Made by a program: the position numbers and the translations under genes
Assembly: GCA_964438075.1 (NCBI GenBank)
Contig: CAYTIW010000007.1
Coordinates: forward strand, 1 to 64,000
Direction: 5' to 3'
DNA from: an uncultured Planctomycetales bacterium
GTDB taxonomy: Bacteria; Omnitrophota; Gorgyraeia; Zapsychrales; Fredricksoniimonadaceae
DNA length: 64,000 bases
The notes under the pieces: generated by a model
Database searches by the model: none
What the model saw: only the letters and a program-made list of their open reading frames with translations
What the model was told of the DNA's origin: nothing
In this document: in pieces, positions 1-64,000 of the stretch
Layout of the letters: the number at the start of each line of letters is the position of its first letter
Position numbering within the stretch: the stretch's first letter is position 1

Positions 1-3000
1 GTGAACTGGGAAGACGTGGAGGCGTTGACGAAGACGGGAGTGAATTGGACGGATATAGAGGTTATAAGCAAGACGGGTATTAACTGGACAGATCTGGAAA
101 ATATTTCCAAAACAGGAATAAATTGGGCTGATTTGAATGCTTTGACTTTGGCAGGGATAAACTGGACCGATATTGAAACAATCTCCAAGACTGGTATCAA
201 TTGGACGGACCTCGAGGTCATGACGGTCGAAGGAGTTAATTGGAGCGATATAAACAAATTAAGTGATACCGGCATAAATTGGGCTGATATCGATGTGCTG
301 AGCAGAACCGGCATTAATTGGTTGGATATTGAATCCATGAGTAATAGAGGAATTAACTGGTACGATCTAAGTGCTTTGTCTACAACAGGTATTAATTGGC
401 TGGATATTGAAGTCATATCTGATACTGGAATTAATTGGATGGATGTGGCGTCTCTATCGAGTTCCGGAATAAATTGGAATGACATGGAGATGTTTTCCAA
501 TGCCGGGATCAATTGGTCCGATCTAGAGTCAATGACCCGGACAGGTGTGAATTGGACCGATCTGCAAATTATGAGCAACTCCGGGATCAACTGGAACGAT
601 TTAGACATAATGAGTACGGTGAGTGTTAACTGGACGGACATAGCTACGTTGTCATCGAGTGGAGTGAATTGGACGGATATCGAAGCGCTTTCCACGACCG
701 GCATAAATTGGTCCGACTTGAACGCCATGACTTTGGCTGGAGTTAATTGGGCAGATATTGAGGCGTTATCCCACACAGGTATCAATTGGTTAGACCTGGG
801 AACGATGACCTTGTCAGGTGTAAACTGGGATGACATCAATTCTATGACGTTAGCCGGGGTTAATTGGAGCGACATTGAAACGATCTCCCAAGCGGGTATT
901 AACTGGACTGATATAGAAACCTGGACCAAAGCGGGCATAAATTGGACAGATTTTGAAACTATGACCGTGTCTGGAATTAATTGGGATGATCTGCAGGAAG
1001 CCACAAATTCGGCGGTAAATTGGACTGATATCCAGGCACTCTCCTTGGCTGGTATCAATTGGATAGATTTTGGTAGTCTGTCTAATGCGGCTATTAACTG
1101 GACGGATTTGGAGGCAATGACGAAAGAAGGTATTAATTGGACGGATGTGAGTGCTTTATCGAATATAGGTATGAACTGGTCTGATCTGCAATCGATGACC
1201 ATCTCCGCTATTAATTGGGCAGATATGGTGACTATGAGTAGTGCTGAAATCAATTGGGAAGACCTGGCGGTCATGAGTTCGACTGGATTGAATTGGGAAG
1301 ATATCGGCATTTTAAGCGCCGCCGGAGTTAATTGGTCGGATCTGGATATCATGAGCAGAAGCGAGATCAACTGGTCTGATCTATCGGTGCTGACTTCTTC
1401 GGCTATCAATTGGATGGACATGGAAGTTCTATCGAAGAGCGGCTTGAACTGGGCCGATCTGGAATCTATGACGGTTGCAGGTGTGAATTGGACGGATATT
1501 GAAGCATTGAGTAAGACTGGGGTTAATTGGATTGATATCGAACGGCTATCAAGCAGTGACATAAATTGGGAGGATATCGAACGCATATCAACTTCATCCA
1601 TAAACTGGACAGATATAGAACAATTATCTGTTTCGGGAATCAATTGGGCCGATATGGCCACCCTGAGCGCATCAGAGATCAACTGGGCAGATATAGCCGC
1701 CATGTCTTCGGAAGCTGTGAATTGGCTGGATTTGGAAGTATTGAGTAAGACGGGTGTAAATTGGGCCGACTGGGAGGCGATGACCGTTGCTGGTGTAAAT
1801 TGGACGGATATGGAAGCAATATCCAAAGCGGCGATCAACTGGACCGATCTGGAGACCATGACCGTCACTGGGGTAAATTGGATGGATCTGGAATCAATTT
1901 CCAAGACGGGTATCAACTGGTCAGATCTAAACGCCATGACCGTCGCTGGGGTGAATTGGACGGACATGGAAGTTTTAAGCAAGTCGGCGGTAAATTGGAT
2001 GGATATGCAGACACTTTCATCAGCAGCCATTAACTGGGTTGATATGAGTGCGATGTCGTTAGCGGGAGTCAATTGGACAGATTTGGAAATTCTGTCAGAA
2101 CAAGGTGTGAATTGGATCGACATTGAAACACTTAGTACGGCAGGTATAAATTGGGAAGATATACAGTCGCTTACAACTTCCTCTATTAACTGGGGGGATA
2201 TTGAAGTTATAAGCAAGACGGGAGTTAATTGGGAAGATATATCCGCCTTGAGTTCAACTGGAGTTAACTGGACCGATCTGCAGTCAATGACGATGGCAGG
2301 TGTAAATTGGACGGATTTGGAGACCATTTCCAAGACGGAAATAAACTGGATGGATTTGTCTGCCATGACCCTGTCCGGGGTCAATTGGAACGATATTTCC
2401 GCTATGAGTGCGAACGGAGTTAACTGGACCGACTTGCAGTCGATGAGCATGGCGGGGGTCAATTGGACAGATATGGAGTACCTTACCACTGCAGAGGTCA
2501 ATTGGTCGGATCTGGGAACTTTGAGCAACGCTGGTATTAATTGGTTGGATATAGATTCTTTAAGCAATACCGGCATTAACTGGTCAGATATCAATATCAT
2601 GTCTGATGCCGGAGTTAATTGGTCGGACATTGCTTACCTTACCTCATCGAATGTGAACTGGACCGACCTCGAATCCCTAACCAAAACCTCTGTAAATTGG
2701 GCTGACCTCGAGTCCATCACCAAGGCAGCTATCAACTGGACCGACCTGGAATCCATGACCAAGGCTTCCGTCAACTGGACCGACCTCGCAGCATTAACAG
2801 TCACGGGTGTTAATTGGGCGGACATAGAAGCCATTTCAAAATCCGCGATCAACTGGACCGATCTACAGTCAATGACGATGGCCGGTGTAAATTGGACCGA
2901 TCTCGGCGCTATGACATTGACGGGAATTAATTGGGACGATATGCAGGTTCTGCATGAAAATGGGGTTAACTGGGACGACTTGGCGTTCATGAGCCGCGCT

Positions 3001-6000
3001 GATGTTAACTGGACCGATCTGAGCGTTCTGACCGATGCCGGGGTCAACTGGACAGACATGGAGACCTTGTCCCACAGTAATCTTAATTGGTCAGATCTGG
3101 AAGTGATGACCAACGCCGCAGTTAATTGGGCCGACTGGTCCTCTATCAGCACCTCGGCTATAAATTGGGGTGATATGAACACACTGACCTCATCAGCTAT
3201 TAATTGGTCCTCTCTGGGAGATATGACCATCAGCGGAATTAACTGGTCTAGTTTCTCTGACATGACCGTGAGCGGGATAAACTGGACCGACATCGGAACC
3301 ATGACCGACTCGGGTGTGAATTGGGAAGACATCGGCATTATGAGCTCTGCCGGAGTGAACTGGACAGATATGGAGAAAATGTCCCTGACAGGGATCAACT
3401 GGAGCGATATCCAGTCCATGAGCGATACGGGTATCAATTGGACCGACCTCGGTGCCATGGCCGCGGCAGGTGTTAATTGGTACGATATGGAATATATGAG
3501 CGATGCCGGTATTAACTGGATGGACATTGAAACCTTGACGAATAGAGGGATCAATTGGGTTGATATCGAATCTTTATCACTAGCCGGTATCAACTGGTCG
3601 GATATTGGTACTATGAGCAGTTCTGGTGTCAACTGGACGGATCTGCAGACTTTAACTGAGACAGGTGTTAACTGGGATGACCTGCAGTCTCTGACTTTTG
3701 CGGGAGTGAATTGGAGCGATCTCGGCTCCTTAAGTACCTCTAGTGTAAATTGGGCTGACCTGGTTTCGATGACTCAAAATGGCGTTAACTGGACCGACTT
3801 GTCGGTGATGTCTGATGCCGGAGTCAATTGGTCCGATTTCTCTGTCTGGACGGCTGCCGGGGTCAACTGGGATGATTTCGCCGTATTGACAGATTCAGGC
3901 ATCAATTGGAACGATTTGGAAATGATGAGCGAATCATCATTGAACTGGGCCGATCTGGCGTCTATGACCCTCAATGGTGTGAATTGGGCTGATCTCTCCA
4001 CATTGAGCGAAGCGGGCGTTAATTGGACCGACCTGTCTGTAATGAACTCTATGGGTGTAAATTGGGCTGACCTGAATGCTATGACAACTGCGTCGGTAAA
4101 TTGGGAAAGTTTGGAAGTGTTGACCAAGACCGATATCAATTGGGATGACCTGCAGACTATGACTGTTTCAGGAGTTAATTGGATGGACCTTGCGACAATG
4201 TCCGATGCCGGTGTGAACTGGATCGATATAGAGTCCATGAGTAAGGCTGATGTTAATTGGACCGGCATCGAATATCTATCCCAGGCAGGCGTGAATTGGG
4301 ATGATCTCTCAGTATTGAGTGACTCAAGTGTGAACTGGATGGATATGGAATACATGAGTAAAGCTGCGGTTAACTGGACCGACCTCATGCAGATGAGCGT
4401 TTCCGGAGTCAATTGGCTGGACCTGGGCGATATGACAGGGGCAGGGGTTAACTGGAGTGATATCAACGCCATGACTTCGGCCGGTGTGAATTGGACTGAA
4501 CTCCAATCCATGTCCGAGACCGGTGTGAATTGGGATGACCTGTCGGCCCTGACTTCGGCAGGTGTTAATTGGGTTGATCTGGAGGCGATGACAGTGTCCG
4601 GGGTGAACTGGACCGACCTCATGCAGATGAGCGTTTCCGGAGTCAATTGGCTGGATCTGGGCGATATGACAGGGGCGGATGTTAACTGGAGCGATATCAG
4701 TACTCTCTCTGCCGCCGGTATTAATTGGGACGACATCACTACCCTCAGTACGGTCGGGGTCAACTGGGCGGACCTTTCGACCATGTCTTCGGCGGGAGTG
4801 AACTGGTATGATGTTGGTTCTTTGTCTTTAGCTGGTGTCAATTGGGAATATTTCGAAGAGTTCTCTACGGCAGGTGTCAATTGGGATGACTTGTCCATAT
4901 TGAGTTCTGCAGGGGTCAACTGGACCGACCTCAATTCGATGACTTCGGCTTCGGTGAATTGGGAAGGTTTGGAGATATTGACCAAGACCGATATCAATTG
5001 GGATAATTTCGGGGCGATGACAACTGCCGGTACGAATTGGGATGCGTTCTCGTTCATGACCACGGCCGGCGTCAACTGGGATGAATTAGCTTCAATAACA
5101 TATACCGGTGTCAACTGGGATGACCTGCAATCGTTGACCGATGCTGGAATTAATTGGAATGACCTGCAGTATATGACCTCTACAGCTGTCAATTGGACCG
5201 GTCTGGAGGCGATTTCAAACACTACTGTGAACTGGGAAGATCTCGCCTCTATGACCTCGGCGGGAGTGAATTGGAATAGTCTGGAATTTATGTCCAGCGC
5301 CGGGATCAACTGGTCCGATTTCGAGTCCTTGACCAATAAGGGTATAAATTGGGATGACATCAGCAAAATGGCCAGTTCGACTATCAATTGGTCAGATTTC
5401 GAGAACCTGACCGAAGCCGGAATAAATTGGGATGGATTAAGTGTCATGTCAGAAACGGCTATCAATTGGGATGACCTTATGGCTTTGAGTGTATCGGGCA
5501 TCAATTGGCTCGATTTTGCATATTTGTCTCAAGCCGGGGTCAATTGGGAAGATATCGAGAGCATGACAGTAGCTGGTGCTAACTGGGAAGACCTGACGAT
5601 GATGGGCAGTGCGGGCATCAATTGGGATGCCCTGTCCTATATGTCCGCCGCCAATGTGAACTGGGATAGTTTGCAATCATTGTCCGTGGCTCAGATGAAC
5701 TGGCAGGGACTGAGTGACATCTCTCTCGCTGGTGTAAATTGGGAGAACATCGGCGATATGTCCAGAGATGGGGTCAATTGGCTTGACGTAGGGGCATTAT
5801 CCGAAGCGGGTATCAACTGGTCGGATTTCACTCAACTGACGAACACCGGTATCAACTGGGAAGATGTAAGGACTTTGAGCGAAACCGGTATTAATTGGAA
5901 CAGCATCGGCGAAATGGCAGAGGCGGGTATCAATTGGCAGGGCATCTACACCTTGAGCTATGCGGACATTAACTGGGAGGGGATCGGTGATATGTCCACC

Positions 6001-6390
6001 AGTGGTATTAATTGGCTGGATATCGGCCTGCTTTCCCAGGCCGGGGTCAACTGGGCTGAGATCGCAACGATGTCGTATGCGGACTTGAATTGGGATGAGA
6101 TAGCGGTAATGACGGATAGCGGGATCAACTGGTATAGCATAGGCGATATGACAGCTTCGCAGATCAACTGGAACGACGTGGCGGTTATTTTTGAATCCAG
6201 TATCAATTGGGATGATCTGAGTGTGATGTCTACCCGAGAGGTGAACTGGGCTGACGTCACTGTTATGACCACTTCCGATGTTAACTGGGGTGACGTGGGT
6301 GGTTTCTCCACGACCGGTGTCAATTGGGCAGATATGGCCAGGATGACCCATTCTAATATAGACTGGAGAGAAATGAGTTATTTCTCTGCC
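1..6390 (+). repeat. In-frame 39-bp (13-codon) tandem repeat array with diverged copies
   Basis: AAYTGG (Asn-Trp) recurs every 39 nt from base 4 to about 6365. Copies differ at many synonymous and non-synonymous positions. A local 26-aa super-period alternates ..[IL]SK[TS]G.. with ..MT[VLM][AS]G.. units. Confidence 0.9.
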
Positions 6391-7083
6391 AATGCCAGGA
6401 CCTTGGTTTCGAATATCCAGGATATATTCGATAATATCGGAAGCGATCCCACAACGACTGACCAAACGACCTTGTTCGGCAAGATCAACCGGATGATCAC
6501 CGCTATCAACGATGTTGATATCAATACGATCGTCAGCATATTGGGAACAGCTGCGGATACCAAAGCTTCCAATACTATCTTTGGAGATCTTAATGCGGTC
6601 CAAGCGGCTATAGGTGATCCCAGCACCAGCAGCACTGTTTTCGAGCAAATGGATGTCATTCAGGACTTTGCCAAGAAAGGCAAGGACAGCGCCGATGCCG
6701 CTTTAGGGGTCACCAAGAATATAGAAAGCGATCTGGGGGTTTTTGGCCAGACCCCGACGACATATGAGAAACTCAGGCAGCTGGAGGATTATATCAAGAA
6801 TATTCAGCAGGCTGCGCTGGAATTGGGACCAAAACAGGAAGCCACGAGCGCGGTTGCCGATCAACTGGTAGAAATGGTACGTCAGATAATCAATGAACAG
6901 GCAAAGCAGGTCGGCTTGGAGACGACCGGGATGATGATAGAGAAACTCTCCAAACAGCAGTCCGAAGATGTCGAAAAGATCAACGAGAAGCTGGAAGAGA
7001 TCGATGCCAAGATCAGGGCTTTGCAGGAAGCTATGAAAGCCGATGACGTCGTTATCAAGACCTGGTTTGAAAGTGAGGAGTAA
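1..7083 (+). CDS. Giant tandem-repeat protein with its N-terminus cut by the window edge (2360 aa visible). About 160 consecutive 13-aa units G-[VI]-N-W-x-D-[LIM]-x-x-[LM]-[ST]-x-x, then a ~250-aa non-repeat helical C-terminal domain. Function unknown.
   Basis: One open frame runs from base 1 to TAA at 7081-7083, and it is already open at base 1, so the true start lies upstream. The translation is almost pure 13-aa periodicity (TGVNWTDIEVISK, TGINWTDLENISK ...) with invariant N-W and a D two residues after W. The last recognisable unit is near aa 2110 (SNIDWREMSYFSA). It is followed by a D/E/K/Q-rich tail ending IKTWFESEE. I recognise no family. Confidence 0.85.
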   Translation: MNWEDVEALTKTGVNWTDIEVISKTGINWTDLENISKTGINWADLNALTLAGINWTDIETISKTGINWTDLEVMTVEGVNWSDINKLSDTGINWADIDVLSRTGINWLDIESMSNRGINWYDLSALSTTGINWLDIEVISDTGINWMDVASLSSSGINWNDMEMFSNAGINWSDLESMTRTGVNWTDLQIMSNSGINWNDLDIMSTVSVNWTDIATLSSSGVNWTDIEALSTTGINWSDLNAMTLAGVNWADIEALSHTGINWLDLGTMTLSGVNWDDINSMTLAGVNWSDIETISQAGINWTDIETWTKAGINWTDFETMTVSGINWDDLQEATNSAVNWTDIQALSLAGINWIDFGSLSNAAINWTDLEAMTKEGINWTDVSALSNIGMNWSDLQSMTISAINWADMVTMSSAEINWEDLAVMSSTGLNWEDIGILSAAGVNWSDLDIMSRSEINWSDLSVLTSSAINWMDMEVLSKSGLNWADLESMTVAGVNWTDIEALSKTGVNWIDIERLSSSDINWEDIERISTSSINWTDIEQLSVSGINWADMATLSASEINWADIAAMSSEAVNWLDLEVLSKTGVNWADWEAMTVAGVNWTDMEAISKAAINWTDLETMTVTGVNWMDLESISKTGINWSDLNAMTVAGVNWTDMEVLSKSAVNWMDMQTLSSAAINWVDMSAMSLAGVNWTDLEILSEQGVNWIDIETLSTAGINWEDIQSLTTSSINWGDIEVISKTGVNWEDISALSSTGVNWTDLQSMTMAGVNWTDLETISKTEINWMDLSAMTLSGVNWNDISAMSANGVNWTDLQSMSMAGVNWTDMEYLTTAEVNWSDLGTLSNAGINWLDIDSLSNTGINWSDINIMSDAGVNWSDIAYLTSSNVNWTDLESLTKTSVNWADLESITKAAINWTDLESMTKASVNWTDLAALTVTGVNWADIEAISKSAINWTDLQSMTMAGVNWTDLGAMTLTGINWDDMQVLHENGVNWDDLAFMSRADVNWTDLSVLTDAGVNWTDMETLSHSNLNWSDLEVMTNAAVNWADWSSISTSAINWGDMNTLTSSAINWSSLGDMTISGINWSSFSDMTVSGINWTDIGTMTDSGVNWEDIGIMSSAGVNWTDMEKMSLTGINWSDIQSMSDTGINWTDLGAMAAAGVNWYDMEYMSDAGINWMDIETLTNRGINWVDIESLSLAGINWSDIGTMSSSGVNWTDLQTLTETGVNWDDLQSLTFAGVNWSDLGSLSTSSVNWADLVSMTQNGVNWTDLSVMSDAGVNWSDFSVWTAAGVNWDDFAVLTDSGINWNDLEMMSESSLNWADLASMTLNGVNWADLSTLSEAGVNWTDLSVMNSMGVNWADLNAMTTASVNWESLEVLTKTDINWDDLQTMTVSGVNWMDLATMSDAGVNWIDIESMSKADVNWTGIEYLSQAGVNWDDLSVLSDSSVNWMDMEYMSKAAVNWTDLMQMSVSGVNWLDLGDMTGAGVNWSDINAMTSAGVNWTELQSMSETGVNWDDLSALTSAGVNWVDLEAMTVSGVNWTDLMQMSVSGVNWLDLGDMTGADVNWSDISTLSAAGINWDDITTLSTVGVNWADLSTMSSAGVNWYDVGSLSLAGVNWEYFEEFSTAGVNWDDLSILSSAGVNWTDLNSMTSASVNWEGLEILTKTDINWDNFGAMTTAGTNWDAFSFMTTAGVNWDELASITYTGVNWDDLQSLTDAGINWNDLQYMTSTAVNWTGLEAISNTTVNWEDLASMTSAGVNWNSLEFMSSAGINWSDFESLTNKGINWDDISKMASSTINWSDFENLTEAGINWDGLSVMSETAINWDDLMALSVSGINWLDFAYLSQAGVNWEDIESMTVAGANWEDLTMMGSAGINWDALSYMSAANVNWDSLQSLSVAQMNWQGLSDISLAGVNWENIGDMSRDGVNWLDVGALSEAGINWSDFTQLTNTGINWEDVRTLSETGINWNSIGEMAEAGINWQGIYTLSYADINWEGIGDMSTSGINWLDIGLLSQAGVNWAEIATMSYADLNWDEIAVMTDSGINWYSIGDMTASQINWNDVAVIFESSINWDDLSVMSTREVNWADVTVMTTSDVNWGDVGGFSTTGVNWADMARMTHSNIDWREMSYFSANARTLVSNIQDIFDNIGSDPTTTDQTTLFGKINRMITAINDVDINTIVSILGTAADTKASNTIFGDLNAVQAAIGDPSTSSTVFEQMDVIQDFAKKGKDSADAALGVTKNIESDLGVFGQTPTTYEKLRQLEDYIKNIQQAALELGPKQEATSAVADQLVEMVRQIINEQAKQVGLETTGMMIEKLSKQQSEDVEKINEKLEEIDAKIRALQEAMKADDVVIKTWFESEE

Positions 7084-7086
7084 GCA

Positions 7087-8433
7087 ATGGTGGGACAGGG
7101 GCGTGGTTTTAAATTCCCGGTCCGGCGGATCGTTGCTCTGTGGTCTTTTGTTCTGTATCTTTTTTTATCCCTGCCTGTCTTCTCGGATGTTGTGATCAAC
7201 GTGTTGGCTGTTAACGGTTCCGACAAGACGATCGAGAAAGATATCCAGTTCAGTCTTCCAGGGGAGATCACGCCCCCTGACCTGGTAGACGCGGCAGGGC
7301 TGAATTTGGACTATAATTTTAATGATTCTGGATACTATTTGCATGGCAAAGTATCTTTGCAGGCCAAGGAAACGAAGACCCTGCGCGTAAAGATACGCGA
7401 TGTTTGGCAATTATCCGACCAGGATGTAAATGCCATCAGGACCGAGATCGAGCAAGGCTTCAAGGAGATGGGCGCCGAACGTAACAAGGATAATGGAGAG
7501 CTATTAAGGAAAAAGCTGGTTGATAAACTGGAGTATATCTTAGCCGACCAAGCCCAGAACGCGGAGAACGTTGAAACACGCATCGATACTTATCGTAATC
7601 ATATCCAGACGCTGAATGAAATAAGGTCCCAAGCCAGGGCCATTGATTATTGGCGTTCGGATGCCAAGGAACCAGAGAACAATAAGACTGTTTATTACAA
7701 AGTTTTGGTTGAGAACCCCGGCGATAAGACCAGGAAGGTGAAGCAGCATCATTATCTGCCGAAAGAGGTCCTGCCGGAATATATTATCGACCGCAAAGGG
7801 TACGAGATACGTTTTGATGACAAAAAAAATCGGCCCTTTCTCTTTAAAGAAGAGGACATAGCTTCGAAGGAAAAAAAAGAAGTAAGTTTTGCTATCAGAG
7901 ACAAATGGTATATTCCTCAGAACGAAATAAGCTATGTACGTGAAAGGGCCAAATATGTAAATGATATCCTGGCCAAGTCCAAATATGTGGAGACCTCGCG
8001 GGGGCTTTTTAATAATATCACTAATTACCTGGACTTGATCGATATGCTGCAGAAGATCGAGCAGCCGGATATTCAGCAACATATCGGGGCTTATCGGCTT
8101 AATGAGGACCGGTTCGAGAAGGCCAAATCTGATCTGGATGATATAGAAAAGCTGCTTTCGCGCCACCGGGCCGAACTGGAGAAGAGCAAGGTCAAGAATG
8201 TCTTGCAGAAGATACAGTCCATGAAATCGCTGGCGCGTGTTTCTCAGGCGATTTTTGACAAGAAACCGACCGTGAATGCCGCTTGGAAGATAATCGGCAG
8301 CGTGCTGATCTTCTTAGGTATTTTTTCTATCATACATTTTGCGACTTGGTTTGCGCGTTCCTCGCGTGAAAGAAAACAGGAGCTTTTAAAAGAGGCAGAG
8401 GCTCAAGCGCATTCGCAGACCAAATCTGGATAA
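7087..8433 (+). CDS. Bitopic or secreted-and-anchored protein with two internally duplicated beta-rich modules and helical spacers. Function unknown.
   Basis: The ATG lies 4 nt after the preceding stop. There is an N-terminal hydrophobic signal/anchor (IVALWSFVLYLFLSLPVFS) and a C-terminal TM (AAWKIIGSVLIFLGIFSIIHFATWF). aa 34-107 and aa 201-274 align to each other (N.G(S)DKT, LP.E, both ending IRD[VK]W). Confidence 0.7.
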   Translation: MVGQGRGFKFPVRRIVALWSFVLYLFLSLPVFSDVVINVLAVNGSDKTIEKDIQFSLPGEITPPDLVDAAGLNLDYNFNDSGYYLHGKVSLQAKETKTLRVKIRDVWQLSDQDVNAIRTEIEQGFKEMGAERNKDNGELLRKKLVDKLEYILADQAQNAENVETRIDTYRNHIQTLNEIRSQARAIDYWRSDAKEPENNKTVYYKVLVENPGDKTRKVKQHHYLPKEVLPEYIIDRKGYEIRFDDKKNRPFLFKEEDIASKEKKEVSFAIRDKWYIPQNEISYVRERAKYVNDILAKSKYVETSRGLFNNITNYLDLIDMLQKIEQPDIQQHIGAYRLNEDRFEKAKSDLDDIEKLLSRHRAELEKSKVKNVLQKIQSMKSLARVSQAIFDKKPTVNAAWKIIGSVLIFLGIFSIIHFATWFARSSRERKQELLKEAEAQAHSQTKSG

Positions 8434-8448
8434 TAACTTCGGAGATTT

Positions 8449-9915
8449 ATGAGCATAAAAGTACAGTATACGGAAGTCGGATACGTGAAAGCCATCCGCG
8501 GTTGTATCGTTATCGTGACCGGTTTTGGCAATTGCATTAACGGCCAGTTGATCCGGTTCGGATACGGCACTATCGGGATGGTTGTCGGGTTCACGGAGAC
8601 AGAGGCCCAGGTGCTGATCCTGAAAGAGACAGAAAAGATACGTACCGGCCAGGAGGCGCAAGCTTCGGTTGAACCTCTGGTCACACCCGTTGGAAAGAAT
8701 TTTATCGGCCGTATAGTTAATCCGCTAGCCGAGCCGTTGGATGGGCTGGGGCCGATCGTGCCGGATGATATTGCACCGATCTTTCCGGAATCGCCTCCCA
8801 TCCTGGACCGGCAGCCTTTGAACAAGACCTTGGAAACCGGGATCAAAGTCCTCGATGCCATGATCCCTATCGGGCGCGGTCAGCGGGAATTGATCCTCGG
8901 CGATAAAATGACCGGGAAGACCACCTTTGTTACGGATACGATCGTCAACCAGAAAGATGCCGGGGTAATATGTATTTATTGCGGTATCGGCAAGGCGCGT
9001 TCCAGCCTGGCAAAAGTGGTGCAGCTTTTCAAGGACCGCGGATGTTTCGATTACAGCATAATAGTTTCCGCCTCGGCATCCTCACCGCCTGGCCAGCAGT
9101 ATCTGGCCCCGTACGTGGCCTGTTCATTGGGGGAGTATTTCATGCGTCGCGGACAGGATGTTTTTATCGGATTCGACGATTTCACTAAGCATGCCTGGTC
9201 TTACCGGGAGATATCCTTACTATTGGGACGGCCGCCGGGGCGTGATTCTTATCCGGGAGACATATTTTATCTTCACTCCAAAATGATCGAACGCGCCTGT
9301 TTCCTTTCCAAGGAGAAAGGCGGAGGGTCCATGACTTTCTTCCCGATCGTTGAGATACTCGAAGGGGATCTTACCGCCTTCGTGCCCTCGAACCTGGTCT
9401 CCATGACAGACGGTCAGATATACCTCAGCGCCCAGCTTTTCGGTGAAGGGCAGAAACCGGCCCTGGATCTAGGCTTGTCCGTTTCCCGGGTTGGATCCAA
9501 GGTCCAATGGCCGGCTATCAAGGCGTTGTCCGGGCCTCTGCGTTTGGAGTACCTGCAGTACCGCGAATTGCTGCGGATTTCCAAGTTAAAGACCTCCGGT
9601 CAGTCTGAGGACATGAAGCAGAAATTGAAACGCGGTTCGATACTGACCGCCATCCTCCGGCAGTACAAGGATTCGCCGGTGTGCCAGGAAATGCAGGTGT
9701 TGATATTCTACGCCTTTAACAAGAAGTATCTGAACGATTTCACAATCGAGCAGGTCGACGCTTTTCAGAATAGCTGTCTGGAGTATACCAAGAACGTGAA
9801 GCCGGAATTTTTGACGCTATTGAGAGAGCGCCGCAAGTTGGACCCCGAGATCGAGAAATTGATGGATGAAGTTATAAATGGCCTGTCAGCGCAAGTAACT
9901 GGGAAGGGGCATTAA
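8449..9915 (+). CDS. atpA: F1-ATPase alpha-subunit homolog (divergent)
   Basis: Walker A GDKMTGKTT; LLGRPPGRDSYPGDIFYLHSKMIERA (canonical [24 protein letters not shown]); GGGSMTFFPIVE; SVSRVGSKVQ. The resemblance to alpha runs the full length. Confidence 0.85.
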   Translation: MSIKVQYTEVGYVKAIRGCIVIVTGFGNCINGQLIRFGYGTIGMVVGFTETEAQVLILKETEKIRTGQEAQASVEPLVTPVGKNFIGRIVNPLAEPLDGLGPIVPDDIAPIFPESPPILDRQPLNKTLETGIKVLDAMIPIGRGQRELILGDKMTGKTTFVTDTIVNQKDAGVICIYCGIGKARSSLAKVVQLFKDRGCFDYSIIVSASASSPPGQQYLAPYVACSLGEYFMRRGQDVFIGFDDFTKHAWSYREISLLLGRPPGRDSYPGDIFYLHSKMIERACFLSKEKGGGSMTFFPIVEILEGDLTAFVPSNLVSMTDGQIYLSAQLFGEGQKPALDLGLSVSRVGSKVQWPAIKALSGPLRLEYLQYRELLRISKLKTSGQSEDMKQKLKRGSILTAILRQYKDSPVCQEMQVLIFYAFNKKYLNDFTIEQVDAFQNSCLEYTKNVKPEFLTLLRERRKLDPEIEKLMDEVINGLSAQVTGKGH

Positions 9916-9978
9916 ATTTAGTTCTTATGCGGATGTGTTTTATCTGAGGCTGCTAGAGGTGAGGGAGAAAAGCGTTCT

Positions 9979-10248
9979 ATGCCACCATTATATAAGGGGA
10001 ATTTCCGTTGCGTGATCTTGAGCGCCAAGCGTTTGGTATTTGAGGCTGAGATAAACAGCCTTTTTATTACCGGTGATAGGGGAGAGTATGAGCTTTTGGC
10101 ATATCATTATCCTCTTATCGGTATCGTTAAAGGCGATATTGTGATCAATTGGGAAAAACGTTTGCCGGTAAGGGGCGGGGTGGTGCGGTTCTTCGCTAAT
10201 GAATGCAATGTCATGATCGAAGAAGCCCCAGCTCAGAAAACCAACTGA
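9979..10248 (+). CDS. atpC: F1 epsilon-subunit-like protein with the beta-sandwich domain only
   Basis: 89 aa. GEYELLAYHYPLIGIVKGDIVI ... VRGGVVRFFANECNVMIEEA matches the epsilon N-terminal domain pattern (EG.GIL.GH.P....L..G.+.+ ... VSGGF.EV..N.VTILA). The C-terminal two-helix hairpin is absent. Confidence 0.6.
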   Translation: MPPLYKGNFRCVILSAKRLVFEAEINSLFITGDRGEYELLAYHYPLIGIVKGDIVINWEKRLPVRGGVVRFFANECNVMIEEAPAQKTN

Positions 10249-10263
10249 GATTAGAGGGAGGCC

Positions 10264-10482
10264 ATGTTAGCTGAAACATTCATTATTATTACGGTAATGT
10301 TCATAGCTGTTATGGGGCCGAACGTCGTCATCGGTATGCTGGGCTATGCCGTGATCAAAGCGCTAAGTAGAAATCCCTCTGCCGCTTCCAAGATCTTCGG
10401 AGCGATGGTCATCATGTTGATATTCGTGGAGGCGATATCGATCGTGGCCATGATGGTGATTTTCCAACTTTTTGCGAGGTAA
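10264..10482 (+). CDS. atpE: Fo c-subunit (proteolipid) homolog
   Basis: 72-aa two-helix hairpin with polar loop SRNP (canonical R-[QN]-P) and a helix-2 carboxylate in LIFVEAISIV. Helix 1 lacks the usual GxGxGxG packing motif. Confidence 0.7.
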   Translation: MLAETFIIITVMFIAVMGPNVVIGMLGYAVIKALSRNPSAASKIFGAMVIMLIFVEAISIVAMMVIFQLFAR

Positions 10483-10485
10483 TCG

Positions 10486-10716
10486 ATGCAATTTCAGTAT
10501 TGGCCCGAAGGATTGATATTTATAGCCCTGTTCACGTTTATTATCGGGTTCCCCTGTGTCATGGTGGCTATATTGGGAACAAAACTTATTAATTATATAG
10601 GTCAGTATCCGTCCAAGTGTGCCAGGCGTCAGATGATAGCGTGTTTGCAGCTTTTTGTGATTGAGCTGATCTCGTTCGCGATCTTGGCGCTTTTTTATCA
10701 TATCTTTTCCGATTAA
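10486..10716 (+). CDS. Second, divergent c-subunit-like two-helix hairpin protein
   Basis: 76 aa, starting 3 nt after the c-subunit stop. Two hydrophobic helices, loop GQYPSK, and a helix-2 Glu in LFVIELISFA at a position analogous to the c-subunit ion-binding carboxylate. Confidence 0.45.
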   Translation: MQFQYWPEGLIFIALFTFIIGFPCVMVAILGTKLINYIGQYPSKCARRQMIACLQLFVIELISFAILALFYHIFSD

Positions 10717-10730
10717 CAAAGGAGCCGGTC

Positions 10731-11486
10731 ATGACGTTCGAATTGATCGTTGGATTCTTCATACTAAATGCCCTTGTTACAGGGGCTATTATTCTGGCCC
10801 TGCACTGGGTCTTTGTTTCCAGTGTCGACGGAGCCAAACAAAGGCTGGAACGCGATGCCGAGTCTGCCCGGGCCCGCGAGGCGGAACTTAACCGCAAGAT
10901 CAGGCAGGCTGATGAAGAGCTAACGGCCCGGAAGAAAGAACTCGACCTTGTCGAACAGCGGATGAAAGGCCAGCTTGAGCAAGAGACCGAAAAACACCGG
11001 GAAGACCTGGTAAACAAGGCCCGTAGCGAGGCTGAAGAGATCATCGCCAAAGCACAGATAGCGGCTGAAGGTTTGCGCAAGGAGGCTGAGAAACAGATGG
11101 AGATAAAGATCATCGATTATTCGACCAGGATACTTAACGAGATCTTTTCTAGAAAGGCCAAAGCGGCTTTTGAAAAAGATCTGGTCGAAGAGTTCGTTTC
11201 CCAACTTAAAGAGATCGATATGTCCAAGATCAGCCTCGAGATCAAGAAGGCCGAAGTGGTTACCGCCTGCGGGATATCCGATGAGGACCTGAAACGTATT
11301 GCGGATATGGTCAGGGTAAAGACCGGCCGCGACATAGCTTTGGAGACCAAGGTGTCGGATGAGTTTGTGGCCGGGGTGGTGGTCAAGTTCGGCAGCCTGC
11401 ATTTGGACGGAAGCGTGCGGAACGCCATTCGGGAATCGGCGTTAGCCCTAAAAGGCGAAGTTGATAAGGGGAATTTACGAAAGTAA
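10731..11486 (+). CDS. atpF: Peripheral-stalk b-delta fusion-like protein
   Basis: An N-terminal TM (IVGFFILNALVTGAIILALHWVF) is followed by a long E/K/R/A-rich coiled coil typical of subunit b. The C-terminus DEFVAGVVVKFGSLHLDGSVRNAIRE resembles the delta/OSCP C-terminal signature (GG..+++GD...DGSVR..L). Confidence 0.6.
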   Translation: MTFELIVGFFILNALVTGAIILALHWVFVSSVDGAKQRLERDAESARAREAELNRKIRQADEELTARKKELDLVEQRMKGQLEQETEKHREDLVNKARSEAEEIIAKAQIAAEGLRKEAEKQMEIKIIDYSTRILNEIFSRKAKAAFEKDLVEEFVSQLKEIDMSKISLEIKKAEVVTACGISDEDLKRIADMVRVKTGRDIALETKVSDEFVAGVVVKFGSLHLDGSVRNAIRESALALKGEVDKGNLRK

Positions 11487-11498
11487 AAAGAGCTCGTA

Positions 11499-13791
<2,293 letters not shown>

Positions 13792-13793
13792 AG

Positions 13794-15539
13794 ATGTTGA
13801 AGTCAGCGGTAAATAAAGCAGTATGCGAAGCGCTTCTCAAAAGTACTCTTTTGGACGAGCCTAACCTCCAGAAATATGCCGCTGAGGCCCATCGGCTGAA
13901 CCAGAAGATATCCTTTTACCTCGTCCAGCAAGGCATTTTGAAGACCCCCGCCGTTCTCCGGGCCTTGGCAGAACATTTCCACTTGGATATCGTCAATCTG
14001 AAGACGGTCAATGTCGACCGTATGGCCATCGACCGGGTCCCGGTCAAGTTCGCTTCCTATTACCGATTCATGCCCTTGGCCGTGGACGGGAACCGTTTGA
14101 CAGCTGCTGTTTCGGAACCGCTGGATATACATAATCAGGACGACATACGCGCGCATTTAGGCCTGGAACCGCGTTTTGTCCTGGCCTCGCCGTGGGATAT
14201 CGATGAAGCTCTGAAGCGTTATTACGGCCTGGCTTCCGAGACCATTGACCAGATATTGACCAAGGACCCGCAGAAACGGTCGGCCTTTTCCGAAGACCGT
14301 TCTTCCAAGATAGAGGATATCGAGAAGCAGAGCGAAGACCCGTCGGTCACTAAACTGGTCAATCAGATCATTTTGGAGGCCTACCAGAAGCGGGCTACGG
14401 ATATCCACATCGAACCCTACCGTAACCGGGTCCGTTTCCGCTATCGTATCGACGGGGTTCTGCTCGATGCCAATCTCCCTCCGGAAGCAAAGCATTTTCT
14501 CCTGGCCATAATATCGCGTATAAAGATCATGGCCAACCTGACCATCACCGAGAAGCGGCTTCCCCAGGACGGGAGCGCGGTGGTACGCGTGAAGGAACAG
14601 GCCCTGGACCTGCGCGTTTCAACCATCCCCACCCAGCACGGGGAGAGCATGGTCATACGACTTTTGCCGACCACTACCACGCTGCTGGACCTGGAGAAGC
14701 TAGGGTTTAATGCCGATAATGCCAGCAAGTTCAGGGAACTGATACGCCATCCGCATGGCGTTATTTTTGTTACGGGGCCTACCGGTAGCGGAAAGACCAC
14801 CACCTTGTACGCCTGCCTGAACGAGATCAACGACCCGACCCGCAAGATCATCACTATCGAGGACCCGATAGAGTATGAGATGGAGGGGATCACTCAGATA
14901 CAGATCAACTCCGGCATCGATTTCGGTTTCGCGACCGGCTTGCGCAGCATCCTGCGGCACGATCCGGACATCCTCATGGTGGGAGAAGTGCGGGACCGGG
15001 AGACGGCCGACATCGCTATTCGTACTGCCCTGACCGGCCATTTGGTGTTCTCCTCGCTGCACACTAATGATGCCGCAACCGGGGTGACACGCTTGGTTGA
15101 TATGGGGGTGGAACCTTATCTGGTGGCCTCGAGCGTGCAAGCTTTCATTGCCCAGCGTTTGGTGAGGGTCATATGCCCGCAGTGCAAAGAGGAGGACCGC
15201 GAGCCGCTGATGGAGATAAGGAAGGAGATAGCCAGGAGTTTAGGTTTCTCCTCGCTGGATGAAATAAAATTCTTCAAGGGCCGGGGCTGTGACCAATGCA
15301 ACAATACGGGTTATTATGGCCGTACGGCTATTTATGAAATATTGGAGATAACCGAAGCCATCCGCTCCGCGATCCTGGACAAGCCGAGGGCGGAAGAGAT
15401 AAAACGCATAGCCGTACACGGAGGGATGCGCACGCTGCGGCAGGACGGCTGGAAGAACGTTATAGCCGGTGTTACCACTCCGGCCGAGGTCTTGAACGTA
15501 ACGCTTAAGGAGACGGCTGGGGCATCCTCCGCGGTCTAG
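13794..15539 (+). CDS. gspE: Type II secretion / type IV pilus assembly ATPase (GspE/PilB family)
   Basis: The ATG lies 2 nt after the atpD stop. N-terminal T2SSE_N-like domain, Walker A GPTGSGKTT, Walker B/Asp box DILMVGEVRD, and a tetracysteine CPQC...CDQC. Confidence 0.9.
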   Translation: MLKSAVNKAVCEALLKSTLLDEPNLQKYAAEAHRLNQKISFYLVQQGILKTPAVLRALAEHFHLDIVNLKTVNVDRMAIDRVPVKFASYYRFMPLAVDGNRLTAAVSEPLDIHNQDDIRAHLGLEPRFVLASPWDIDEALKRYYGLASETIDQILTKDPQKRSAFSEDRSSKIEDIEKQSEDPSVTKLVNQIILEAYQKRATDIHIEPYRNRVRFRYRIDGVLLDANLPPEAKHFLLAIISRIKIMANLTITEKRLPQDGSAVVRVKEQALDLRVSTIPTQHGESMVIRLLPTTTTLLDLEKLGFNADNASKFRELIRHPHGVIFVTGPTGSGKTTTLYACLNEINDPTRKIITIEDPIEYEMEGITQIQINSGIDFGFATGLRSILRHDPDILMVGEVRDRETADIAIRTALTGHLVFSSLHTNDAATGVTRLVDMGVEPYLVASSVQAFIAQRLVRVICPQCKEEDREPLMEIRKEIARSLGFSSLDEIKFFKGRGCDQCNNTGYYGRTAIYEILEITEAIRSAILDKPRAEEIKRIAVHGGMRTLRQDGWKNVIAGVTTPAEVLNVTLKETAGASSAV

Positions 15540-15634
15540 TGCCTTTTTGCCCATTTTTACTTCAGCCCCCTGTCCTGGTGTTTTGCATCGTTGGGATCGT
15601 TCGATGACTCTAAATAATGAAAGGGGCCGGTCCC

Positions 15635-16846
15635 ATGCCGGTTTTTGCCTATAAAGCCAAAAAAGACAATGCTGAGACGGTCCTGGGCGATATCGTGGCC
15701 CGGGATGCCAACGAGGCTATCGAGATGGTCAGCCGTCGCGGTCTCTTGCCGGTCGCCGTTGAAGAGAAGGAAGGAGAGGGTGCGGCATCTGTATTGGGAT
15801 TGTCTGCCGGAAATGTCCGTCGAAAAGACATCATGGTGTTCACGGGGCAGTTGGTGAGCTTGCTGAAGGCCGGGGTCCCTCTTCTGCAATCGATAGAACT
15901 GTTGTCAAGGAAGACACGCAACGCCAAACTAGCCTATGTTCTGTCCGATATCGCGCTGAACATACGCAACGGCAAAACTTTCTCCGCAGGACTGGAGGAT
16001 CATCCGGATATCTTTGAGCCCCTGTATACGGCTATGGCCCGGGCGGGTGAGGAAGGCGGGAGCATTCGGGAAATGCTGGCTGAGATGGCTGATTATTATC
16101 GCAAGCAGGAAGATATCGCCCTAAAGGTCCGCGGCGCGCTGACTTACCCGGCGGTCATGTTGGTAGCCGGTATCGGCACGGTCATTTTTGTGCTTACTTT
16201 CGTGCTGCCTAAGATCAAGGTGCTTTTCAAGGATATGCATACGGCGCTCCCCTTGCCAACGGTGATAGTACTCAAGTTGAGCGAGATGGTGCAGAATGGG
16301 TGGCCCGTGATCCTGGCTATTGCGGTCCTGGGCGCTTTATCATGGCAATCCCTCCGTCGCATGGCAGCTTTCCGGAGGGCCGTTGGCCAGGTCATTTTTG
16401 CCTTGCCATGGGTAAGGGAGTTTGCCTTGAAAATAGAGATGCAGAGGTTCACCAGGACCATGAGCTTCCTGCTGGAAGGCGGCATCCCTATATTGCGGGC
16501 TTTGGAGCTGGCCATCCCGACACTGTCAAATGAAACTTTGAAGGATGACCTGGGCAAGTGCAAAGATATGATAGCGGACGGCGCCACCTTTGGGGACACG
16601 CTAAGACGTTCCGTTCTCATACCTGATATAGTGCCGTCATTGGTAGCGGTAGGGGAAGAGGCCGGCGCGCTCGCACAATCACTCAGGGATATAGCGGAGA
16701 CTTACGAGCAGGAGATCGGCGAAAGCACCAAGGCCATGTCGACCCTGCTGGAACCGCTCCTGATTCTCCTGGTGGGATCGGTGATAGCCTTCATTGTTTT
16801 TGCTATGTTGATGCCTATATTTCAGATGGATATTTTCGCCCAATGA
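15635..16846 (+). CDS. gspF: Type II secretion / T4P platform protein (GspF/PilC family)
   Basis: I chose the MPVFAYKAKK start (ATG 15635, AAAGGGG about 9 nt upstream) over the ORF-track start at 15617. It has the typical GspF layout with two repeated cytoplasmic domains and three TM segments, and ends LLMPIFQMD. Confidence 0.88.
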   Translation: MPVFAYKAKKDNAETVLGDIVARDANEAIEMVSRRGLLPVAVEEKEGEGAASVLGLSAGNVRRKDIMVFTGQLVSLLKAGVPLLQSIELLSRKTRNAKLAYVLSDIALNIRNGKTFSAGLEDHPDIFEPLYTAMARAGEEGGSIREMLAEMADYYRKQEDIALKVRGALTYPAVMLVAGIGTVIFVLTFVLPKIKVLFKDMHTALPLPTVIVLKLSEMVQNGWPVILAIAVLGALSWQSLRRMAAFRRAVGQVIFALPWVREFALKIEMQRFTRTMSFLLEGGIPILRALELAIPTLSNETLKDDLGKCKDMIADGATFGDTLRRSVLIPDIVPSLVAVGEEAGALAQSLRDIAETYEQEIGESTKAMSTLLEPLLILLVGSVIAFIVFAMLMPIFQMDIFAQ

Positions 16847-17685
16847 CCCTGACATGGAAGTTCATAGCGCCGGTGGCCGTGTTATGGTTAGTTATGGTTA
16901 TGGGCCCCGCGCGGGCCGTTGAAGAGCCATTTCGTGAACTTAAGGGCGATCATTTTATTGTCAAATATTTGCTTGAGGATGAACGCAGCCGGGCTGTCCA
17001 GATATTAACCCGCGCGGAGTTATATTATAAGAGGGTGGCTGAAAGTATCGGTTATAACCGTTACCAGGAATACTGGACTTGGGAACGGCGCGTGACCGTA
17101 GTTCTTTATCCTGACCAACTGTCCTACGCCAAGTTCACCGGACAGCCACAGTGGTCCAAGGGGTATGCCAGCCGGGATTCCAAACTGTTCAGGACCAAGG
17201 TGATCGTTTCCTATGATGGCCAGCCTGAATTCCTGGAGGAGATATTGCCGCATGAGATCGCACATTTGATCCTGTGGGATTTTCTCGGATTTACCCGTAA
17301 GGTGCCGATATGGTTCGAGGAGGGCTTGGCCCAGCGGGAGGAGGATGGCAAGAGAGCCGTTGTGCAGCAGGCCATGAAGGAAGTTGTCATTTCCGGGAAC
17401 GATATCCCTTTTGCCACCTTCCATGGACTGGATGTGGGCAGGATCACGGACCCGGTGCAGGTTTCATTGTTCTATGCCCAAAGTCTCTCGGTGGTGGAGT
17501 TCATGATCGGTAAATACGGCCGTGATGCTTTCAGGAACTTTTGTCGTGAGATACGGGAAGGCCGGGCGTTCGAGGAGGCTTTGCCCCGCGCCTACCCGGC
17601 CATCTTTCGGACGGTGGATGATCTGGGATCGAAATGGAAGAATTATATGCAGAATGAAGTTGTTTCTTCAGGAGGCGGGCTATGA
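16843..17685 (+). CDS. Secreted HExxH zinc metallopeptidase-like protein (Peptidase_MA_2-like)
   Basis: ATGA-type 4-nt overlaps with both gspF (upstream) and gspG (downstream). Signal peptide VAVLWLVMVMGPARA, HEIAHL, then WFEEGLAQ as the third-ligand Glu context. Confidence 0.6.
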   Translation: MTLTWKFIAPVAVLWLVMVMGPARAVEEPFRELKGDHFIVKYLLEDERSRAVQILTRAELYYKRVAESIGYNRYQEYWTWERRVTVVLYPDQLSYAKFTGQPQWSKGYASRDSKLFRTKVIVSYDGQPEFLEEILPHEIAHLILWDFLGFTRKVPIWFEEGLAQREEDGKRAVVQQAMKEVVISGNDIPFATFHGLDVGRITDPVQVSLFYAQSLSVVEFMIGKYGRDAFRNFCREIREGRAFEEALPRAYPAIFRTVDDLGSKWKNYMQNEVVSSGGGL

Positions 17686-18089
17686 ATAACAGCAGAGGGT
17701 TCACGCTGGCAGAGATAATGCTGGTGGTCATCATAATAGGGGCCTTGGCGGCCATGGTCGTCCCCCGCTTGTCCGGCCGGTCCGAACAGGCCCGTATCGC
17801 CGTAGCCAAGGCGGATATAAAGACCAACATCCCTACCGCTTTAAAAATGTACGAGTTGGACAACGGAATGTATCCAACTACAGAGCAGGGTCTCCAGGCT
17901 CTCCGGGAAAAACCATCGTCCGCCCCGGCCCCCAGGTATTGGCACGGGCCTTATTTGGAACAGGATCCGGTGGACCCTTGGGGTAATCCTTACTTTTACG
18001 AATCACCGGGGACCCATCGCTCAGATTACGACTTATATTCCAAAGGCAAGGACCAGAATTCTCCCGATGGTTACATCACCAACTGGTAA
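17682..18089 (+). CDS. gspG: Major type II secretion pseudopilin GspG
   Basis: Prepilin leader MNNSRG|FTLAEIMLVVIIIGALAAMVVP with Glu+5. The GspG signature is LDNGMYPTTEQGLQAL...GPYL...DPWGNPYFYESPG...YDLYSKGKD. Confidence 0.9.
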   Translation: MNNSRGFTLAEIMLVVIIIGALAAMVVPRLSGRSEQARIAVAKADIKTNIPTALKMYELDNGMYPTTEQGLQALREKPSSAPAPRYWHGPYLEQDPVDPWGNPYFYESPGTHRSDYDLYSKGKDQNSPDGYITNW

Positions 18090-18528
18090 CAGGACCGCCC
18101 ACCGCCGAAGCTTTTTCCCGGACTCAAGGGTGGGGCTGACTTTCGTCGAGGTCATGGTCACCTCGGTAATACTATCGGCGGGGCTGGTGGCGATTTACCG
18201 GTCTTTCTTCATCGCAGCTGACGTCGTGCAGCATCTTTCCAACCGGCTTTACGCCCTGAATCTGCTGGAAAACAAGATCACAACGATAGAAAGGGATTTC
18301 CGGTCGCGGAAAGATTTCGATATCGGCCCCTTGACTGAAGACGCCGTGGTGAATAATCATCCCGTGGTTTTTCAGTATCGAGTGGAACTAAAGCCGGTGG
18401 GCAGTCTTCTGACAGTGTTCCAGCTCGACATTTCCTTGTCCTGGGAGGAAAGGGGAAGGTTTCGGAGCGTTTCCCGTTCGGCCTATTTTTCCGGTGTGAC
18501 CCCCTTGGAAAAGGGGGATGCCTCATGA
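18067..18528 (+). CDS. Minor pseudopilin (GspH/GspI-like)
   Basis: A basic leader is followed by G|LTFVEVMVTSVILSAGLVAI (Glu+5 present). The start is uncertain, with a 23-nt overlap with gspG. An in-frame GTG at 18130 would leave almost no leader. Confidence 0.55.
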   Translation: MVTSPTGNRTAHRRSFFPDSRVGLTFVEVMVTSVILSAGLVAIYRSFFIAADVVQHLSNRLYALNLLENKITTIERDFRSRKDFDIGPLTEDAVVNNHPVVFQYRVELKPVGSLLTVFQLDISLSWEERGRFRSVSRSAYFSGVTPLEKGDAS

Positions 18529-19148
18529 GCTTTCGACACGAAAGGGGCCTTATGAAATCCTGCCGTAACTCCGGCTTTACTCTGGCCGAGGTCCTTTTGG
18601 TAACGGTCCTTTTCGCTTCCATAGGGCTGGTAGTTTTCAACTGCCTGAACAATGGCCTCAAACTATGGATGAGGAGCCAGAGCCTGGTTGACGAGCAGGA
18701 TGCGATCGTTTTCTTTGACCGTATAGCCGGGCATTTGCGCAACGCCTTCCTTTATTCAGAGATCCAATTTGCCGGAGAGCCTGAACGGCTGGCATTCCCG
18801 ACGGTTGTTTATACCCCAGCGGACCGGGCAAGTTCGCGTGCCTGGGAAGGATACGTGGAACAGATAGGGATGGTCCGGTATTCCTTTGATGTCGCCCGAG
18901 GCAATGTCTTGCGTGAAGAGGCTGATTATTCTCTCGCCACCCGGGGCAGCTTCGGCCCGGCGAGAGTGGAAGTAAAAGGGGTCAAAGACCTCCGTTTCAG
19001 GTATTACTACTCCGGACACACAGAACCTTCCTTGACCGCTCACGATCAAAAGGCGCTGCCGGCCGGGGTGGAGGTGGAGATACGTTTGGCGGGAGACGGC
19101 GCTGAGAAGGTGTTGAAACGCTATGTGCCTATCCCGGCGGGGAGTTGA
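18525..19148 (+). CDS. Minor pseudopilin (GspJ-like)
   Basis: 4-nt overlap with the upstream gene. Leader ...CRNSG|FTLAEVLLVTVLFASIGLVVF. The ~200-aa size fits GspJ/PulJ-type minor pseudopilins. Confidence 0.6.
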   Translation: MSFRHERGLMKSCRNSGFTLAEVLLVTVLFASIGLVVFNCLNNGLKLWMRSQSLVDEQDAIVFFDRIAGHLRNAFLYSEIQFAGEPERLAFPTVVYTPADRASSRAWEGYVEQIGMVRYSFDVARGNVLREEADYSLATRGSFGPARVEVKGVKDLRFRYYYSGHTEPSLTAHDQKALPAGVEVEIRLAGDGAEKVLKRYVPIPAGS

Positions 19149-19149
19149 T

Positions 19150-20178
19150 ATGCGGGTATCGTCCAGCCAAGGCGGTTTTATATTGATCTTTACTCTGTGG
19201 GTGCTTGGTTTTCTTTCCGTTCTGGCTATCGCCGTCGGAATGGGTTCCCGGCAGAAGATCGCTTTTCTGGAAAGGCTGGAAGACCGCAGCCGGCAGCACC
19301 TGTCCGCAGAGGCCGGGGCCAAGAAGGCGCTCGCTTTGTTGGTCGACGATATCGAGAACAACAAGTTGGCTTTTAACGCCGAGGCCAAGTCCCGTAGGCA
19401 TAATAATCCGGCTGATTTCTCCGGCATTGTTGTCGGCGATAACGGATTCGATGTCTTACACACGGTTTATGACGAAACATCCGGCGCCATGGTGGAACGC
19501 TATGGGGTTTCCGACGAGCAGGGAAAACTCAACCTTAACAACGTCAGTGGCGAACAGCTGGCCAGGCTCTTGGCAGACGTTTTGGGCATGACGACCGAAG
19601 AGGCGCGGAAACAGTCCCAGGCTATTATAGACTGGCGCGATTATGGCAAACATGAAGCCGAAGGTTTTTTTAGCGACGATTATTATAAGAATCTCGAGCA
19701 TCCTTATGAGATGAAGGAGAAGCCCTTCGAACGCATCGATGAACTCTTGCTGGTGAAGGGGCTTGATAATAATAAGTACCATAAATTGCTGCCGTTCGTC
19801 ACGGTATGGGGAGATGGCAGGGTGAACATCAATACCGTTTCGGAGAGGGTCCTCGTTGCGCTGGGGCTGGATCCGGCAGTGGCAGAAAAGGTCCTTAAGG
19901 TCCGCCGGGGAACGGATGACCTTGAATCTACCAGCGACGACCATATATTCACCCGGGCTTTTGATGTTGCCGTTGAGGTCAAGGCGGTCTTGCCTCTGGA
20001 AGAACGCGAGATGCGGCAGATCGACGCCCTTAACACCCGCGGGCTGTTGTCGGCCAATTCTTTTTTGTATTCCATTCGAAGCCGGTCATTGCTGGCTGAC
20101 GGAAAAACAGGCGGGGCAGAAGTGAACATGGTTTTTGATGCTTTGGCCAATAAAATCGTATTCTGGTTCGAAAAATAA
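19150..20178 (+). CDS. gspK: Minor pseudopilin GspK-like
   Basis: Start taken at MRVSSSQGGFILIFTLWVLGFLSVLAIAV, with no Glu+5, as in GspK. The GspK-like segment is IDELLLVKGLDNNKYHKLLPFVTVWGDGRVNINTVSERVLVALGL. Confidence 0.7.
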   Translation: MRVSSSQGGFILIFTLWVLGFLSVLAIAVGMGSRQKIAFLERLEDRSRQHLSAEAGAKKALALLVDDIENNKLAFNAEAKSRRHNNPADFSGIVVGDNGFDVLHTVYDETSGAMVERYGVSDEQGKLNLNNVSGEQLARLLADVLGMTTEEARKQSQAIIDWRDYGKHEAEGFFSDDYYKNLEHPYEMKEKPFERIDELLLVKGLDNNKYHKLLPFVTVWGDGRVNINTVSERVLVALGLDPAVAEKVLKVRRGTDDLESTSDDHIFTRAFDVAVEVKAVLPLEEREMRQIDALNTRGLLSANSFLYSIRSRSLLADGKTGGAEVNMVFDALANKIVFWFEK

Positions 20179-20244
20179 ATCAGTTTTGGGTTGATTGACG
20201 GAAAAAGCTTAGTCTATAATGTAGCCATCAAATGCGGAGAAAAC

Positions 20245-21744
20245 ATGAAGCTTAAGCGGTCGCGATTCGTCAGCATAGCCATAAGTGCGACTTCGGTAAA
20301 GGTCGCTCTGATCAAAAGTTCAGGTTCCGTCGAGAGACTGGTAATCCGTAATATCGACAAGGGCAGTCCCGACAGCGCGCTGCAATCTGCTCTCACCGGC
20401 CTGCCAGTGAAAGGCGCGGATATCCTTTGTGTGATCCCGGGTGAGGTGGCGACTACCAAGAACTTGGAGATCCCCTCAGTCGATCATGAAGAAATTGAAT
20501 CTATCCTGGCCCTGCAGGCCTCCCGGCATACTCCTTTCAACAAAGACGAGATATTGACCTCTTATATCAAACTCGGCAACCCGAGATCAAATTTTACCCG
20601 GGTATTAATGATCGTTGTCAAACGGGACACCGTGAAAGATAAACTGGCTATCATCAAGCGCGCCGGTCTCAATATCAGCACGGTCATGTTCGTGCCTGAG
20701 GGCGTTGCGCGTTTTTATGCCGCGGCTCTCAAGGTGAAGAAGAACGATCTGCCGCTTGCGATAGTCGATGTCGGACTGCAGAACACGAATTTCATGATCG
20801 AATCGCAATCCACGATCGTGATGTCACGCAATATACCCATTGGCATTCAGCAATTTGGCACCGACACTGAAGCGTCCAACTTTCTGGTCAAAGAGATCAA
20901 GGCCTCCATGGATACTTATGAACAGGAGTCCGTCGACCGCAAGCCGGGACGTTTTATCCTTACTTCTAAACATGTGGCCTTGTCCGGGTTGGAGACGCAC
21001 ATCGCGGCCATTATGCCCGGCGCCCGTTGCGAAATCGTACCCTACCAGAATTTAGTGAAGTCAGGCAAGGAGGTTAAAGAAGTACTGGCGAAGAGTTTTT
21101 CCGATGATTCCGCGCTGGACGTCATCGCTCCGGCGGTGGTGGCGGCGAAATGTCAGGCCGAACTGGTCCCGCAGGATATCAAGGACCAGCGGGCGATCGT
21201 TGAAAAGGGACGGGCGACCTATATAGCGGGTGTGCTGATCACGCTTTTGTTGCTTTCGGTAGGAGGGGCTGTGATGAGCAAACTTTATTACAAGGATACT
21301 TTCCTGAAAAGGAACCTGATCGCCAAGTACGCCTCCCAAAAGCAGGAAGTCAAGGACATCGAGACTTTGATGCGCAAGACCAAGATCCTGCGTGAATATA
21401 TGCAGACCCGCGACATAGCGCTGGAATCTATCCGTGAACTCTATCGGCTCACTCCACCGGAGATCTATTTCAATAACATCAGCCTGGATGAGGCTGACGG
21501 CAGTGTTTCGATCCAGGGGATAGCCGATGACATGTCGAACGTGTTTTCCTTCGTGCCCGCACTTGAGGCGTCCGCATTGTTCGAGGGAGTTAAGACCAAG
21601 TCCACTTCGACGAAGAAAGACCGTGAAAAGACCGTGGCGGCATTCGAGATCGTGATGCAGTTGAGCAACCCCGACGGCAGAACAAAAGCCAAGCCGGTGA
21701 GTGAGGCGTCGGCTTCACCGGCGAAAACTGAGAAGGCAAAATAA
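20245..21744 (+). CDS. PilM-like actin-fold domain fused to a TM plus PilN-like periplasmic domain (functional GspL analog)
   Basis: Start taken at MKLKRSRFVSIAIS (GGAGA upstream). The N-terminal ~330 aa are PilM-like, there is a single TM (YIAGVLITLLLLSVGGAVM), and a PilN/GspL-like C-terminal region follows. Confidence 0.65.
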   Translation: MKLKRSRFVSIAISATSVKVALIKSSGSVERLVIRNIDKGSPDSALQSALTGLPVKGADILCVIPGEVATTKNLEIPSVDHEEIESILALQASRHTPFNKDEILTSYIKLGNPRSNFTRVLMIVVKRDTVKDKLAIIKRAGLNISTVMFVPEGVARFYAAALKVKKNDLPLAIVDVGLQNTNFMIESQSTIVMSRNIPIGIQQFGTDTEASNFLVKEIKASMDTYEQESVDRKPGRFILTSKHVALSGLETHIAAIMPGARCEIVPYQNLVKSGKEVKEVLAKSFSDDSALDVIAPAVVAAKCQAELVPQDIKDQRAIVEKGRATYIAGVLITLLLLSVGGAVMSKLYYKDTFLKRNLIAKYASQKQEVKDIETLMRKTKILREYMQTRDIALESIRELYRLTPPEIYFNNISLDEADGSVSIQGIADDMSNVFSFVPALEASALFEGVKTKSTSTKKDREKTVAAFEIVMQLSNPDGRTKAKPVSEASASPAKTEKAK

Positions 21745-21755
21745 GGAGTCCCGCC

Positions 21756-22391
21756 TTGATCAATAATTTTATATCCGGACTGAAACCGGGCCAAAGGAAG
21801 GTGCTGGCGGTCCTGGCCGTTGTGCTCATATTGGGCCTGTTCGGGGGCATATTCCTTTATCCGGCTTGGAAAAGTTCGAACAAGATCGACGAATTGATCG
21901 CCAAGGAAAAGGAGACCGTCCGTAAGAACGCCCTTTTCTTGGCGAAACGCGAAAAAGCCGTGAAGGAAGCCGCGGTGTTCAAGGATTATTTCACTAAAGA
22001 TGTGCGGAGTGAAGAGGAGGTGATCGCGGACCTTCTCAAGAGGCTTTTGCAGCTGGCCAATAATTCCGGGGTGCAGGTATCTAAACTTTCCACGCCTGTG
22101 CAGGAAATGCAAAAGGATTATCTATTGTATGTGGTTTCGGCAGACTGTACGGGCACATTAGAAAACCTGACCAATTTTATCTTCGCGATAAACAACTCCC
22201 CGGAATTGATCAAGGTCTCCAAGATGCACCTGGGGAGCAGTGCGAATGCCAAGAATGCCGGAACCATACAGGCCAGTCTGACCATATCCAAGATGATCAT
22301 CGGTGCCGATCCATCCGTCGAGGCAAAGAAACTTGTACGTGTCCAGGAAAAGAAAGAAGCGGCGAAGCCCGCTGCCACATCCAAGGAATAG
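21756..22391 (+). CDS. PilO/GspM-like bitopic assembly protein
   Basis: TTG start with AAGGAG 8 nt upstream. N-terminal TM (VLAVLAVVLILGLFGGIFLY), a coiled-coil segment, then a ~90-aa globular domain. The assignment rests on architecture and position only. Confidence 0.5.
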   Translation: MINNFISGLKPGQRKVLAVLAVVLILGLFGGIFLYPAWKSSNKIDELIAKEKETVRKNALFLAKREKAVKEAAVFKDYFTKDVRSEEEVIADLLKRLLQLANNSGVQVSKLSTPVQEMQKDYLLYVVSADCTGTLENLTNFIFAINNSPELIKVSKMHLGSSANAKNAGTIQASLTISKMIIGADPSVEAKKLVRVQEKKEAAKPAATSKE

Positions 22392-22425
22392 TCTTTTAGC
22401 CGCCGGCGTTTCGCCTGTCCCCATT

Positions 22426-23232
22426 ATGTCTCCACCATCCCGGATATTAATTAAGAAATCATTCCTTGTCCGCCTGATCTTCCTCCTGGTCTATTTCTGG
22501 TCCTTGCCTTGCCCGGCGGTGGAGGTCACGAAGGAGAATCTATTCCAGCTGGCCACTTTGGCTCTCAAGGATGGGGAATATGAGCATGCGGTGGAGTTCT
22601 TCAAAAAAGCCATCGAGTTAGATCCTAAATTCATCCCGGCCTACAACAGCCTCGGCATAATTTATGAGACCTCTGGTTTAAAGGACCTTAAAGAGGCGAT
22701 CCGTTATTTCAAACTGGCCACGGAGATATCCCCGTCGTCTCAGGAGAGCTGGAACAATCTGGGCCGCGCCTATTACAGCAAAGGCGAGTTCACCCAGGCG
22801 GAAAGGGCCCTTTTGCGTTCATTGGAGCTCGATCCGGCCCAGCCGGAGGTGGAGGTCTCGTTGGGATGGATCTATCTGCTGGGCCAGTCGCGAGGTGCCG
22901 AGGCTATCAGTCATTTTGAAAAAGGCGGGGCGTATAAGGATAACCCCATGGTCTATTACGGCATGGGGCTGTCCTACCTCATCAAGGGTGAGCGTTTCAA
23001 GGTGCTTGATTCCATTACTGAGCTGCGCAAGAGAAAGAGGGAAGACCTCGCGCTCAGGCTGGAGGATATGGTAAAGAACAAGATAAAGCTGTCCTCGCAG
23101 GAGGGTACTCCGTTGATCACGGGCCTGGGGGCTGAACACTCGGCACTGAAAGAGGAACTCAAGGCGATGGGGAGATCTGATGGAGATACCGACGGAATAA
23201 AGGTGCGGTTGCGGGGGCCGATCCGGTATTGA
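22426..23232 (+). CDS. Secreted TPR-repeat protein
   Basis: Start taken at MSPPSRILIKK with hydrophobic signal LIFLLVYFWSLPCPA. Several TPR units are present (YEHAVEFFKKAIELDPKF, AYNSLGIIY, SWNNLGRAYYSKGEFTQAERALLRSLELDP). The ORF-track start at 22303 would overlap the upstream gene. Confidence 0.7.
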   Translation: MSPPSRILIKKSFLVRLIFLLVYFWSLPCPAVEVTKENLFQLATLALKDGEYEHAVEFFKKAIELDPKFIPAYNSLGIIYETSGLKDLKEAIRYFKLATEISPSSQESWNNLGRAYYSKGEFTQAERALLRSLELDPAQPEVEVSLGWIYLLGQSRGAEAISHFEKGGAYKDNPMVYYGMGLSYLIKGERFKVLDSITELRKRKREDLALRLEDMVKNKIKLSSQEGTPLITGLGAEHSALKEELKAMGRSDGDTDGIKVRLRGPIRY

Positions 23233-23287
23233 TCAGAAAGCAAGGGCTTTAACTCAATGGCAACTTCGGGTATCGAGAAGTAAGGGC

Positions 23288-24949
23288 ATGGGACAGCTGG
23301 TTAACAGGATCAATAAATATTTCCTTGACCGGGCAGAGTTGTGGATACTGGGCCTGGGCATTTTGCTGCGATTGAAGCATTACCTCGAGAACCGTTCTTT
23401 GTGGCTGGATGAAGCTTGCGCGGCTGTCAGCGTGGCCAGCCGCAGCTATAACGAGATATTGAGCCATTATGAGGTCATGCCGGAGTTCGCGCACCCTCCG
23501 ATGGTCTTCATGCTGATAGAGCGTTCACTGGTAGACCTCTTCGGCAATAACGAGATGTCATTGCGGTTGTTCCCGTTGCTTTGCGGGATCGCCGCCCTGT
23601 TGCTCTTTTTCCTGCTGACCCGCAGCATCCTTCCGCGGGGGGCGTTCCTGCTGGCACTGGCTCTCTTCGCCGTGATCGACCCCTTGGTCTATTATTCCGC
23701 CGAGCTTAAGCAGTATTCTACCGACCTGGCGGTCATGATAGCTCTTTTGTTCTATAGCGAGGAATTCATCAAGGAGAAATGCTGCTGGATAAAGGCCGGT
23801 GTCCTGGCATTGCTGGGAGCGGCGGTATTATGGCTTTCCAACGCCATGGTCTTTATGCTGGCATCCATGGCCGCGGTATTTCTCTGGAGGGCGGTCAGGC
23901 GCAGGGATTGGGCCGAACTTTTACGTCTGGGGAGCGCCTTTTTTGTGTGGGCGGCCAGTTTCGCGGCGGTTTATCATTTGTCCTTGGGCCATATGGTCGG
24001 GAATGATAAACTTAAGGCTACTTGGGAAGGAGCCCTTTTCAAGGGAAGTCTTTTTTCCGGCGACGCCTTGGCCTGGCTCTGGCAGGTGGTGAGCGAAAGT
24101 TTCCGCAATCCCTTGGGGCTGGCCTGGCCCTTGGCTGGGGCCGTTCTCTTTGTGGTCGGTGTGCTCAGCCTGGTCCGGAACAACTCTGCACGTGCGGCGC
24201 TGCTGGCGTTGCCTATATTTTTTGCTTTGGTGGCCGGCTGGCTAGGCAAGTATCCTTTTCGAGGCCGGGTGCTGCTTTTTTTGGTGCCCTGTTATCTGGT
24301 GCCTATCGCGGCTGGCGTTGAGGCCATAGCGGCAAAGATCGGGAATAAACGCTCCCATCGCGCCGTATGGGCGATATTGGCCATAGCGCTTCTGGCGTAT
24401 CCTCTTCAGGTCGCGGCGCGGAACTTCATTCAGGGCCGCGAATGGGTGGAGAACCGCCCGGCAATGGAGTTCTTTCGGGACCATTATGAGCCGGGGGATT
24501 TCGTGGTGATGAACACCTCGGCCCAGCCGCCGTTCTGGTATTATGTCGGCAGCCTGGGTATCGGGGTCGAACTGCGGCGTGAACCCATCGGCCGGTTGGA
24601 TGGCAAGACGGTGGAAGGGATGCGGGTCGCCAAGTTCGCCCGGGACATGGTAGCCACCAAGGACGGCCACCGTTTGGTAGCTTTCAGGTATGAGTACCAC
24701 ATTTTTAATGAGAAAGGCCTTTTCCGCCAGATGGTGCTCCGTAATGCCCGGGAGGCGTATTTCGTCCGCGACGACAGGGCAGTGGAGGGCCTTCCTGCCG
24801 GGAGGGTCTGGCTGGTGCTGTCCCAAGCCCCGGAGGATGACGACCGCGAGATCAACGGCATCATCCGGGATGCGTTTGACCGGCGGGCGAAAAGGCTGCT
24901 GAGCTGCGAACGTATGAATGCAGCTGTGTACTTATATGACATGCAATAG
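23288..24949 (+). CDS. GT-C fold membrane glycosyltransferase (GT39/ArnT/PMT-like)
   Basis: About 11 predicted TM segments in the N-terminal two thirds, an acidic first-loop motif LWLDEA, and a soluble C-terminal domain. It sits directly upstream of a polyprenol-phosphate GT2. Confidence 0.6.
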   Translation: MGQLVNRINKYFLDRAELWILGLGILLRLKHYLENRSLWLDEACAAVSVASRSYNEILSHYEVMPEFAHPPMVFMLIERSLVDLFGNNEMSLRLFPLLCGIAALLLFFLLTRSILPRGAFLLALALFAVIDPLVYYSAELKQYSTDLAVMIALLFYSEEFIKEKCCWIKAGVLALLGAAVLWLSNAMVFMLASMAAVFLWRAVRRRDWAELLRLGSAFFVWAASFAAVYHLSLGHMVGNDKLKATWEGALFKGSLFSGDALAWLWQVVSESFRNPLGLAWPLAGAVLFVVGVLSLVRNNSARAALLALPIFFALVAGWLGKYPFRGRVLLFLVPCYLVPIAAGVEAIAAKIGNKRSHRAVWAILAIALLAYPLQVAARNFIQGREWVENRPAMEFFRDHYEPGDFVVMNTSAQPPFWYYVGSLGIGVELRREPIGRLDGKTVEGMRVAKFARDMVATKDGHRLVAFRYEYHIFNEKGLFRQMVLRNAREAYFVRDDRAVEGLPAGRVWLVLSQAPEDDDREINGIIRDAFDRRAKRLLSCERMNAAVYLYDMQ

Positions 24950-24960
24950 GAAGAAATGAT

Positions 24961-25767
24961 ATGGCTATTGAAGTAGCGGTGATCATCCCGAGCTATAATG
25001 AACGTCCCAACGTCAAACCCATGCTGGAAAAACTAAGGGTTGCGCTCAATGGTATAGAGTGGGAAGTGATATATGTTGACGATAATTCTCCCGACGGCAC
25101 AGCTGAATGCGTATGGGAAGAGTCGCGCCTCGACCCAAGGGTCCGCTGCCTCAAGCGTATCGGCCGGCGCGGCCTGTCTTCCGCCTGCATCGAGGGCATG
25201 CTGTCCACTGCGGCGCCGTTCATGGCGGTGATGGATGGCGACCTTCAGCATGATGAAACTATCCTGCCCGATATGCTGGGGGCCCTCAGGACGGGAAAAG
25301 TGGATGTCATCGTCGGGAGCCGTTATGTGGCTGGGGGGGGCATAGAGGATTGGGCATTGCATCGCCAAGCGGCCAGCCGGTGGGCCACGCGTTTCGCCCA
25401 GTCAGTGGCCGGCATCCAGCTGCAGGACCCGATGAGCGGTTTTTTCATGCTGCGGAGGGATTTCTTCCAGAAATGCGTCGGTCAAATAAGCGGCAAAGGA
25501 TTCAAGATACTGTTGGATATCCTGATGTCTTCGCGGGAAAAGGTGAATGTGATAGAGATACCTTACAAGTTCCGGATGCGCCAGCACGGTAAAAGCAAGC
25601 TGACGCCGAAGGTCATCCTGGACTATTTCTACCTGGTGTTCTACAAGATCTGCCAACGCAATCCTTGGTTGCTCTGGTTACTGGTTTCCACTGTGATATT
25701 GCTGATGCTGGCGCTAGGGGCGCGCATGCACCTTTCCACCCCGATGGTAAAGACGACCTGGTGGTAA
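24961..25767 (+). CDS. GT2 polyprenol-phosphate mannosyl/glycosyl transferase (Dpm1/Ppm1/ArnC-like)
   Basis: VIIPSYNERPNV, YVDDNSPDGT, MDGDLQHD (DxD), and a C-terminal TM. Confidence 0.82.
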   Translation: MAIEVAVIIPSYNERPNVKPMLEKLRVALNGIEWEVIYVDDNSPDGTAECVWEESRLDPRVRCLKRIGRRGLSSACIEGMLSTAAPFMAVMDGDLQHDETILPDMLGALRTGKVDVIVGSRYVAGGGIEDWALHRQAASRWATRFAQSVAGIQLQDPMSGFFMLRRDFFQKCVGQISGKGFKILLDILMSSREKVNVIEIPYKFRMRQHGKSKLTPKVILDYFYLVFYKICQRNPWLLWLLVSTVILLMLALGARMHLSTPMVKTTWW

Positions 25768-25810
25768 ATGTAGACTGATCCGAGTTGTCAGGTCTGGTTC
25801 TTATCAAAAT

Positions 25811-25846
25811 AAAAAAACCTTCTTCCGGAATGGAAGAAGGTTTTTT
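25811..25846. terminator. Bidirectional rho-independent terminator
   Basis: A perfect 9-bp stem CCTTCTTCC (25818-25826) / GGAAGAAGG (25832-25840) with a 5-nt loop, flanked by an A7 run on the left and a T6 run on the right. It lies between the GT2 gene (+) and tRNA-Ala (-). Confidence 0.8.
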
Positions 25847-25894
25847 GTTTTGATGAGGCCGGACCTTTCGGCACGATGTCCGGCATATAAAAAC

Positions 25895-25971
25895 TGGTGG
25901 ACCGGATGGGGGTCGAACCCACGACCTCCTCATTGCGAACGAGGCGCTCTCCCAAACTGAGCTACCGGCCC
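25895..25971 (-). tRNA. tRNA-Ala (anticodon CGC), CCA encoded
   Basis: The reverse complement GGGCCGGTAGCTCAGTTTGGGAGAGCGCCTCGTTCGCAATGAGGAGGTCGTGGGTTCGACCCCCATCCGGTCCACCA folds as a cloverleaf. It has the G3:U70 Ala identity pair, anticodon loop TTCGCAA, and a GTTCGA T-loop. Confidence 0.92.
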
Positions 25972-26086
25972 ATATAGTGTATAAATATGTTCGAGCTGAA
26001 AATTTGCTCGAGAGGGGATATAGTAACAAAAGCATGGTAAAAAAACAAGTGTCTATCCGCGAAAACAAGAGCCCGCTCCGGCAGTC

Positions 26087-28618
26087 TTAGAGATCCTTGG
26101 GCCAGGATACTTCGTAGAGGTAGACGCGCGTCCGACCCGTGAGGTCGCGTTCGAGAGCGAAAGGATGGAAATATTTCAGCCCTTTGCCTTCGAAATAATA
26201 CATTTTGACTACCAGCGAATTGGCCAGGACCCGGTCCATCAGGACGACTTTGGGAATGCCTTCGTCCTTATAAAACACCAGGGAGTATCCCAGGTTAGCC
26301 CCGGACAATTTTTTCTCTACCACCGCTTTCTGATCATCGTCCAGGTAGACCACGCTTTGCGGTATGCCGCGGCCGAACTTTGGCGAATCTATCGTGGCGG
26401 TCATATCGGCCGTGTTTACGACAATGCCGTTCTCAAATATTATTTTAGGCCCGTCGCTGGCCATCGCCCCGATGGACTGCGATTGTTTGAAAGGCCCGCC
26501 GACCAGGCTCCAGAGGAAATCGACAAAGCCGGGAGAGGATTTTCCCGGCACTTTACTCAGCGCTTCCGGGTCCCGGTTGAGCCTTTCGATCTTGGCGAAG
26601 TCCCATTTTCCCACATATCCCAGCAGCACGTTCCCTTCGACTATTTCATGGTAGATGAGAACGTAGGAAGGAGGTGGCACGACCGCGCTGCCGTGGGTCA
26701 GGCTCAAAAGATGCGTGACATTCTGTTGGGGAAGGACCTTCAGGAGCGCTCGTTCCGCCTCGGCTTTTTTTAACCTGGTGATCTCTAAGATCAGCGGTAC
26801 CGCCTTGGATAGCGGCAGGTCCAGGCTTTGCAGGTATTCGGCGGCGCGGTTAGAACTGGTATTCAGCATGCGCAGTATACCCAGGGCATCACGTTCGTTC
26901 TGCGCCAGGTATACCTTGGTCATCCAGAATCCCTGTTCGCCGCGTATAGAGGCGCCGTCAAAGGTTACACGCCGCCGGCTGACGGCCTTGACAAAATGGC
27001 CCGGCGACCACCAGGTATTGACGATACTGTCGGGAGGGGAGTAGTCGCGCAGGCGGGTCAGCGCACGATCCCAAGTGGAATTGAAAATGGGGTTCAACAG
27101 CGAGCGTATAGTGGTATGGCTGATGATGATCGGCAAAGCCACCGATACTATTATGAGCGTCCCGAGGATCTTTTCCAGCATCACGGCGGGTTTCTCTGAC
27201 AGTCTGAACAGACCCGATAGCGCATGGCGGCCTTGCCAAATTTGATCCAACCCCAGAGCGAACAGGAGCGCGACGGGGGTGACGCTCAGCATGGCGAAAC
27301 GCTGGGCGCTCAGGCTGAGCACCAGGGTGCTGGCAAGGAAAATGGCCAGAGTGATCATTTCATCAGAAGGCGCTTTGCGTTTGAGCAGGGACATGACACC
27401 GAACCAGACCAGGGTGGCAATTGCCCCGAAGAATGGCACGGGCCCGCCGTTGAACTCCACGATCTCTTTCAGCGTGGCACGTTTCAGTTCTCCCACGACT
27501 ATGAAGAGGTCCGGCCAGTCCTTGAGCCTGGGGGCGGTGAATTTTTGCAGTTCTCCCCAGGCCGCGGTCATAGTCTCGAAGAACTGCGGCAGGCCGATCA
27601 TCATAGTGACGGCCAGCACAGGCACGGCGATGAACAGGGCCAACAAAAACCCTATACGCGGCAGGCGCTGCTCTTTCAGCAGCCAGGCCTTGCCGGCGAT
27701 GAGAACGACCGAGAAGACGGTCAGCGCCCAAAGATATCCCCAGCCCGGCCAGAAACGGGAATACAAGGCCGCTGTTAACGCCGAGAGAACGGAGAACAGG
27801 AGCAGTCGCCGCTTCTCGCTGGTGTTTTTAAGCGCCAGGAAGAAGAATGCCAGGCCAAGGAGCGGGAAAAGCACGGTATAGGTGTCGTTGTCGTACCAGG
27901 CATAGGTGCTGCGTTTAAGATATATCTGGGAAAGGACAAAAAAGACGCCAGCCGTGAAAGAGGAAAGCGGCGAACAGCCCATAGCATGGCAGGCCAGCAG
28001 GAATGCGGCTACCACCAGCGGCAAAAGGAAGATAGGGGTCCAGGCCACCCCGGACATAAGGTCGGTATCCGGAGCCAAGGCCCGTACGGTCCGGTATACC
28101 CAGGCTCCGACGTAAGGATGCCAGAGCTGGGGTTCCCAGAATCCCAGGGGAGCCAGCATCAGGTTGTTGAAATAGCGGCTGCCCTTAACCTGAGGGCTTA
28201 CGTCGCCTTCTTTCAGGATGTTCTCTGTTAAGTTCAGGAAATAATAGGAGTCTGACTCCTGCAGATAGCGTTTCTGGTTACCGGACCGCTGCGAGAGCTC
28301 ATATCCCAGCTCATCGAAAGCCTTGCGGAGTTTGGCATTATCCTTGCGTATTATCTCGTTGACCTTGGCGGATAAAAGGAGTGTCTTCTTGGCCGGAGGC
28401 AGCTCAGGGTACTGGGCATTGATTTGGGCGGCTATCTTGCTTCGCAAGTGGTTTATGACCAGGAGAGTGGCCTGTTCGTAGGCGTCCGAGGCAACATTGT
28501 GATATAGGGGATACAGGCGTACCTGTATCCCGATCATGCATATTGCCAAACCTATTAAGAGCCAGGTGATAAGTTTTCGCAGGGGATATCCGTTGGGCAT
28601 GGGGTCTGTTTGATTCAA
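26087..28618 (-). CDS. STT3/AglB/PglB-family oligosaccharyltransferase-like membrane protein (variant WWSPG motif)
   Basis: 843 aa with a multi-TM N-terminal half. There is an acidic motif in the long first external loop (LQESDSYYF). IVNTWWSPGHFVKAVSRRRVTFDGAS aligns to the WWDYG region of OSTs (..TWWDYGY.....S.....VDG..). A soluble C-terminal domain follows. Confidence 0.55.
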   Translation of the reverse strand: MNQTDPMPNGYPLRKLITWLLIGLAICMIGIQVRLYPLYHNVASDAYEQATLLVINHLRSKIAAQINAQYPELPPAKKTLLLSAKVNEIIRKDNAKLRKAFDELGYELSQRSGNQKRYLQESDSYYFLNLTENILKEGDVSPQVKGSRYFNNLMLAPLGFWEPQLWHPYVGAWVYRTVRALAPDTDLMSGVAWTPIFLLPLVVAAFLLACHAMGCSPLSSFTAGVFFVLSQIYLKRSTYAWYDNDTYTVLFPLLGLAFFFLALKNTSEKRRLLLFSVLSALTAALYSRFWPGWGYLWALTVFSVVLIAGKAWLLKEQRLPRIGFLLALFIAVPVLAVTMMIGLPQFFETMTAAWGELQKFTAPRLKDWPDLFIVVGELKRATLKEIVEFNGGPVPFFGAIATLVWFGVMSLLKRKAPSDEMITLAIFLASTLVLSLSAQRFAMLSVTPVALLFALGLDQIWQGRHALSGLFRLSEKPAVMLEKILGTLIIVSVALPIIISHTTIRSLLNPIFNSTWDRALTRLRDYSPPDSIVNTWWSPGHFVKAVSRRRVTFDGASIRGEQGFWMTKVYLAQNERDALGILRMLNTSSNRAAEYLQSLDLPLSKAVPLILEITRLKKAEAERALLKVLPQQNVTHLLSLTHGSAVVPPPSYVLIYHEIVEGNVLLGYVGKWDFAKIERLNRDPEALSKVPGKSSPGFVDFLWSLVGGPFKQSQSIGAMASDGPKIIFENGIVVNTADMTATIDSPKFGRGIPQSVVYLDDDQKAVVEKKLSGANLGYSLVFYKDEGIPKVVLMDRVLANSLVVKMYYFEGKGLKYFHPFALERDLTGRTRVYLYEVSWPKDL

Positions 28619-28636
28619 TTTTTGGTTTCAGTTACT

Positions 28637-29380
28637 TTACTTTTTTTTGCCTGGCTTATCAAGGCTAATATCAGCAAAGTGGATCTTGTCGGCCGGGACC
28701 GCGAAGAGTTCCCGCTCCGCCGAAAGCCGTTTGGAACTGATGAGCCCGATGAGGCGGCCGGCACGATCGAAGACCGGTCCGCCGCTGTCACCGGAATAGT
28801 GGTTGATGTTCAGGCGCAACAGTTCGACTTTAAGGCCCCGTTCAGTCCGTCGGGTGGCAAGCCCGGATATTATACCGCCGGATATGGTGCCCCTTAAGAG
28901 GTCTGAATGACCAATAGTGGTGATCTTTTCCCCCAGAACGGTCTGGTTCGGTTCAGCGAATTCGACCGCTTTAAGCGGGCGGTCTGTTCTGATCTGGAGA
29001 ATGGAAAAATCGTCTTCTCTGGATATAAAGAGTATGCGGGCCGGGATCTCTTTACCGTCTCGGAAGGTCACTAGGATCTCCTGTGATCCGAATATGATAT
29101 GGGTGTTGGTGACGATATGGCCGTCGGAGGATATTATCACCCCGGCACCTTTTTTTTCCTGGAATTGCAGCCTCCTCGCGGTCATTGCCATCAGGCCTCC
29201 GGTCCGGGGATCTACCGTGACCCGGGCATCCGGGACAGAGGCCATCTGGTAGGTCTTGCCGGTGACGGTCACGACAGAATCGTACTTGTTCTGCAGCAGC
29301 TCAATGGCATTCATTTCGGCCGCCGGAGATGGTCCCGCAGCCAGGAATGTGAGGAGGGCCAGGAAGAAAGCGATAGGCAT
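28637..29380 (-). CDS. Secreted trypsin-like serine protease (S1 family, no PDZ domain)
   Basis: Signal peptide; catalytic His in HIVTNTH, Asp in EDDFSIL, Ser in GDSGGPVFD. Confidence 0.8.
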   Translation of the reverse strand: MPIAFFLALLTFLAAGPSPAAEMNAIELLQNKYDSVVTVTGKTYQMASVPDARVTVDPRTGGLMAMTARRLQFQEKKGAGVIISSDGHIVTNTHIIFGSQEILVTFRDGKEIPARILFISREDDFSILQIRTDRPLKAVEFAEPNQTVLGEKITTIGHSDLLRGTISGGIISGLATRRTERGLKVELLRLNINHYSGDSGGPVFDRAGRLIGLISSKRLSAERELFAVPADKIHFADISLDKPGKKK

Positions 29381-29590
29381 GAGCGTATTTTAAGCCGGAC
29401 TTTTCGGTCAGGCAAATGGTTTGGCAACTGTGTCGGTTGGAGCGCCTACAATATGTTGTACATAATTATTATTTACATCAGGCAGCAGTTAAGGTATCGT
29501 TGAAATAAAAACTTATAGGAATAAGTGGAAAAAGGGCAAGATACTGGCTGATATTGTTGGCGCTTCAACCATCAAAGGACGGAGGTTAAT

Positions 29591-30202
29591 ATGTCGGCGA
29601 ATTTCATGAACCAGATGAACGGGGTGGAGATGGTCTTCTGGGGGCTGGCCCTGGCTGGCACGCTTTTCTTTGTGGTCAGGGTCCTCTTGATGCTCATTGG
29701 TTTCGGGCATGGGGATGTTACCTCAGGCGCCGGGCATGATCTGCCTGCAGACGCTGGGTCGGCGGACGCTACCCACGCCTCGAGTGAAGCCTTGTTCCGT
29801 CTTTTTTCAGTCAATTCACTCCTGGCTTTCTTTATGATGCTGGGGTGGACCGGACTGACATGCTATAAGCAGTTCAATATGTCACCGAGCATATCCTGGC
29901 TGATCGGTACGGCAGTGGGAATATTGTGCATGTACATCACCGCGACCTTGTTCGCCATGTCCCGTAAACTGGCCAGTTCCGGGTCCGCATTCAAGGTGGC
30001 AGACACGGTGGGATTGAAGGCTCAGGTTTACCAGCAGATCCCTGCAGGCGGCAAGGGCCGGGTGCAGGTGAACGTGGCCGGAGGTTTGACGCGTGAACTG
30101 GACGCTGTCTCAGCCGGCGGCGAGGCTATTGCCTCTTTCACTACCGTGGAGATCGTAGGGGCTGTGGATGACAACACGGTCCGCGTAAAGAAGTCGGCAT
30201 GA
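29591..30202 (+). CDS. YqiJ/NfeD-like inner-membrane protein
   Basis: Multi-TM N-terminal part and a C-terminal OB-like segment (GKGRVQVNVAGGLTRELDAVS). It sits immediately upstream of a flotillin gene, the classic NfeD-SPFH pairing. Confidence 0.6.
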   Translation: MSANFMNQMNGVEMVFWGLALAGTLFFVVRVLLMLIGFGHGDVTSGAGHDLPADAGSADATHASSEALFRLFSVNSLLAFFMMLGWTGLTCYKQFNMSPSISWLIGTAVGILCMYITATLFAMSRKLASSGSAFKVADTVGLKAQVYQQIPAGGKGRVQVNVAGGLTRELDAVSAGGEAIASFTTVEIVGAVDDNTVRVKKSA

Positions 30203-30278
30203 TGATCGCCAGTAGCTGCATCCGTGCAGTCGTAGAGCATCGGCAGTCAGGCATAAAATAAAAAAGGAGAAGGCAACC

Positions 30279-31688
30279 ATGGACATGAGTTTTATGATTA
30301 TAGCGATCGTGATCTTTGTCACGTTTTTGTTTTCGCTCTTCATCTTTCTGGCGTCCTGTTACAAACGCTGCCCTTCGAACAAAATACTGGCTATCTACGG
30401 TAAGGTCGGCGAAGGCCAGTCGGTGCGCTGCACTCATGGCGGCGGCGCTTTTGTCTTACCTCTGATACAGGACTCCAAGTTCCTGGACCTGACCCCCATG
30501 ACGATCAATATCCCGCTTAAGGGAGCCTTGTCTTCGCAGAACATCCGCATCAACGTGCCGAGCACGTTCACTATCGCTATTGACACATCCAAGGAGGCCA
30601 TGGTCAATGCCGCAGTGCGTTTGCTGGGGTTGGTGAAGGACGACATCGAGAACATGGCCACGGAGATAATCTTCGGACAGTTGCGTCTGACCGTGGCGTC
30701 GCTCAATATCGAGGACATCAACCAGGACCGCGAGAAGTTCCTGCTGGCCATCCGCAACAATATCGAACCGGAGCTGCGCAAGATAGGGCTGACTTTGATC
30801 AACGTCAATATTACGGACATCACCGACGAGTCCGGTTACATAGAGAGCATCGGCAAGAAGGCCGCTTCCACGGCGGTCAACCAGGCCAAGATCGACGTGG
30901 CTGAGCAGACCAAGAAGGGTGAGGTGGGTTCGGCGGCGGCGGAACGCGACCGCAGGATACAGGTAGCCCAGCTCAACTCCGAGGCCGTGGAAGGTGAGAA
31001 CACAGCCAAAGCCAAGATCGCGTCCTATAACGCCGATCTGGCCGAGAAACAAGCTGCGGCCGACCAGCGCGGACAGGTCGCGCAGCAACAGGCCTTTGCC
31101 GAGATCCAGAAAGCCAAAGCCTTGGCCGAGACCAAGCGCCTGGAGGCCGAACAGGTCGTGGTCAAAGAGATCGATAAGCGCAAGATCGAGATCGATGCCG
31201 ACGCCGCGGCCGAAAAGAACCGCCGCGAAGCGCGCGGACAGGCGGACGCTATCATAGCGGTCAAGACCGCCGAGGCTACCGGTATACAAAAGGTCCTGGA
31301 TGCCAAGGCCCAGGGGTACCGCAGCCTGGTCGAATCCTGCGGGGCAAGTTCCCGCGATGCGGCTACAATGTTGATAGTCGAGAAATTGGAGGAGATCGTC
31401 AAGATGCAGGCCGAGGCCATACGTAACATCAAGATCGAGAAGGTCACGGTCTGGGACGCCGGCAATACAGAAAAGGGTAGTTCTACAGCCAATTTTCTGA
31501 GCAGCATGGTGAAATCCCTGCCGGCCCTGCACGACATAGCTTCGATGGCGGGGGTAGACCTGCCGAAGTACCTGGGCCAGGTAAAGCAGCCCAAACAGGA
31601 TGGGGCAGCGGGACCGGAGGGTGAACCTCTTCCAGAGAAGCCCAGCAAGGTCAAGATGCATCAGGAAAAGCCGGGAGATGTTAAATAG
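30279..31688 (+). CDS. Flotillin / SPFH (band 7) domain protein, YqiK-like
   Basis: N-terminal TM, SPFH domain (NIRINVPSTFTIAI...EIIFGQLRLTVASLNIEDINQDREKF), then a long A/E/K/Q-rich flotillin coiled coil. Confidence 0.85.
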   Translation: MDMSFMIIAIVIFVTFLFSLFIFLASCYKRCPSNKILAIYGKVGEGQSVRCTHGGGAFVLPLIQDSKFLDLTPMTINIPLKGALSSQNIRINVPSTFTIAIDTSKEAMVNAAVRLLGLVKDDIENMATEIIFGQLRLTVASLNIEDINQDREKFLLAIRNNIEPELRKIGLTLINVNITDITDESGYIESIGKKAASTAVNQAKIDVAEQTKKGEVGSAAAERDRRIQVAQLNSEAVEGENTAKAKIASYNADLAEKQAAADQRGQVAQQQAFAEIQKAKALAETKRLEAEQVVVKEIDKRKIEIDADAAAEKNRREARGQADAIIAVKTAEATGIQKVLDAKAQGYRSLVESCGASSRDAATMLIVEKLEEIVKMQAEAIRNIKIEKVTVWDAGNTEKGSSTANFLSSMVKSLPALHDIASMAGVDLPKYLGQVKQPKQDGAAGPEGEPLPEKPSKVKMHQEKPGDVK

Positions 31689-31715
31689 TCTGGTAGCGCT
31701 TTTCAAGCTATAAAA

Positions 31716-31747
31716 GTCCCGGGCGGTCACGTCCGGGACTTTTTTTA
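31716..31747 (+). terminator. Rho-independent terminator after the flotillin gene
   Basis: GTCCCGG (31716-31722) pairs with CCGGGAC (31733-31739) and is followed by a T7 run. Confidence 0.7.
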
Positions 31748-31831
31748 TACTGGGCAGAGGTATCTTTGGAAGATACCAGTGATTTGTCGTTCATTGAATA
31801 GCGGGGGTTAATTGAAAATCCATTCATGTTA

Positions 31832-31859
31832 TTGACAAGTTGGGAAGAAAGATTATGCT
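31832..31859 (+). promoter_or_regulatory. Sigma70-like promoter candidate for the 31952 gene
   Basis: TTGACA (31832-31837), a 16-nt spacer, then TATGCT (31854-31859). The same architecture and flanks occur upstream of the paralog at 33116. Confidence 0.45.
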
Positions 31860-31951
31860 CTTTAATACGGTACGGTATAGTATCGCGAAGTTTTTATTGA
31901 AGAAGTGTCATTTTACTTATTAAATTATTATCAGTTGAAACGGAGGTAGTT

Positions 31952-32191
31952 ATGCCCAGCACCAAGAATGAAGCTTTATTGAGCAACGCAAAGGTCCAGG
32001 AAGAGATATCCAAACACCGGTGGATAGAGAGCGAGAAGGCTGGTTCGGACATCGGTTTTGACAGAGCAGCTAAGGACTGGCTTAACCGTTTTTCAGATGA
32101 TTGGATAAAGGCCAATTTGTCGCAGCATAGCACGGTGACCCGTAGTCTTTTCAAGGCCGCTAACAACAAAACCAGGGCCAAACGGGGGTAG
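31952..32191 (+). CDS. Small conserved protein, paralog 1 (KHRWIESEKAG motif, basic tail)
   Basis: 79 aa with GGAGGT 6 nt upstream of the ATG. The first ~57 aa are near-identical in pattern to the 33229 product (VQEEISKHRWIESEKAG.DIGFD.A.KDWL.R.S..W.KANLS). Confidence 0.6.
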   Translation: MPSTKNEALLSNAKVQEEISKHRWIESEKAGSDIGFDRAAKDWLNRFSDDWIKANLSQHSTVTRSLFKAANNKTRAKRG

Positions 32192-32397
32192 TGGCCGCCG
32201 GTGGATGGGGTTGGGTAAGTAGTTTGTTGCCTTTGCAGGTAAAGGGTAAGCTATACGTCCTGATTTAAAAGGAGGCTTATCTTAATTTTTTTGCTAACAA
32301 CGTTGCCTGGGATTGCAGGTCCGATCTGTGCAAGTTCGCGGATGAGACGTGAGTTAGGTGTGTTTATTTCTCCATATGTATTATTCAGGGGGAACCG

Positions 32398-32946
32398 ATG
32401 GGCCCGATAAGGAAAAAGTTATTTTCCATCTTGGGTGTGATCGCCTTCACAGTGGGGCTGTGTCAGGCAGATGAATTGCTCATCGACGGCGGAAGGAAAA
32501 TAACCGGCAGGATCACGAATATCGAGAACAATGAAGTGACGCTTGATACGGGCACCAATGAACTAGTGATCGATACCAAGATAATCAAGGCTATCAGCAC
32601 GGACTCTTCGGATGCCGACCTCTTGACAAAAGTGGCAGAATTGCAGAACAAAATAAATACCGCCAGTGAGATAGAGAAGGCCAAGATGGAGGCACAAAAG
32701 GAGAAGTTGACCGGCAAGAAAGTTGACCTTTATATTCGAACGAACTGCTCTTTGTGCGACGATATGGAGAATTTTCTGAACAAGAACGGCATCAAACATA
32801 TCCGATTTGATATTGAGCAGGATGTCAGGGCCAAACGCCGCATGAACGCTAAGGGATGCCAGGGGCTGCCTTGCGTTATCATCAATAACAGCCGAGTTGT
32901 TTCAGGGTATGACCCCAATTCAGTGATCGACATATTGCTGGAGTAG
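32398..32946 (+). CDS. Secreted protein with a C-terminal glutaredoxin/thioredoxin-fold domain
   Basis: Signal peptide (FSILGVIAFTVGLCQA). The C-terminal ~75 aa are VDLYIRTNCSLCDDMENFLNKNGIKHIRFDIEQD...GLPCVIINNSRVVSGYDP, i.e. CxxC plus a Grx-like layout. Confidence 0.55.
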   Translation: MGPIRKKLFSILGVIAFTVGLCQADELLIDGGRKITGRITNIENNEVTLDTGTNELVIDTKIIKAISTDSSDADLLTKVAELQNKINTASEIEKAKMEAQKEKLTGKKVDLYIRTNCSLCDDMENFLNKNGIKHIRFDIEQDVRAKRRMNAKGCQGLPCVIINNSRVVSGYDPNSVIDILLE

Positions 32947-33115
32947 TGTCGCTGGGATCATTGGATCAGGTATCGATCCCGGACAGGGCGTTCATCCTGT
33001 CGATAACAGCAAGAGAAATATCATAGTGCTGCCGGTCTCCCCAGCCCCAGCCGTTAGGCTCGCCGTTAATTAGTACTGACTTGACCTGCACCTTTAGAGA
33101 TATTAATTTGAGCCA

Positions 33116-33143
33116 TTGACATGCATTGAGAAGAGAGTAAGCT
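33116..33143 (+). promoter_or_regulatory. Sigma70-like promoter candidate for the 33229 gene
   Basis: TTGACA (33116-33121), a 16-nt spacer, then TAAGCT (33138-33143). It is a paralogous copy of the 31832 element (ATTGACA-N16-TA[TA]GCTCTT[TA]AATA). Confidence 0.45.
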
Positions 33144-33228
33144 CTTAAATATGGAGAAATTTTAGATAGCGGAGAATCGTTCGCAATTATATTTTACCTA
33201 ATTATCAACGAACAAATACGGAGGAGTT

Positions 33229-33471
33229 ATGGGCAGCTTAAAGAATGAATTCTTATTGTCCGACAACAGGGTCCAGGAGGAGATCTCCAAGCACCGGTGG
33301 ATAGAAAGTGAGAAGGCCGGGGCCGATATCGGTTTCGATAACGCATCCAAGGATTGGCTTACTCGATATTCAGAGGGATGGATGAAGGCCAATCTTTCAC
33401 GACAAGCCACATCTGCCTGCGGTGCCCCCAAGGGTAATGGCAAAACCAGGGCCAGGCGCATCAAGTCCTGA
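33229..33471 (+). CDS. Small conserved protein, paralog 2
   Basis: 80 aa with GGAGGA upstream. It shares the KHRWIESEKAGADIGFD core and a basic C-terminal tail (KTRARRIKS) with the 31952 product. Confidence 0.6.
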   Translation: MGSLKNEFLLSDNRVQEEISKHRWIESEKAGADIGFDNASKDWLTRYSEGWMKANLSRQATSACGAPKGNGKTRARRIKS

Positions 33472-33628
33472 AAGTTGCTCTCTGAGGTCATGGGCAGGAT
33501 GTTCATCTGTTCGCTGGAAAGTAAAAAGAGAGTTTAATGGCAACTGTTTAGACCTGGTCTGGCCTTTATAGTTCTGTTGAGCTCTATCTTTCCCGAGTCG
33601 GTCTTTTCGAATTTCACGGGGATCTTCC

Positions 33629-33940
33629 ATGTCTGAGAAATTCGTGAGCGCGCCGCTAAGACCGGTAACGGCGACCATGGATACGTCCGCCATGTCCATA
33701 GGAGGCCCAGGCTTGCCAAAGGAATTCGTATGGCGGGGGCAGATCATAGCCGTGGTCTCACTACTGCGCTCTTGGCGCGAGACCGGTGCCTGCCGCCATG
33801 GTAGCGGCGAGAGCTACGTTCGTAAGCATTGGTTCGAAGTCGTTACCTCCAGCCACGGTAAATTAAAGATATATTTCGAACGGCAGACACGCCGGTCAGG
33901 TCAGGCGACGTGGTGGCTGTATAGCATGTCAGACGGGTAA
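33629..33940 (+). CDS. Hypothetical protein
   Basis: 103-aa ORF with no convincing RBS. Trp-rich pattern (FVWRGQ...SWRE...HWFEV...WWLYS). No family is confidently recognised. Confidence 0.35.
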   Translation: MSEKFVSAPLRPVTATMDTSAMSIGGPGLPKEFVWRGQIIAVVSLLRSWRETGACRHGSGESYVRKHWFEVVTSSHGKLKIYFERQTRRSGQATWWLYSMSDG

Positions 33941-34044
33941 TGGCTGTCATTGATCAGGTGATGTCCTATTCATCAAAGGGAAGAGACTGGATATTACTAT
34001 TCAGGTCTTAAACCTTTATTCACACTTTACAAAAGGAGGTTTTA

Positions 34045-34236
34045 ATGGGGCACATCTCCAAACTTTTTATCGATAACAGTATGCGCTTTTCCAATCCCGA
34101 CGGCACCCCGGAAGACGTTGAGAAGTTCAATCTTTACACGGGATTGGCGCAGATGGCTGAGGCTATCGAAGGCCTTGAGCTCAAGCTTAAACAGATCGAA
34201 TCCAAGTTGAATTATCTGCAGGCAAGCTTAGGATAG
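34045..34236 (+). CDS. Hypothetical small protein
   Basis: 63-aa ORF with AAAGGAGG 6-7 nt upstream of the ATG and a helical C-terminal half. Confidence 0.4.
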   Translation: MGHISKLFIDNSMRFSNPDGTPEDVEKFNLYTGLAQMAEAIEGLELKLKQIESKLNYLQASLG

Positions 34237-34388
34237 TCTCGCCTACAGGACGGTACCGATGGCCGTCTCTTATTAACATTGTTGCCCGGGGCCGGCATCG
34301 GACCTTAAGAATGGGATGATACTGGAAGAAGTGTTTAAGATTTTTATTTTGAGGTCGTGCTCATGAGGGTGGAGGCAAGAAAGTCATA

Positions 34389-35441
34389 ATGAGTGAAAGC
34401 GATTATAATCTGACCTGTCCCGTCCCCTTGAACAGGCATAAGCGTATTTTGCTAGCTCACGGCAGTGGCGGCGCCCTGACCCATGAGCTAATCGATAAAG
34501 TCTTTGCGCCTGCCTTTGACAATCCTTTTATACGCCAGCATCACGACGGGGCAGTAGCAGATCTCCCAGCCGGCAAACTGGCCATTACTACCGATTCCTA
34601 TGTGGTGCGGCCGCTTTTTTTCCCTGGGGGGGACATCGGCCGGCTGGCCGTATACGGCAGCGTGAACGATCTGGCCATGTGCGGTGCGCGACCTCTTTAC
34701 TTGAGCGTTGCCTTTATTCTCGAGGAAGGGTTCGAGATCGCACAATTGGTCCGCATTGTCGATTCCATGAAGAAAGCGGCGGATCAATGCGGAGTAAAGA
34801 TAATAACCGGTGACACCAAGGTAGTGGATAAAGGCAAAGGCGACGGGGTCTTTATTAACACTACCGGAGTGGGAGTTATCGGACACGGGTTGTCCATTAT
34901 TCCCGCGTCTATCCGCGAAGGCGATGCCATTATCTTGAGCGGGGACATCGGCCGGCACGGGGTGGCGGTCATGCTCGCGCGGGAGGGGTTATCCATGGAG
35001 AGCTCGGTCGAGAGCGACGCGGCGCCATTGGCAGACAGTGTGCTGGAACTTATCGAGCGCGGCATAAAAGTACATTGTTTGCGCGACCTGACACGGGGAG
35101 GGTTGGCCACCGCGTTGGTCGAGTTGGCCCAAGGCTCTGGATCGGAGTTGAGGGTTAGCGAACGCGATATCTCAGTATCGCCGCCGGTCCGTGGAGCATG
35201 CGAGGTCCTTGGACTGGACCCGCTTTATGTAGCTAACGAGGGCCGCTTTGTTTGTATAGCACCGGCCTCGGAGTCCGCGGCCGTGTTGGAGGTCTTGAAG
35301 AGGCGCCCCGGCGGGGATAATGCCGGCTGCATAGGGATAGTCGCCCGTGGTGACCGGCCGCAGGCCATACTGGAGAACGCCATTGGCACCTCCCGTGTCT
35401 TACATATGCTCCCGGGAGAACTGCTGCCAAGGATATGTTGA
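34389..35441 (+). CDS. hypE: [NiFe]-hydrogenase maturation protein HypE
   Basis: AIR-synthase-like PurM fold. It has the N-terminal ..LTCPVP.., GDTKVVDKGKGDGVFINTTGVG, and the diagnostic C-terminal PRIC ending. Confidence 0.9.
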   Translation: MSESDYNLTCPVPLNRHKRILLAHGSGGALTHELIDKVFAPAFDNPFIRQHHDGAVADLPAGKLAITTDSYVVRPLFFPGGDIGRLAVYGSVNDLAMCGARPLYLSVAFILEEGFEIAQLVRIVDSMKKAADQCGVKIITGDTKVVDKGKGDGVFINTTGVGVIGHGLSIIPASIREGDAIILSGDIGRHGVAVMLAREGLSMESSVESDAAPLADSVLELIERGIKVHCLRDLTRGGLATALVELAQGSGSELRVSERDISVSPPVRGACEVLGLDPLYVANEGRFVCIAPASESAAVLEVLKRRPGGDNAGCIGIVARGDRPQAILENAIGTSRVLHMLPGELLPRIC

Positions 35442-35483
35442 CCCTGAAAGCCATAAAGGCGGGGCCCTAAAAGAGGAACTTTA

Positions 35484-36050
35484 ATGCCCAATTCTTTTTT
35501 GCGCCGGTTCCAGGTAGAACAACTTGAAGCGGACCTTGACCTGAGGCTGAGCGATGTGGTGGTCCAAGACACTTCGCTGACAGTGAGAGGCCGGGCGGGC
35601 GGGGTCAGGCTTATGTTCGCGGCTATCTTCATCCTTCCCGGTCTATGGTTGGGCTGGCAGGCGCTGTCGACACTGAATCCATTGATCTTGATAACGGCCT
35701 TGATACTTTGTCCGGTGCTTTTTGCCGTGGGGATCCTGTTTGGTTTCCTAACAGCGGGAAAATCTTTCGATATAACCCGACACGTGGCGACCAACTCGCT
35801 CAGGCTGTTCAACTTCAGGACCGAAAGAACGATAGATCTGCCGTCTAAAGGGACCGTGAAACTATGGAGTGAATGGCATATGGGCGGGGAGGGTCCCGGC
35901 TGCTGGTGGCATAACGTTGCCCTCGACGGTTGTAACGGTTTCAGTTTTACCATCTCGCGTGACTACACCCGGGCCCGGGTTTTTGCCGAACAACTAGCCC
36001 GGTCGCTGCGCTACGGGCTTACTGATGTCACTGAACCGCGCAGCCGATGA
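35484..36050 (+). CDS. Hypothetical membrane protein (2 TM)
   Basis: 188-aa ORF with two adjacent hydrophobic helices (MFAAIFILPGLWLGWQAL, LILITALILCPVLFAVGILFGFL). Confidence 0.45.
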   Translation: MPNSFLRRFQVEQLEADLDLRLSDVVVQDTSLTVRGRAGGVRLMFAAIFILPGLWLGWQALSTLNPLILITALILCPVLFAVGILFGFLTAGKSFDITRHVATNSLRLFNFRTERTIDLPSKGTVKLWSEWHMGGEGPGCWWHNVALDGCNGFSFTISRDYTRARVFAEQLARSLRYGLTDVTEPRSR

Positions 36051-36119
36051 AAAGGTGTTTCTAGTAGTCTGTTTGCGTCTTTTTAATTGATGGATTATTC
36101 ATAGGGAAGGTTTCCCCCC

Positions 36120-36785
36120 ATGAGCGACGGCGCATTGATCGGTTTTATCCTGTTCTTGGCGTTCGGCAGCGCCATAGCCGCTTTCTTCTCAAAGATGGGA
36201 CAGAAGGTCAAACTTGGACTGCGCCTGGGCCCCACCATGACGGTCAAGGACGGTTCCGGGCGATCGTTCGCTATATCCAACGCTGCCGCCACTCTGAACA
36301 CGGCCGTGGTCAGGCGGGTCATGGAGCGCCTGAAACGTAACCCGCTGCCTGCCCATTCACTGGATCTCGGCGGGCTTAAGGAGAAGGAAAAAGGATTGTT
36401 AGACTCGGTCCCCAGTCGATCGCAGGCTCTTTTTGCCATAAATACCTTCCGGGCGCATGCCAGGGGCTATTTTGATTATCTGACCAACGATAAAGATCTC
36501 CTTGACCGTCCTGGAGAGGCCACGGCCCCGTTGGAACAATTCAGTGATTTTGTACAGGAGTTCATCAAGACCCAGGTACAGGAAAAGATCCCTAACCATG
36601 CTGCCCAGTTGGATGCTTTTTATGCTGGCTTTACACCTGACGAAGGGGAATTCATAATCGCATGGGCTGACCGTATCGTTTTGACCAGTAACCGCTTAGT
36701 ACTGCTGACTGAAGGTGGACAGCCAAAGATAATCGCTGACATACCGATCGTCCGGGTGCTTTCCTATGAAGCAAGTGACGGATAG
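36120..36785 (+). CDS. Hypothetical N-terminally anchored protein
   Basis: 221-aa ORF with an N-terminal TM (LIGFILFLAFGSAIAAFF). No motif recognised. Confidence 0.45.
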   Translation: MSDGALIGFILFLAFGSAIAAFFSKMGQKVKLGLRLGPTMTVKDGSGRSFAISNAAATLNTAVVRRVMERLKRNPLPAHSLDLGGLKEKEKGLLDSVPSRSQALFAINTFRAHARGYFDYLTNDKDLLDRPGEATAPLEQFSDFVQEFIKTQVQEKIPNHAAQLDAFYAGFTPDEGEFIIAWADRIVLTSNRLVLLTEGGQPKIIADIPIVRVLSYEASDG

Positions 36786-36940
36786 CGCCTTCCGCAACTC
36801 GCCTTAACAAAGTTCAAAAACCTCTTAATTCCGCACCGATTTGGTCTATCATATAAAATCGAAGTTTAGATATCCGGTAATGTTTTTGAGCGCGGGGCGA
36901 CCTTGGCACTGTCTGCCGCTATGGAGGGCAGAAGGGATCT

Positions 36941-38050
36941 ATGATGAAAATTTCTCGCTTTATGTTCAATGTTATCGTTTTGCTGCTCTTTTTCACCTTG
37001 CCTTCCATGGCAGGCGAGCCGCCTTCACGAGGAATGTTCGTAACTGTGATCCAGGACCCACCGGTATTATACAGCCGAGAGAACATTGACAAGCTTATAA
37101 CTTACGCGAAGGAAGCCCGCGTCAAGATACTTTTCGTGCAGGTATACCGGGCCAATATGGCCTGGTTCAAGTCTGGATTCGGGGACACGACACCTTACAG
37201 AATAGCGCTCAAGAATGTCGGGGAAGACCCCTTTGCCCTGCTTATCCGCAAAGCACATCAGGCGGGTATCGAAGTGCACGCCTGGGTCAACATGTTAAGC
37301 CTGGGGGAGAATCATAAGGCCCCCTTCATCAAGAAATATGGTCCCGGCATATTGACCCGCAACCGGCAGCCCAAGAAGAACCTGGAAGAATACAAGATCG
37401 ATAAGCAATATTTCCTGGAACCAGGCGACCCTCGCGTAAGAGATGAGCTGGTCAAGCTGGTGGAAGAGATCGTGGGCGCTTATCCGGAACTGGACGGGAT
37501 CCAGTTCGATTATATCCGGTATCCCGATACCAAGCCCAACTACGGCCATTCCGAGATCAATGTCGCCCGGTTCAGGAAAGCGACCGGTCTGGTTGGCTTT
37601 TCCGACAAGAACAAGGCCTGGCAGGATTGGAAACGCCGACAGGTCACTTACCTTCTGGGGCAATTGGTGAAAAAGGCCCGGTCCCTGCGCCCGGACATAC
37701 AGGTATCGGCCACAGGGTGCATGCCTTATCTGCGGGCTTATTATGAGGCTTACCAGGACTGGCCATCATGGGTCAATGATGGTACCGTGGACTTCGTGAC
37801 CCTGATGAATTATTCTACGGATGTCAAGGAATATGACCGGTGGATCGTTAATGCCAAGGCCAGGGTAAAGGATTTCAGTAAGATCAATATCGGCCTTGGT
37901 TCCTATAAGTCATCCGGTTCCCGGGATACCTTTGCCAAGGAATACCGGATTTGCGAGAAGTCCGGAGCCGGGTCCTGCGTAGTCTTCCATTACGGCAGCC
38001 TGCTTAAGGATCCCCTTTGCAGCGACTATCTGCTCAGCAGCAATAAATAG
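36941..38050 (+). CDS. Glycoside-hydrolase-like family 10 (GHL10/YngK-like) secreted protein
   Basis: Signal peptide. TIM-barrel-like pattern with HQAGIEVHAWVN and the family-typical DGIQFDYIRYPD. Confidence 0.65.
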   Translation: MMKISRFMFNVIVLLLFFTLPSMAGEPPSRGMFVTVIQDPPVLYSRENIDKLITYAKEARVKILFVQVYRANMAWFKSGFGDTTPYRIALKNVGEDPFALLIRKAHQAGIEVHAWVNMLSLGENHKAPFIKKYGPGILTRNRQPKKNLEEYKIDKQYFLEPGDPRVRDELVKLVEEIVGAYPELDGIQFDYIRYPDTKPNYGHSEINVARFRKATGLVGFSDKNKAWQDWKRRQVTYLLGQLVKKARSLRPDIQVSATGCMPYLRAYYEAYQDWPSWVNDGTVDFVTLMNYSTDVKEYDRWIVNAKARVKDFSKINIGLGSYKSSGSRDTFAKEYRICEKSGAGSCVVFHYGSLLKDPLCSDYLLSSNK

Positions 38051-38084
38051 CTACCAGTTCGATCCTATCTAGAGGAGGCGCCCC

Positions 38085-38660
38085 ATGCCGAAAAAGATAC
38101 TTCTCCTTTCAGGAAGTCCGCAAAAGAACGGCAACACAGTCACGCTCTTGAACTGGTTCATGGACGGGGCCCGGGAAAAAGGCGCCGAGATGGAGCTGGT
38201 CCATGCCGCCTTCCTGAAATATAAGACCCCTGGATGCACCTCCTGCCGTCAGTGCCAGCAGTCCAAGCTATATGAATGCGTTATCCAAGATGGGGCGCGC
38301 CCTGTGCTAGCGATGATGGCTGGTGTGGATGTGATCGTCATGGCCACGCCGCTCTACTTTTTTGGCCCCAGTGCCCAGCTCAAGGCGGTCTTTGACCGTA
38401 TGTTCTCGCTTTATAAATGGGACAATGCCGCCGGGACGATGCAGACCCCGCTCAAGGGAAAGACCCTGGTGGTTCTGGCCAGCGCTTTTGAAGATGTGGG
38501 ACTGGACGCTCTCGAGAAGCCCTTCGCCCTTACTGCCAGCTATACCGGTATGAATTTCCGTTCCCTTTTGATACCCAATGCGGGTGTATCGGGGGACATT
38601 ATTAAACAGCCCGGCATCCGCGAAAAAGCTGTCAGCCTGGGAAGGGAAGTGGCAGGTTGA
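38085..38660 (+). CDS. Flavodoxin-like NADPH-dependent FMN reductase / iron-sulfur flavoprotein family
   Basis: KILLLSGSPQKNGNT (FMN phosphate loop), a Cys cluster CTSCRQCQ, and VIVMATPLYFFGPSAQLKAVFDR. Confidence 0.72.
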   Translation: MPKKILLLSGSPQKNGNTVTLLNWFMDGAREKGAEMELVHAAFLKYKTPGCTSCRQCQQSKLYECVIQDGARPVLAMMAGVDVIVMATPLYFFGPSAQLKAVFDRMFSLYKWDNAAGTMQTPLKGKTLVVLASAFEDVGLDALEKPFALTASYTGMNFRSLLIPNAGVSGDIIKQPGIREKAVSLGREVAG

Positions 38661-38693
38661 GTACGTGATAGGTTGATGGACTAGCAAGCCCGG

Positions 38694-40184
38694 TCATAGG
38701 TCCGGACCCGTCAAAGAAGGCTTCGGGGCGCATTCTCGACCCTTACTACTGTGGGTGATCTTTTTCCAGAAATAATCCAGAAAAGCGCCCAGGCCGTAGA
38801 GCTTACGCAGCAGATCGCCCAGCGAGCGTATGGAGATCAGCATCCGCCACATCTGGACAGGCCGAAGGTAAAATTCTTTCAAGCCAACATCTATCAGAGC
38901 ATCGATCTCCTTATTTGAAAGCTGCGGATAGGACAGAAGCGTTTTCTGTTCACCCTCGGCCGTCAGCCAGTCGGTCCAGTCCTTGCCCAGCAGGTAGCCG
39001 TTATCCCGCGCCCATTTATAGAGCTGCGTTCCCGGATAGGTGGCAATTCCGGTTATCTGCATGGTGTCCAGAGGAAGCGACTTGGCATAATCGATAGTAG
39101 ATCGAGCGCTGGCCCGGGTTTCGCCGGGTGCTCCTATCATGAAACAGCCGTGAATGGTGAATCCCAGTTCGTGTGCCCGCTTGGTGAATCGGCGCCCCAT
39201 CTCGACGTTCACACCGCCTTTACGCACCGCCCTCAGCGCTTCGTCGGTACCGAATTCATACCCGACCATCAGCATGCGGCAGTTGGCCTCTTTCATCAAA
39301 GGTAAGAGATCGAGGTCGGTATTGATGCGCATGTTGCAGGACCAGGAGATGCGTTTGTGCAGTCCCCGCCGCATGATCTCCCGGCAGACGCCGCGGACAT
39401 GCTCGGGATCGGCCGCGAAGGTGTCGGTCTCGAACATGATCTCGCGCAGTTGGGGGAAAAGCCGGAGGTCGTATTCCATTTCGTCAGCTACCAGCTCCGG
39501 TCGCCTGATCCGCAGCCGGTAACCATACATAAGCTGGGGATCGCGGCAGAAGGTGCAGGCGTTGTTGCAGCCGCGTCCGGTGAAGAGAGTAAGGAAAGGG
39601 TATTTCTTGCCGGCATCCGGGTACCATTCCGGCTTTATCATATGCCAGGCCGGGAAGGGCAGATGGTTCACGTCCAGCGGCGGACGGTCGGGGTTGGCCC
39701 TGACCTCGCCGTCGCCATCCTGCCAGGTAAGACCGGAGATCTCGTTGAGCGGTCTGCCTGAGGCCAGGTCCCGGAGGGTGTAGTCGTACTCCCCGCGAAG
39801 GATATAGTCGACTGCGCCGTTAGCGATCTCGAAAGTGTTCAGCGGTTCGGCCGTGACATGCTGTCCCACGAAGGCCACTTTACATCCGGTCTGGCCCTTT
39901 ATCAGGCGGGACTGGTCGATATCGTTGTAGATCGAAGGGGTAGTGGCGTGGACAAGGAGCAAGTCCGGATGGAAGTCGCGGACCATCCGGGCGCTGGTCT
40001 CGGGGGAAAGATTCCTGGCAGCCGCTTCGACAAAAACCACCTCGTGGCCGGCGTCGAGCAGCACCTGGGCGGCAGTCAGCAGATAATCCGGATGGCGCTG
40101 GACGCGGCCTCGGGATTTCGCCGACCAGCGGGCCACCCTTACGAAATTCTCACCGAAAGAAGGGTTTAATATACAGATATTCAT
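38694..40184 (-). CDS. B12-binding-domain radical SAM enzyme
   Basis: N-terminal cobalamin-binding-type domain and a radical SAM cluster motif GRGCNNACTFC. Its ATG overlaps the stop of the upstream GT-C gene (ATGA). Confidence 0.85.
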   Translation of the reverse strand: MNICILNPSFGENFVRVARWSAKSRGRVQRHPDYLLTAAQVLLDAGHEVVFVEAAARNLSPETSARMVRDFHPDLLLVHATTPSIYNDIDQSRLIKGQTGCKVAFVGQHVTAEPLNTFEIANGAVDYILRGEYDYTLRDLASGRPLNEISGLTWQDGDGEVRANPDRPPLDVNHLPFPAWHMIKPEWYPDAGKKYPFLTLFTGRGCNNACTFCRDPQLMYGYRLRIRRPELVADEMEYDLRLFPQLREIMFETDTFAADPEHVRGVCREIMRRGLHKRISWSCNMRINTDLDLLPLMKEANCRMLMVGYEFGTDEALRAVRKGGVNVEMGRRFTKRAHELGFTIHGCFMIGAPGETRASARSTIDYAKSLPLDTMQITGIATYPGTQLYKWARDNGYLLGKDWTDWLTAEGEQKTLLSYPQLSNKEIDALIDVGLKEFYLRPVQMWRMLISIRSLGDLLRKLYGLGAFLDYFWKKITHSSKGRECAPKPSLTGPDL

Positions 40185-41662
40185 TTAAGGGGTGACTTAA
40201 AATCTACTTTGTACAATTTTTGCATGTATAAATTAAGGCTTAGTTCAGGGGTATTGAAATCTTCATTCATGCGTTCACCGATCAAGGTCAGTTTATAGAA
40301 TTTATTCATGAAGCTATAGGAGAACGCTTCGTGTTCCGGGTCAAAGCCGCCGTTAGTATAATAGACCGGCACGCCCAGCAGTAGGTTTTTCTTCACTTCT
40401 TCCACAAATTTTCTGTAATTCTCCGGGGCCTCGACCGGGAACCATATCGTCCCCCGGCCAGAGTAGTAGGAAATGAAATACGATTCTTCCGCGCTCACGA
40501 CCACCGCGTTCTTTCCGGTGACCGTGCTTATATAATGTGCGAACTGTTTTTTGCCGTTATAGCGGTGCCTGAATTCCAGTATCGGGTACATGAAACAGAA
40601 CATGGTCAAGAGGCAGTAAAGGAGCAGGGCCACGGTTATCGGCCGGCTCGTCTCTGATATCAGGCGCAGCATGTAGGAAGCGGCGATGCAGAGGGGGACC
40701 GCAATGATATCCAGATGCCTGGCGGCATAACCGCTGGTGTTCCCGAAATAGAATAAAAGCATGGACCAGGTTATTATGACGCACCCTAAATAGATTCTGT
40801 GGTGGCGGAATATTTGATAAATCCCGGCGGCAGCCAGGGCGAAGAACAGAAGCGGAATCCCGTAGAAAAGGTGTTCTATGGCGATCGGCAGGACAAAAGA
40901 GTTCAGTCCCAGGAAAGAGACGACGAAGGTGCCTCGAGAGGTCAGCGTATTGAAGATCACCGGCCACAGGTATACCGCAAAAAGGATCATCGATCCGATG
41001 AGCAGGGGGGCCAGCCACGCTGCCAGCGCTTTGGGAGTGTTAAGCGGCCGGGCCTCTTTCATGCAGGGACCAACAGGGGAGGGAACAAAGAACATGGCTA
41101 TAAACAAAGGGAGGGTGACCAGGGCAGCTTCGCGCACCGATAAGGCGATCAAAAAGGCAATGCTGGACCAGCTCAGAAGTTGTGGCGAACCGGTATTCCG
41201 GCCCCGGCGCACCAGATAGAACGACAGGAGGATGAAGAACATGGCCAAGCCGTGTTCCTTGCCGAAAGTGTTGGGTATGAAATAGAACGGGATGAACGAG
41301 AACAGCAGAGCGCCGAAAAAGGCTTGGACGCTGTCCGAGAACAGTTCTTTAATCAAAAGGAACAGGGCGACCGCCGAAAGAGAATGAAAAAGCACGCCGG
41401 AAAATATGGTAACGAGTTCAGCATTGTGGCCGGAAAGATAAAAAGGGAGGTATAGCAAAGCGTTGATCAAGACCCAGCCGTAGCGGCCGTTGGCGGTCCC
41501 TGCAAGGACACCCTTCTGATACAGGTTTTCGACCGCTTGCGCCACAGCAATGCTGTCAAAATGGAATATCCCCTCATTGATCAAGCACAGTCCCGGAATG
41601 AGATTTAGCAGAAATATTACGGTGATAAAATAAAAATTCGGAGGCGTGACAATTCTGTTCAT
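40181..41662 (-). CDS. GT-C-fold polytopic membrane glycosyltransferase-like protein, paralog A
   Basis: About 11 TM segments, a first-loop acidic motif INEGIFHFDS, and a C-terminal soluble ~110 aa. It is collinear with the 41760 product (e.g. NAEL.T..S.VLFHSLS.VA...LI..LF.D.VQAFFGALL.SF.P.YF.PNT.GKEHG). Confidence 0.55.
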   Translation of the reverse strand: MNRIVTPPNFYFITVIFLLNLIPGLCLINEGIFHFDSIAVAQAVENLYQKGVLAGTANGRYGWVLINALLYLPFYLSGHNAELVTIFSGVLFHSLSAVALFLLIKELFSDSVQAFFGALLFSFIPFYFIPNTFGKEHGLAMFFILLSFYLVRRGRNTGSPQLLSWSSIAFLIALSVREAALVTLPLFIAMFFVPSPVGPCMKEARPLNTPKALAAWLAPLLIGSMILFAVYLWPVIFNTLTSRGTFVVSFLGLNSFVLPIAIEHLFYGIPLLFFALAAAGIYQIFRHHRIYLGCVIITWSMLLFYFGNTSGYAARHLDIIAVPLCIAASYMLRLISETSRPITVALLLYCLLTMFCFMYPILEFRHRYNGKKQFAHYISTVTGKNAVVVSAEESYFISYYSGRGTIWFPVEAPENYRKFVEEVKKNLLLGVPVYYTNGGFDPEHEAFSYSFMNKFYKLTLIGERMNEDFNTPELSLNLYMQKLYKVDFKSPLK

Positions 41663-41759
41663 GATTGCATGTTTCTGCCTTTGGGCCTGCCAATAACCTG
41701 TCGGAGCGATCTTTGTCCGGCCTTTACCTCACGGGTCATTAAGAAATACAACACCGTCG

Positions 41760-43205
41760 CTATCGGTGGCTGACTTTATATAACTTTTGATAAGCAAAAC
41801 GGAACCGTAATTCAGGTCGAAGATAATCTTCAATCAGTATGCCGCCGATAAGTTTGATCCGGTAATACTGCTGTATCGTATAGAGAGAACTGGCTTCGTA
41901 ACCTTTAAGATAGGGCGAGTCGGTATAATAGACCGGTTTACCTTCTTTCAAGTGGCCTTCAACTTTATTAATAAAAATATTGATCGCTTCGGGGGAACCG
42001 TTTATTGGAAGCCAGGCAGTCTGCCGCTGGCCGTAATACTGGATAAAGGGGAACTGGTTCACGGTTATGATAAGTGCATCCGGTTCCGTACGAAATTTTA
42101 CATATTCCGCCAGCCGCTTTTCTCCATTGTAGCGGTGCCGGAAGGCCAGCATCGGATAGGAGTAGAGGAACATGCTGGCTACGCAGTAGATCACTAAGGA
42201 ACTGATCAATACTTTTGAACGGGGGTAAAGTTTAGCGAGAGGATAGGACGCAAACACATAAATGGGGATCAGGACCACATCCAAGAACCGGACAGCATAC
42301 CACTTGGTGCATCCATGTACCAGGATCAGCAACAGCCATAACAAGAAAAGCAGGGTCAGAAAGGGGGTCCCGCTCCTGGCCATGTTCCATATACCCAAAA
42401 GCATGAACACGAAGACCAGGAAGGGCATGCTCATTTGCAGGTCGCTTAAGGCTGGGAGGAGGGTCGGGCTGAGTATGCTGGTCAACTCTGCGCCCCGGGC
42501 TGATTGCAGTAGATAGCCCCATGCCATCACAGCCAGCGGGATCAATAGCGGGACAAAAAAGGCGATAAGCTTGACCGCTGAGAAACGTTTCAAAGGCATA
42601 ATGATCTTGAAGGGGCGCCATCCTATAGCTGGATTTAGGAACAGCAGTATGAACAACAGCAGGGTAGATAGTTGCGATTCCCGCACCGCTATAGATAAGA
42701 CATAACAAAGGCTGGCCAGTGCCAGCGTTAAAGGGCTGTCCTTTTCGACGCCGCGGTGAAGGATAATGAAAGATGTCAACAGTAAGAAGATGCCCATTCC
42801 GTGTTCTTTGCCGTATGTGTTGGGATTGAAATAGAGCGGCGTGAAGGATAGTAAAAGTGCCCCGAAAAAGGCCTGGACGCCGTCGCGGAACAGGTTTCTT
42901 ATTAAATAATAGAAAGCCACCACGGACAATGAATGGAAAAGGACGCTGGAGATGCGGGTCGCCAATTCGGCATTCTGCCCCAGAAGGTGGAACGGCCAGT
43001 AAAGAAGGGAATTGATGGCTACAGCGCCATAGCGGCCCAGTACCGCCGGCTGCAAGATCCCTGTCTGGTATGTGTGTTCGACCGCCATGGCCAGCGCCAC
43101 GCTGTCCATGTGGAAAAGACCTTCATTGATAAAAAGCAGGCCAACGATGAAATTGAGCAGGAATAATCCGGGAGGGACCAGCCGTGCTGCGCAGAACCGA
43201 CTCAT
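41760..43205 (-). CDS. GT-C-fold polytopic membrane glycosyltransferase-like protein, paralog B
   Basis: Same architecture and shared sequence blocks as paralog A (INEGLFHMDS; AFRHRYNGEK vs EFRHRYNGKK; PVYYT). Confidence 0.55.
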   Translation of the reverse strand: MSRFCAARLVPPGLFLLNFIVGLLFINEGLFHMDSVALAMAVEHTYQTGILQPAVLGRYGAVAINSLLYWPFHLLGQNAELATRISSVLFHSLSVVAFYYLIRNLFRDGVQAFFGALLLSFTPLYFNPNTYGKEHGMGIFLLLTSFIILHRGVEKDSPLTLALASLCYVLSIAVRESQLSTLLLFILLFLNPAIGWRPFKIIMPLKRFSAVKLIAFFVPLLIPLAVMAWGYLLQSARGAELTSILSPTLLPALSDLQMSMPFLVFVFMLLGIWNMARSGTPFLTLLFLLWLLLILVHGCTKWYAVRFLDVVLIPIYVFASYPLAKLYPRSKVLISSLVIYCVASMFLYSYPMLAFRHRYNGEKRLAEYVKFRTEPDALIITVNQFPFIQYYGQRQTAWLPINGSPEAINIFINKVEGHLKEGKPVYYTDSPYLKGYEASSLYTIQQYYRIKLIGGILIEDYLRPELRFRFAYQKLYKVSHR

Positions 43206-43475
43206 AATTTCCGCTCCATTTTTGTCTTCCCCTTCTGCAGGTTTGAATTATTCAATAATCCTAACGGGCAAACAGATATTTTTCAATAACAACATTACCG
43301 AATAAGAGTGACAATCGTTCTAAAGTGTATAAAGCCCATTGACGCCCTGGGACGAATTACTTATAATTCAAACTTCACTCGTGATACAGGGGACAGCAAA
43401 AATCGGCGGCACATTTACTTTTCATCTCTAAGCCGGACTGGCAAGGACTTGTCAGCATGTCCTGGGAGGAAATGG

Positions 43476-46178
43476 ATGGAATTCGATAAGAACAGGTTCA
43501 TTAAGCAGATCGTCATATCGGGAAAGAAATATACTGTCTACAGCCTTCCGGCCTTGGCCAAAGCCGGTTTTGGTGATCCAGCCGTATTGCCTTTTTCTAT
43601 CCGCATATTGTTGGAGAGTGCCTTGAGGAATTTCGACAATTACCAGATCAGTATGGATGATATCAAGACATTAGCCGGCTGGAAGCCGAAGAATATGCTC
43701 GCCGAGGTCGCGTTCAAGCCGGGACGCGTGATCCTGCAGGATTTTACCGGGGTACCTTGCGTGGTCGATCTGGCGGCCATGAGATCGGCCATGAAGAAGA
43801 TGGGCGGTGATGTGAAAAGGATCAATCCCCAGGTCCCCTGCGATCTGGTGGTCGATCATTCATTGCAAGTCGACGCGTTTGGTTCAACCGATTCTTTCAG
43901 CAGGAACGTGGCTCTGGAGTTCAAACGCAACAAGGAACGCTACCAGTTCCTGAAATGGGGGCAGGCTGCCTTTGCCAATTTCCGCGTCATCCCGCCGGCC
44001 ACCGGCATAATCCATCAGGTTAACCTCGAATATCTGGCATCCGGGGTACTGCAAAAAAGGGTTCCGGGCCAGCCGACAGTATTATTTCCCGATTCACTGG
44101 TCGGGACCGACAGCCATACGACCATGATAAACGGGTTAGGCATAGTCGGTTGGGGAGTAGGGGGCATTGAGGCTGAATCGGTCATGCTAGGAGAGCCTCT
44201 TAATATGGTCATGCCTGAGGTCATCGGTGTCCGTGTCAGCGGGAAAATGAACGAGGGCGTGACCGCCTCGGACGTGGTCCTGACCGTGGTCCAGCTTTTG
44301 CGCAAGCGCGGGGTCGTGGACAAATTTGTTGAATTCTTCGGTCCCGGCATACAGAACCTCAGTCTGGCTGACCGCGCCACCATATCCAATATGTGCCCGG
44401 AATATGGGGCCACGCTCGGCATATTCCCGGTCGATAAGACCACCATCGATTATTACCGTATGACCGGACGCGCCAAGGAGGCCAAGCTGGTCGAGAGATA
44501 TTATAAAGCGCAAGGTCTTTTCGACCCGTACCGGAAAGCCGAGCCTGAATTCACTGACGTCCTGACATTGGATCTGGGAACTATTGAACCGTGCCTGGCC
44601 GGTCCGAAACGTCCCCAGGACAGGGTTAGACTGGCGGACCTGAAGGAAACTTTCACCTCCGCTTTGACTGCGCCGTTAGGGCATAACGGGTTCGGTCTGG
44701 CACCGGCTGACCTGGAAAGAACTGAACCGGTGGCTAGGACGTCTGAATCTATAACCCACGGCAGTGTTGTATTAGCGGCTATCACCAGTTGCACCAACAC
44801 CTCCAATCCATATGTTCTGATCGGGGCCGGACTGCTGGCGCAAAAAGCGGTTCAGAAAGGCCTCAAAGTGAAAAGTTTCGTGAAGACTTCGCTTACCCCC
44901 GGCTCTCAAGTGGTGGATGAATATCTCCGGCGTGCCGGGCTCATGCAAGGCCTGGAGGCGCTAGGGTTCCATAATGTAGGTTACGGCTGCGCCACTTGTA
45001 TCGGTAATAGCGGACCGTTGCCGGAACCAGTGTCAGCCGCTATCGAGAAGGGCGGATTGATCGCAGCCAGCGTCACTTCGGGGAACCGCAATTTTGAAGG
45101 ACGTATCAACCCGCACGTAAAGGCCAACTATCTGGCTTCTCCTATGCTGGTAGTGGCCTATGCCATCGCCGGAACGGTCAGGAAGAACCTTTTTGACGAG
45201 CCGATCGGGCAGGACCGGCACGGCAATGACGTCTATTTGAACGATATCTGGCCTCGGCAGAAGGAGATCGATTCGGTCATAAAGAAGTTCGTTACCGCGA
45301 AAGTATTTTCCGGCAAATACAGGAACGCGGCCAGGGGGAACCCGAACTGGCGCGCGATCAAGCCCCCGAAAAGCGAGCTTTACCGCTGGAACCCGAAGAG
45401 CACTTATATACAACATCCGCCTTATTTTGAAACTATCACCGGGAAACTGCTGGCCCTTGAAGACATCAAAGGCTCCCGGGTATTGGTCATGCTGGGCGAC
45501 TCGATAACTACCGACCATATCTCTCCGGCAGGGAACATTTCTCCCGCCAGTCCGGCCGGTGAATATCTGACCAGCCTGGGTATTGAGCGTAAGGATTTCA
45601 ACAGCTACGGTTCCCGCAGGGGGAATGACCGGGTCATGGCCCGCGGCACGTTCGCCAATATCCGTCTGCGTAACCTCCTGGCGCCCGGAACGGAAGGGTC
45701 GTTCACTACCTATTTCCCGACCGGTGAGAAATTGAGCATCTTTGAAGCCTCCTGCCGCTATAAAAGTTCAGGCATCCCGCTGATCGGGATAGCTGGCAAG
45801 GAGTACGGGACAGGATCAAGCCGGGACTGGGCAGCCAAAGGGCCGGCCCTTCTTGGTATCCGCGTGGTCATAGCGGAAACATTCGAGCGTATACACCGTA
45901 GCAACCTGGCGGGGATGGGCATATTGCCGCTGCAGTTCAGACCGGGGGAGAACGCCGGTAGCCTCGGATTGACCGGCGCCGAATTATACGATTTTATCGG
46001 GCTTTCGGAGAAACTGCGTCCGCGTCAAGAGATAAGCGTTGTAGCCTCTGCCCCGGACGGTACGCAAAGAAACTTCAGTGCCATAGTCAGGCTGGACACC
46101 CCGGTGGAGATAGATTATTACCGTAACGGCGGCATACTGCCGGCCGTCCTCCGGAAAATTGCATGTAAGCCTGATTGA
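43476..46178 (+). CDS. acnA: Aconitate hydratase A
   Basis: Start taken at MEFDKNRF (GGGAGG 6 nt upstream). Full-length aconitase/IRP pattern: [35 protein letters not shown], and a swivel domain with [10 protein letters not shown]. Confidence 0.9.
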
Positions 46179-46230
46179 CACTTCCGACGGCAGTCCCTAT
46201 AATAGGCCGCGGATGCAGATCGGAGATGTG

Positions 46231-47640
46231 ATGGGCAAAACCATGTATGAGAAAATATGGGATGCACACCTGGTCCACGAGGGGCAGGGGACCGTGTCCA
46301 TACTTTACGTTGACCGCCAGCTTGTGCATGAAGTTACCAGTCCGCAGGCGTTCGAAGGCCTGCGCCTGGCCAAACGCAAGGTACGATGCCCGCACAAGAC
46401 CTTTGCCACCATGGACCACAATGTCCCTACTCGGAGCAAGGATATCTCGCTGGCCAAGGACATATCGCGCGTCCAGATGGACCAGCTTCAAAAGAATTGC
46501 GCCGAGTTCGGTATTAGATGTTTCGACTTCATGGACGACGACCAAGGCGTTGTGCATATAATCGGGCCCGAGATGGGGATCACCCAGCCGGGCATGGTCA
46601 TAGTTTGCGGAGACTCCCACACCGCGACCCACGGCGCATTCGGTGCCATTGCCTTTGGTATCGGGACATCGGAAGTCGAGCATGTCCTGGTCACGCAGAC
46701 ACTGCAACAGCGAAGATCCAAGACCATGCTCATTACGATCGATGGCAAACTGGACAAAGAGGTCGCCCCCAAGGACGTGATCCTTTATATCATCGGCCAG
46801 ATAGGCACGGCCGGAGCGACGGGCTATGTTATCGAATACGCCGGGTCGGCCATACGCGATATGTCCATGGAAGGCCGTATGACAATATGCAATATGTCGA
46901 TAGAGGCTGGCGCCCGTGCCGGCATGATAGCCCCTGACGACACCACATTCACCTATCTTCAGGGACGCGATTATGCCCCCAAAGGCGAGCAGTGGGTCAA
47001 GGCGGTCGCTTACTGGAAGACGCTGAAAAGCGATCCTGATGCCAAATTTGATAAAGTGATCAAGATCAAGGCCAAGGATATCGAGCCTCAGGTAACTTGG
47101 GGAACCAGTCCTGGACAGGTAACCTCAGTTAACGGGGTCGTTCCTGATCCTGATAATATCAAGGACCCGGTCGCCCAGAAGGCAGCTAAAGCCGCTTTAA
47201 AATATATGGAACTGGTGCCCGGCACCAAAATAACGGATATTAAGATAGACATGGTCTTTATCGGTTCTTGTACCAACGGTCGCATTGAGGACCTGCGGGC
47301 CGCTGCCATGGTGGCAAAAGGCAAGAAGGTCGCGAAGTCGGTGCAGGCCATAGTGGTGCCAGGCTCTAACAGGGTCAAGCGCCAGGCAGAAAAGGAAGGT
47401 CTGGATAAAATATTCATTGGTGCCGGCTTTGAATGGCGGTATGCCGGTTGCTCGATGTGTCTGGCCATGAACGATGACCAGTTGAAGCCCGGCCAGCGCT
47501 GTGCTTCGACATCGAACCGTAATTTTGAGGGACGGCAAGGTCCCGGAGGCCGCACGCACTTGGTGAGCCCGGAAATTGCCGCTGCTAGCGCGATAACCGG
47601 CCGCATAACTGATATCAGGACTTTCTTGGAAAAGAAATGA
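46231..47640 (+). CDS. leuC: 3-isopropylmalate dehydratase large subunit
   Basis: Start taken at [48 protein letters not shown]. Confidence 0.9.
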
Positions 47641-47709
47641 TCGACAGGTTCTGCCATTTCCATAAAGGTCGAACCTATTTCTTGTAACCTTCGTCCCTCG
47701 GGGAAAAAT

Positions 47710-48321
47710 ATGGACCCGTTCACTACTTTAACCGGCATAGCAGTTCCGTTGGACCGCTCCAACGTAGATACCGACGCCATCATACCCAAACAATTCCTGC
47801 GCAAGATCGAGCGGACCGGTTTCGGCAAGCACCTTTTCCACGAATGGCGTTACACGGATTATGAGGGCACAAAGGAAGACCCCGAGTTCATCCTGAACAA
47901 GGAACCTTACCGCAAGGCGACTATACTGCTGGCCAGAGATAATTTCGGCTGTGGTTCATCGCGCGAACATGCGCCTTGGGCGCTCTACGATTTTGGTTTC
48001 CGTTGCATAATAGCCCCAAGTTTTGCGGATATTTTCTATAACAATTGCATTAATAACGGGATACTTCTGGTGCGTTTAAAACCCGATGAGGTCGATGAGC
48101 TTTTTGCCGTTGCCGCCTTCGGCGCTTCAGGTCGCATAGCCGTGGACCTGGACAAACAGGTCGTCGCCGCGGCAGGGAAGAAGTATGCTTTTACTATTGA
48201 CCCTTTTCACAAAGAATGCTTGTTAAAAGGATTGGACCAGATCGGTTGGACCATGCAATTCATAACTCAGATCGACGCCTTTGAAAAGAAGCTGGCGGCG
48301 GAGAAGCCCTGGCTGGCCTGA
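47710..48321 (+). CDS. leuD: 3-isopropylmalate dehydratase small subunit
   Basis: [28 protein letters not shown]. It follows leuC. Confidence 0.9.
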
Positions 48322-48362
48322 ATATCGCCATATCTAGCTGGAAAAGAAAGAAGGATGTGCAG

Positions 48363-49427
48363 ATGGCCGGGAATATATTTGGCGAAATCTTTCGCGTCAT
48401 GACCTTTGGCGAAAGCCATGGTGCTGCCATCGGCTGCGTGATCGACGGGGTGCCGCCCGGTATCGAGCTCTCGCAAAGTGATATCCAAAAGGATCTGGAC
48501 CGCCGCAAGCCGGGACAGAGCGAGGTGACCACCCAGCGCAAAGAAAGCGATACTGTGGAGCTATTGTCAGGGGTGTTCGAGGGCAAGACCACCGGGGCCC
48601 CTCTTGCGCTTTTACTTCGTAACAGCGACCATAGATCAGAGGATTATACGGCCTTACAGGAAGTTTTCCGGCCTGGCCACGCGGATCAAGGATATCACCA
48701 GAAATTCGGTATCCGTGACCACCGCGGAGGCGGGCGTTCTTCGGGGAGGGAGACCGCGGCCCGTGTGGCGGCCGGAGCCGTGGCAAAAAAGATACTGGAT
48801 TCCTACGGCGTACGAATAACGGCCTATTCGCTGGCCATCGCGGATGTTCGCGCCACCACCATAGACCTGAGCGTGATCGAGAATAATATCGTCAGGGCTC
48901 CAGATATGCTGGCAGCCCAAGAAATGGTCAAGCGTGTCAATCAGGCGCAGGCGGCAGGCGATTCTGTCGGCGGGATAATCGAGACCGTTGTCAACGGCTG
49001 TCCGGCCGGCCTGGGGGATCCCGTGTTCGACAAACTTGAAGCTAAGCTGTCCCATGCCGTGATGTCGATAGGGGCAGTTAAAGGGATCGAGTTCGGGGCC
49101 GGGTTTGCCGTGGCCCAAATGAACGGGTCCCTCAACAACGATGAAATCGCGGTGGAATCCGGCAGTATAAAAACCCGCCACAATTTCGCCGGTGGGATAT
49201 CCGGCGGGATCTCCAACGGAGAGCCCATTGTATTCCGCCTGGCAGTAAAACCGCCATCTTCCATTGCCAAGAGACAAAAAGCCGCTACTAAAGATATGCA
49301 GCTGGCTGAAATAGAGATCAAAGGCCGTCACGACCCGTGCCTGTGTCCCCGCATCGTTCCTGTTGTCGAGGCCATGACAGCGCTGGTCCTGATGGACGCT
49401 ATTCTTCTGCAAAAGACCATCCACTGA
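48363..49427 (+). CDS. aroC: Chorismate synthase
   Basis: MAGNIFGEIFRVMTFGESHG, RPGHAD, GGGRSSGRET, GRHDPC. Confidence 0.9.
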   Translation: MAGNIFGEIFRVMTFGESHGAAIGCVIDGVPPGIELSQSDIQKDLDRRKPGQSEVTTQRKESDTVELLSGVFEGKTTGAPLALLLRNSDHRSEDYTALQEVFRPGHADQGYHQKFGIRDHRGGGRSSGRETAARVAAGAVAKKILDSYGVRITAYSLAIADVRATTIDLSVIENNIVRAPDMLAAQEMVKRVNQAQAAGDSVGGIIETVVNGCPAGLGDPVFDKLEAKLSHAVMSIGAVKGIEFGAGFAVAQMNGSLNNDEIAVESGSIKTRHNFAGGISGGISNGEPIVFRLAVKPPSSIAKRQKAATKDMQLAEIEIKGRHDPCLCPRIVPVVEAMTALVLMDAILLQKTIH

Positions 49428-49436
49428 TCTAAGGCT

Positions 49437-50324
49437 ATGGGAGATAACCCCAGCCCCAAAGTGATCCTTATCACCGGTTCTTCGAGCGGTTTCGGGTATT
49501 TCTCGGCCATCCGCCTCGCAGAGGCCGGGCATATTGTTTACGCCACTATGCGCGATACCTCCCGGGGTGAATTGCTGCGTTGCGAGGCGGTCAAGATGAA
49601 CTGTGCGCCGCGCATGCATATTTTGCCTCTTGACGTTACAAAACCAGAGACTATTAGAACCACCATCAAGGATATCGTCGCAGCGGAAGGGGTCATCGAT
49701 GTGCTGGTAAATAATGCTGGTTTCGGCGTGGGAGGTTTCTTTGAAGACCTTTCACTGGATGATTTCCAGCAGCAGTTCGATGTCAATTTTTTCGGGGCCC
49801 TTAATGTTACCAGGGAGGTGGTCCCGGTCATGAGGCCGCGGCGCAAGGGGAAAATAATCAACATCTCCAGCATGGCCGCATTTGCTGGAATGCCATGTTT
49901 CAGCGCTTACTGTTCGAGCAAATGGGCCTTGGAAGGTTTTTCGGAGTGCCTGTACATGGAATTGAAGCCTTTCGGTATCCATGTGGTCCTGGTCGAGCCG
50001 GGAAGCTACCGGACGAGAATATTCGAAGAGAATGCCCGCTATGCCAAGAGATTTGCCGATCCTGGCAGCCCGTATTATGAAGCCAGTCAACATCTCAAAA
50101 AGTACGTATTGGAGAGTATAAAACAAAATAGCCGCGACCCGGACGAAGTAGCCAGGGTAGTTAAAAAGATCGTTGGCCAAAATGATCCTGCTTTCAGGAA
50201 TATAGTAGGATGGGACAATAAGCTTAAAGCCCTCGGCTTACGTATCCGACCGGTCCCGTTCAAGCTTCACGCTGACCTGGTCAATCTGGCGCTTATTCCT
50301 CCATCCGACCAAAAGCATGCTTAA
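49437..50324 (+). CDS. Short-chain dehydrogenase/reductase (SDR)
   Basis: ITGSSSGFG (TGxxxGxG), NNAG, and catalytic YCSSK. Confidence 0.8.
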   Translation: MGDNPSPKVILITGSSSGFGYFSAIRLAEAGHIVYATMRDTSRGELLRCEAVKMNCAPRMHILPLDVTKPETIRTTIKDIVAAEGVIDVLVNNAGFGVGGFFEDLSLDDFQQQFDVNFFGALNVTREVVPVMRPRRKGKIINISSMAAFAGMPCFSAYCSSKWALEGFSECLYMELKPFGIHVVLVEPGSYRTRIFEENARYAKRFADPGSPYYEASQHLKKYVLESIKQNSRDPDEVARVVKKIVGQNDPAFRNIVGWDNKLKALGLRIRPVPFKLHADLVNLALIPPSDQKHA

Positions 50325-52395
50325 AGTGCCCTCTTTTCTTCAAAGATGTGCCATCGTAAAGAAAATACCGATATTCTCTGCCCTTAACTGGTTCAGGATA
50401 CAGAGCATTGCCCGGGATGGGGAGATGGTACGCTACAAAAAAGGCGACTTTGTTTCCATGAAGGGCAACCCTCCGGATTACGTCTTTTTTCTTATATCCG
50501 GCCGTTTACAGTCATATGCCTTGGATTCTGACGGTCACAAGGAAGATATAGAATTCATCCACCGGGGAATGTTCTTCGGTATCATTTCGGCTTTGACGGG
50601 CGAAGAACATTCACAGACCTTTGAGGCCATTAATGATTCCATGATATTCCGTGTCCCGGTAGGCCGTTTCCGCAAGATATTGAAACGGATCCCTGACTTG
50701 AGCGTAAAATTCAATCGTATCCTCTCTCAGCGCATCAGAAGCAAGGTCACCAAGACCAATCTTGTTTCGCAAAGCACCATCATTTCGGTTTACAGCCCTC
50801 TTTCGGGCTCAGGGGGCTCAACATATTCTCTAAATCTAGCTCTAGGTCTGCATAAAGAGAGCAAAGACCGTGTCATCTTGATCAGTATCCGTTCGATCAG
50901 GCCTCCCGAACGCAAGGATATATCGGCTTTTGACCAGGTCCGACCAAAGTGGAAAAGGGACCCCATTGATCTGTCAAGCCTGGTAGATAATTTCGATGAC
51001 ATAGCAGGTGCGGTGTCCCGCAGCGATCTGGGGATCGATCTGTTGAATGTGGTCTTTAAGCCTAATGATGTTGATCTCGTCCAGCATATAAGCGACTTCG
51101 TCAGCAGTTTCATCGATGTATACCGATATGTCATCGTTGACTTGCCGAGCGAGACTGACGACGTGGTCCTTAAAACACTTTCCCAGTCTGACTTTATCCA
51201 TCTGGTGATGGTGCGAAAGAAAGAAGCCTTGGAAATGGGCCGTATTATTCTTAACCGTCTGGAAGAAAGGCTGCAGGAATACTTTAATGAAGAGCGGGTA
51301 AGGGTCCTTATAAGCGGAGTACATGTTAAGAAAATGTCAGAAGAAGCGGTGCGCAGTATTATTGATTACGACGTACTGGCTTTTCTTCCGCATATACAGC
51401 ATAAAGACCTGGCTAACTTCATTGAAACGCCGGCCATTTCCTTCTGGGCCATTAACCAGGGAAGCGACTATTCTAAAACGCTGGCCAGAATTTCCCGCCA
51501 GATATCTGGCGTGTCCGTAGGAATAGTTTTTGGCGGGGGAGCTGCCTTTGGACTGGCGCACATTGGCGTGATCAAGGTTCTTGAGGAAGAAAGCATCCCT
51601 ATAGACATTATTATCGGCAGTTCCATGGGAGCGCTTATCGGTGGGCTGTGGGCTTTGGGCTATTCCGCTCATGAATTGGAGAAAATGGCCTATGAGTTCA
51701 GAAATAAGAAAGCGCTCGTTAGATTGCTTGATTTCGTTCTGTCAATTTCAGGTCTTATCAGTGGCAAAGCCATTATGGCTTGGCTCTACAGTAAGTTCCG
51801 AGACAGCACTTTCCATGATTTGAAAATACCATTGAAAATAGTTGCGTATGATCTTATCCATAGAAAAGATCTTATCATTGAGGACGGATTTCTGGTTGAT
51901 GCCATCAGGAAAAGCATATCAATACCAGGAGTATTCCAGCCAATAGTCACAGATGACCATTTGATCATTGATGGCGGCGTTATGAATCCGTTACCAACCA
52001 ATGTACTAAAATCGACCGATGTGAGAAAAATAATCGCCATCAATGTCCTGCAATCGCCAGATGACGTAATTAAAGGGTATCAGAAGACGCGCCAAGAGTT
52101 GAACAAGGCGCTAGACGTGCCCTTTTTAGTAGATCCCTGGAATTTTATAGATATACGCTTCAAATATTGGATTAATAAGATGTTCTATCCTAACATAACA
52201 GATATCATTGTTCGTACCTTGGAAGCATCGGAAGCGGTCATTGCCGATCAGAGCGCCAGAACGGCGGATATTTTAATACATCCGGATATGTCCGGTTTGC
52301 AGTGGTATGAGCTTTACCAGGTCGAAACGTTGATTAAAAGGGGTGAAGAGGCGGCCCGGGCTCAGATAGAGAAAATCAGGAATATAGCTCATTAA
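50317..52395 (+). CDS. Cyclic-nucleotide-binding domain protein fused to a patatin-like phospholipase (NTE-like), with a central degenerate P-loop-like module
   Basis: N-terminal cNMP-binding beta-barrel pattern (aa ~20-140). The middle segment IISVYSPLSGSGGSTYSLNLALGL...VIVDLPSE resembles a MinD/CpaE-type fold without the Walker Lys. The patatin domain has GGGAAFGLAHIGV, GSSMG (GxSxG) and IIDGG (catalytic Asp). Confidence 0.75.
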   Translation: MLKVPSFLQRCAIVKKIPIFSALNWFRIQSIARDGEMVRYKKGDFVSMKGNPPDYVFFLISGRLQSYALDSDGHKEDIEFIHRGMFFGIISALTGEEHSQTFEAINDSMIFRVPVGRFRKILKRIPDLSVKFNRILSQRIRSKVTKTNLVSQSTIISVYSPLSGSGGSTYSLNLALGLHKESKDRVILISIRSIRPPERKDISAFDQVRPKWKRDPIDLSSLVDNFDDIAGAVSRSDLGIDLLNVVFKPNDVDLVQHISDFVSSFIDVYRYVIVDLPSETDDVVLKTLSQSDFIHLVMVRKKEALEMGRIILNRLEERLQEYFNEERVRVLISGVHVKKMSEEAVRSIIDYDVLAFLPHIQHKDLANFIETPAISFWAINQGSDYSKTLARISRQISGVSVGIVFGGGAAFGLAHIGVIKVLEEESIPIDIIIGSSMGALIGGLWALGYSAHELEKMAYEFRNKKALVRLLDFVLSISGLISGKAIMAWLYSKFRDSTFHDLKIPLKIVAYDLIHRKDLIIEDGFLVDAIRKSISIPGVFQPIVTDDHLIIDGGVMNPLPTNVLKSTDVRKIIAINVLQSPDDVIKGYQKTRQELNKALDVPFLVDPWNFIDIRFKYWINKMFYPNITDIIVRTLEASEAVIADQSARTADILIHPDMSGLQWYELYQVETLIKRGEEAARAQIEKIRNIAH

Positions 52396-52580
52396 ACAAC
52401 ATGTAATTGGTCTAAGTCTTATGCAGTTGGTGATGCGGTAGTATCGTGCCGGAATCGGGATTATCCTTATAAAACTCCGGACATGTTTTTTACTTGTTCC
52501 TATACTTAAAGTTAACATAACATATATTATAGGAAGTTAGTAATCAAAAAAAGATGGCTCCTGCTTTTTTTGAAATGCAT

Positions 52581-53432
52581 TCATGGGCCATATATAATGC
52601 GAACAAAATTAGTCGAATTTGATATCACCGCTCTGCTGCCATATTCGAATTCATGCCATACATGGGCCCCATCAAGATAAATTCTTCCATTAGGCATTAA
52701 AGACATTATTCCTATTCTCTCGGCATCAAGTAAATCACCGGTCAATCGGTATTTTACCCCTTTCATGTGATACAATTCACGTGGTTTATATTGTATCATC
52801 CGGCTTTGTTCTGGCATTTGGGTGCCACCTGCTGATAAAATTGCACCCGTAGAGCCGGCCGCAGATGAGATCCAAATTCCTGAGTTTCGGTGCTCTTCAG
52901 CTATACCACCAATGGATATTCTGTATCGGCTCATGGCAGCTGGATTGGCATGACAGATAAGAACATCATTAAGGCATTCATAACACTTTCTTTGCGACCT
53001 ATTTGTTACGAGTATTTTAAGTTTATAAAGAGGCCTTATATCAGCTGTACTATGGATGATACTTTTTATTATTGGATTGAAGTTGCCTATATGAGCATGG
53101 CAAAATTTCCCCACGCTCCAGTTTGGATCAGAATTTACACCAAGCAATAATTGCTGCCGATCAATACCCCTTGCGACTTCCAGAAGAGTGCCATCACCCC
53201 CAACAGAGATTATTAAACCGTAACCTTTGTAATCTATATCAGGTTTGCGTGTTATTTTTTGATAAGGAAGGTCCAATGAAGCTAAAGATCTTTCAATGTA
53301 TTTTAAAGTTTCATTATGTTTTGAATGATTTCTCACGAAATTAGTAGCTTTTCTAAGCTTATCAGATAAATGTCCGGCCCCGGCAAGAAAACTCCGTTTG
53401 TAAACAACAAGTATTGGTAATTTTTTTTTCAT
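52581..53432 (-). CDS. nadK: NAD+ kinase (divergent)
   Basis: ISVGGDGTLL, LNDVLI, ISSAAGSTGAILSAGG. 4-nt ATGA overlap with the upstream HAD gene. Confidence 0.72.
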   Translation of the reverse strand: MKKKLPILVVYKRSFLAGAGHLSDKLRKATNFVRNHSKHNETLKYIERSLASLDLPYQKITRKPDIDYKGYGLIISVGGDGTLLEVARGIDRQQLLLGVNSDPNWSVGKFCHAHIGNFNPIIKSIIHSTADIRPLYKLKILVTNRSQRKCYECLNDVLICHANPAAMSRYRISIGGIAEEHRNSGIWISSAAGSTGAILSAGGTQMPEQSRMIQYKPRELYHMKGVKYRLTGDLLDAERIGIMSLMPNGRIYLDGAHVWHEFEYGSRAVISNSTNFVRIIYGP

Positions 53433-54088
53433 ATTTTATAGCGACTTATTATAAAGTTTCTCAAGGATGCGAAGTCATGGAACACGAGGTCTGCCCTTTT
53501 AAGGTATTGTTTTGGTAATGATGTTTCAAGGGCAAAACATGTAAGCCCTGCAGCTTTGGCCGATTTAATACCCAGCGGAGCATTCTCGATGACAACAACC
53601 GTGTCCGGAGGTACTCTGATGGCTTTTATGGCTTTTTGATAGGGATACGGGTGCGGTTTCCCAAGTATAACATCATCCCCGCAAATAATTACGGAAAAAC
53701 ATTTCAGCAGTTTCTCAGACAATACGTTATTTATTTCTCGTCGGGAACTGCCTGTCACCAGCGCTAAAATAATATTTCTTCTGAATAGCATCTTTACAAA
53801 AGACCGGGCCCCAACAATAAACCGGGGTCTGAAGATTGTTTCAAATAACCGTTCTTTCTTTAAAAGCATGTTTTGGGCCATTTTTTTTGAGAATGGCCTA
53901 TCATATTGGTCAAATATTTCCCGTATACTAACTATTCCTTTCTGACCTTCTCTTTTATAGATTTCATGCGGCGTTATTTGTATGCCTTCTTCGTGAAAGA
54001 TCTTATGCCAAGCACGGCAATGAAAGGACATGGTATCGGTTATTACACCATCCATGTCGAAAATAACAGCTTTTAGCGAATCAACCAT
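53429..54088 (-). CDS. HAD-superfamily hydrolase (beta-phosphoglucomutase-like subfamily IA)
   Basis: Motif I VIFDMDGVITDT; motif II LVTGS; motif IV ENAPLGIKSAKAAG. Confidence 0.8.
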   Translation of the reverse strand: MVDSLKAVIFDMDGVITDTMSFHCRAWHKIFHEEGIQITPHEIYKREGQKGIVSIREIFDQYDRPFSKKMAQNMLLKKERLFETIFRPRFIVGARSFVKMLFRRNIILALVTGSSRREINNVLSEKLLKCFSVIICGDDVILGKPHPYPYQKAIKAIRVPPDTVVVIENAPLGIKSAKAAGLTCFALETSLPKQYLKRADLVFHDFASLRNFIISRYKI

Positions 54089-54125
54089 GGGAAATCATTA
54101 TTCCAGGAGGGCAAATACAACTTTA

Positions 54126-54629
54126 TTATTTATTTTGGTTTCTTCTAGATTCGTTCCTCTTCCTTATAGCTTCCATTTTTTGTCTTCGTGCTTCAACAAT
54201 ATGTTGTAATTTTAGCCTACGGGCTTCTTTTTCGGTTCTTTTACGAATTTCTTTGGCTTCTTCTCTTTGGCGTTTTGTTTCTAGGTTTTGAATTCTTTGC
54301 TTCTCTTTGTTTTCGATTGTCTTCTTTTCAGCATCTTTCCTTTCAAGCCAAAGCTGTCTTTCCTGGCTGCGGATCCTTTTTTGTTCGGCTCTTTCATCGA
54401 GAAAGCTGCATTGCTCATCAAAAGTTGCGTCAGCCCAAGCTTGTCCGGTGGCAAGCATAAATTGTTGGCGAAAAGGCAAGGGGATATTAACCAGTTCAAC
54501 ACCGTATATCTTTTCCCATTTTGACAATTGATCCTCTTGTGGAGCCTCTTCAGAGGGTGATTCTTGCCCCCAAATCGGTTGACACAAAAAGACGAAGAAA
54601 ATGGCTATCAATAGACTTTTTTTCAGCAT
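54126..54629 (-). CDS. Secreted K/E/R-rich coiled-coil protein, function unknown
   Basis: Start taken at MLKKSLLIAIFFVFLCQPIWG (AAGGAA upstream). The C-terminal half is highly charged (EQKRIRSQERQLWLERKDAEKK...). Confidence 0.5.
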   Translation of the reverse strand: MLKKSLLIAIFFVFLCQPIWGQESPSEEAPQEDQLSKWEKIYGVELVNIPLPFRQQFMLATGQAWADATFDEQCSFLDERAEQKRIRSQERQLWLERKDAEKKTIENKEKQRIQNLETKRQREEAKEIRKRTEKEARRLKLQHIVEARRQKMEAIRKRNESRRNQNK

Positions 54630-54707
54630 TTTAATTCCTTTGATCCAGATATAAGTATAACATAACTTGAAAAAAGTAAAAAATCGCAAATCAATAACGG
54701 GTGTTTT

Positions 54708-55490
54708 TTAAAACACGTCAACCGTTGTTGCATCCTTGACGTATATGACAATATTATCGGAGGATGTGATATCTTCCGTGGCTGTATTGTTTTTCCATTT
54801 AGCTATTACATTGATACTCTGTGGGCCGAGTATTGAATTTTTAGGAATATTCAGGTCATAAACGTTATCTAGAGTTGGATAGTGATCTTCATAAGTATAG
54901 TCAAAGGAATCAATGATAATGCCATCTGGCACCCTCGGGCCCGTAACAAGCACATTTAGGTGTATCAGCCTTCCTCTCTCGACCACAGCACCATTCTCCG
55001 GGACAATTATACGTATGGACGATTTAATATCATCATTCTTGGATCCCGCTAGCGGGATGCTTATCTCCCCTGCTCCCATACCCAAAGACAGGCCATCAAA
55101 ACGGAGTATGGCCTTTGGGGCTTTGGCTACCGGTAGCTCAAAAGCGAGTTTGATTGTGAATGTTTGGTTGGGATAAACACTTTGTTTTGTTGATAATTTT
55201 GAATGCTCGCTGGACGATAGGATACGGGCATATGAATTTCCGAATTCATCCCGTAAATAGAAACCAAGTTTGTCAGTGATGTCTAACTTCAGGTTGTCAG
55301 TAGAATTATAAATTATAAAATCCAAAGATAAGAAAGGAGGTTCACTGTCACCGGAGTTCTTTATAATTATATTATCAACGTGAAATTCAATGCCATTGAT
55401 TTTAATAGGAGCAGCTAGTAAGGAGCACGTGTTGAGGCAAATAATAAAAAAGACCAAAAGAAGGTTTCTGTATGTTTTTTTCATATTCAA
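54708..55490 (-). CDS. Secreted beta-rich hypothetical protein
   Basis: 260-aa ORF with a signal peptide (LLLVFFIICLNTCSLLAAP). No motif recognised. Confidence 0.5.
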   Translation of the reverse strand: MNMKKTYRNLLLVFFIICLNTCSLLAAPIKINGIEFHVDNIIIKNSGDSEPPFLSLDFIIYNSTDNLKLDITDKLGFYLRDEFGNSYARILSSSEHSKLSTKQSVYPNQTFTIKLAFELPVAKAPKAILRFDGLSLGMGAGEISIPLAGSKNDDIKSSIRIIVPENGAVVERGRLIHLNVLVTGPRVPDGIIIDSFDYTYEDHYPTLDNVYDLNIPKNSILGPQSINVIAKWKNNTATEDITSSDNIVIYVKDATTVDVF

Positions 55491-55553
55491 TGAATAAATT
55501 TTAGCCTATTATAGAAAATAAATAAAATATAAACACGGATTTTGTATCTTTGT

Positions 55554-56171
55554 ATGATTGTCATGCCCCCCAATCCCCTGCTCCATGTTTGTTGTGCTCC
55601 GTGTAGCGGACCTGTCATAGAAAAGATGTTGATAAAAGGCGCCCGCCCCACGATTTTATTTTATAATCCCAATATCCACCCGGTAGAGGAATATGAATAT
55701 AGAAAGGTATCCGTTATCAATTACGCTAAAAAGGTCGGGCTCAACTTTATCGATCTTGATTATGATACTGAAGTATGGTTTGAACGTGTCAAGGGTTTGG
55801 AAAATGAACCAGAACGCGGACGCCGATGTTCGATTTGTTTTGATATAAGGTTGGAACGCACGGCATTATATGCTCAGGAGAATGGGTTCCAATACTTTGC
55901 TACCAGTAATGGCATTGCCAACCAGAAAGACATGGATCAGGTAAATCAAAGCGGGCTGCTTGCCGCCTCGCGGTACCCCGGGGTTTACTTTATGCCAATA
56001 GATTGGCGTGAAGAAGGCGGAATCCAAAGGATATCAGTTATAGCGAAAAAGGAACGTTTTTATAAACAAGAGTACTGCGGATGCGTTTTTTCATTAAGAT
56101 CCAGAAATGAGCAACGAAGATCAAAAGGGCTTTCAGACATTAGCCCTGGGACGAAATATTTTATGCCTTGA
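55554..56171 (+). CDS. queH: Epoxyqueuosine reductase QueH (DUF208)
   Basis: LLHVCCAPCS, CSICFDIRL, and YCGCVFS motifs. The start is ambiguous (55542 TTG, 55554 or 55563 ATG). Confidence 0.8.
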   Translation: MIVMPPNPLLHVCCAPCSGPVIEKMLIKGARPTILFYNPNIHPVEEYEYRKVSVINYAKKVGLNFIDLDYDTEVWFERVKGLENEPERGRRCSICFDIRLERTALYAQENGFQYFATSNGIANQKDMDQVNQSGLLAASRYPGVYFMPIDWREEGGIQRISVIAKKERFYKQEYCGCVFSLRSRNEQRRSKGLSDISPGTKYFMP

Positions 56172-56268
56172 ATGACCGATTCCTAGATTTGAGTTCTAAA
56201 ACAATGTAAGCGGGGTCCCTTCATTTCAGGCCAATGAAGAAATGATTTGAATCCACAGTATTATCAAT

Positions 56269-56305
56269 AAAAAACCCTGTATCTAGTTGATGATACAGGG
56301 TTTTT
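56269..56305. terminator. Bidirectional rho-independent terminator
   Basis: CCCTGTATC (56275-56283) pairs with GATACAGGG (56292-56300) around an 8-nt loop, with an A6 run on the left and a T5 run on the right. Confidence 0.75.
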
Positions 56306-56326
56306 ATTCTTGAATTGATACGGATA

Positions 56327-56416
56327 TCAGATCAAAATATCAATATTATCCCAACCGAATATTTCACGCTGAGCCTGGTTGACCTTAATTGGCTTGTCTT
56401 CCTTCCATTCTCCCAT
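56327..56416 (-). CDS. Candidate small ORF (29 aa, MGEWKEDKPIKVNQAQREIFGWDNIDILI)
   Basis: Not in the ORF track because it is under 60 aa. There is a GGAGG 5 nt upstream of the ATG (56414-56416 on the minus strand). The stop lies 22 nt before the bidirectional terminator, and an AT-rich region is upstream. Confidence 0.3.
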   Translation of the reverse strand: MGEWKEDKPIKVNQAQREIFGWDNIDILI

Positions 56417-56624
56417 ATAAACCTCCTATTTCTTTAATGTAAATAGGTGTTTATCACCCGTTGTTTGTTTAAATATACACTAATTCCTAATATGTGCCAA
56501 TCTTTTTTTATCAATGATATTGTTACGCTCTGCTAAAAGAAAATAATATCAACAATTTATTTCTTAAAATTTCATATTATAATTCTACGAAATCATTTAC
56601 ATAAAGTTGGAAAGGAAATCGACA

Positions 56625-57992
56625 ATGCCAGCTGCTTTGGAGAAATACGCACATAAGCTTGTAAAAAAGATCCGTTTTCGTATACCAGATATACCAGGAG
56701 CTTTGGGACGTTTGGCATCAACTCTGGGAGCTCAGGGAGCGGTACTGGGAGACATTGTGACGGAGAATGTTACGTCCAATTACATAATCCGTGACATCAC
56801 GATATATTTTGACACCAAGGAAGAACTTGATGCCGCTCTTTCCGCAGCCCGTAAACTAAAAGGATACAAGATACTGGATGTTAAAGATGAAGTCCTGAGC
56901 ATACACCAAGGAGGGAAGATCGCGATCATACCTCGGGTCAAGGTGGAGACCCTAAGCGACCTGCGTATGATATATACTCCTGGGGTGGCTCAGGTCTGTC
57001 ATCATATTGCCAAAGTTCCTGGTGATGCCCGAAATTATACTTCCATAGGGAACACTGTTTGTATAGCTACCAATGGATCCGCTGTGCTTGGACTGGGTGA
57101 TATAGGTGTACTGGCTGCCATGCCGGTGATGGAAGGAAAATCACTTATACTTGGCCGCTTCTCCGGTGTCAGCTGCGTGCCGCTGTTGCTGGATAGTGAT
57201 GATCCTAAAACCATTGTAGATGCTTTGGCAACCTTAGCCAAGACATTCAGCGTTATTATGCTGGAAGACATTAGTGCTCCCCTTTGTTTTGAAGTAGAAA
57301 AGCAACTCCAGCAACGTGTCGATATCCCGGTCTTCCATGACGATCAGCATGGAACGGCCGTTGTGATCCTAGCCGCCCTTATCAAAAGTTTGAAGATGGT
57401 AAGAAAAAAGAAAGAGACAGTGCGCATCGTGATAAACGGTGCCGGAGCCGCTGGTATGGCTGCTTGCCTGTTGCTTTTGGAATATGGTTTTAAGAATATA
57501 ATCCTCTGCGACCGCAACGGAGCCATTTACCAAGGACGCAAAGAAGGAATGAATCCATATAAGGAAGAGATATCTCTGGTCAGCAATAACAAGAAGATAG
57601 CCGGTCCCTTGCCAGCCGTAATGGCGGGGGCTGACGTTTTCATTGGAGTATCGTCTGCCGGTCTGGTCAAGCCGGCCATGGTAAAGTCTATGGCTAATAA
57701 GGCGATAGTTTTCGGCCTGGCCAATCCTGTACCGGAAATATGGCCTAAAGACGCCCTGGCGGCAGGTGCTGCCCTAGCCATGGACGGCCGGACCATAAAT
57801 AATGCTCTTGCTTTTCCTGGGCTTATCCGGGGTGCCATTGATGCCCAGGCGAAGCGCATTACCTATTCGATGAAGTTCGCCGCTGCCGAGACGCTGGCTT
57901 CCCTGGCCGGCAAGAATGAGCTGGTCCCCAACTTCATGCATATGGCTGTTCATGAGAAAGTAGCCGAAGCGGTCAAGGCAGCCGTAAGCTAA
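56625..57992 (+). CDS. NAD(P)-dependent malic enzyme with an N-terminal ACT domain
   Basis: Start taken at MPAALEKY. ACT-like ~75 aa (IPDIPGALGRLASTLG), then IYTPGVA, FHDDQHGTA, and the Rossmann motif INGAGAAG. Confidence 0.85.
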   Translation: MPAALEKYAHKLVKKIRFRIPDIPGALGRLASTLGAQGAVLGDIVTENVTSNYIIRDITIYFDTKEELDAALSAARKLKGYKILDVKDEVLSIHQGGKIAIIPRVKVETLSDLRMIYTPGVAQVCHHIAKVPGDARNYTSIGNTVCIATNGSAVLGLGDIGVLAAMPVMEGKSLILGRFSGVSCVPLLLDSDDPKTIVDALATLAKTFSVIMLEDISAPLCFEVEKQLQQRVDIPVFHDDQHGTAVVILAALIKSLKMVRKKKETVRIVINGAGAAGMAACLLLLEYGFKNIILCDRNGAIYQGRKEGMNPYKEEISLVSNNKKIAGPLPAVMAGADVFIGVSSAGLVKPAMVKSMANKAIVFGLANPVPEIWPKDALAAGAALAMDGRTINNALAFPGLIRGAIDAQAKRITYSMKFAAAETLASLAGKNELVPNFMHMAVHEKVAEAVKAAVS

Positions 57993-58054
57993 AAAAGGTT
58001 TGCGTAACGTTTTCTTGCGAGCGCAGTTCATCCTCGTAAAACGTGCTGGTCTGT

Positions 58055-59470
58055 TCAGGCTCCTAAAAGTGCTGCTGCCTGTTTTAGAAGATCATTCAGG
58101 AATGGCGGGATATAAAGACCGAGTATCAAGACGATAAGGGCCAGCAGCAAGATCGGCATGACCATGGGCACGGTTTCCTTTCTGGAATGGGCCATGGTCT
58201 CTGGCGGCAAGCCTTGGATCATTCTCAAAATAATGTCCGCCACACCCAGGAAGATCAGCCCCAGGAAAATAACAAACAACACAGCGACCACATAATTCCC
58301 TTTGGTGATCGCTGAATATAAAATGATAAGCTCGCTCAAGAAGGTGCCGAACGGAGGCGCACCCGTAACAGCCAGGAAGCCGGCTAAAAGCAGGATGCCA
58401 GTAACCGGGTATGAACGAAGGGCTCCGCGCACGTCTTTTACCTTTTTGCTGTGATATTGTTTGTAAAGGTTCCCCGTGACGAGGAAGACAAAACCCTTGG
58501 TGAAGGCATTGTTCACCAGATGCAAGAGGCTCCCGTATATCCCTACCCCACCAAGGCCGATACCAATAGCCAGGATCCCCATGTGCTCAACGCTGGAATA
58601 GGCCAGCATCCTTTTATAATCGGTCTGCCCTAGGATAAAAACATACGCGATACCCATGGAAGTGAGCCCTAGCACTATCAGCATGGAAGAAAAGAACTGA
58701 TCCTGCCCCGCTGCGTGACAGATCTGGGCCACTCTCAGGATACTTAGGAATGCGCAGTTCAACAGACAACCTGACAGCAAGGCAGAGATAGGTGAAGGCG
58801 CCTGCGAATGGGCATCCGGCAGCCAGGAATGCATCGGGGCCAACCCCATTTTGGTCCCACAGCCGATCAAAAGAAAAATGGCGCTGATCTTAAGCCACGG
58901 TAAGGAAAGTTCTGAGGCCTGAGTTAGAAGTTTATCCAGAAGAAGTGTTTGCACATTCATGGCTGATACCGCCAGGAAATATGTACCGAGCAGGGCCAAT
59001 GCTATCCCAACCAGACAGATCATCAGGAACTTCCAGGAAGCTTCAATGCTTTGCCTCGTCTTTTCAAAATTGATCAAAGGTACGCTGGCCAAGGTAGTGG
59101 CCTCTATTCCGATCAGCAGGATCCCGAAATGCCGGCTGATAACGACCAGGGTGATAAAGGATAGGAACGATAATAAGACGCTGACGAATATCCTGTGAGG
59201 CATATCTTCGACTTCCTCGAAATAATCCAGTAGATAAAAAGCTACCATGAGGAACAGAAAGCTCACTACCGAAAGGACCAGAAGACCCAAAGCATCGACC
59301 GCCAGGAACCCGTTGAACGCCGCTGCCGGGGTCTTGCTCCAGAAAGTGATCACACTGGTAAAATGTGCCAGAGCGACCAGAAAAAGCACTCGCTGTCTTG
59401 TTGTTTTGCACGGTAGCAGCAACGTGAGTCCGCCGGCAATTAAAGGAAGGAAAAGCACGAATAACAACAT
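58055..59470 (-). CDS. Antiporter-like proton-conducting membrane subunit (HyfF/NuoN/MrpD family)
   Basis: 471-aa polytopic protein. It carries the family-typical segment GLAPMHSWLPDAHSQAPSPISALLSG and sits in a Hyf-like gene cluster. Confidence 0.75.
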   Translation of the reverse strand: MLLFVLFLPLIAGGLTLLLPCKTTRQRVLFLVALAHFTSVITFWSKTPAAAFNGFLAVDALGLLVLSVVSFLFLMVAFYLLDYFEEVEDMPHRIFVSVLLSFLSFITLVVISRHFGILLIGIEATTLASVPLINFEKTRQSIEASWKFLMICLVGIALALLGTYFLAVSAMNVQTLLLDKLLTQASELSLPWLKISAIFLLIGCGTKMGLAPMHSWLPDAHSQAPSPISALLSGCLLNCAFLSILRVAQICHAAGQDQFFSSMLIVLGLTSMGIAYVFILGQTDYKRMLAYSSVEHMGILAIGIGLGGVGIYGSLLHLVNNAFTKGFVFLVTGNLYKQYHSKKVKDVRGALRSYPVTGILLLAGFLAVTGAPPFGTFLSELIILYSAITKGNYVVAVLFVIFLGLIFLGVADIILRMIQGLPPETMAHSRKETVPMVMPILLLALIVLILGLYIPPFLNDLLKQAAALLGA

Positions 59471-59473
59471 ATA

Positions 59474-60118
59474 TCAATCCTTTAGAGTGGTCAGGTGGCG
59501 AGTGTCCGTGGTCTCGAACTCTTCACTTATGTGATCTACCACTATCCCCATGACCAGAACCGCGATAAAAAGGTCCAGAATGATCCCCATTTCGACCAGA
59601 AAAGGCATCTTTTTTAAAAGCAAGATGGCAAAGAGAAAGATGCCGTTCTCCAAGACCAGATAACCGACCACCTGGCTGATCGCCTTATTGCGGCCGACCA
59701 GGAGCAAAAAGCCTAAGATCACCAGCAGAAAGGAAGTCGGGATAAGCATGCCGGATATCCCGGCCACAGGAAAGACCAGCCTGGAGGCCAGCAAGAAGGA
59801 CCCGATTATAGCCAGGCCGCACAAAAAGAATACCCGGCCAAAACCTATGACCGGATTGATCTCACTGCGAACGGAAACATGCCGGATCGCCCAAAAAAGG
59901 AAATAAGGCATCAGAAAGCCTCTCAAGATAATAGTAGCCGCAGAAACTATAATGATATGGATCTCCAGGTCGTTAAAATACATAAAGAACGGAACGGTCC
60001 CCAGGACGCACGACTGGAGCCCCAGGATCTGTATCATGGTCCCTAACCGTCGGCTGCCGACTATCAGCAGCCCGAGCATGACGATCAGTATCAAGATCGC
60101 TTCCAGCCACGCATTCAT
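59474..60118 (-). CDS. HyfE-like small membrane subunit
   Basis: 214 aa with ~7 TM segments, and AISQVVGYLVLENGIFLFA resembling the HyfE/NuoK-related core. Its size matches HyfE. Confidence 0.62.
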   Translation of the reverse strand: MNAWLEAILILIVMLGLLIVGSRRLGTMIQILGLQSCVLGTVPFFMYFNDLEIHIIIVSAATIILRGFLMPYFLFWAIRHVSVRSEINPVIGFGRVFFLCGLAIIGSFLLASRLVFPVAGISGMLIPTSFLLVILGFLLLVGRNKAISQVVGYLVLENGIFLFAILLLKKMPFLVEMGIILDLFIAVLVMGIVVDHISEEFETTDTRHLTTLKD

Positions 60119-60120
60119 TG

Positions 60121-61038
60121 CTATCTCCTCACCAGCGTAACAATGAGACCGAATATTGACATGATGAACGCCAGCAGCAGTAAATAGACCACCCGGTTCA
60201 TGCGCAGGCGCGCCATTGTCGACTCAACGACCCCTATCAAGACCGCAAAGGCGGACATCCCCGCCAGGTACATGGCGGTGTCCTGCCAGATATCCTTGAT
60301 CTGGAAAGGAAAGATCATGGAAATGAAAATGCTGCCCAGCAGAAAAAGTTTTATCGCCTTGCCATAAAGGATGTAAGCCAGGTCCACTCCCCCATGGTCC
60401 AGGACCATGACTTCATGGATCATCGTTAGTTCCAGGTGCGTTTCGGGATCGTCTACCGGTATACGCGAATTCTCCGCCAGCAGGATAAGGAAGAAGCTAC
60501 CCAGCACGAGCAAGAGCTCCGGGCCGGCCACTGGCCAGGAAGAGGCCATCTGCCCCACCAGCATATCAGATAGGGAAAGACTTTTTGCCAAGAGGGCCAG
60601 GATCGTGAGATCCAAGAGTAAAGTTATCTCGGATAAACTCGCGAAGGTCGCCTCCCGGCTGGAGCCCATGCCTTCAAAACTGGAGCCGGTATCGAGGGCG
60701 GCTAGTATCGTGACGAAACGCACTACTGCGAAAAGATAGGCGAAGAGCAGCATGTCACCCCAGAATTGAATGGGGGCTTTCAAAGGCCCCAAAGGGATCA
60801 CAATAGTGGCAGCCAGCGTAGCGGCCATTGAGATCATGGGTGCCATGCGGAAGATCCAGGTGGTCGTCGAGCTATAGACGCAACCTTTGCGCATTAATTT
60901 AAAAAGATCGAAATAGGGCTGCATCAAAGGCGGTCCCCAGCGGCCGGAAAAAAAGGCCTTGGTCTTGCCAATGATCCCTAAAAGCACTGGTGAAAGGACC
61001 ACGACAAATAACATATGTGACAATATATCCACGGTCAT
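60121..61038 (-). CDS. NuoH/HycD/HyfC-like membrane subunit
   Basis: 305 aa. The YFDLFKLMRKG, FEGMGSSRE and PVDDPETHLELTMIHE blocks are typical of HycD/NuoH. Confidence 0.78.
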   Translation of the reverse strand: MTVDILSHMLFVVVLSPVLLGIIGKTKAFFSGRWGPPLMQPYFDLFKLMRKGCVYSSTTTWIFRMAPMISMAATLAATIVIPLGPLKAPIQFWGDMLLFAYLFAVVRFVTILAALDTGSSFEGMGSSREATFASLSEITLLLDLTILALLAKSLSLSDMLVGQMASSWPVAGPELLLVLGSFFLILLAENSRIPVDDPETHLELTMIHEVMVLDHGGVDLAYILYGKAIKLFLLGSIFISMIFPFQIKDIWQDTAMYLAGMSAFAVLIGVVESTMARLRMNRVVYLLLLAFIMSIFGLIVTLVRR

Positions 61039-61039
61039 T

Positions 61040-63022
61040 TTATCCCAATTTCCATATCAACAAGATCAGAAGGAAAGAAAGAACGTACAAAATATAACTT
61101 TGGGTATGTCCGCTCTGTATCCATTTCAACTTCCAGGAGATCTTTTTGATCCCATAGAACAGCGGCCGGAAGACCAAATATTCCGAAGCATCTTTCACTG
61201 AGGAACTCAAATGGGCCGGGGCCGGGTAATATTTCCGTGTATCGGTGAGCTCGACTTTAAAAAGCAAAATGCTTTTAAAGAAATTTATGATCGAGGCCGC
61301 GAAGGAGGAGGCGGTATATTGCATCCGGGCGGAAGGGTAGGCATAGCCGCAGGTCCACGTCTCCCCCTGTCGAACCGGATAGGCTTGCAGCGCAAGTTTT
61401 CGCAAAAGGGCCAGGATGATGAAAATAAGGGCGCTGATCATTAATATCTTGGTGACCAGAAAAAGCGGAGCAATGACCGTCGCCAGCATGTCATAAGGGA
61501 TCACCACGCCAGTGATTGCCTGTGCCGCCTCCAGAGCATAGAAGACCATTACTGCCGGAAAAAGCCCGCCCCAGAAACAAATGGCCGCCAGTGCCAGCAT
61601 AGGGCCCCGTAACAGCCAGCCCGGTTCGGCGCAATGATATTCTTTGGCCGCCCGGCTCTTGCCCAGGAAAATGGCGCCGAAAGCCTTGGTAAAGCAAAGC
61701 GCGGCCAGCCCGCCTATCAGCGCCAGGGCGACTATGGCCAGGCTGGAAAAGATCACGCCGTAAATATCCAAACGGAATACGCCTTCCAAAATGGCCCTGT
61801 AGACCAGCCATTCGCTTATAAAACCGTTGAAAAGGGGTAAGCCGCAGATCGAAAATGACCCAATGAGGAAAAGGCCCCCGGTCCAGGGCAGCGCTTTAAT
61901 CAATCCCCCCATATCATCCAGAGACCCGGTGTGGGTCGAACGGATAACGGATCCAGCGCTCAGGAACAAAAGCCCCTTGAACAAGGCGTGATTGAAAGTA
62001 TGCAACAACGCCCCCGCATAGCCGATGAACGCGACGGATTCTTGTTGGTAGATGTGGCCCGTCAATCCAACCCCGAGCCCGAGTAAAATGATACCTATAT
62101 TCTCGATACTGTGGTATGCCAAAAGTTTCTTTACTTCATGCTGTCCCAGGGCGTATAACACCCCCCCTACTCCGGAAATAACAGCCAGGGCCAGCAGAAA
62201 TATCCCGCACCACAAGGGGAGATCATGGATGATAGCGATAATACGCATCAGGCCGTAAATACCGATCTTGATCACGACCCCGGACAACAAGGCGGAAATG
62301 TGGGTCGGGGCGGCCGGATGGGCATATGGTAACCAGATATGCAAAGGGATCATGCCGGCCTTGGCGCCAAAACCGACCAGGGCCAGTAAAAAGATCAATG
62401 CCGCCGAGCCTAAAGGGAATTGCGTGGCCCGCATCACATCGAAATCCAGGGAGCCCGCCTGGGCTCCCATCAGAAGGAACATGCCCAGCAGGCAAAAAGT
62501 CGCGCTATGCGTGGCTATCAGATAAATATATCCTGCCCGCTGGACCGTTTCCTTTTCATTATAAAAAGTGACAAGAAAATAAGAAACGAACGTCATCAGT
62601 TCCCAGGCCACGAGGAATATAAAAACACCTTTGGCCACCAAAATGAGGGCGATGGCCATGATCAGCAGATGATAGAGCGCGAAATGCACTCCGATGTTCC
62701 TTTGACCGCCGTACTCCCGTAAATAACCATAGCCATATATTCCGGCAGCCAAGGCAAGGAGGAAAACCAATAAAAGGAAAAAAGCGCTTAAAACGTCCAT
62801 CCCGATATGGAAAGTCCCTAAAGGGATCTGCCAATGGGCCCTGAAATCCCACGCCAGTGCCGGTTTACACAATATCTCGAGGGCGGACAGAAGACCCAGG
62901 CCGCAGCCGATGACCAGAGAGCCCAGAAAGATATGACCTGAAATTATTTTACAGCGCGCAGACAGCAATATCGCGAGTGAGGCGAGCGTTAAAACGGCGA
63001 GGCTTGATAATAGGAGTACCAT
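61040..63022 (-). CDS. Antiporter-like large membrane subunit (HyfB/HycC/NuoL family)
   Basis: 660 aa. GFGAKAGMIPLHIWLPYAHPAAPTHISALLSGVVIK, HALFKGLLFLSAG. Confidence 0.8.
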   Translation of the reverse strand: MVLLLSSLAVLTLASLAILLSARCKIISGHIFLGSLVIGCGLGLLSALEILCKPALAWDFRAHWQIPLGTFHIGMDVLSAFFLLLVFLLALAAGIYGYGYLREYGGQRNIGVHFALYHLLIMAIALILVAKGVFIFLVAWELMTFVSYFLVTFYNEKETVQRAGYIYLIATHSATFCLLGMFLLMGAQAGSLDFDVMRATQFPLGSAALIFLLALVGFGAKAGMIPLHIWLPYAHPAAPTHISALLSGVVIKIGIYGLMRIIAIIHDLPLWCGIFLLALAVISGVGGVLYALGQHEVKKLLAYHSIENIGIILLGLGVGLTGHIYQQESVAFIGYAGALLHTFNHALFKGLLFLSAGSVIRSTHTGSLDDMGGLIKALPWTGGLFLIGSFSICGLPLFNGFISEWLVYRAILEGVFRLDIYGVIFSSLAIVALALIGGLAALCFTKAFGAIFLGKSRAAKEYHCAEPGWLLRGPMLALAAICFWGGLFPAVMVFYALEAAQAITGVVIPYDMLATVIAPLFLVTKILMISALIFIILALLRKLALQAYPVRQGETWTCGYAYPSARMQYTASSFAASIINFFKSILLFKVELTDTRKYYPAPAHLSSSVKDASEYLVFRPLFYGIKKISWKLKWIQSGHTQSYILYVLSFLLILLIWKLG

Positions 63023-63089
63023 GTTTTTTTATTACCGTCCTGGCCTAGGCAAATCGCGCAAGTTCACGGGAGTTGCCCGGTCTATTCCC

Positions 63090-63764
63090 TTAAGTCTTTA
63101 TCCTGGCCAGCAATCGTAAAAACCCGTCCAGGATGGTCAACGGATGCGGCGGGCAGCCAGGGATAAAGAGGTCGACAGGCAGAATGCCGTCCAGCCCCTT
63201 TGATGTTTCCGGGCTGCCGGCAAATATCCCCCCGGAGACCGCGCAGGCCCCGACCGCTACCACGATCTTAGGGTCGGGCGTGGCTTCGTAAGTTTTAAGA
63301 AGCGCTTCTTTCATGTTGCGCGTTATAGGCCCGGTCACCACAATCCCGTCTGCATGTCTGGGTGAGGCCACGAACTGAATGCCGAAACGACTGAGATCGA
63401 AGACCGGGGTGTTCAGCACGTTTATGTCCGCTTCGCAGGCATTGCATCCGCCTGCTGACACTTGGCGCAGCTTGAGCGATCGGCCGAAAATACGCAGCAT
63501 CTCCTGTTTGAGGGACCGCGCTAACGCGAGCTCCTCCCCCCTGAGGACCAGGTCGCTTCGCCGGCCGACGGCCATCCGGTAGTCGTTGGAATAGTTCACC
63601 CCGCCGTCCGGGATGAAGGTCATTGTCCCCAGGTCCAGTCCTTCCGGGTTCCCGGCGATGATAGGCCGCCCGCGGTAGCGTGCGGGCAGGGCCGGTGGAG
63701 GTATTCGAGGGAATTTAAGCGTCCTGCATCCTTGCAAAAACCGCGTCTTGATGATTTTCAACAT
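63090..63764 (-). CDS. NuoB/HycG/HyfI-type small subunit with an N-terminal HyfH/HycF-like leader segment and no ferredoxin clusters
   Basis: The core has GGCNACE, ASPRHADGIVVTG, GACAVSGG and PGCPPHP, the four Cys of the proximal [4Fe-4S]. The N-terminal ~75 aa (MLKIIKTRFLQG.RTLKFP...RYRGRP) contain only one Cys. Confidence 0.82.
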   Translation of the reverse strand: MLKIIKTRFLQGCRTLKFPRIPPPALPARYRGRPIIAGNPEGLDLGTMTFIPDGGVNYSNDYRMAVGRRSDLVLRGEELALARSLKQEMLRIFGRSLKLRQVSAGGCNACEADINVLNTPVFDLSRFGIQFVASPRHADGIVVTGPITRNMKEALLKTYEATPDPKIVVAVGACAVSGGIFAGSPETSKGLDGILPVDLFIPGCPPHPLTILDGFLRLLARIKT

Positions 63765-63772
63765 AATGTCAC

Positions 63773-64000
63773 CTATAGGTCATGCCCACAATATGAAAGA
63801 TTGAAACTCTTGTTGCACAGAGGGAAATCCGAGATCTCCTGGTTACGGACCGCCAGGCTGAGACCGAACCAGTTGTGGAAAGAAGGGTCTTTGATCTTAT
63901 AACGTGCAAAACCGCCCTGGGCGTCCGTGATGCCGACATGAGCGATCTCTCCGCGCCATCCCTCCACTAAGGCTAAGGCCAAGGTGTCAGGCCTCATCGG
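63773..64000 (-). CDS. C-terminal end of a NuoD/HycE/HyfG-type large subunit (gene continues beyond the window)
   Basis: VEGWRGEIAHV...YKIKDPSFHNW...ISDFPL pattern of the 49-kDa/large-subunit family. It ends ...CNKSFNLSYCGHDL instead of ...DPCxxCxx[RH]. Confidence 0.7.
   Translation of the reverse strand, partial: PMRPDTLALALVEGWRGEIAHVGITDAQGGFARYKIKDPSFHNWFGLSLAVRNQEISDFPLCNKSFNLSYCGHDL

Follow-up and report, generated by a model that had tools for sequence, protein, structure and literature searches.

Omnitrophota encode a "symbiotic" F-type ATPase (sF-ATP), a non-respiratory F-type homolog found beside type-4a pilus genes, at a distance of no more than 10 kb, across Omnitrophota classes (Seymour et al. 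2023, PMC10066038). That study treats only the phylogeny and co-location of alpha and beta, and its main text makes no mention of subunit c, the c-ring, atpE, or atpB. Most members of one class, Gorgyraeia, are reported to have V/A-type ATPase subunits (10.64898/2026.06.07.730766). Here, we analyze an operon within a 64,000-nucleotide stretch of DNA, hereafter the window, and conclude that it is the sF-ATP operon of PMC10066038. That work does not cover the pair of c-like proteins reported below (c1 and X), the b-delta fusion, the protein p448, or the lack of subunit a, and our literature search found no description of a c pair or a missing subunit a in the sF-ATP operon.

The type 2 (G1) and type 3 (F1-like X0) ATPases of Mycoplasma resemble the enzyme in the window in being extra F-type-derived ATPases that lack subunit a and are tied to the cell surface (PMC12994834, PMC3369863). 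Their alpha subunit, like the one here, lacks the N-terminal delta-binding helix, and just upstream of alpha they encode a protein that carries a signal peptide and is anchored in the membrane by its C terminus, the place taken here by p448. The Mycoplasma enzymes differ, however, in that they have no homologs of c, b, or delta and have instead a 12-TM protein and a small cytoplasmic protein; no 12-TM protein was found in the window cluster. Moreover, alpha and beta of the window fell under the cutoffs of the Mycoplasma-family NCBIfam models (glide_MMOB1660, 391 against a cutoff of 600; MSC_0619_alpha, 283 against 520; glide_MMOB1670, 414 against 850; MSC_0618_beta, 380 against 570), and the canonical atpA and atpD models scored higher.

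The N-ATPase (atpDCQRBEFAG; Dibrova et al. 2010, PMC2881411) has no separate delta gene, as is the case here. Its long b subunit carries the C-terminal region of delta, and the window b subunit has its best match in the alt_F1F0_F0_B model. In both systems, epsilon is followed by genes for two additional small membrane proteins. The N-ATPase differs, however, in having a subunit a, an Na+-type c, and a three-helix AtpR with two membrane arginines, and its gene order contrasts with the order alpha-epsilon-c1-X-b-gamma-beta seen here. Moreover, alpha, beta, and gamma of the window were far under the N-ATPase (alt_F1F0) cutoffs.

Heteromeric proteolipid rings are found in the F-type enzyme of Acetobacterium woodii, with a c1/c2/c3 ring, and in V-type enzymes, with a c/c'/c'' ring. 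As here, several c paralogs serve one enzyme, and one of them may lack the carboxylate. Those rings, however, include a duplicated four-helix subunit and are accompanied by subunit a, whereas the window encodes single hairpins and subunit a is missing.

RESULTS

c1 and X are encoded in tandem

Two open reading frames on the forward strand, spanning positions 10264 to 10716, encode proteins of 72 and 76 amino acids separated by 3 nt, exactly as the original prediction described. The first, c1 (10264..10482), starts with ATG at 10264, stops with TAA at 10480-10482, and is preceded by a Shine-Dalgarno-like sequence, GAGGGAGG, at 10254..10261 on the same strand. The second, X (10486..10716), follows after the trinucleotide TCG, starts with ATG at 10486, and stops with TAA at 10714-10716. 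A further Shine-Dalgarno-like sequence, GAGG (10476..10479, forward strand), was read 6 nt ahead of the X start, within the final codons of c1, and because of that position, translation of X is probably coupled to that of c1. The spacing between the two genes is short in most loci. Read-through to a four-helix c1-X fusion, for which the two genes are in frame here, was considered and rejected, as the frame is shared in only 43 of 86 loci. No natural c1-X fusion was found in the 87 loci.

c1 is a member of the subunit c family. It is a two-helix hairpin that exceeds the cutoff of Pfam ATP-synt_C (PF00137; 31.3 bits against 24, residues 11-67), and a profile of 40 c1 sequences matched solved c subunits with an E value of 2e-5. 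Every NCBIfam AtpE equivalog cutoff lay far above the c1 score (at best, 27.3 bits against 128 for that model; for TIGR01260, 21 bits against 43.95). Close homologs of c1 numbered 567 and were mostly named Omnitrophica.

Both c1 and X resemble canonical AtpE in having two membrane helices per hairpin, seen as two hydrophobic segments in each, and a conserved cytoplasmic-loop proline 18 residues ahead of the position of the helix-2 carboxylate. The loop of c1 keeps the R-N-P of AtpE (S-R36-N37-P38-S), and its carboxylate, E56 within FVEAISIV, aligns with the glutamate of the Chloroflexus and yeast c subunits. The ligands for Na+ are absent from c1, which has E-A instead of E-S/T and I23 at the Q position. 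Canonical AtpE has a GxGxGxG motif in helix 1, whereas neither that motif nor AxAxAxA was present in c1 of 87 species, where the corresponding stretch reads V16-x-G18-x-S/N20-x-V22-x-A/G24. The glycine zipper is also absent from X, in which the aligned positions are I/V-x-V/I-x-C24-x-G/F/L-x-A28, and the prediction that both proteins lack it was correct. We note that the GxGxGxG packing motif is typical of the subunit c family but not strictly defining.

X is related to c1

Libraries were uninformative about X. There was no Pfam or NCBIfam match to the window protein (none to PF00137 at E ≤ 1), PF00137 matched 2 of 53 X family members weakly (best E, 0.0094), and an X profile searched against PDB sequences gave no match at E ≤ 10. 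A word-indexed search with X returned only 4 close relatives, and an exhaustive profile search was needed to retrieve the family, which forms 55 clusters at 50% identity. The X alignment contains no conserved stretch of 7 to 10 columns, and the genome scan was seeded with the c1 alignment instead.

When the X family (53 sequences) was aligned to the c1 family with hhalign, however, the two matched with a probability of 98.1% and an E value of 1.3e-13 over 73 aligned columns. The hairpins share a register, such that an X residue number is that of c1 plus 4, and identity in the alignment is about 21%, in keeping with the little identity noted originally. The original prediction had made the c-like nature of X depend on profile similarity to c subunits, and that similarity was found by way of the c1 family. 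The AF2 model of X is a helix-loop-helix hairpin (helices 6-40 and 45-75; pLDDT, 81). F-type c subunits made up almost all of the top 42 PDB matches when that model was submitted to Foldseek, among them the A. woodii ring (PDB 4bem), at E values of at least 0.9 that are not significant alone. Moreover, the basic residues of X cluster in the loop, which fits a c-like topology. The loop follows the pattern G39-x-Y/F-P42-S/T-K/R (GQYPSK in the window), and the helix-2 carboxylate is E60 within FVIELISF; these motifs and the SRNP and FVEAISIV of c1 are as first quoted. Helix 1 holds P23-C24, and Q49, E60, and S63 share one face of helix 2. We conclude from profile comparison and modeling that X is a paralog of c.

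The pair is fixed, and X evolves rapidly

Every one of the 86 loci spanning the region, which come from 80 species genomes and from metagenome contigs, has the order c1-X-b-delta, and the expectation that the pair would be kept wherever this atp variant occurs is borne out. The larger gene order is also fixed: giant protein, p448, alpha, epsilon, c1, X, b-delta, gamma, beta, GspE, GspF, and pseudopilins. Median identity to the window protein was 75.5% for c1 (86 species), 70.7% for alpha, and 72.9% for beta but 41.4% for X and 42.3% for b-delta. Thus, c1 is constrained like alpha and beta, and X evolves as fast as b-delta.

X could be a functionless duplicate of c, either decaying or spurious as an open reading frame, and its lack of library annotation and a mean pairwise identity of 38.5% between species would suit that idea. 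All 86 species, however, have an intact open reading frame. G31 and P42 never vary, C24 is found in 97% and Q49 in 91% of species, and the loop is conserved at G39, P42, S/T43, and K/R44. Moreover, conservation of X is periodic, with each helix conserved on one face only (helical moments, 0.56 and 0.60; p ~0.001), and the family comprises 55 clusters. These conservation data effectively refute a functionless X, and we give that explanation almost no credence.

The helix-2 carboxylate is kept less strictly in X than in c1. Of the 88 c1-type sequences that were scored, including two extra c-like copies, 85 (97%) had glutamate; it was lost from c1 in three species, as E56V in L039 and L076 and as E56I in L079. 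In X, E (70) or D (3) was found in 73 of 86 species (85%), with M, G, F, or Q in 12 and one further sequence gapped in the alignment. The original claim that both proteins retain the glutamate therefore holds in the window but not across the family. L039 and L076, both with E56V in c1, each carry a third c-like gene, such that extra c paralogs recur. Complementary loss of the carboxylate between c1 and X was considered, as the two proteins never both lack it, but chance alone gives this pattern about 60% of the time. Likewise, loss of X E60 was compared to residues in partner proteins, and the best candidates, T414 and W421 of p448 (p ~1e-3), did not withstand 3516 tests and shared ancestry.

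X covaries weakly to modestly with other subunits. After removal of the alpha-plus-beta distance, residual distance correlations were 0.40 to 0.50 with p448, 0.31 to 0.33 with gamma, and 0.26 to 0.32 with epsilon by partial Mantel tests, a method known to give liberal results when the sequences share a phylogeny. There was no residual covariation of X with the membrane helix of b (r, -0.03 to -0.11).

X may be a c-derived chaperone or regulator that helps to build the c1 ring or to gate it, without being a stoichiometric component of the functional enzyme. Such a role has been proposed for AtpI/UncI and for the AtpR protein of N-ATPases. X is likewise small, fast evolving, and encoded between epsilon and b, much like AtpQ and AtpR in N-ATPase operons (PMC2881411), and both the single conserved face of its helices and a carboxylate that is dispensable in 15% of species are compatible with such a role. 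X showed no similarity, however, to AtpI, AtpQ, or AtpR models (Pfam E ≤ 1) and is instead a true c homolog by the comparisons above. The conserved cytoplasmic loop (G39, P42, S/T43, and K/R44) points to a lasting cytoplasmic contact, and X is kept without exception in 86 species. We consider an assembly or regulatory factor improbable.

Subunit a is absent from the locus

The gene for subunit a, the partner of canonical AtpE, is not nearby here. The genes of the operon are separated by 3 to 64 nt, too little to accommodate a further gene, and no ATP-synt_A domain (PF00119) was found among the multi-TM open reading frames of the window. A query with E. coli subunit a, validated by its detection of distant a subunits in the PDB, matched no open reading frame at E ≤ 10 in 87 loci, and no subunit a was found within 10 kb on either side of the operon in any locus. 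Moreover, no a-like arginine is conserved within the membrane portion of X, the b helix, or the p448 helix; position 47 of X is R, K, P, or A, depending on species.

Perhaps X compensates for the loss. It could lie beside the ring with the b-delta membrane helix, anchor the peripheral stalk in place of a, and provide a polar path (K44, Q49, E60, and S63) to the c1 carboxylates. Such a role would agree with the absence of subunit a from the operon, the window, and the 87 loci, with the adjacency of the X and b-delta genes in all loci, and with their equal rates (41% and 42% median identity). It would also agree with helices that have one conserved face and are otherwise variable and hydrophobic, like lipid-exposed helices. 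Substitution for subunit a is nonetheless unlikely, because X has no conserved arginine, or other cationic residue, to match the essential Arg of a and because it covaries with gamma, epsilon, and p448 rather than with the b membrane anchor. Moreover, there is no natural X-b fusion in the 87 loci, and subunit a has long tilted helices that a two-helix hairpin could not mimic. Of the two roles originally suggested for X, partial replacement of the missing stator thus finds little support. A heteromeric ring or other association with the rotor fits somewhat better, given the covariation with gamma, epsilon, and p448 and the extra c genes of L039 and L076.

The ATPase is embedded in a surface gene cluster

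The remaining subunits are all encoded on the forward strand. Alpha (8449..9915; Pfam ATP-synt_ab) and beta (12367..13791) score above the canonical NCBIfam cutoffs, with 521.6 bits for alpha against atpA and 537.9 bits for beta against atpD. In the translation of beta, the P-loop (GGAGCGKT) is intact and the catalytic GER motif is present. Alpha, however, lacks the first ~20 residues of canonical AtpA, the delta-binding helix, with alignment beginning at model position 20 to 23. Epsilon (9979..10248) is 89 amino acids long and consists of the beta-sandwich domain only (Pfam ATP-synt_DE_N, 29.9 bits, residues 9-83). The b-delta fusion (10731..11486; Pfam OSCP) consists of a single membrane helix at the N terminus, a long helix, and only the C-terminal part of delta (OSCP), with residues 166-236 matching OSCP profile positions 97-168 of 172. 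A full delta/OSCP able to bind the alpha N-terminal helix is therefore absent, its C-terminal part being fused to b. Gamma (11499..12356) matches Pfam ATP-synt at 100.4 bits.

The ATPase genes are flanked by genes for p448, a giant surface protein, and pilus/secretion machinery. p448 (7087..8433, forward strand) is always directly upstream of alpha and has a signal peptide, two repeats of a beta-sandwich plus three-helix bundle (AF2 pLDDT, 88.6), and, at its C-terminal end, a single membrane helix with a basic tail. From its TM segments, synteny, and residual covariation with X (r ~0.4), we regard p448 as a candidate partner of the membrane sector. The cluster is headed by the 3' part of a giant repeat protein (1..7083, forward strand), with 13-amino-acid G-I/V-N-W-x-D repeats, and most loci have a homologous giant open reading frame at the same place. 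Directly downstream of the ATPase are T2SS/T4P-like genes (13794..18089, forward strand), identified by Pfam and synteny, that encode GspE/PilB with an MshEN domain, GspF/PilC, Peptidase_MA_2, and a GspG pseudopilin. A complex-I/Mbh-like module that pumps ions is likewise encoded in the window.

The enzyme might still be an ordinary ion-coupled F1Fo, with subunit a encoded elsewhere and c1 and X in a mixed ring, as in A. woodii or the V-type c/c'/c'' ring, and would then make or consume ATP against a gradient of ions. Retention of the carboxylate (97% of species for c1 and 85% for X) and alpha and beta scores above the canonical cutoffs would be expected of such an enzyme, and the complex-I/Mbh-like module implies that the cell needs a chemiosmotic ATPase. 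No subunit a was found within 10 kb in 87 loci, however, even though all other subunits are clustered; three species lack the c1 carboxylate; alpha has lost its delta-binding N terminus; and delta is cut to its C-terminal part. Moreover, the operon has been classed as non-respiratory (PMC10066038), V/A-type subunits are reported in most Gorgyraeia (10.64898/2026.06.07.730766), and the operon is strictly linked to T2SS/T4P and giant-protein genes. An ordinary ion-coupled enzyme is, in our estimation, quite improbable.

DISCUSSION

The c1 and X proteins belong to an F-type-like ATPase whose other subunits are alpha, beta, gamma, a short epsilon, and a b-delta fusion; no gene for subunit a lies in the operon or within 10 kb. 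The ATPase is embedded in a rigid Omnitrophota cluster that comprises the giant protein, p448, the ATPase itself, and T2SS/T4P-like genes.

How X contributes to the enzyme may be suggested by what is conserved. We tentatively favor, at slightly less than an even chance, a model drawn from the sequences in which X is a low-copy, symmetry-breaking subunit on or in the c1 ring that does not replace a, and the enzyme is most likely an ATP-driven motor. The main rotor ring would be formed by c1; we infer this because c1 is conserved like the catalytic subunits and keeps its R-N-P loop and, in 97% of species, its carboxylate. The R-N-P loop would contact gamma and epsilon. X would be an old duplicate of c1 that retained c1-like topology and loop geometry (invariant G31 and P42), in which each helix has a single conserved face, partly polar in character, and the remainder evolves fast. 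Whether on the ring or within it, X might touch the foot formed by gamma and epsilon and perhaps the membrane helix at the C terminus of p448. Subunit a would not be replaced by X. With no subunit a at the locus and a carboxylate that some species can do without, ATP hydrolysis would most likely drive the neighboring surface machinery, rather than ions driving ATP synthesis.

Some observations run against this model. X is conserved on one face per helix, and more would be expected of a protein between two invariant c1 neighbors. Placement in the rotor is at odds with the rate of X, which is that of the stator protein b-delta, and with an X gene that abuts the b gene. Finally, an enzyme that never binds or moves an ion would have little reason to keep the c1 carboxylate, as 97% of species do.

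A more speculative possibility, to which we attach a low probability, is that the enzyme acts as a trans-membrane drive shaft. An ATP-driven motor without subunit a would spin a wide, glycine-poor c1 ring, with X and the p448 helix lodged in or on the ring, much as the Voa1/Ac45 helices lie inside V-type rings. Through the periplasmic domain of p448, rotation might then reach the pseudopilus or the giant surface protein encoded alongside. If so, a rotary ATPase would perform mechanical work outside the cytoplasm rather than ion transport.

What defines a rotary F-type ATPase is a c-ring paired with subunit a, and the phylum-wide enzyme described here departs from that pairing. Its c1 subunit is as conserved as the catalytic subunits, a second c-like subunit is obligatory, subunit a has apparently been dropped from the locus, and the operon is hard-wired to pilus/secretion and giant-protein genes in ultra-small, probably predatory or parasitic bacteria. 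X represents a newly named and hitherto unannotated protein family, recognition of which allows Omnitrophota genomes to be annotated correctly. We caution that these alpha and beta genes should not be taken as evidence of a chemiosmotic F1Fo. Ultimately, if confirmed, the sF-ATP operon would offer a tractable case of a rotary ATPase repurposed away from ion coupling and of the role that the c-ring carboxylate plays when it has no ion channel partner.

RESULTS

The F-type operon is tightly packed on the forward strand and runs from alpha (8449-9915) through epsilon (89 aa; 9979-10248), the 72-aa protein c1 (10264-10482), the 76-aa protein X (10486-10716), a 251-aa b-delta fusion (10731-11486), and gamma (11499-12356) to beta (12367-13791). 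Intergenic gaps measure 3 to 64 nt and thus leave no space for an additional gene between members. The c1 stop codon (TAA) occupies 10480-10482, X starts at 10486, and a GAGG lies within the 3' end of c1, 6 nt upstream of the X start. c1 and X each contain two hydrophobic segments, and the basic residues of X are located in the connecting loop, such that X would adopt the topology of subunit c, with a cytoplasmic loop and both termini outside. The c1 and X motifs quoted in the original prediction were all found in the translations.

No gene of the operon qualifies as subunit a. Moreover, Pfam did not find ATP-synt_A among the multi-helix membrane proteins of the window, which are glycosyltransferases, an STT3-like enzyme, and a complex-I/Mbh-like module, and an E. 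coli subunit a query (identical to PDB 5t4o chain K) gave no match at E<=10 in any ORF of 87 loci, 10 kb to each side. The same query does pick up a subunits from mycobacteria, Bacillus, chloroplasts, and Chloroflexus. Alpha starts at position 20-23 of the AtpA model and so lacks the delta-binding helix (the N-terminal ~20 residues), delta is retained only in its C-terminal portion, which is fused to b and matches OSCP profile positions 97-168 of 172, and epsilon consists of the beta-sandwich domain alone, without the C-terminal helices. As read from these truncations, the peripheral stalk must join the enzyme crown in an unusual way. The P-loop and GER motif of beta and the arginine-finger region of alpha are intact in translation, which suggests that ATP hydrolysis should work. 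We conclude that the operon is of F type, a-less, delta-reduced, and catalytically intact.

c1 is a subunit c. It exceeds the Pfam ATP-synt_C cutoff (31.3 bits versus 24), and a profile of 40 c1 homologues matched solved c subunits with a best E value of 2.4e-5, in alignments that superimpose E56 on the Glu that binds the ion and G18-P19 on the G-P within the glycine motif. c1 also lies far under the cutoff of every NCBIfam equivalog model for AtpE and is not a standard AtpE. The positions of the G-x-G-x-G-x-G-x-G motif are occupied by V16, G18, S/N20, V22, and A/G24 (87 species), and the N terminus is constrained as well, E4 and T5 being invariant. c1 carries E-A, not E-S/T, and has I23 at the site of the Gln in Na+-binding rings; given both, its ion site would be of the proton type by established rules. 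Nearly all named sources among 567 c1 homologue matches are Candidatus Omnitrophica/Omnitrophota.

X is a paralogue that split from c1 long ago and has since diverged strongly. Searches with the single sequence and against libraries (Pfam, NCBIfam, PDB sequence profile) were uninformative. An exhaustive profile search delimited a discrete family (55 clusters when grouped at 50% identity), almost all of whose members are 70 to 100 aa long, and hhalign matched the 53-sequence X alignment to the c1 alignment with a probability of 98.1% (E 1.3e-13, 73 columns). The register is constant at the c1 residue plus 4, placing X P23, G31, P42, E60, and S63 on c1 P19, G27, P38, E56, and S59, respectively. 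AlphaFold2 run on the X alignment gave a helix-loop-helix (helices 6-40 and 45-75; pLDDT 81), and the top Foldseek PDB matches were almost all F-type c subunits, with E values that are nonsignificant for so simple a fold. Together, the profile match, register, and modeled hairpin indicate common descent with c1.

The pair is also conserved. When all ORFs of six metagenome loci and 80 loci from species-representative genomes were mapped by HMM and phmmer, X followed c1 in 86 of the 86 loci extending that far; thus, the proposal that X is c-like is borne out by both profile similarity and conservation. Two seeming X-c1 orders were rejected as artefacts of overlapping stop-to-stop frames. A single gene order, broken only by contig ends, was found in every locus: giant protein, p448 (a signal-peptide protein with a C-terminal membrane helix; 7087-8433), alpha, epsilon, c1, X, b-delta, gamma, beta, GspE, GspF, sometimes a Peptidase_MA_2, and a GspG-like pseudopilin. 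We conclude that two homologous c-type hairpins are obligatorily paired and that the ATPase is in fixed linkage with p448, the giant protein, and type II secretion/type IV pilus (T2SS/T4P)-like genes. One locus (L025) contains an assembly gap, and a third c-like gene is genuinely present in two others, L039 and L076.

The neighborhood has further features. The giant ORF, whose homologues head the cluster in most loci, extends past the window start; its 3' part (1-7083, forward strand) holds about 170 copies of the 13-aa repeat G-(I/V)-N-W-x-D-(L/I)-E-x-x-(S/T)-x-x (TRF periods of 39, 78, and 117 nt) and matched no Pfam family above its cutoff. Long antisense ORFs within it were dismissed as repeat artefacts. 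The T2SS/T4P-like set (13794-23232, forward strand) comprises GspE with an MshEN domain, GspF, Peptidase_MA_2, GspG pseudopilin, an unassigned minor-pilin-like ORF, a GspJ-like protein, GspK, a PilM-PilN fusion, a PilO/GspM-like protein, and a TPR protein; the ORFs tested included no secretin gene. Next to it, 23288-28618 encodes a PMT_2-type glycosyltransferase, a family-2 glycosyltransferase, and an 843-aa STT3-like oligosaccharyltransferase (minus strand), possibly a protein-glycosylation module beside the secretion genes, and a second PMT_2 protein lies at 41760-43205. G+C falls to about 0.395 at 52001-56000, compared to about 0.50 to 0.55 in most other parts. Finally, the minus strand at 58055-63764 encodes two Proton_antipo_M proteins, NADHdh, Oxidored_q2, and Oxidored_q6, which make up the membrane arm of an ion-pumping module resembling complex I or Mbh/Ech; the organism therefore probably has another way of building an ion gradient.

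As stated in the original prediction, both hairpins of the window retain the helix-2 Glu, but this is not universal across species. Of 86 species, 73 have E or D at position 60 of X and 12 have M, G, F, or Q; the remaining sequence is gapped there in the alignment. c1 E56 is kept in 85 of 88 c1-type sequences scored, two extra c-like copies included, and is replaced by V in L039 (7125-7833) and L076 (4469-5187), both of which have the third c-like gene, and by I in L079 (8192-8653), which has no extra copy. The Glu is carried by the extra copy in L076 and only by X in L039 and L079. No genome lacks the carboxylate in both c1 and X, a pattern that has a chance of ~60% at these counts and so proves nothing. 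No conserved arginine or other cationic residue was found in the membrane part of X, the b helix, or the p448 helix. Retention of the c1 carboxylate in 97% of species would be difficult to reconcile with the absence of an ion path.

The two hairpins evolve at different rates. Measured against the window proteins, the median identity over the loci was 75.5% for c1, 72.9% for beta, 70.7% for alpha, 61.2% for epsilon, 51.5% for gamma, 42.3% for b-delta, 41.4% for X, and 37.5% for p448. Thus, c1 is constrained to the same degree as the catalytic subunits, and X evolves at the rate of the peripheral stalk. Within X, G31 and P42 are invariant, followed by S/T43 (100%), C24 (97%), G39 (95%), P23 (94%), Q49 (91%), and K/R44 (87%). 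Conservation is helically periodic in both helices (moments of 0.56 and 0.60 versus about 0.2 in shuffles; p about 0.001), with one conserved face per helix, that of helix 2 bearing Q49, E60, and S/T63, and a variable hydrophobic surface elsewhere. A heteromeric ring had been proposed; the single conserved face per helix counts against full membership of X in such a ring.

Covariation gave indirect evidence on where X sits and bears on the other proposed role, partial substitution for the stator. Pairwise protein distances over 51 to 65 species were stripped of the alpha+beta or alpha+beta+GspE component and the residuals correlated. X correlated with p448, its C-terminal helix region included (r, 0.40 to 0.50), gamma (0.31 to 0.33), and epsilon (0.26 to 0.32), each at a permutation p of 0.0005 in tests that are liberal under shared ancestry. 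Values were 0.05 to 0.12 with whole b-delta, -0.03 to -0.11 with the b membrane helix, and 0.07 to 0.09 with c1, whose variation is too small to be informative. Because b-delta evolves as fast as X and gives no signal, fast proteins are not merely covarying. As a lead, X covariation favors the rotor side (gamma and epsilon) and p448 over the stator.

DISCUSSION

The operon itself has been reported before. Seymour et al. 2023 (PMC10066038) described a "nonrespiratory," "symbiotic" F-type ATPase of Omnitrophota, found it at <=10 kb from type-4 pilus genes in 57 of 66 contigs encoding both, and likened it to the Mycoplasma type 2/3 F1-like ATPases; the main text mentions neither subunit c, c-ring, atpE, nor atpB. 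Type II secretion-like loci beside giant genes were reported by West-Roberts et al. (10.1101/2023.11.21.568195). A 2026 preprint (10.64898/2026.06.07.730766) found alpha and beta to be common in complete Omnitrophota genomes, gamma to be present in just 30 of 176 when thresholds are strict, and V/A-type subunits to occur in most Gorgyraeia members. The Mycoplasma type 2/3 enzymes are without c, b, or delta and have their own 12-helix protein; they also encode, before alpha, a signal-peptide protein with C-terminal anchors, which p448 resembles in general layout and gene position. The b-delta fusion agrees with the N-ATPase b subunit (AtpF), which also carries the C-terminal part of delta. The literature examined contained no account of the c1/X pair, and a membrane sector made up of c1, X, and b-delta, with no a, appears to be undescribed.

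The analysis establishes that X is c-like and conserved, and the observation behind the original prediction is correct and not ordinary. We infer that the ring turned by gamma and epsilon would be built of c1 and that X may be a low-copy, c-derived subunit that either breaks the symmetry of the ring or docks onto it, touching the rotor foot and perhaps p448. The machine would be powered by ATP hydrolysis, without classical ion pumping.

What the first reader, a model, noticed from the sequence alone, without database searches (positions are those of the whole stretch)
26087..28618. Bacterial STT3/AglB-like oligosaccharyltransferase homolog with WWSPG in place of WWDYG
Outside a few lineages, bacterial STT3-family OSTs are uncommon. 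This 843-aa protein has the GT-C membrane half, an acidic EL1 motif (ESDSYYF) after an unusually long first loop, and the segment IVNTWWSPGHFVKAVSRRRVTFDGAS, which aligns with the WWDYG region.

In characterised OSTs the Asp of WWD hydrogen-bonds the +2 Ser/Thr of the sequon. Its replacement by Ser suggests altered acceptor recognition or a non-OST GT-C function. The gene is co-transcribed in orientation with a secreted S1 protease 18 nt upstream.
Basis: partly seen in the sequence, partly recalled or inferred. Interest (0 to 1): 0.5.

Follow-up and report, generated by a model that had tools for sequence, protein, structure and literature searches.

The report
STT3 glycosyltransferase with remodelled sequon pocket
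This Omnitrophota gene encodes a genuine relative of the enzyme that attaches sugars to asparagine in proteins; its catalytic centre is intact, but the pocket that normally reads the Ser/Thr of the N-x-S/T signal has been rebuilt across a whole phylum-wide family, so it probably glycosylates a different, still unknown target.

Summary
The ORF lies at 26087-28618 on the minus strand and encodes 843 aa from TTG, or more likely 837 aa from the ATG at 28600. It contains ESDSYYF and WWSPG.

It belongs to the STT3/AglB/PglB family:
- Pfam STT3 scores 75 bits.
- The AlphaFold2 model has pLDDT 89.
- The WW segment aligns on WWDYG.

About 190 diverse relatives, all from Omnitrophota where named, keep the catalytic residues: D123, D243-x-D245, [T/V/S]VGE377 and R440. 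None has the WWD aspartate; the motif is WW[P/S/A/C/T]PG. The DK/MI-type lysine is also no longer conserved.

A second Omnitrophota STT3 family, 22% identical, keeps WWD[F/Y]G and M-x-x-K. It usually has an AglJ-like GT2 just downstream and, in some loci, sequon-rich pilins upstream.

The query family forms a conserved operon with a secreted S1 protease (58 of 71 loci). It lies tail-to-tail with a type II secretion-like operon (60 of 71 loci).

My best reading is an active glycosyltransferase with non-canonical acceptor recognition. This is inferred, not demonstrated. I could not test whether both families occur in one genome.

The parts
26087..28618 (-). STT3-like GT-C glycosyltransferase ('family B'). 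843 aa from TTG at 28618; the probable true start is the ATG at 28600 (837 aa).
28250..28258 (-). First DXD-type motif in EL1: E121-S-D123, with D123 the catalytic/metal-binding Asp.
   Evidence: D123 is invariant in 42 of 42 close homologs and in all representatives. It aligns to the EFD of STT3A and D47 of AfAglB.
27884..27892 (-). Second DXD-type motif in EL2: D243-N-D245.
   Evidence: It aligns to SYDNE of STT3A and to D161-H-H163 of AfAglB. DxD is found in about 183 of 189 representatives.
27488..27499 (-). TIXE/SVSE-equivalent motif in EL5: V374-V-G-E377.
   Evidence: V375, G376 and E377 are invariant. The family consensus is [T/V/S]VGE. The outgroups have TVAE or TVGE.
27299..27301 (-). 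R440, the equivalent of the Arg that binds the phosphate of the lipid-linked donor.
   Evidence: R440-F441 are invariant and align to the NRF of AfAglB, which contains R426.
26999..27013 (-). W536-W-S-P-G540, which replaces WWDYG.
   Evidence: It aligns on WWDYG in 3aag, 2zag, 3vu0, 6s7o and 5gmy. Family tally: WWPPG 109, WWSPG 56, WWAPG 8, WWCPG 7, WWTPG 3. D occurs only in the 4 outgroup sequences.
26948..26959 (-). D554-G-A-S557, in the position of the DGGK motif.
   Evidence: F553, D554, G555 and A556 are invariant. It aligns to VDGGKH of CjPglB. The Lys is absent in this family and also in family A, which has FDGQS.
26621..26644 (-). I659-V-E-G662-N-V-L-L666, the helix equivalent to the DK/MI motif.
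   Evidence: Family A and the outgroups have M-x-x-K here, with the K aligned to G662. In family B this position varies (G/Q/K/S/N).
28637..29380 (-). Secreted trypsin-like (HtrA-like, no PDZ domain) serine protease, the first gene of the two-gene operon.
   Evidence: Trypsin_2 E 1.7e-24. Signal-like N-terminus. H94/D124/S199 are conserved in at least 90% of 60 syntenic orthologs, with short or overlapping intergenic gaps. It sits upstream on the same strand in 58 of 71 loci.
25812..25846 (.). Bidirectional terminator-like hairpin between the convergent GT2 and STT3-like genes.
   Evidence: 15-16 bp stem with T-runs on both strands.
13794..23232 (+). Type II secretion / type IV filament-like operon: T2SSE, T2SSF, Peptidase_MA_2, pseudopilins, T2SSK, PilM-N fusion, PilO/T2SSM-like and TPR protein. 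It converges on the STT3-like gene.
   Evidence: Pfam hits. Prepilin-type N-termini. TPR, PilO, PilMN and T2SSK lie on the opposite strand downstream of the STT3-like gene in 60 of 71 species-level loci.
23288..25767 (+). PMT_2-type GT-C (23288-24949) plus a GT2 resembling polyprenyl-phosphate sugar synthases (24961-25767), inserted between the TPR gene and the STT3-like gene.
   Evidence: Pfam and NCBIfam hits, with weak AglJ, PgfS and ArnC-like matches. Present at this junction in only 9 (PMT_2) and 7 (GT2) of 71 loci.

Best explanation
The gene encodes a catalytically competent, single-subunit glycosyltransferase of the STT3/AglB/PglB family.

Proposed mechanism. Thirteen TM helices hold the lipid-linked glycan donor. 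D123, D243 and D245 bind the divalent metal. R440 binds the donor phosphate. D123 and E377 activate the acceptor. All of this works as in known oligosaccharyltransferases.

What differs is the periplasmic Ser/Thr-binding pocket. The WWD aspartate is replaced by a small or rigid residue followed by an invariant Pro (WW[P/S/A/C/T]PG). The opposing DK/MI-type Lys is no longer conserved. The enzyme therefore most likely does not select acceptors through the +2 hydroxyl of N-x-S/T.

The sequon-pairing half of EL5 (WP...VGE) and the amide-activating Asp/Glu pair are conserved with the canonical-motif sister family. For that reason I think the acceptor is still a polypeptide, probably at Asn, in a different sequence context.

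The enzyme is made from a two-gene operon with a secreted S1 serine protease. It is genomically tied to a type II secretion-like system, so it probably acts on envelope or secreted proteins.

Shown: family membership, fold, motif conservation and loss, and synteny. Inferred: catalytic activity, a protein acceptor, non-canonical specificity, and any functional link to the protease or secretion system.
For: Family and fold.

Catalytic residues are invariant in about 190 representatives that are each under 50% identical to one another.

The Asp is never present in the family. Pro is the commonest residue there (109 of about 190), and Pro cannot hydrogen-bond through a side chain.

The sister Omnitrophota family A aligns end to end (hhalign probability 100%, E 1e-113, 22% identity). 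Family A and the archaeal-type outgroups keep WWD[F/Y]G and M-x-x-K. The loss is therefore specific to this clade.

In CjPglB, the single changes D459V, Y460N, Y460C and G461D abolish activity (PMC3527161). WWDYG plus DK/MI form the Ser/Thr pocket (PMC8342417).

Positions conserved between families A and B include W368-P369, V375-G376-E377, D123, D243, D245 and R440.

Operon with the protease: 58 of 71 loci, catalytic triad conserved, intergenic gaps as short as a 4-nt overlap.

The convergent secretion operon is present in 60 of 71 loci. Genes further upstream are each found in at most 14 of 80 loci.
Against: There are no biochemical data. The two Trp and the Gly of the motif are retained, and S/T/C at the third position could still contact a hydroxyl, so residual N-x-S/T recognition is not excluded.

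No lipid-linked oligosaccharide biosynthesis cluster lies beside the gene in most loci. The donor is therefore unknown.

Pseudopilins of the adjacent secretion operon show no N-x-S/T enrichment, which says nothing positive about what the substrate is.

The convergent arrangement means the secretion genes are not co-transcribed with it.
Confidence: 0.5

Rival explanations
1. It is an ordinary N-x-S/T oligosaccharyltransferase. The two retained Trp residues, plus Ser/Thr/Cys at position 3 in some members, are enough to bind the +2 hydroxyl, and the motif change is neutral drift.
For: W536, W537 and G540 are invariant. The catalytic residues and the TIXE-like motif are intact. Characterised Desulfovibrio PglBs tolerate motif variation: WWDWG, DGGR, and NL in place of DK/MI (PMC12229607).
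Against: Every characterised variant keeps the Asp. The Asp occurs in none of about 190 family members, and Pro is the majority residue. The partner Lys/Ile position is also unconserved. The sister family in the same phylum keeps both elements under strong conservation. D459V and Y460N/C single mutants of CjPglB are inactive.
Confidence: 0.15
2. It has left protein glycosylation. Either it transfers the glycan to a non-protein acceptor such as an envelope glycan or lipid, or it acts mainly as a hydrolase that releases free oligosaccharides from the lipid carrier into the periplasm.
For: Both elements of the Ser/Thr pocket are lost. The Pfam STT3-PglB_core model falls below threshold (16.8 bits against 23). 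OSTs are known to hydrolyse lipid-linked oligosaccharide (PMC8342417). In some loci a polyprenyl-phosphate sugar GT2 and a PMT_2 GT-C sit at the same junction.
Against: The EL5 segment that pairs with the acceptor peptide backbone, and the Asp/Glu pair proposed to twist the Asn amide, are conserved with the canonical-motif family. The periplasmic domain as a whole is retained and highly conserved. The partner gene is a protease, which points to protein substrates.
Confidence: 0.25
3. It is a catalytically dead pseudo-enzyme retained as a scaffold or receptor, for example for the protease or the secretion machine.
For: A motif regarded as essential in OSTs is lost.
Against: All metal-binding, donor-binding and acceptor-activating residues are invariant across sequences down to about 32% identity. 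That pattern is not expected without catalysis.
Confidence: 0.05

Closest known systems
Archaeoglobus fulgidus AglB (PDB 3WAJ, 5GMY, 7E9S), an archaeal single-subunit OST
   Different: WWDYG is replaced by WWSPG. The DK-type Lys is not conserved and the DGGK Lys is absent. EL1 is about 130 aa with three extra helices. The organism is a bacterium.
Campylobacter lari / C. jejuni PglB (PDB 5OGL, 3RCE, 3AAG), the bacterial N-OST
   Different: No Asp in the WW motif and no M-x-x-I. There is no pgl-type glycan assembly cluster next to it. Only 13-16% identity.
Desulfovibrio PglB homologs (PMC12229607)
   Same: Bacterial single-subunit OSTs whose conserved motifs deviate from the canonical ones (WWDWG, DGGR, NL in place of DK/MI) and whose acceptor preference differs from CjPglB.
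   Different: They keep the WWD Asp and still require N-x-S/T. Their relaxation concerns the -2 position only.
Omnitrophota STT3 'family A' (e.g. P0043, P0201, P0236), uncharacterised
   Same: Same phylum, same length and architecture, including the long EL1. End-to-end profile alignment (probability 100%, E 1e-113). Shared catalytic residues.
   Different: Family A keeps WWD[F/Y]G (119 of 119 matched sequences) and M-x-x-K. An AglJ/DPM1-like GT2 lies directly downstream in 38 of 46 loci. Prepilin genes lie upstream in 8 of 26 metagenome loci and in the 4 loci I looked up. Those pilins are enriched in N-x-S/T (44 observed against 21.6 +/- 4.2 in shuffles). No protease partner was seen in the four looked-up loci.

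Membership tests
STT3/AglB/PglB oligosaccharyltransferases (Pfam PF02516) | Significant match to the STT3 transmembrane-domain model | tested here: met
   PF02516 E 9.9e-21, 75.1 bits against a cutoff of 24.5, covering residues 116-455.
STT3/AglB/PglB oligosaccharyltransferases (Pfam PF02516) | GT-C fold with 13 TM helices plus a C-terminal periplasmic globular domain of the OST type | tested here: met
STT3/AglB/PglB oligosaccharyltransferases (Pfam PF02516) | Two DXD-type acidic motifs (EL1 and EL2) that coordinate the metal | tested here: met
   E121-S-D123 and D243-N-D245 align to the corresponding residues of STT3A and AfAglB and are conserved family-wide.
STT3/AglB/PglB oligosaccharyltransferases (Pfam PF02516) | TIXE/SVSE motif with a catalytic Glu in EL5 | tested here: met
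   The query has VVGE377; the family has [T/V/S]VGE with E invariant. The outgroups have TVAE or TVGE.
STT3/AglB/PglB oligosaccharyltransferases (Pfam PF02516) | Conserved Arg that contacts the donor phosphate (AfAglB R426) | tested here: met
   R440 is invariant and aligns to the NRF of AfAglB. This rests on sequence alignment only.
STT3/AglB/PglB oligosaccharyltransferases (Pfam PF02516) | WWDYG motif, whose Asp binds the +2 Ser/Thr | tested here: not met
   The query has WWSPG. The family has WW[P/S/A/C/T]PG with no Asp among about 190 sequences. W, W and G are retained.
STT3/AglB/PglB oligosaccharyltransferases (Pfam PF02516) | DK or MI motif (Lys or Ile facing the WWD pocket) | tested here: not met
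   The aligned position is G662 in the query and varies in the family (G/Q/K/S/N). Family A and the outgroups have M-x-x-K.
STT3/AglB/PglB oligosaccharyltransferases (Pfam PF02516) | DGGK motif, or the DNxTxNxS/T equivalent | tested here: inconclusive
   D554-G555 are invariant, but the motif reads DG[A/G][S/T] with no Lys. The canonical-motif family A also lacks the Lys (FDGQS), so this feature does not discriminate.
STT3/AglB/PglB oligosaccharyltransferases (Pfam PF02516) | Match to the Pfam STT3/PglB/AglB core (periplasmic) domain, PF21436 | tested here: not met
   16.8 bits against a cutoff of 23, E 0.01. Family A member P0043 passes with 27.4 bits.
STT3/AglB/PglB oligosaccharyltransferases (Pfam PF02516) | Transfers a lipid-linked glycan to Asn in N-x-S/T | not testable with these tools
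   This needs biochemistry or glycoproteomics.
Campylobacter-type pgl system | OST gene embedded in a glycan-assembly cluster (initiating transferase, GTs, flippase) | tested here: not met
   No such cluster is in the window or beside orthologs. Only an optional GT2 + PMT_2 pair occurs, in 7-9 of 71 loci.
TIGR04154 archaeosortase-A-associated STT3 | Score above the model cutoff | tested here: not met
   33.8 bits against a cutoff of 450.
Other GT-C families (PMT, ArnT, DPY19, Aft/Emb) | Best profile or structure match to that family | tested here: not met

The most novel reading that the evidence does not exclude
Family B is a new specificity class of STT3 enzymes: a bacterial oligosaccharyltransferase that glycosylates periplasmic or secreted proteins at a signal lacking the +2 Ser/Thr determinant. 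It may be a different sequon or a different acceptor residue. It would work together with a dedicated secreted serine protease and a type II secretion-like machine. In that case Omnitrophota would run two parallel STT3 pathways: a canonical one that acts on pilins, and this non-canonical one.
Probability: 0.35. Interest if true: 0.8.

Novelty: new variant of a known kind. Interest (0 to 1): 0.6.

Why it matters
The WWD motif is treated as strictly conserved and essential in all oligosaccharyltransferases, and it explains why N-glycosylation needs N-x-S/T.

This natural, strongly conserved, phylum-wide STT3 family keeps the catalytic centre but has replaced that pocket. It is a ready-made experiment on how acceptor recognition can evolve. 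If the enzyme is active on proteins, it would also be a candidate tool for glycosylating sites that current enzymes cannot use.

The result also shows that STT3 homologs are common in Omnitrophota. Bacterial N-glycosylation has been studied in Campylobacterota and Desulfobacterota, and I found no literature on Omnitrophota STT3 proteins.

Finally, it gives a testable link between STT3 enzymes and type IV filament or secretion systems in bacteria, reminiscent of pilin and archaellin N-glycosylation in archaea.

Tried and rejected
1. Plus-strand reading of the interval. It is full of stops. The gene is on the minus strand.

2. The 151-aa ORF downstream (25613-26068, minus strand). It has no family hit and a low-complexity translation. 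It overlaps the 3' end of the GT2 gene and the terminator hairpin. I treat it as spurious.

4. Pseudogene or dead enzyme. Rejected because the catalytic residues are invariant.

5. Adjacent pseudopilins as canonical N-x-S/T substrates. There is no sequon enrichment: 28 observed against 31.4 +/- 5.0 in shuffles.

6. Co-occurrence of families A and B in one genome. I compared contig names, assembly accessions and protein accessions. I ran a metagenome scan with a family A DNA pattern and a six-frame motif scan of all 183 held loci. No contig or assembly was shown to carry both, and no held locus has both. The question stays open; this is not a negative result.

7. Literature searches for WWSPG, Omnitrophota plus OST/STT3, and bacterial STT3 surveys. 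No description of this family was found in the held library.

8. Functional coupling to the window's PMT_2 + GT2 pair. The pair is present at this junction in only 7-9 of 71 loci, so it is not part of the conserved core.
Full report
OBSERVATION

The interval 26087-28618 holds one long ORF, but on the minus strand. The plus-strand translation is broken by stops. The minus strand reads through 843 codons from TTG at 28618. The closest homologs are 837 aa, which fits a start at the ATG at 28600.

- ESDSYYF at residues 121-127.
- IVNTWWSPGHFVKAVSRRRVTFDGAS at residues 532-557.

The gene immediately upstream on the same strand (28637-29380) is a 247-aa trypsin-like serine protease. It has a signal-like N-terminus. 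Its stop codon is 18 nt from the TTG, or 36 nt from the ATG.

A bidirectional terminator-like hairpin (25812-25846) separates the gene from a convergent GT2 gene. The 151-aa ORF listed between them has no family hit and a low-complexity translation, so I treat it as spurious.

WHAT IT IS

The protein matches Pfam STT3 well above threshold: 75.1 bits against a cutoff of 24.5.

A profile of 42 homologs (alignment A1) finds the following, in each case in two pieces:
- Human and canine STT3A, E 2.5e-9.
- A fungal STT3.
- A. fulgidus AglB, E 5e-7.

The first piece covers the EL1/EL2 catalytic region. The second places WWSPGHF directly on WWDYGYQ or WWDYGHW. The single sequence also aligns its WW segment to WWDYG of C. 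jejuni PglB, P. furiosus AglB and AfAglB-S2.

An AlphaFold2 model built on A1 is confident, with pLDDT 89.1 and pTM 0.86. It has 13 hydrophobic helices, and EL5 lies between TM9 and TM10.

| Search | Top matches | Next-best GT-C families |
|---|---|---|
| Foldseek vs PDB | PglB 5OGL first (E 6e-19, TM 0.68 on the target), then yeast and human STT3 and AglB | DPY19, AftA and ArnT follow |

MOTIF ANATOMY

The defining motifs are taken from PMC8342417.

| Motif | Query | Status |
|---|---|---|
| First DXD (EL1) | E121-S-D123 | Retained; D123 invariant |
| Second DXD (EL2) | D243-N-D245 | Retained |
| TIXE/SVSE (EL5) | V374-V-G-E377 | Retained; E377 invariant |
| Donor-phosphate Arg | R440 | Retained; invariant |
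| WWDYG | W536-W-S-P-G540 | W, W and G kept; Asp and Tyr lost |
| DGGK | D554-G-A-S557 | DG kept; Lys lost |
| DK/MI | I659-x-x-G662 | Key Lys/Ile position lost |

The retained residues were placed by alignment to STT3A and AfAglB. They are conserved in the close homologs.

Across about 190 representatives from a full HMM search of 1.8 billion cluster representatives, the tallies are:
- D123 is invariant.
- DxD is found in about 183 of 189.
- [T/V/S]VGE has its Glu invariant.
- R440 is invariant.
- The WW motif is WWPPG in 109, WWSPG in 56, WWAPG in 8, WWCPG in 7 and WWTPG in 3.
- Asp appears only in the four distant outgroup sequences.

The most common residue at the Asp position is Pro, which cannot hydrogen-bond through a side chain. 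The next residue is an invariant Pro in place of Tyr. In C. jejuni PglB the single changes D459V, Y460N, Y460C and G461D each abolish activity (PMC3527161).

A SISTER FAMILY WITH THE CANONICAL MOTIF

The nearest non-family hits keep the Asp:
- P0042, named as a Woesearchaeota archaeon: WWDFG.
- P0043 and P0044: WWDFG.
- P0045: WWDYG.

A search with P0043 showed that it heads a second large family, which I call family A. All named members are also Omnitrophota.

Of the 120 family A sequences scanned, 119 matched the motif pattern, and all 119 have WWD[F/Y/C/L]G followed by FDGQ[S/T].

Families A and B align end to end (hhalign probability 100%, E 1e-113, 801 columns, 22% identity). A joint alignment of 70 plus 70 sequences shows the catalytic set and the EL5 segment W368-P369...V375-G376-E377 conserved identically in both. 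Family A and the outgroups have a conserved M-x-x-K at the DK/MI position. In family B the Lys position (G662 in the query) varies (G/Q/K/S/N).

Both halves of the Ser/Thr pocket therefore changed specifically on the branch leading to family B, while the catalytic centre stayed fixed. The long EL1 is shared by A, B and the outgroups, so it is not tied to the WWSPG change.

GENOMIC CONTEXT OF FAMILY B

A scan of one genome per GTDB species found 143 loci. The 80 best all come from Omnitrophota MAGs. Some record titles read 'uncultured Planctomycetales', one 'Lysobacterales', and two only 'bacterium'.

- In 58 of 71 loci with enough upstream sequence, the protease gene lies directly upstream on the same strand.
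- In 60 syntenic orthologs the His/Asp/Ser triad is at least 90% conserved. N-termini look like signal peptides. The gap to the STT3-like gene is short, often a 4-nt overlap.
- In 60 of 71 loci with enough downstream sequence, a TPR gene lies downstream on the opposite strand, within 1 kb in 48. In most of these it is followed by PilO-like, PilM-N and T2SSK genes. It is the tail of a type II secretion-like operon, as in the window at 13794-23232.
- The arrangement holds down to 33% protein identity.
- Genes further upstream of the protease are each found in at most 14 of 80 loci. The conserved block is therefore specifically [protease-STT3] facing [T2SS...TPR].
- The window's PMT_2 GT-C and its polyprenyl-phosphate-sugar-synthase-like GT2 (23288-25767) occur at this junction in only 9 and 7 of 71 loci. 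They appear in two different gene orders.
- No pgl-type glycan assembly cluster is nearby.

GENOMIC CONTEXT OF FAMILY A

In the four loci I looked up, the WWD-type gene follows a run of prepilin-like genes. These belong to a PilM/PilO/secretin/T2SSE/T2SSF operon. The gene is followed by a GT2 (with a C-terminal TM domain in three of the four) and by further sugar-modifying, methyltransferase or radical-SAM genes, plus a flippase-like gene in one locus.

Among 80 further metagenome loci:
- The GT2 is directly downstream in 38 of 46.
- Prepilin-like ORFs lie within 3 kb upstream in 8 of 26.
- Those pilins carry 44 N-x-S/T sequons against 21.6 +/- 4.2 in composition-preserving shuffles (z 5.4; 16 sequences, some of them related).
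- The pseudopilins of the family B loci show none (28 against 31.4 +/- 5.0).

This fits family A as a conventional N-OST that acts on pilins. It shows that family B is not doing the same to its neighbours.

HOW IT MOST LIKELY WORKS

Shown: membership of the STT3 family, the fold, intact catalytic residues, a remodelled Ser/Thr pocket, and an operon with a secreted protease.

Inferred:
- The enzyme is active. The catalytic residues are invariant down to about 32% identity.
- It still binds a polypeptide. The EL5 sequon-pairing segment and the Asp/Glu pair proposed to activate the Asn amide are conserved with family A.
- It selects acceptors without the +2 hydroxyl.
- Its substrates are periplasmic or secreted proteins connected with the protease or the secretion system.

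I put about 0.5 on this reading as a whole. The rivals are:
- A non-protein acceptor or a dedicated lipid-linked-glycan hydrolase, 0.25.
- An ordinary N-x-S/T OST despite the motif, 0.15.
- A dead scaffold, 0.05.

COMPARISON WITH WHAT IS KNOWN

The closest solved relatives are AfAglB, PglB and STT3B. The enzyme works like them at the catalytic centre. It fails two or three of the periplasmic-domain criteria (WWDYG, DK/MI, and the Pfam core-domain threshold).

Desulfovibrio PglBs show that motif drift accompanies changed acceptor preference, but they keep the Asp and the N-x-S/T rule.

Databases label these proteins 'STT3 domain-containing protein' or give COG-style OST names. I found no paper describing WWSPG or WWPPG variants, or STT3 proteins in Omnitrophota. 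A preprint on Omnitrophota giant genes notes conserved type II secretion-like loci but does not mention STT3.

LIMITS

- I could not obtain model coordinates to inspect the pocket.
- I could not show whether families A and B co-occur in one genome.
- The donor glycan is unknown.
- All functional statements are inferences from sequence, predicted structure and synteny.

VERDICT

This is a new variant of a known kind. Interest is about 0.6.

Noticed in passing
L087 9001-11514; L089 9001-11508; L100 10001-12529; L101 3389-5905: A second Omnitrophota STT3 family keeps the canonical WWD[F/Y]G. It sits after prepilin genes of a secretin-containing type IV filament operon and before an AglJ/DPM1-like GT2 and other glycan-biosynthesis genes. 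The adjacent pilins are about twofold enriched in N-x-S/T (z 5.4). This looks like an undescribed bacterial pilin N-glycosylation system.
   Followed up: partly
window 1-7083 (+): An ORF of at least 2360 aa runs off the window start. It gives only repeat-like, zero-stretch Pfam hits (Lysostaphin_N, Ntox33). It may be part of an Omnitrophota 'giant gene'. A preprint reports such genes near type II secretion-like loci (10.1101/2023.11.21.568195).
   Followed up: partly
window 23288-25767 (+); compare L013 9110-11429, L015, L019: A PMT_2-type GT-C plus a GT2 resembling polyprenyl-phosphate sugar synthases is inserted between the TPR gene and the STT3-like gene in a minority of genomes. It occurs in two different gene orders (TPR-PMT_2-GT2 and TPR-GT2-PMT_2), which suggests repeated recruitment of glycosylation genes to this junction.
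   Followed up: partly
window 38694-43205 (-): A second PMT_2-type GT-C (41760-43205) lies upstream of two roughly 495-aa ORFs. One has B12-binding and radical SAM domains (38694-40184). The other has no Pfam hit (40181-41662).
   Followed up: no
window 52000-56000: A low-GC stretch (0.395, against 0.50-0.56 elsewhere) contains three ORFs without Pfam hits: 52581-53432, 54126-54689 and 54708-55490. It may be acquired DNA.
   Followed up: no
window 8449-15539 (+): ATP synthase-like genes run straight into the T2SSE ATPase gene on the same strand. They comprise an alpha/beta-type gene at 8449-9915, an OSCP-like gene at 10731-11486, a gamma gene at 11499-12356, and a beta-type gene with a V/A-type C-terminal hit at 12367-13791.
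   Followed up: no
window 16843-17685 (+); also L005 17745-18506, L006 18270-19100: A Peptidase_MA_2 (zinc metalloprotease-like) gene is conserved inside the type II secretion-like operon, between T2SSF and the major pseudopilin. This is an unusual component for such operons.
   Followed up: no
P0314 / P0252; P0319 / P0320: Two family A proteins have NCBI accessions only 1303 apart (MDD4940951.1 and MDD4939648.1). Two near-identical copies carry locus tags of one MAG (AMJ95_00355 and AMJ95_08175, SM23_72). Some genomes may therefore hold more than one family A gene.
   Followed up: partly
L019, L027, L028, L039 and about 25 other loci: Many GTDB-representative MAG records that carry this Omnitrophota-type locus are titled 'uncultured Planctomycetales bacterium', and one 'Lysobacterales'. 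These are probably placeholder or wrong taxonomic labels in the source records.
   Followed up: no

Follow-up and report, generated by a model that had tools for sequence, protein, structure and literature searches.

The stretch of DNA analysed here, 64,000 nucleotides long and called the window below, ends inside a gene read from the minus strand, and this gene fragment very probably encodes the C-terminal end of an Ehr-type (also Hyq) large subunit and not that of a NiFe hydrogenase. The complex, here from an Omnitrophota bacterium, is a descendant of the group 4 membrane-bound [NiFe] hydrogenases that is unable to bind a NiFe centre, and it is neither a conventional NiFe hydrogenase nor a quinone reductase of the complex I type. 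As read from its genes, it is predicted to retain one Fe-S cluster and the full ion-translocation machinery. The finding as stated adds a further member to a known, widespread family and does not reveal a new kind of system, while a truncated small subunit and a duplicated membrane arm make the locus a modest variant. If Ehr identity, the features of the lineage and the mechanism proposed below are taken together, this explanation as a whole is likely to be the right one.

Genes of this kind are found in public databases as 'hydrogenase', 'Ni,Fe-hydrogenase III large subunit' or 'NADH-quinone oxidoreductase subunit C', and PF00346 has served as a complex I marker in metabolic reconstructions of Omnitrophota (PMC10066038). 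It would be wrong to take the present locus for H2 metabolism or for NADH:quinone respiration. Since Ehr occurs in hundreds of genomes from many phyla, its natural variants help to ask which parts of such a machine are essential, and the lineage of the window has useful traits for this purpose, namely one Fe-S cluster, one head with two arms, and sister species with either arm.

The large subunit

The minus strand of positions 63773-64000 holds 75 codons and a stop, ending in EISDFPLCNKSFNLSYCGHDL, with the full reading PMRPDTLALALVEGWRGEIAHVGITDAQGGFARYKIKDPSFHNWFGLSLAVRNQEISDFPLCNKSFNLSYCGHDL; the remaining two minus-strand frames of the same interval contain many stops. The earlier note had the residues and the coordinates right and counted 74 amino acids, which is one too few, because the count in the list of open reading frames started from an internal ATG. 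The whole gene was recovered through an exact look-up of the adjacent small subunit (63090-63764), which lies fully inside the window and whose sequence is present on nine public contigs. Three of them were compared with the window at the nucleotide level: L002 is 99.94% identical across 5369 nt, L099 99.76% across 6600 nt, and L001 99.27% across 6600 nt. L002 and L099 encode the same large subunit of 503 residues, and thus, given their near-identity to the window, this protein can be assigned to the organism of the window at the strain level. The part past the window edge was read from L002:8474-9985, and the 3' end in the window, which belongs to a gene like ehrL or hyqG, was identified by its translation and its identity to L002 and L099.

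The complete protein is a NuoC-NuoD fusion like HycE, as Pfam finds Complex1_30kDa and Complex1_49kDa in it, while the family of the NiFe hydrogenases, PF00374 (NiFeSe_Hases), gives no match at E<=0.01 in the same search. All of its NCBIfam matches lie under their curated cut-offs, the best being NuoD (NF004739) with 168 bits against 360. When it is compared with the PDB by HMMER, HycE comes first (1e-44), followed by MbhL (3e-37) and Nqo4 (3e-33). An AlphaFold monomer (mean pLDDT 71.9, pTM 0.79) is closest among solved structures to HycE (7z0s_E, TM 0.74) and next to E. coli NuoCD. The pocket-forming segments 133-183 and 482-503 of this model have a pLDDT below 50, and therefore no conclusion is drawn from it on the geometry of the former NiFe site.

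Loss of the NiFe ligands

How complete is the loss of the NiFe ligands in this protein? It was aligned with E. coli HycE, HyfG and NuoCD, taken from NC_000913.3 (alignment A3). The four ligand columns, defined by HycE and HyfG, are occupied by A207, T210, S497 and G500, which stand opposite C241, C244, C531 and C534 of HycE. In the L1 motif the window protein reads ESIAGDTTIGH where HycE reads DRVCGICGFAH (HycE/HyfG LSDRVCGICGFAH, window protein LSESIAGDTTIGH), and in L2 it ends with KSFNLSYCGHDL and a stop, where HycE has GSLDPCYSCTDR and an extension of 32 residues. No C-terminal processing extension is found in the window protein in this alignment. HMMER independently gives the same pairing, with C241/C244 of HycE opposite Ala and Thr, and the register is also fixed independently by six relatives with all four cysteines, which read AERICGVC..SH and DFPLINKSFELCYSCTDR. 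The earlier note, which had only the last part of the gene at hand, claimed that the L2 cysteines are replaced by Ser and Gly and that the single nearby Cys is offset. This claim holds in alignment A3 (S497, G500 and Cys499, the last one sitting one or two positions off the ligand column). The upstream part of the gene, which the note proposed to inspect, is Cys-less at L1 as well (A207, T210), so that all four ligands are gone in the full-length protein and neither cysteine pair is intact.

It is to be noted that this absence also holds in the 120 closest homologues and in about 140 diverse representatives. The motifs of the 120 closest homologues are ES[IV]AGDT.[IV]GH and DFPLCNKSFNLSY[C/A/S]GHDL, and the few exceptions to the latter ending among them are single substitutions or truncated sequences. 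The position of the offset Cys varies in the three commonest endings of this set (C in 55, A in 36, S in 15), and therefore this Cys is not a conserved ligand. The replacement motifs, ES-I-A-G-D-T..GH and DFPLCNKSFNLSY.GHDL, are kept across Omnitrophota and many other phyla and are invariant in 36 of 36 aligned Omnitrophota homologues; little or no variation is seen at Gly208, at Asp209 (which takes the place of the 'x' in CGxC) and at Glu160 in the EPGHFRF loop. Judging from these alignments, the Cys-less motif is neither a chance event nor specific to a strain, and the residues that replaced the ligands are under strong conservation.

Placement in the Ehr family

Without use of a profile, 1.84 billion cluster representatives (50% identity) were scanned and the best 150 were taken. 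All four cysteines are present in six of these 150 (P0216, P0227, P0240, P0247, P0257 and P0265), and each of the remaining ones has at most one. P0216 matches PF00374 with 46.6 bits against a cut-off of 25.8. In a neighbour-joining tree rooted on NuoCD, built without bootstrap and without EhrL of Geobacter sulfurreducens, HycE and HyfG diverge first, and the six Cys-containing sequences form a clade which is sister to one large Cys-less clade. The latter contains the window protein, other Omnitrophota, Geobacter/Geomonas/Pelobacter, Geothrix, Rhizobium and many lineages known from metagenome-assembled genomes. A genome scan finds relatives in several hundred species of many phyla.

The family was defined by Coppi 2005 and by Marreiros et al. 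2013 (cited in PMC7894505, PMC6349859). Ehr complexes have no Ni/Fe-coordinating residues (PMC6349859), stand near group 4f without CxxC motifs (PMC10284858), and are left out of HydDB as non-hydrogenases. Interaction with H2 is inferred to be absent in Ehr (PMC7304191, PMC10284858), while activity has been claimed for Hyq (PMC3357923). The likeness to Ehr that was suspected from the fragment is thus borne out by the four absent ligands, by a position in the Cys-less clade together with Geobacter-type Ehr, and by a gene order of the Ehr/Hyq kind. 'Hyf-like complex' was likewise a fair name, as the membrane subunits score best against the HyfB, HyfE and HyfF models, all below curated cut-offs.

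The small subunit

The small subunit (63090..63764, minus strand, 224 residues) is NuoB/HycG-like, and matches the NuoB subfamily NF005012 (124 bits, cut-off 116) and Oxidored_q6 at residues 107-217. It has the cysteines of the proximal [4Fe-4S] cluster, C107, C110, C174 and C204, which are conserved in 66-71 of 74 family members. The first two stand in GGC107-N-A-C110-E, a CxxC of the hydrogenase type, where E. coli NuoB has a Cys-Cys pair in GLSCCYVE. Most small subunits of the family carry eight extra cysteines in two ferredoxin motifs at about residues 35-85; Pfam recognizes a Fer4 dicluster domain in those of L009 and L052, and the domain is also present in L013. Since this domain occurs in most family members, the canonical Ehr small subunit can be described as a fusion of two domains, one HycF/NuoI-like and one NuoB-like. 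In the small subunits of the window and of the Omnitrophota homologues L007 and L008, a stretch of about 28 residues is missing and the eight ferredoxin cysteines are all gone, while the flanks can still be aligned. What is left of the 2x[4Fe-4S] ferredoxin domain in the window protein is an N-terminal extension without cysteines, and no separate ferredoxin gene is found in the operon of 11 genes. The chain of three [4Fe-4S] clusters that is conserved in MBH, MBS, NDH and complex I (PMC8165549) is therefore not found here, as only the ligands of the proximal cluster are present. The rhizobial HyqI (177 residues) likewise retains the proximal cluster only.

The operon and its two membrane arms

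Across phyla the genes are arranged in the order of an HTH_17 + PTS_EIIA_2 gene, A, B, C, D, L and S, where A is HyfB/NuoL-like (at times in two copies), B NuoH-like, C HyfE-like and D HyfF-like. The organism of the window has an operon of 11 genes, regulator, A1, B1, C1, D1, L, S, A2, B2, C2 and D2, separated by -1 to 67 nt, and all 11 are intact in six or seven independent contigs. The window itself holds the end of L, S and the complete second module (58055-63022). Co-transcription is inferred from the gene spacing only; a promoter and terminator scan of 57800-64000 gave no excess over shuffled controls (8 against 5.5±2.7 and 13 against 8.2±3.0), and neither element was seen between S and A2. 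A convergent malic-enzyme gene lies 63 nt past D2, and therefore the second module comes without a separate large or small subunit.

The second module is encoded throughout on the minus strand. A2 (61040..63022, 660 residues) is an antiporter-type subunit like HyfB/NuoL; it matches the hydrogenase-4 subunit B model (575 bits, under the cut-off of 667) and Proton_antipo_M, and keeps 92 of 99 family-conserved columns, including E141, K221, K252, K298, K349 and E404. B2 (60121..61038, 305 residues), a second copy of the NuoH/HyfC/HycD-like subunit that anchors the head, matches PF00146 (NADHdh, 123 bits) and keeps 56 of 58 conserved columns with every conserved acidic residue present. The small membrane subunit C2 (59474..60118, 214 residues), which is HyfE-like, scores 91 bits against the hydrogenase-4 membrane subunit model NF008556, under the cut-off of 136, and retains E86, E157, E176 and D182. 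The final gene of the operon encodes D2 (58055..59470, 471 residues, PF00361), an antiporter-type subunit like HyfF/NuoM/N in which 58 of 60 conserved columns are kept, including E143, K207, K325 and E380. A shorter D2 in some contigs was traced to the start site chosen by the gene caller; the frame is intact in six of six contigs. The paralogues are 49% (A1/A2), 55% (B1/B2), 49% (C1/C2) and 47% (D1/D2) identical, and of the columns conserved to 90% or more in the family nearly all are kept in both arms, including the Glu, Lys and His of the antiporter-type subunits and the acidic residues of the NuoH-like ones.

The double-arm layout is also found in a second species, L094, whose large subunit is 80% identical. 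There, the upstream arm shares 68-74% identity with type 1 and the downstream one 66-71% with type 2. Thus, both arms have been kept together for a long time in two lineages. Type 1 alone occurs in L007, L089, L090, L092 and L093 (Omnitrophota, with L proteins 65-79% identical), and type 2 alone in L088; compared with the double-arm L094, its S has 90% and its L 84% identity. Simple differential loss of arms was considered and rejected, as the type 2 arm of L088 is located upstream and not downstream of L-S, so that a rearrangement is needed too. The coexistence of type 1-only, type 2-only and double-arm relatives means that the head stayed orthologous while it was paired with either arm.

What does the second arm do? 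From a comparison of these loci, the single head most likely pairs with one membrane arm or the other, so that the complex would exist in two isoforms. Relatives that have the same head and only type 1 or only type 2 speak for the viability of both pairings. It is somewhat doubtful whether the whole of a stronger proposal is correct, in which the L-S head docks interchangeably on two anciently diverged arms and the isoforms differ in ion specificity, stoichiometry or direction. If true, it would be the first whole-arm swap in the superfamily of complex I and group 4 hydrogenases, and a natural experiment on the contribution of the head. Alternatively, the second module might act by itself or together with a partner whose genes lie at another locus. 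The codons that differ between strains are 19 synonymous and 2 non-synonymous in L and S, 12 and 2 in module 1, and 20 and 13 in module 2; within the latter, D2 has 3 synonymous and 8 non-synonymous differences, a small sample, and this ratio could hint at relaxed constraint.

Possible function of the complex

What could such a complex do without a NiFe centre? The mechanism proposed here is drawn by analogy and is possible, with somewhat less than even confidence. The L-S head would be seated on the NuoH-like subunit, and a change in redox state or protonation at the single cluster and at the polar pocket replacing the NiFe site would be coupled to movement of protons or cations via the NuoH-like and antiporter-like subunits, as in MBH, MBS and complex I. 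The pocket would consist of the invariant Gly208 and Asp209, Thr/Ser210, Ser497 and the retained Glu160, and the donor would probably be a soluble low-potential carrier such as ferredoxin. There is a precedent in MBS, in which the chamber between the former NiFe site and the proximal cluster can take a different substrate (PMC8165549). With the two distal clusters gone in this lineage, electron throughput is harder to argue for, and no module for an electron donor or acceptor is encoded within the operon. In Riflemargulisbacteria, a formate dehydrogenase with NuoE/F was proposed as the redox partner (PMC6349859). A Pfam census of about 70 loci from many phyla, however, finds no conserved redox partner, be it formate dehydrogenase, NuoEF or another, within 3.5 kb on either side (129 ORFs upstream and 150 downstream, taken as the longest non-overlapping ones, so that small genes may be missed). 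The recurrent neighbours in it are scattered SulP/STAS proteins, two-component systems and sigma-54 regulators, each seen in at most five members.

The main rival to this coupling mechanism, especially after the loss of the ferredoxin domain, is an antiporter independent of redox reactions, or gated by them, under control of the PTS-Ntr type. In its redox-independent form, which seems unlikely, the complex of this lineage would be a cation/proton antiporter of the Mrp kind, capped by a head whose role is structural or regulatory only. The Fe-S cluster that is left would then support the structure or sense the redox state, and the regulator of the PTS-Ntr type, encoded by the first gene of the operon, would exert control. 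Such a cap would agree with the loss of the NiFe ligands and of both distal [4Fe-4S] clusters, with the lack of a conserved redox partner near the roughly 70 loci, and with the ion-translocation residues present in both membrane modules. An HTH_17 + PTS_EIIA_2 gene with the histidine motif IAIPH stands at the operon head in most loci across phyla, and EIIA-Ntr proteins regulate transporters of K+ and other ions in proteobacteria. Against it, the four proximal cysteines are invariant in the small subunits aligned and are present in at least about 90% of family members, the full ferredoxin input domain of canonical members points to ancestral electron transfer, and the conserved polar pocket (G208, D209, E160) suggests chemistry rather than scaffolding.

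Three further readings would have to bring the complex back to a known enzyme or to no enzyme at all. It is very improbable that the complex has remained a hydrogenase and works with a non-canonical active site, which has been claimed for the 'endo-hydrogenase' Hyq of Azorhizobium caulinodans. Genetics does tie H2 recycling and bidirectional H2 activity to hyqRBCEFGI (PMC3357923, PMC2650096), and HyqG (504 residues) of this complex likewise has neither CxxC motif (PMC3357923), but known hydrogenase chemistry needs Cys ligands, the Hyq authors themselves call the NiFe site 'uncertain, if not unlikely' (PMC3357923), and the rhizobial homologues are only about 34-37% identical to the window protein, which has no C-terminal processing extension and no PF00374 match. 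The window does encode a bona fide hypE (TIGR02124, 431 bits, cut-off 252), so that maturation of the NiFe cofactor exists in the organism; this gene is about 28 kb off and unlinked, and more plausibly serves another hydrogenase; from Omnitrophota, hydrogenases of groups 3 and 4g and of the FeFe type have been reported. Automated annotation leads in another direction, to NuoCD of a genuine quinone-reducing complex I/NDH-1: homologues are named 'NADH-quinone oxidoreductase subunit C' at source, NuoD is the best NCBIfam match, and PF00346 is used as a marker of complex I in Omnitrophota (PMC10066038). There is hardly any room for this possibility either, as the NuoD score is less than half of its cut-off (168 of 360 bits) and Nqo4 is a more distant match than HycE and MbhL. 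Of the quinone-site residues in E. coli NuoCD, the His (His38 of T. thermophilus Nqo4) falls opposite Ile159 in alignment A3 and the Tyr (Tyr87 of Nqo4) opposite Gly208, while the loop reads EPGHFRF as in HycE. The small subunit has C-x-x-C and not the Cys-Cys pair of NuoB, and NuoA, J, K, I, E, F and G are absent from the operon of 11 genes. Finally, the stepwise losses of cofactors (NiFe site, two Fe-S clusters) and the non-synonymous excess of D2 between strains might be taken as signs of a decaying, pseudogene-like relic of a hydrogenase operon, an idea which deserves next to no credence: none of the 11 genes is broken in six or seven independent contigs, most codon changes in L, S and module 1 are synonymous, the motifs are invariant across Omnitrophota in a family found in hundreds of genomes of many phyla, and subunits of Geobacter Ehr are seen as proteins, at a higher level on formate (PMC7894505).

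Comparison with known systems

The best-known relative, Ehr of Geobacter sulfurreducens, is encoded by GSU0739-45 (EhrA-1, A-2, B, C, D, L, S). The locus of the window shares with Geobacter-type Ehr a Cys-less large subunit of the same clade, with homologues in Geobacter/Geomonas/Pelobacter 48-50% identical, the order A-B-C-D-L-S, the proximal-cluster cysteines of the small subunit and, in Geomonas and Pelobacter, the same HTH-EIIA gene upstream. Unlike the lineage of the window, Geobacteraceae have two A genes and a single B, C and D, and their small subunit carries the 2x[4Fe-4S] domain (L052), whereas in the window lineage the ferredoxin domain was lost and S is followed by another full set of A-B-C-D. 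Hyq of A. caulinodans and rhizobia (hyqRBCEFGI) is similar in its NuoC::D fusion of 503-504 residues without both CxxC motifs (PMC3357923, PMC2650096), in the order B-C-E-F-G-I and in the one Fe-S cluster (N2-type) predicted in the head. It differs in a short NuoB-like HyqI (177 residues in Bradyrhizobium) without N-terminal extension, in another regulator, in a single membrane module, in an identity of only about 34-37%, and in the hydrogenase activity claimed from genetics.

The nearest Cys-containing proteins are the six relatives mentioned above, which we infer to be group 4f (Ehf) from PMC10284858. The three of them placed in alignment A3 are 32-35% identical to the window protein. These relatives share with it the C-terminal DFPL.NKSF.L.Y..D[LR] without extension and the EPGHFRF loop, but they keep RxCGxC and CxxC, and P0216 matches PF00374, while the window protein does neither. 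Formate hydrogenlyase and hydrogenase-4 of E. coli (HycE/HyfG, group 4a, 7Z0S) have in common with the present complex the NuoC-NuoD fusion and the HyfB/C/E/F-like membrane subunits, at an identity of 27-28% between HycE/HyfG and the window protein; they differ in their NiFe ligands, a cleaved C-terminal extension, a separate ferredoxin subunit (HycF/HyfH) and a formate dehydrogenase partner. MBS is, like the present complex, a derivative of group 4 in which NiFe binding was lost, and it is still an ion-translocating oxidoreductase (PMC8165549). MbsL, however, keeps two of the four cysteines, and MBS has all three [4Fe-4S] clusters (the proximal one held by three cysteines) and an Mrp-type module; its match to the window large subunit is weak (1.4e-16, HMMER against the PDB).

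An exchange of membrane parts around one core, as proposed above, has a parallel in the cyanobacterial NDH-1L and NDH-1MS, in which alternative NdhD/NdhF paralogues make functionally distinct complexes. There, the antiporter-like subunits alone are swapped and a single NuoH homologue is used, whereas in the lineage of the window the entire arm is duplicated, the NuoH-like anchor included.

Genes at the head of the Ehr operon

The first gene of the operon for the energy-converting-hydrogenase-related (Ehr) complex encodes a regulator in which an HTH_17 DNA-binding domain is fused to an EIIA-Ntr-like PTS EIIA-2 domain with an IAIPH histidine motif. For the window organism, it lies just outside the window edge and is found on the near-identical strain contig L002 (2922-3605); its counterparts occupy 4241-4951 in L009 and 2106-2783 in L052, two other Ehr loci. 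Such a gene heads the operon at most loci, in Omnitrophota, Verrucomicrobiota, Planctomycetota, Spirochaetota and Geobacteraceae, and no mention of this association was found in the Ehr literature examined.

Five of the Omnitrophota Ehr loci have, close upstream of the regulator gene, a gene for a STAS-domain transporter of the SulP family (L089:2752-4404, L090:328-1980, L091:2631-4316, L092:1-1388 and L093:473-2125); it adjoins the regulator gene in three of them, and one or two small genes intervene in L092 and L093. The window lineage has no SulP/STAS gene upstream of the regulator, and a small CBM_48/AMPK1_CBM protein is encoded there instead; such a protein likewise precedes the regulator in L092.

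Strain variation and duplication of modules

When the window was compared with the strain contig L001, the gene for D2, the HyfF/NuoM/N-like subunit (58055-59470, minus strand), showed three synonymous and eight non-synonymous codon differences, and that for B2, the NuoH-like subunit, differed between strains by one synonymous and two non-synonymous, whereas synonymous differences outnumbered non-synonymous ones in the other operon genes. These codon counts are a small sample; for D2, with which the second module ends, they could mean that selection is relaxed or diversifying. As for the way by which modules are gained, two Ehr/Hyf-like clusters lie in tandem or a few kb apart in a Geobacteraceae MAG (L056), a Verrucomicrobia MAG (L077) and a Variovorax plasmid (L087). 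These bacteria are unrelated, and such pairs suggest that extra modules have arisen repeatedly by duplication of the whole operon.

Other genes in the window

A gene for the [NiFe]-hydrogenase maturation protein HypE is located at 34389-35441 (plus strand). Its product scores 431 bits with the TIGR02124 model, for which the cut-off is 252, and ends with the canonical C-terminal PRIC. No further hyp genes adjoin it in the window, and this lone hypE implies that a true NiFe hydrogenase is encoded elsewhere in the genome, not linked to the Ehr operon.

At 8449-21744 (plus strand), an F1-like ATPase set, consisting of two ATP-synt_ab proteins, one OSCP-like protein and one gamma-like protein, is directly followed by the type IV pilus genes PilB/T2SSE, PilC/T2SSF, T2SSK and PilM/N. 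This layout is that reported for Velamenicoccia Omnitrophota, a "non-respiratory F-type ATPase next to type-4a pilus genes" (PMC10066038), and suggests that the organism belongs to that class.

Genes for a B12-binding radical-SAM protein (38694-40184; its HpnJ match of 344 bits is below the cut-off of 578), an STT3-like oligosaccharyltransferase homologue of 843 aa (26087-28618) and a PMT_2 glycosyltransferase (41760-43205), all on the minus strand, are envelope or lipid-modification genes unusual for a bacterium. A giant plus-strand ORF of at least 2360 aa (1-7083), which continues past the window start, gave only diffuse Pfam matches without a defined stretch (Lysostaphin_N, Ntox33), which points to a very large protein of repetitive or low-complexity sequence. 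Finally, two paralogous plus-strand ORFs of about 80 aa (31952-32191 and 33229-33471), 1.3 kb apart, have in common the motif QEEISKHRWIESEKAG.DIGFD..(A/S)KDWL, and each has an overlapping ORF on the opposite strand.
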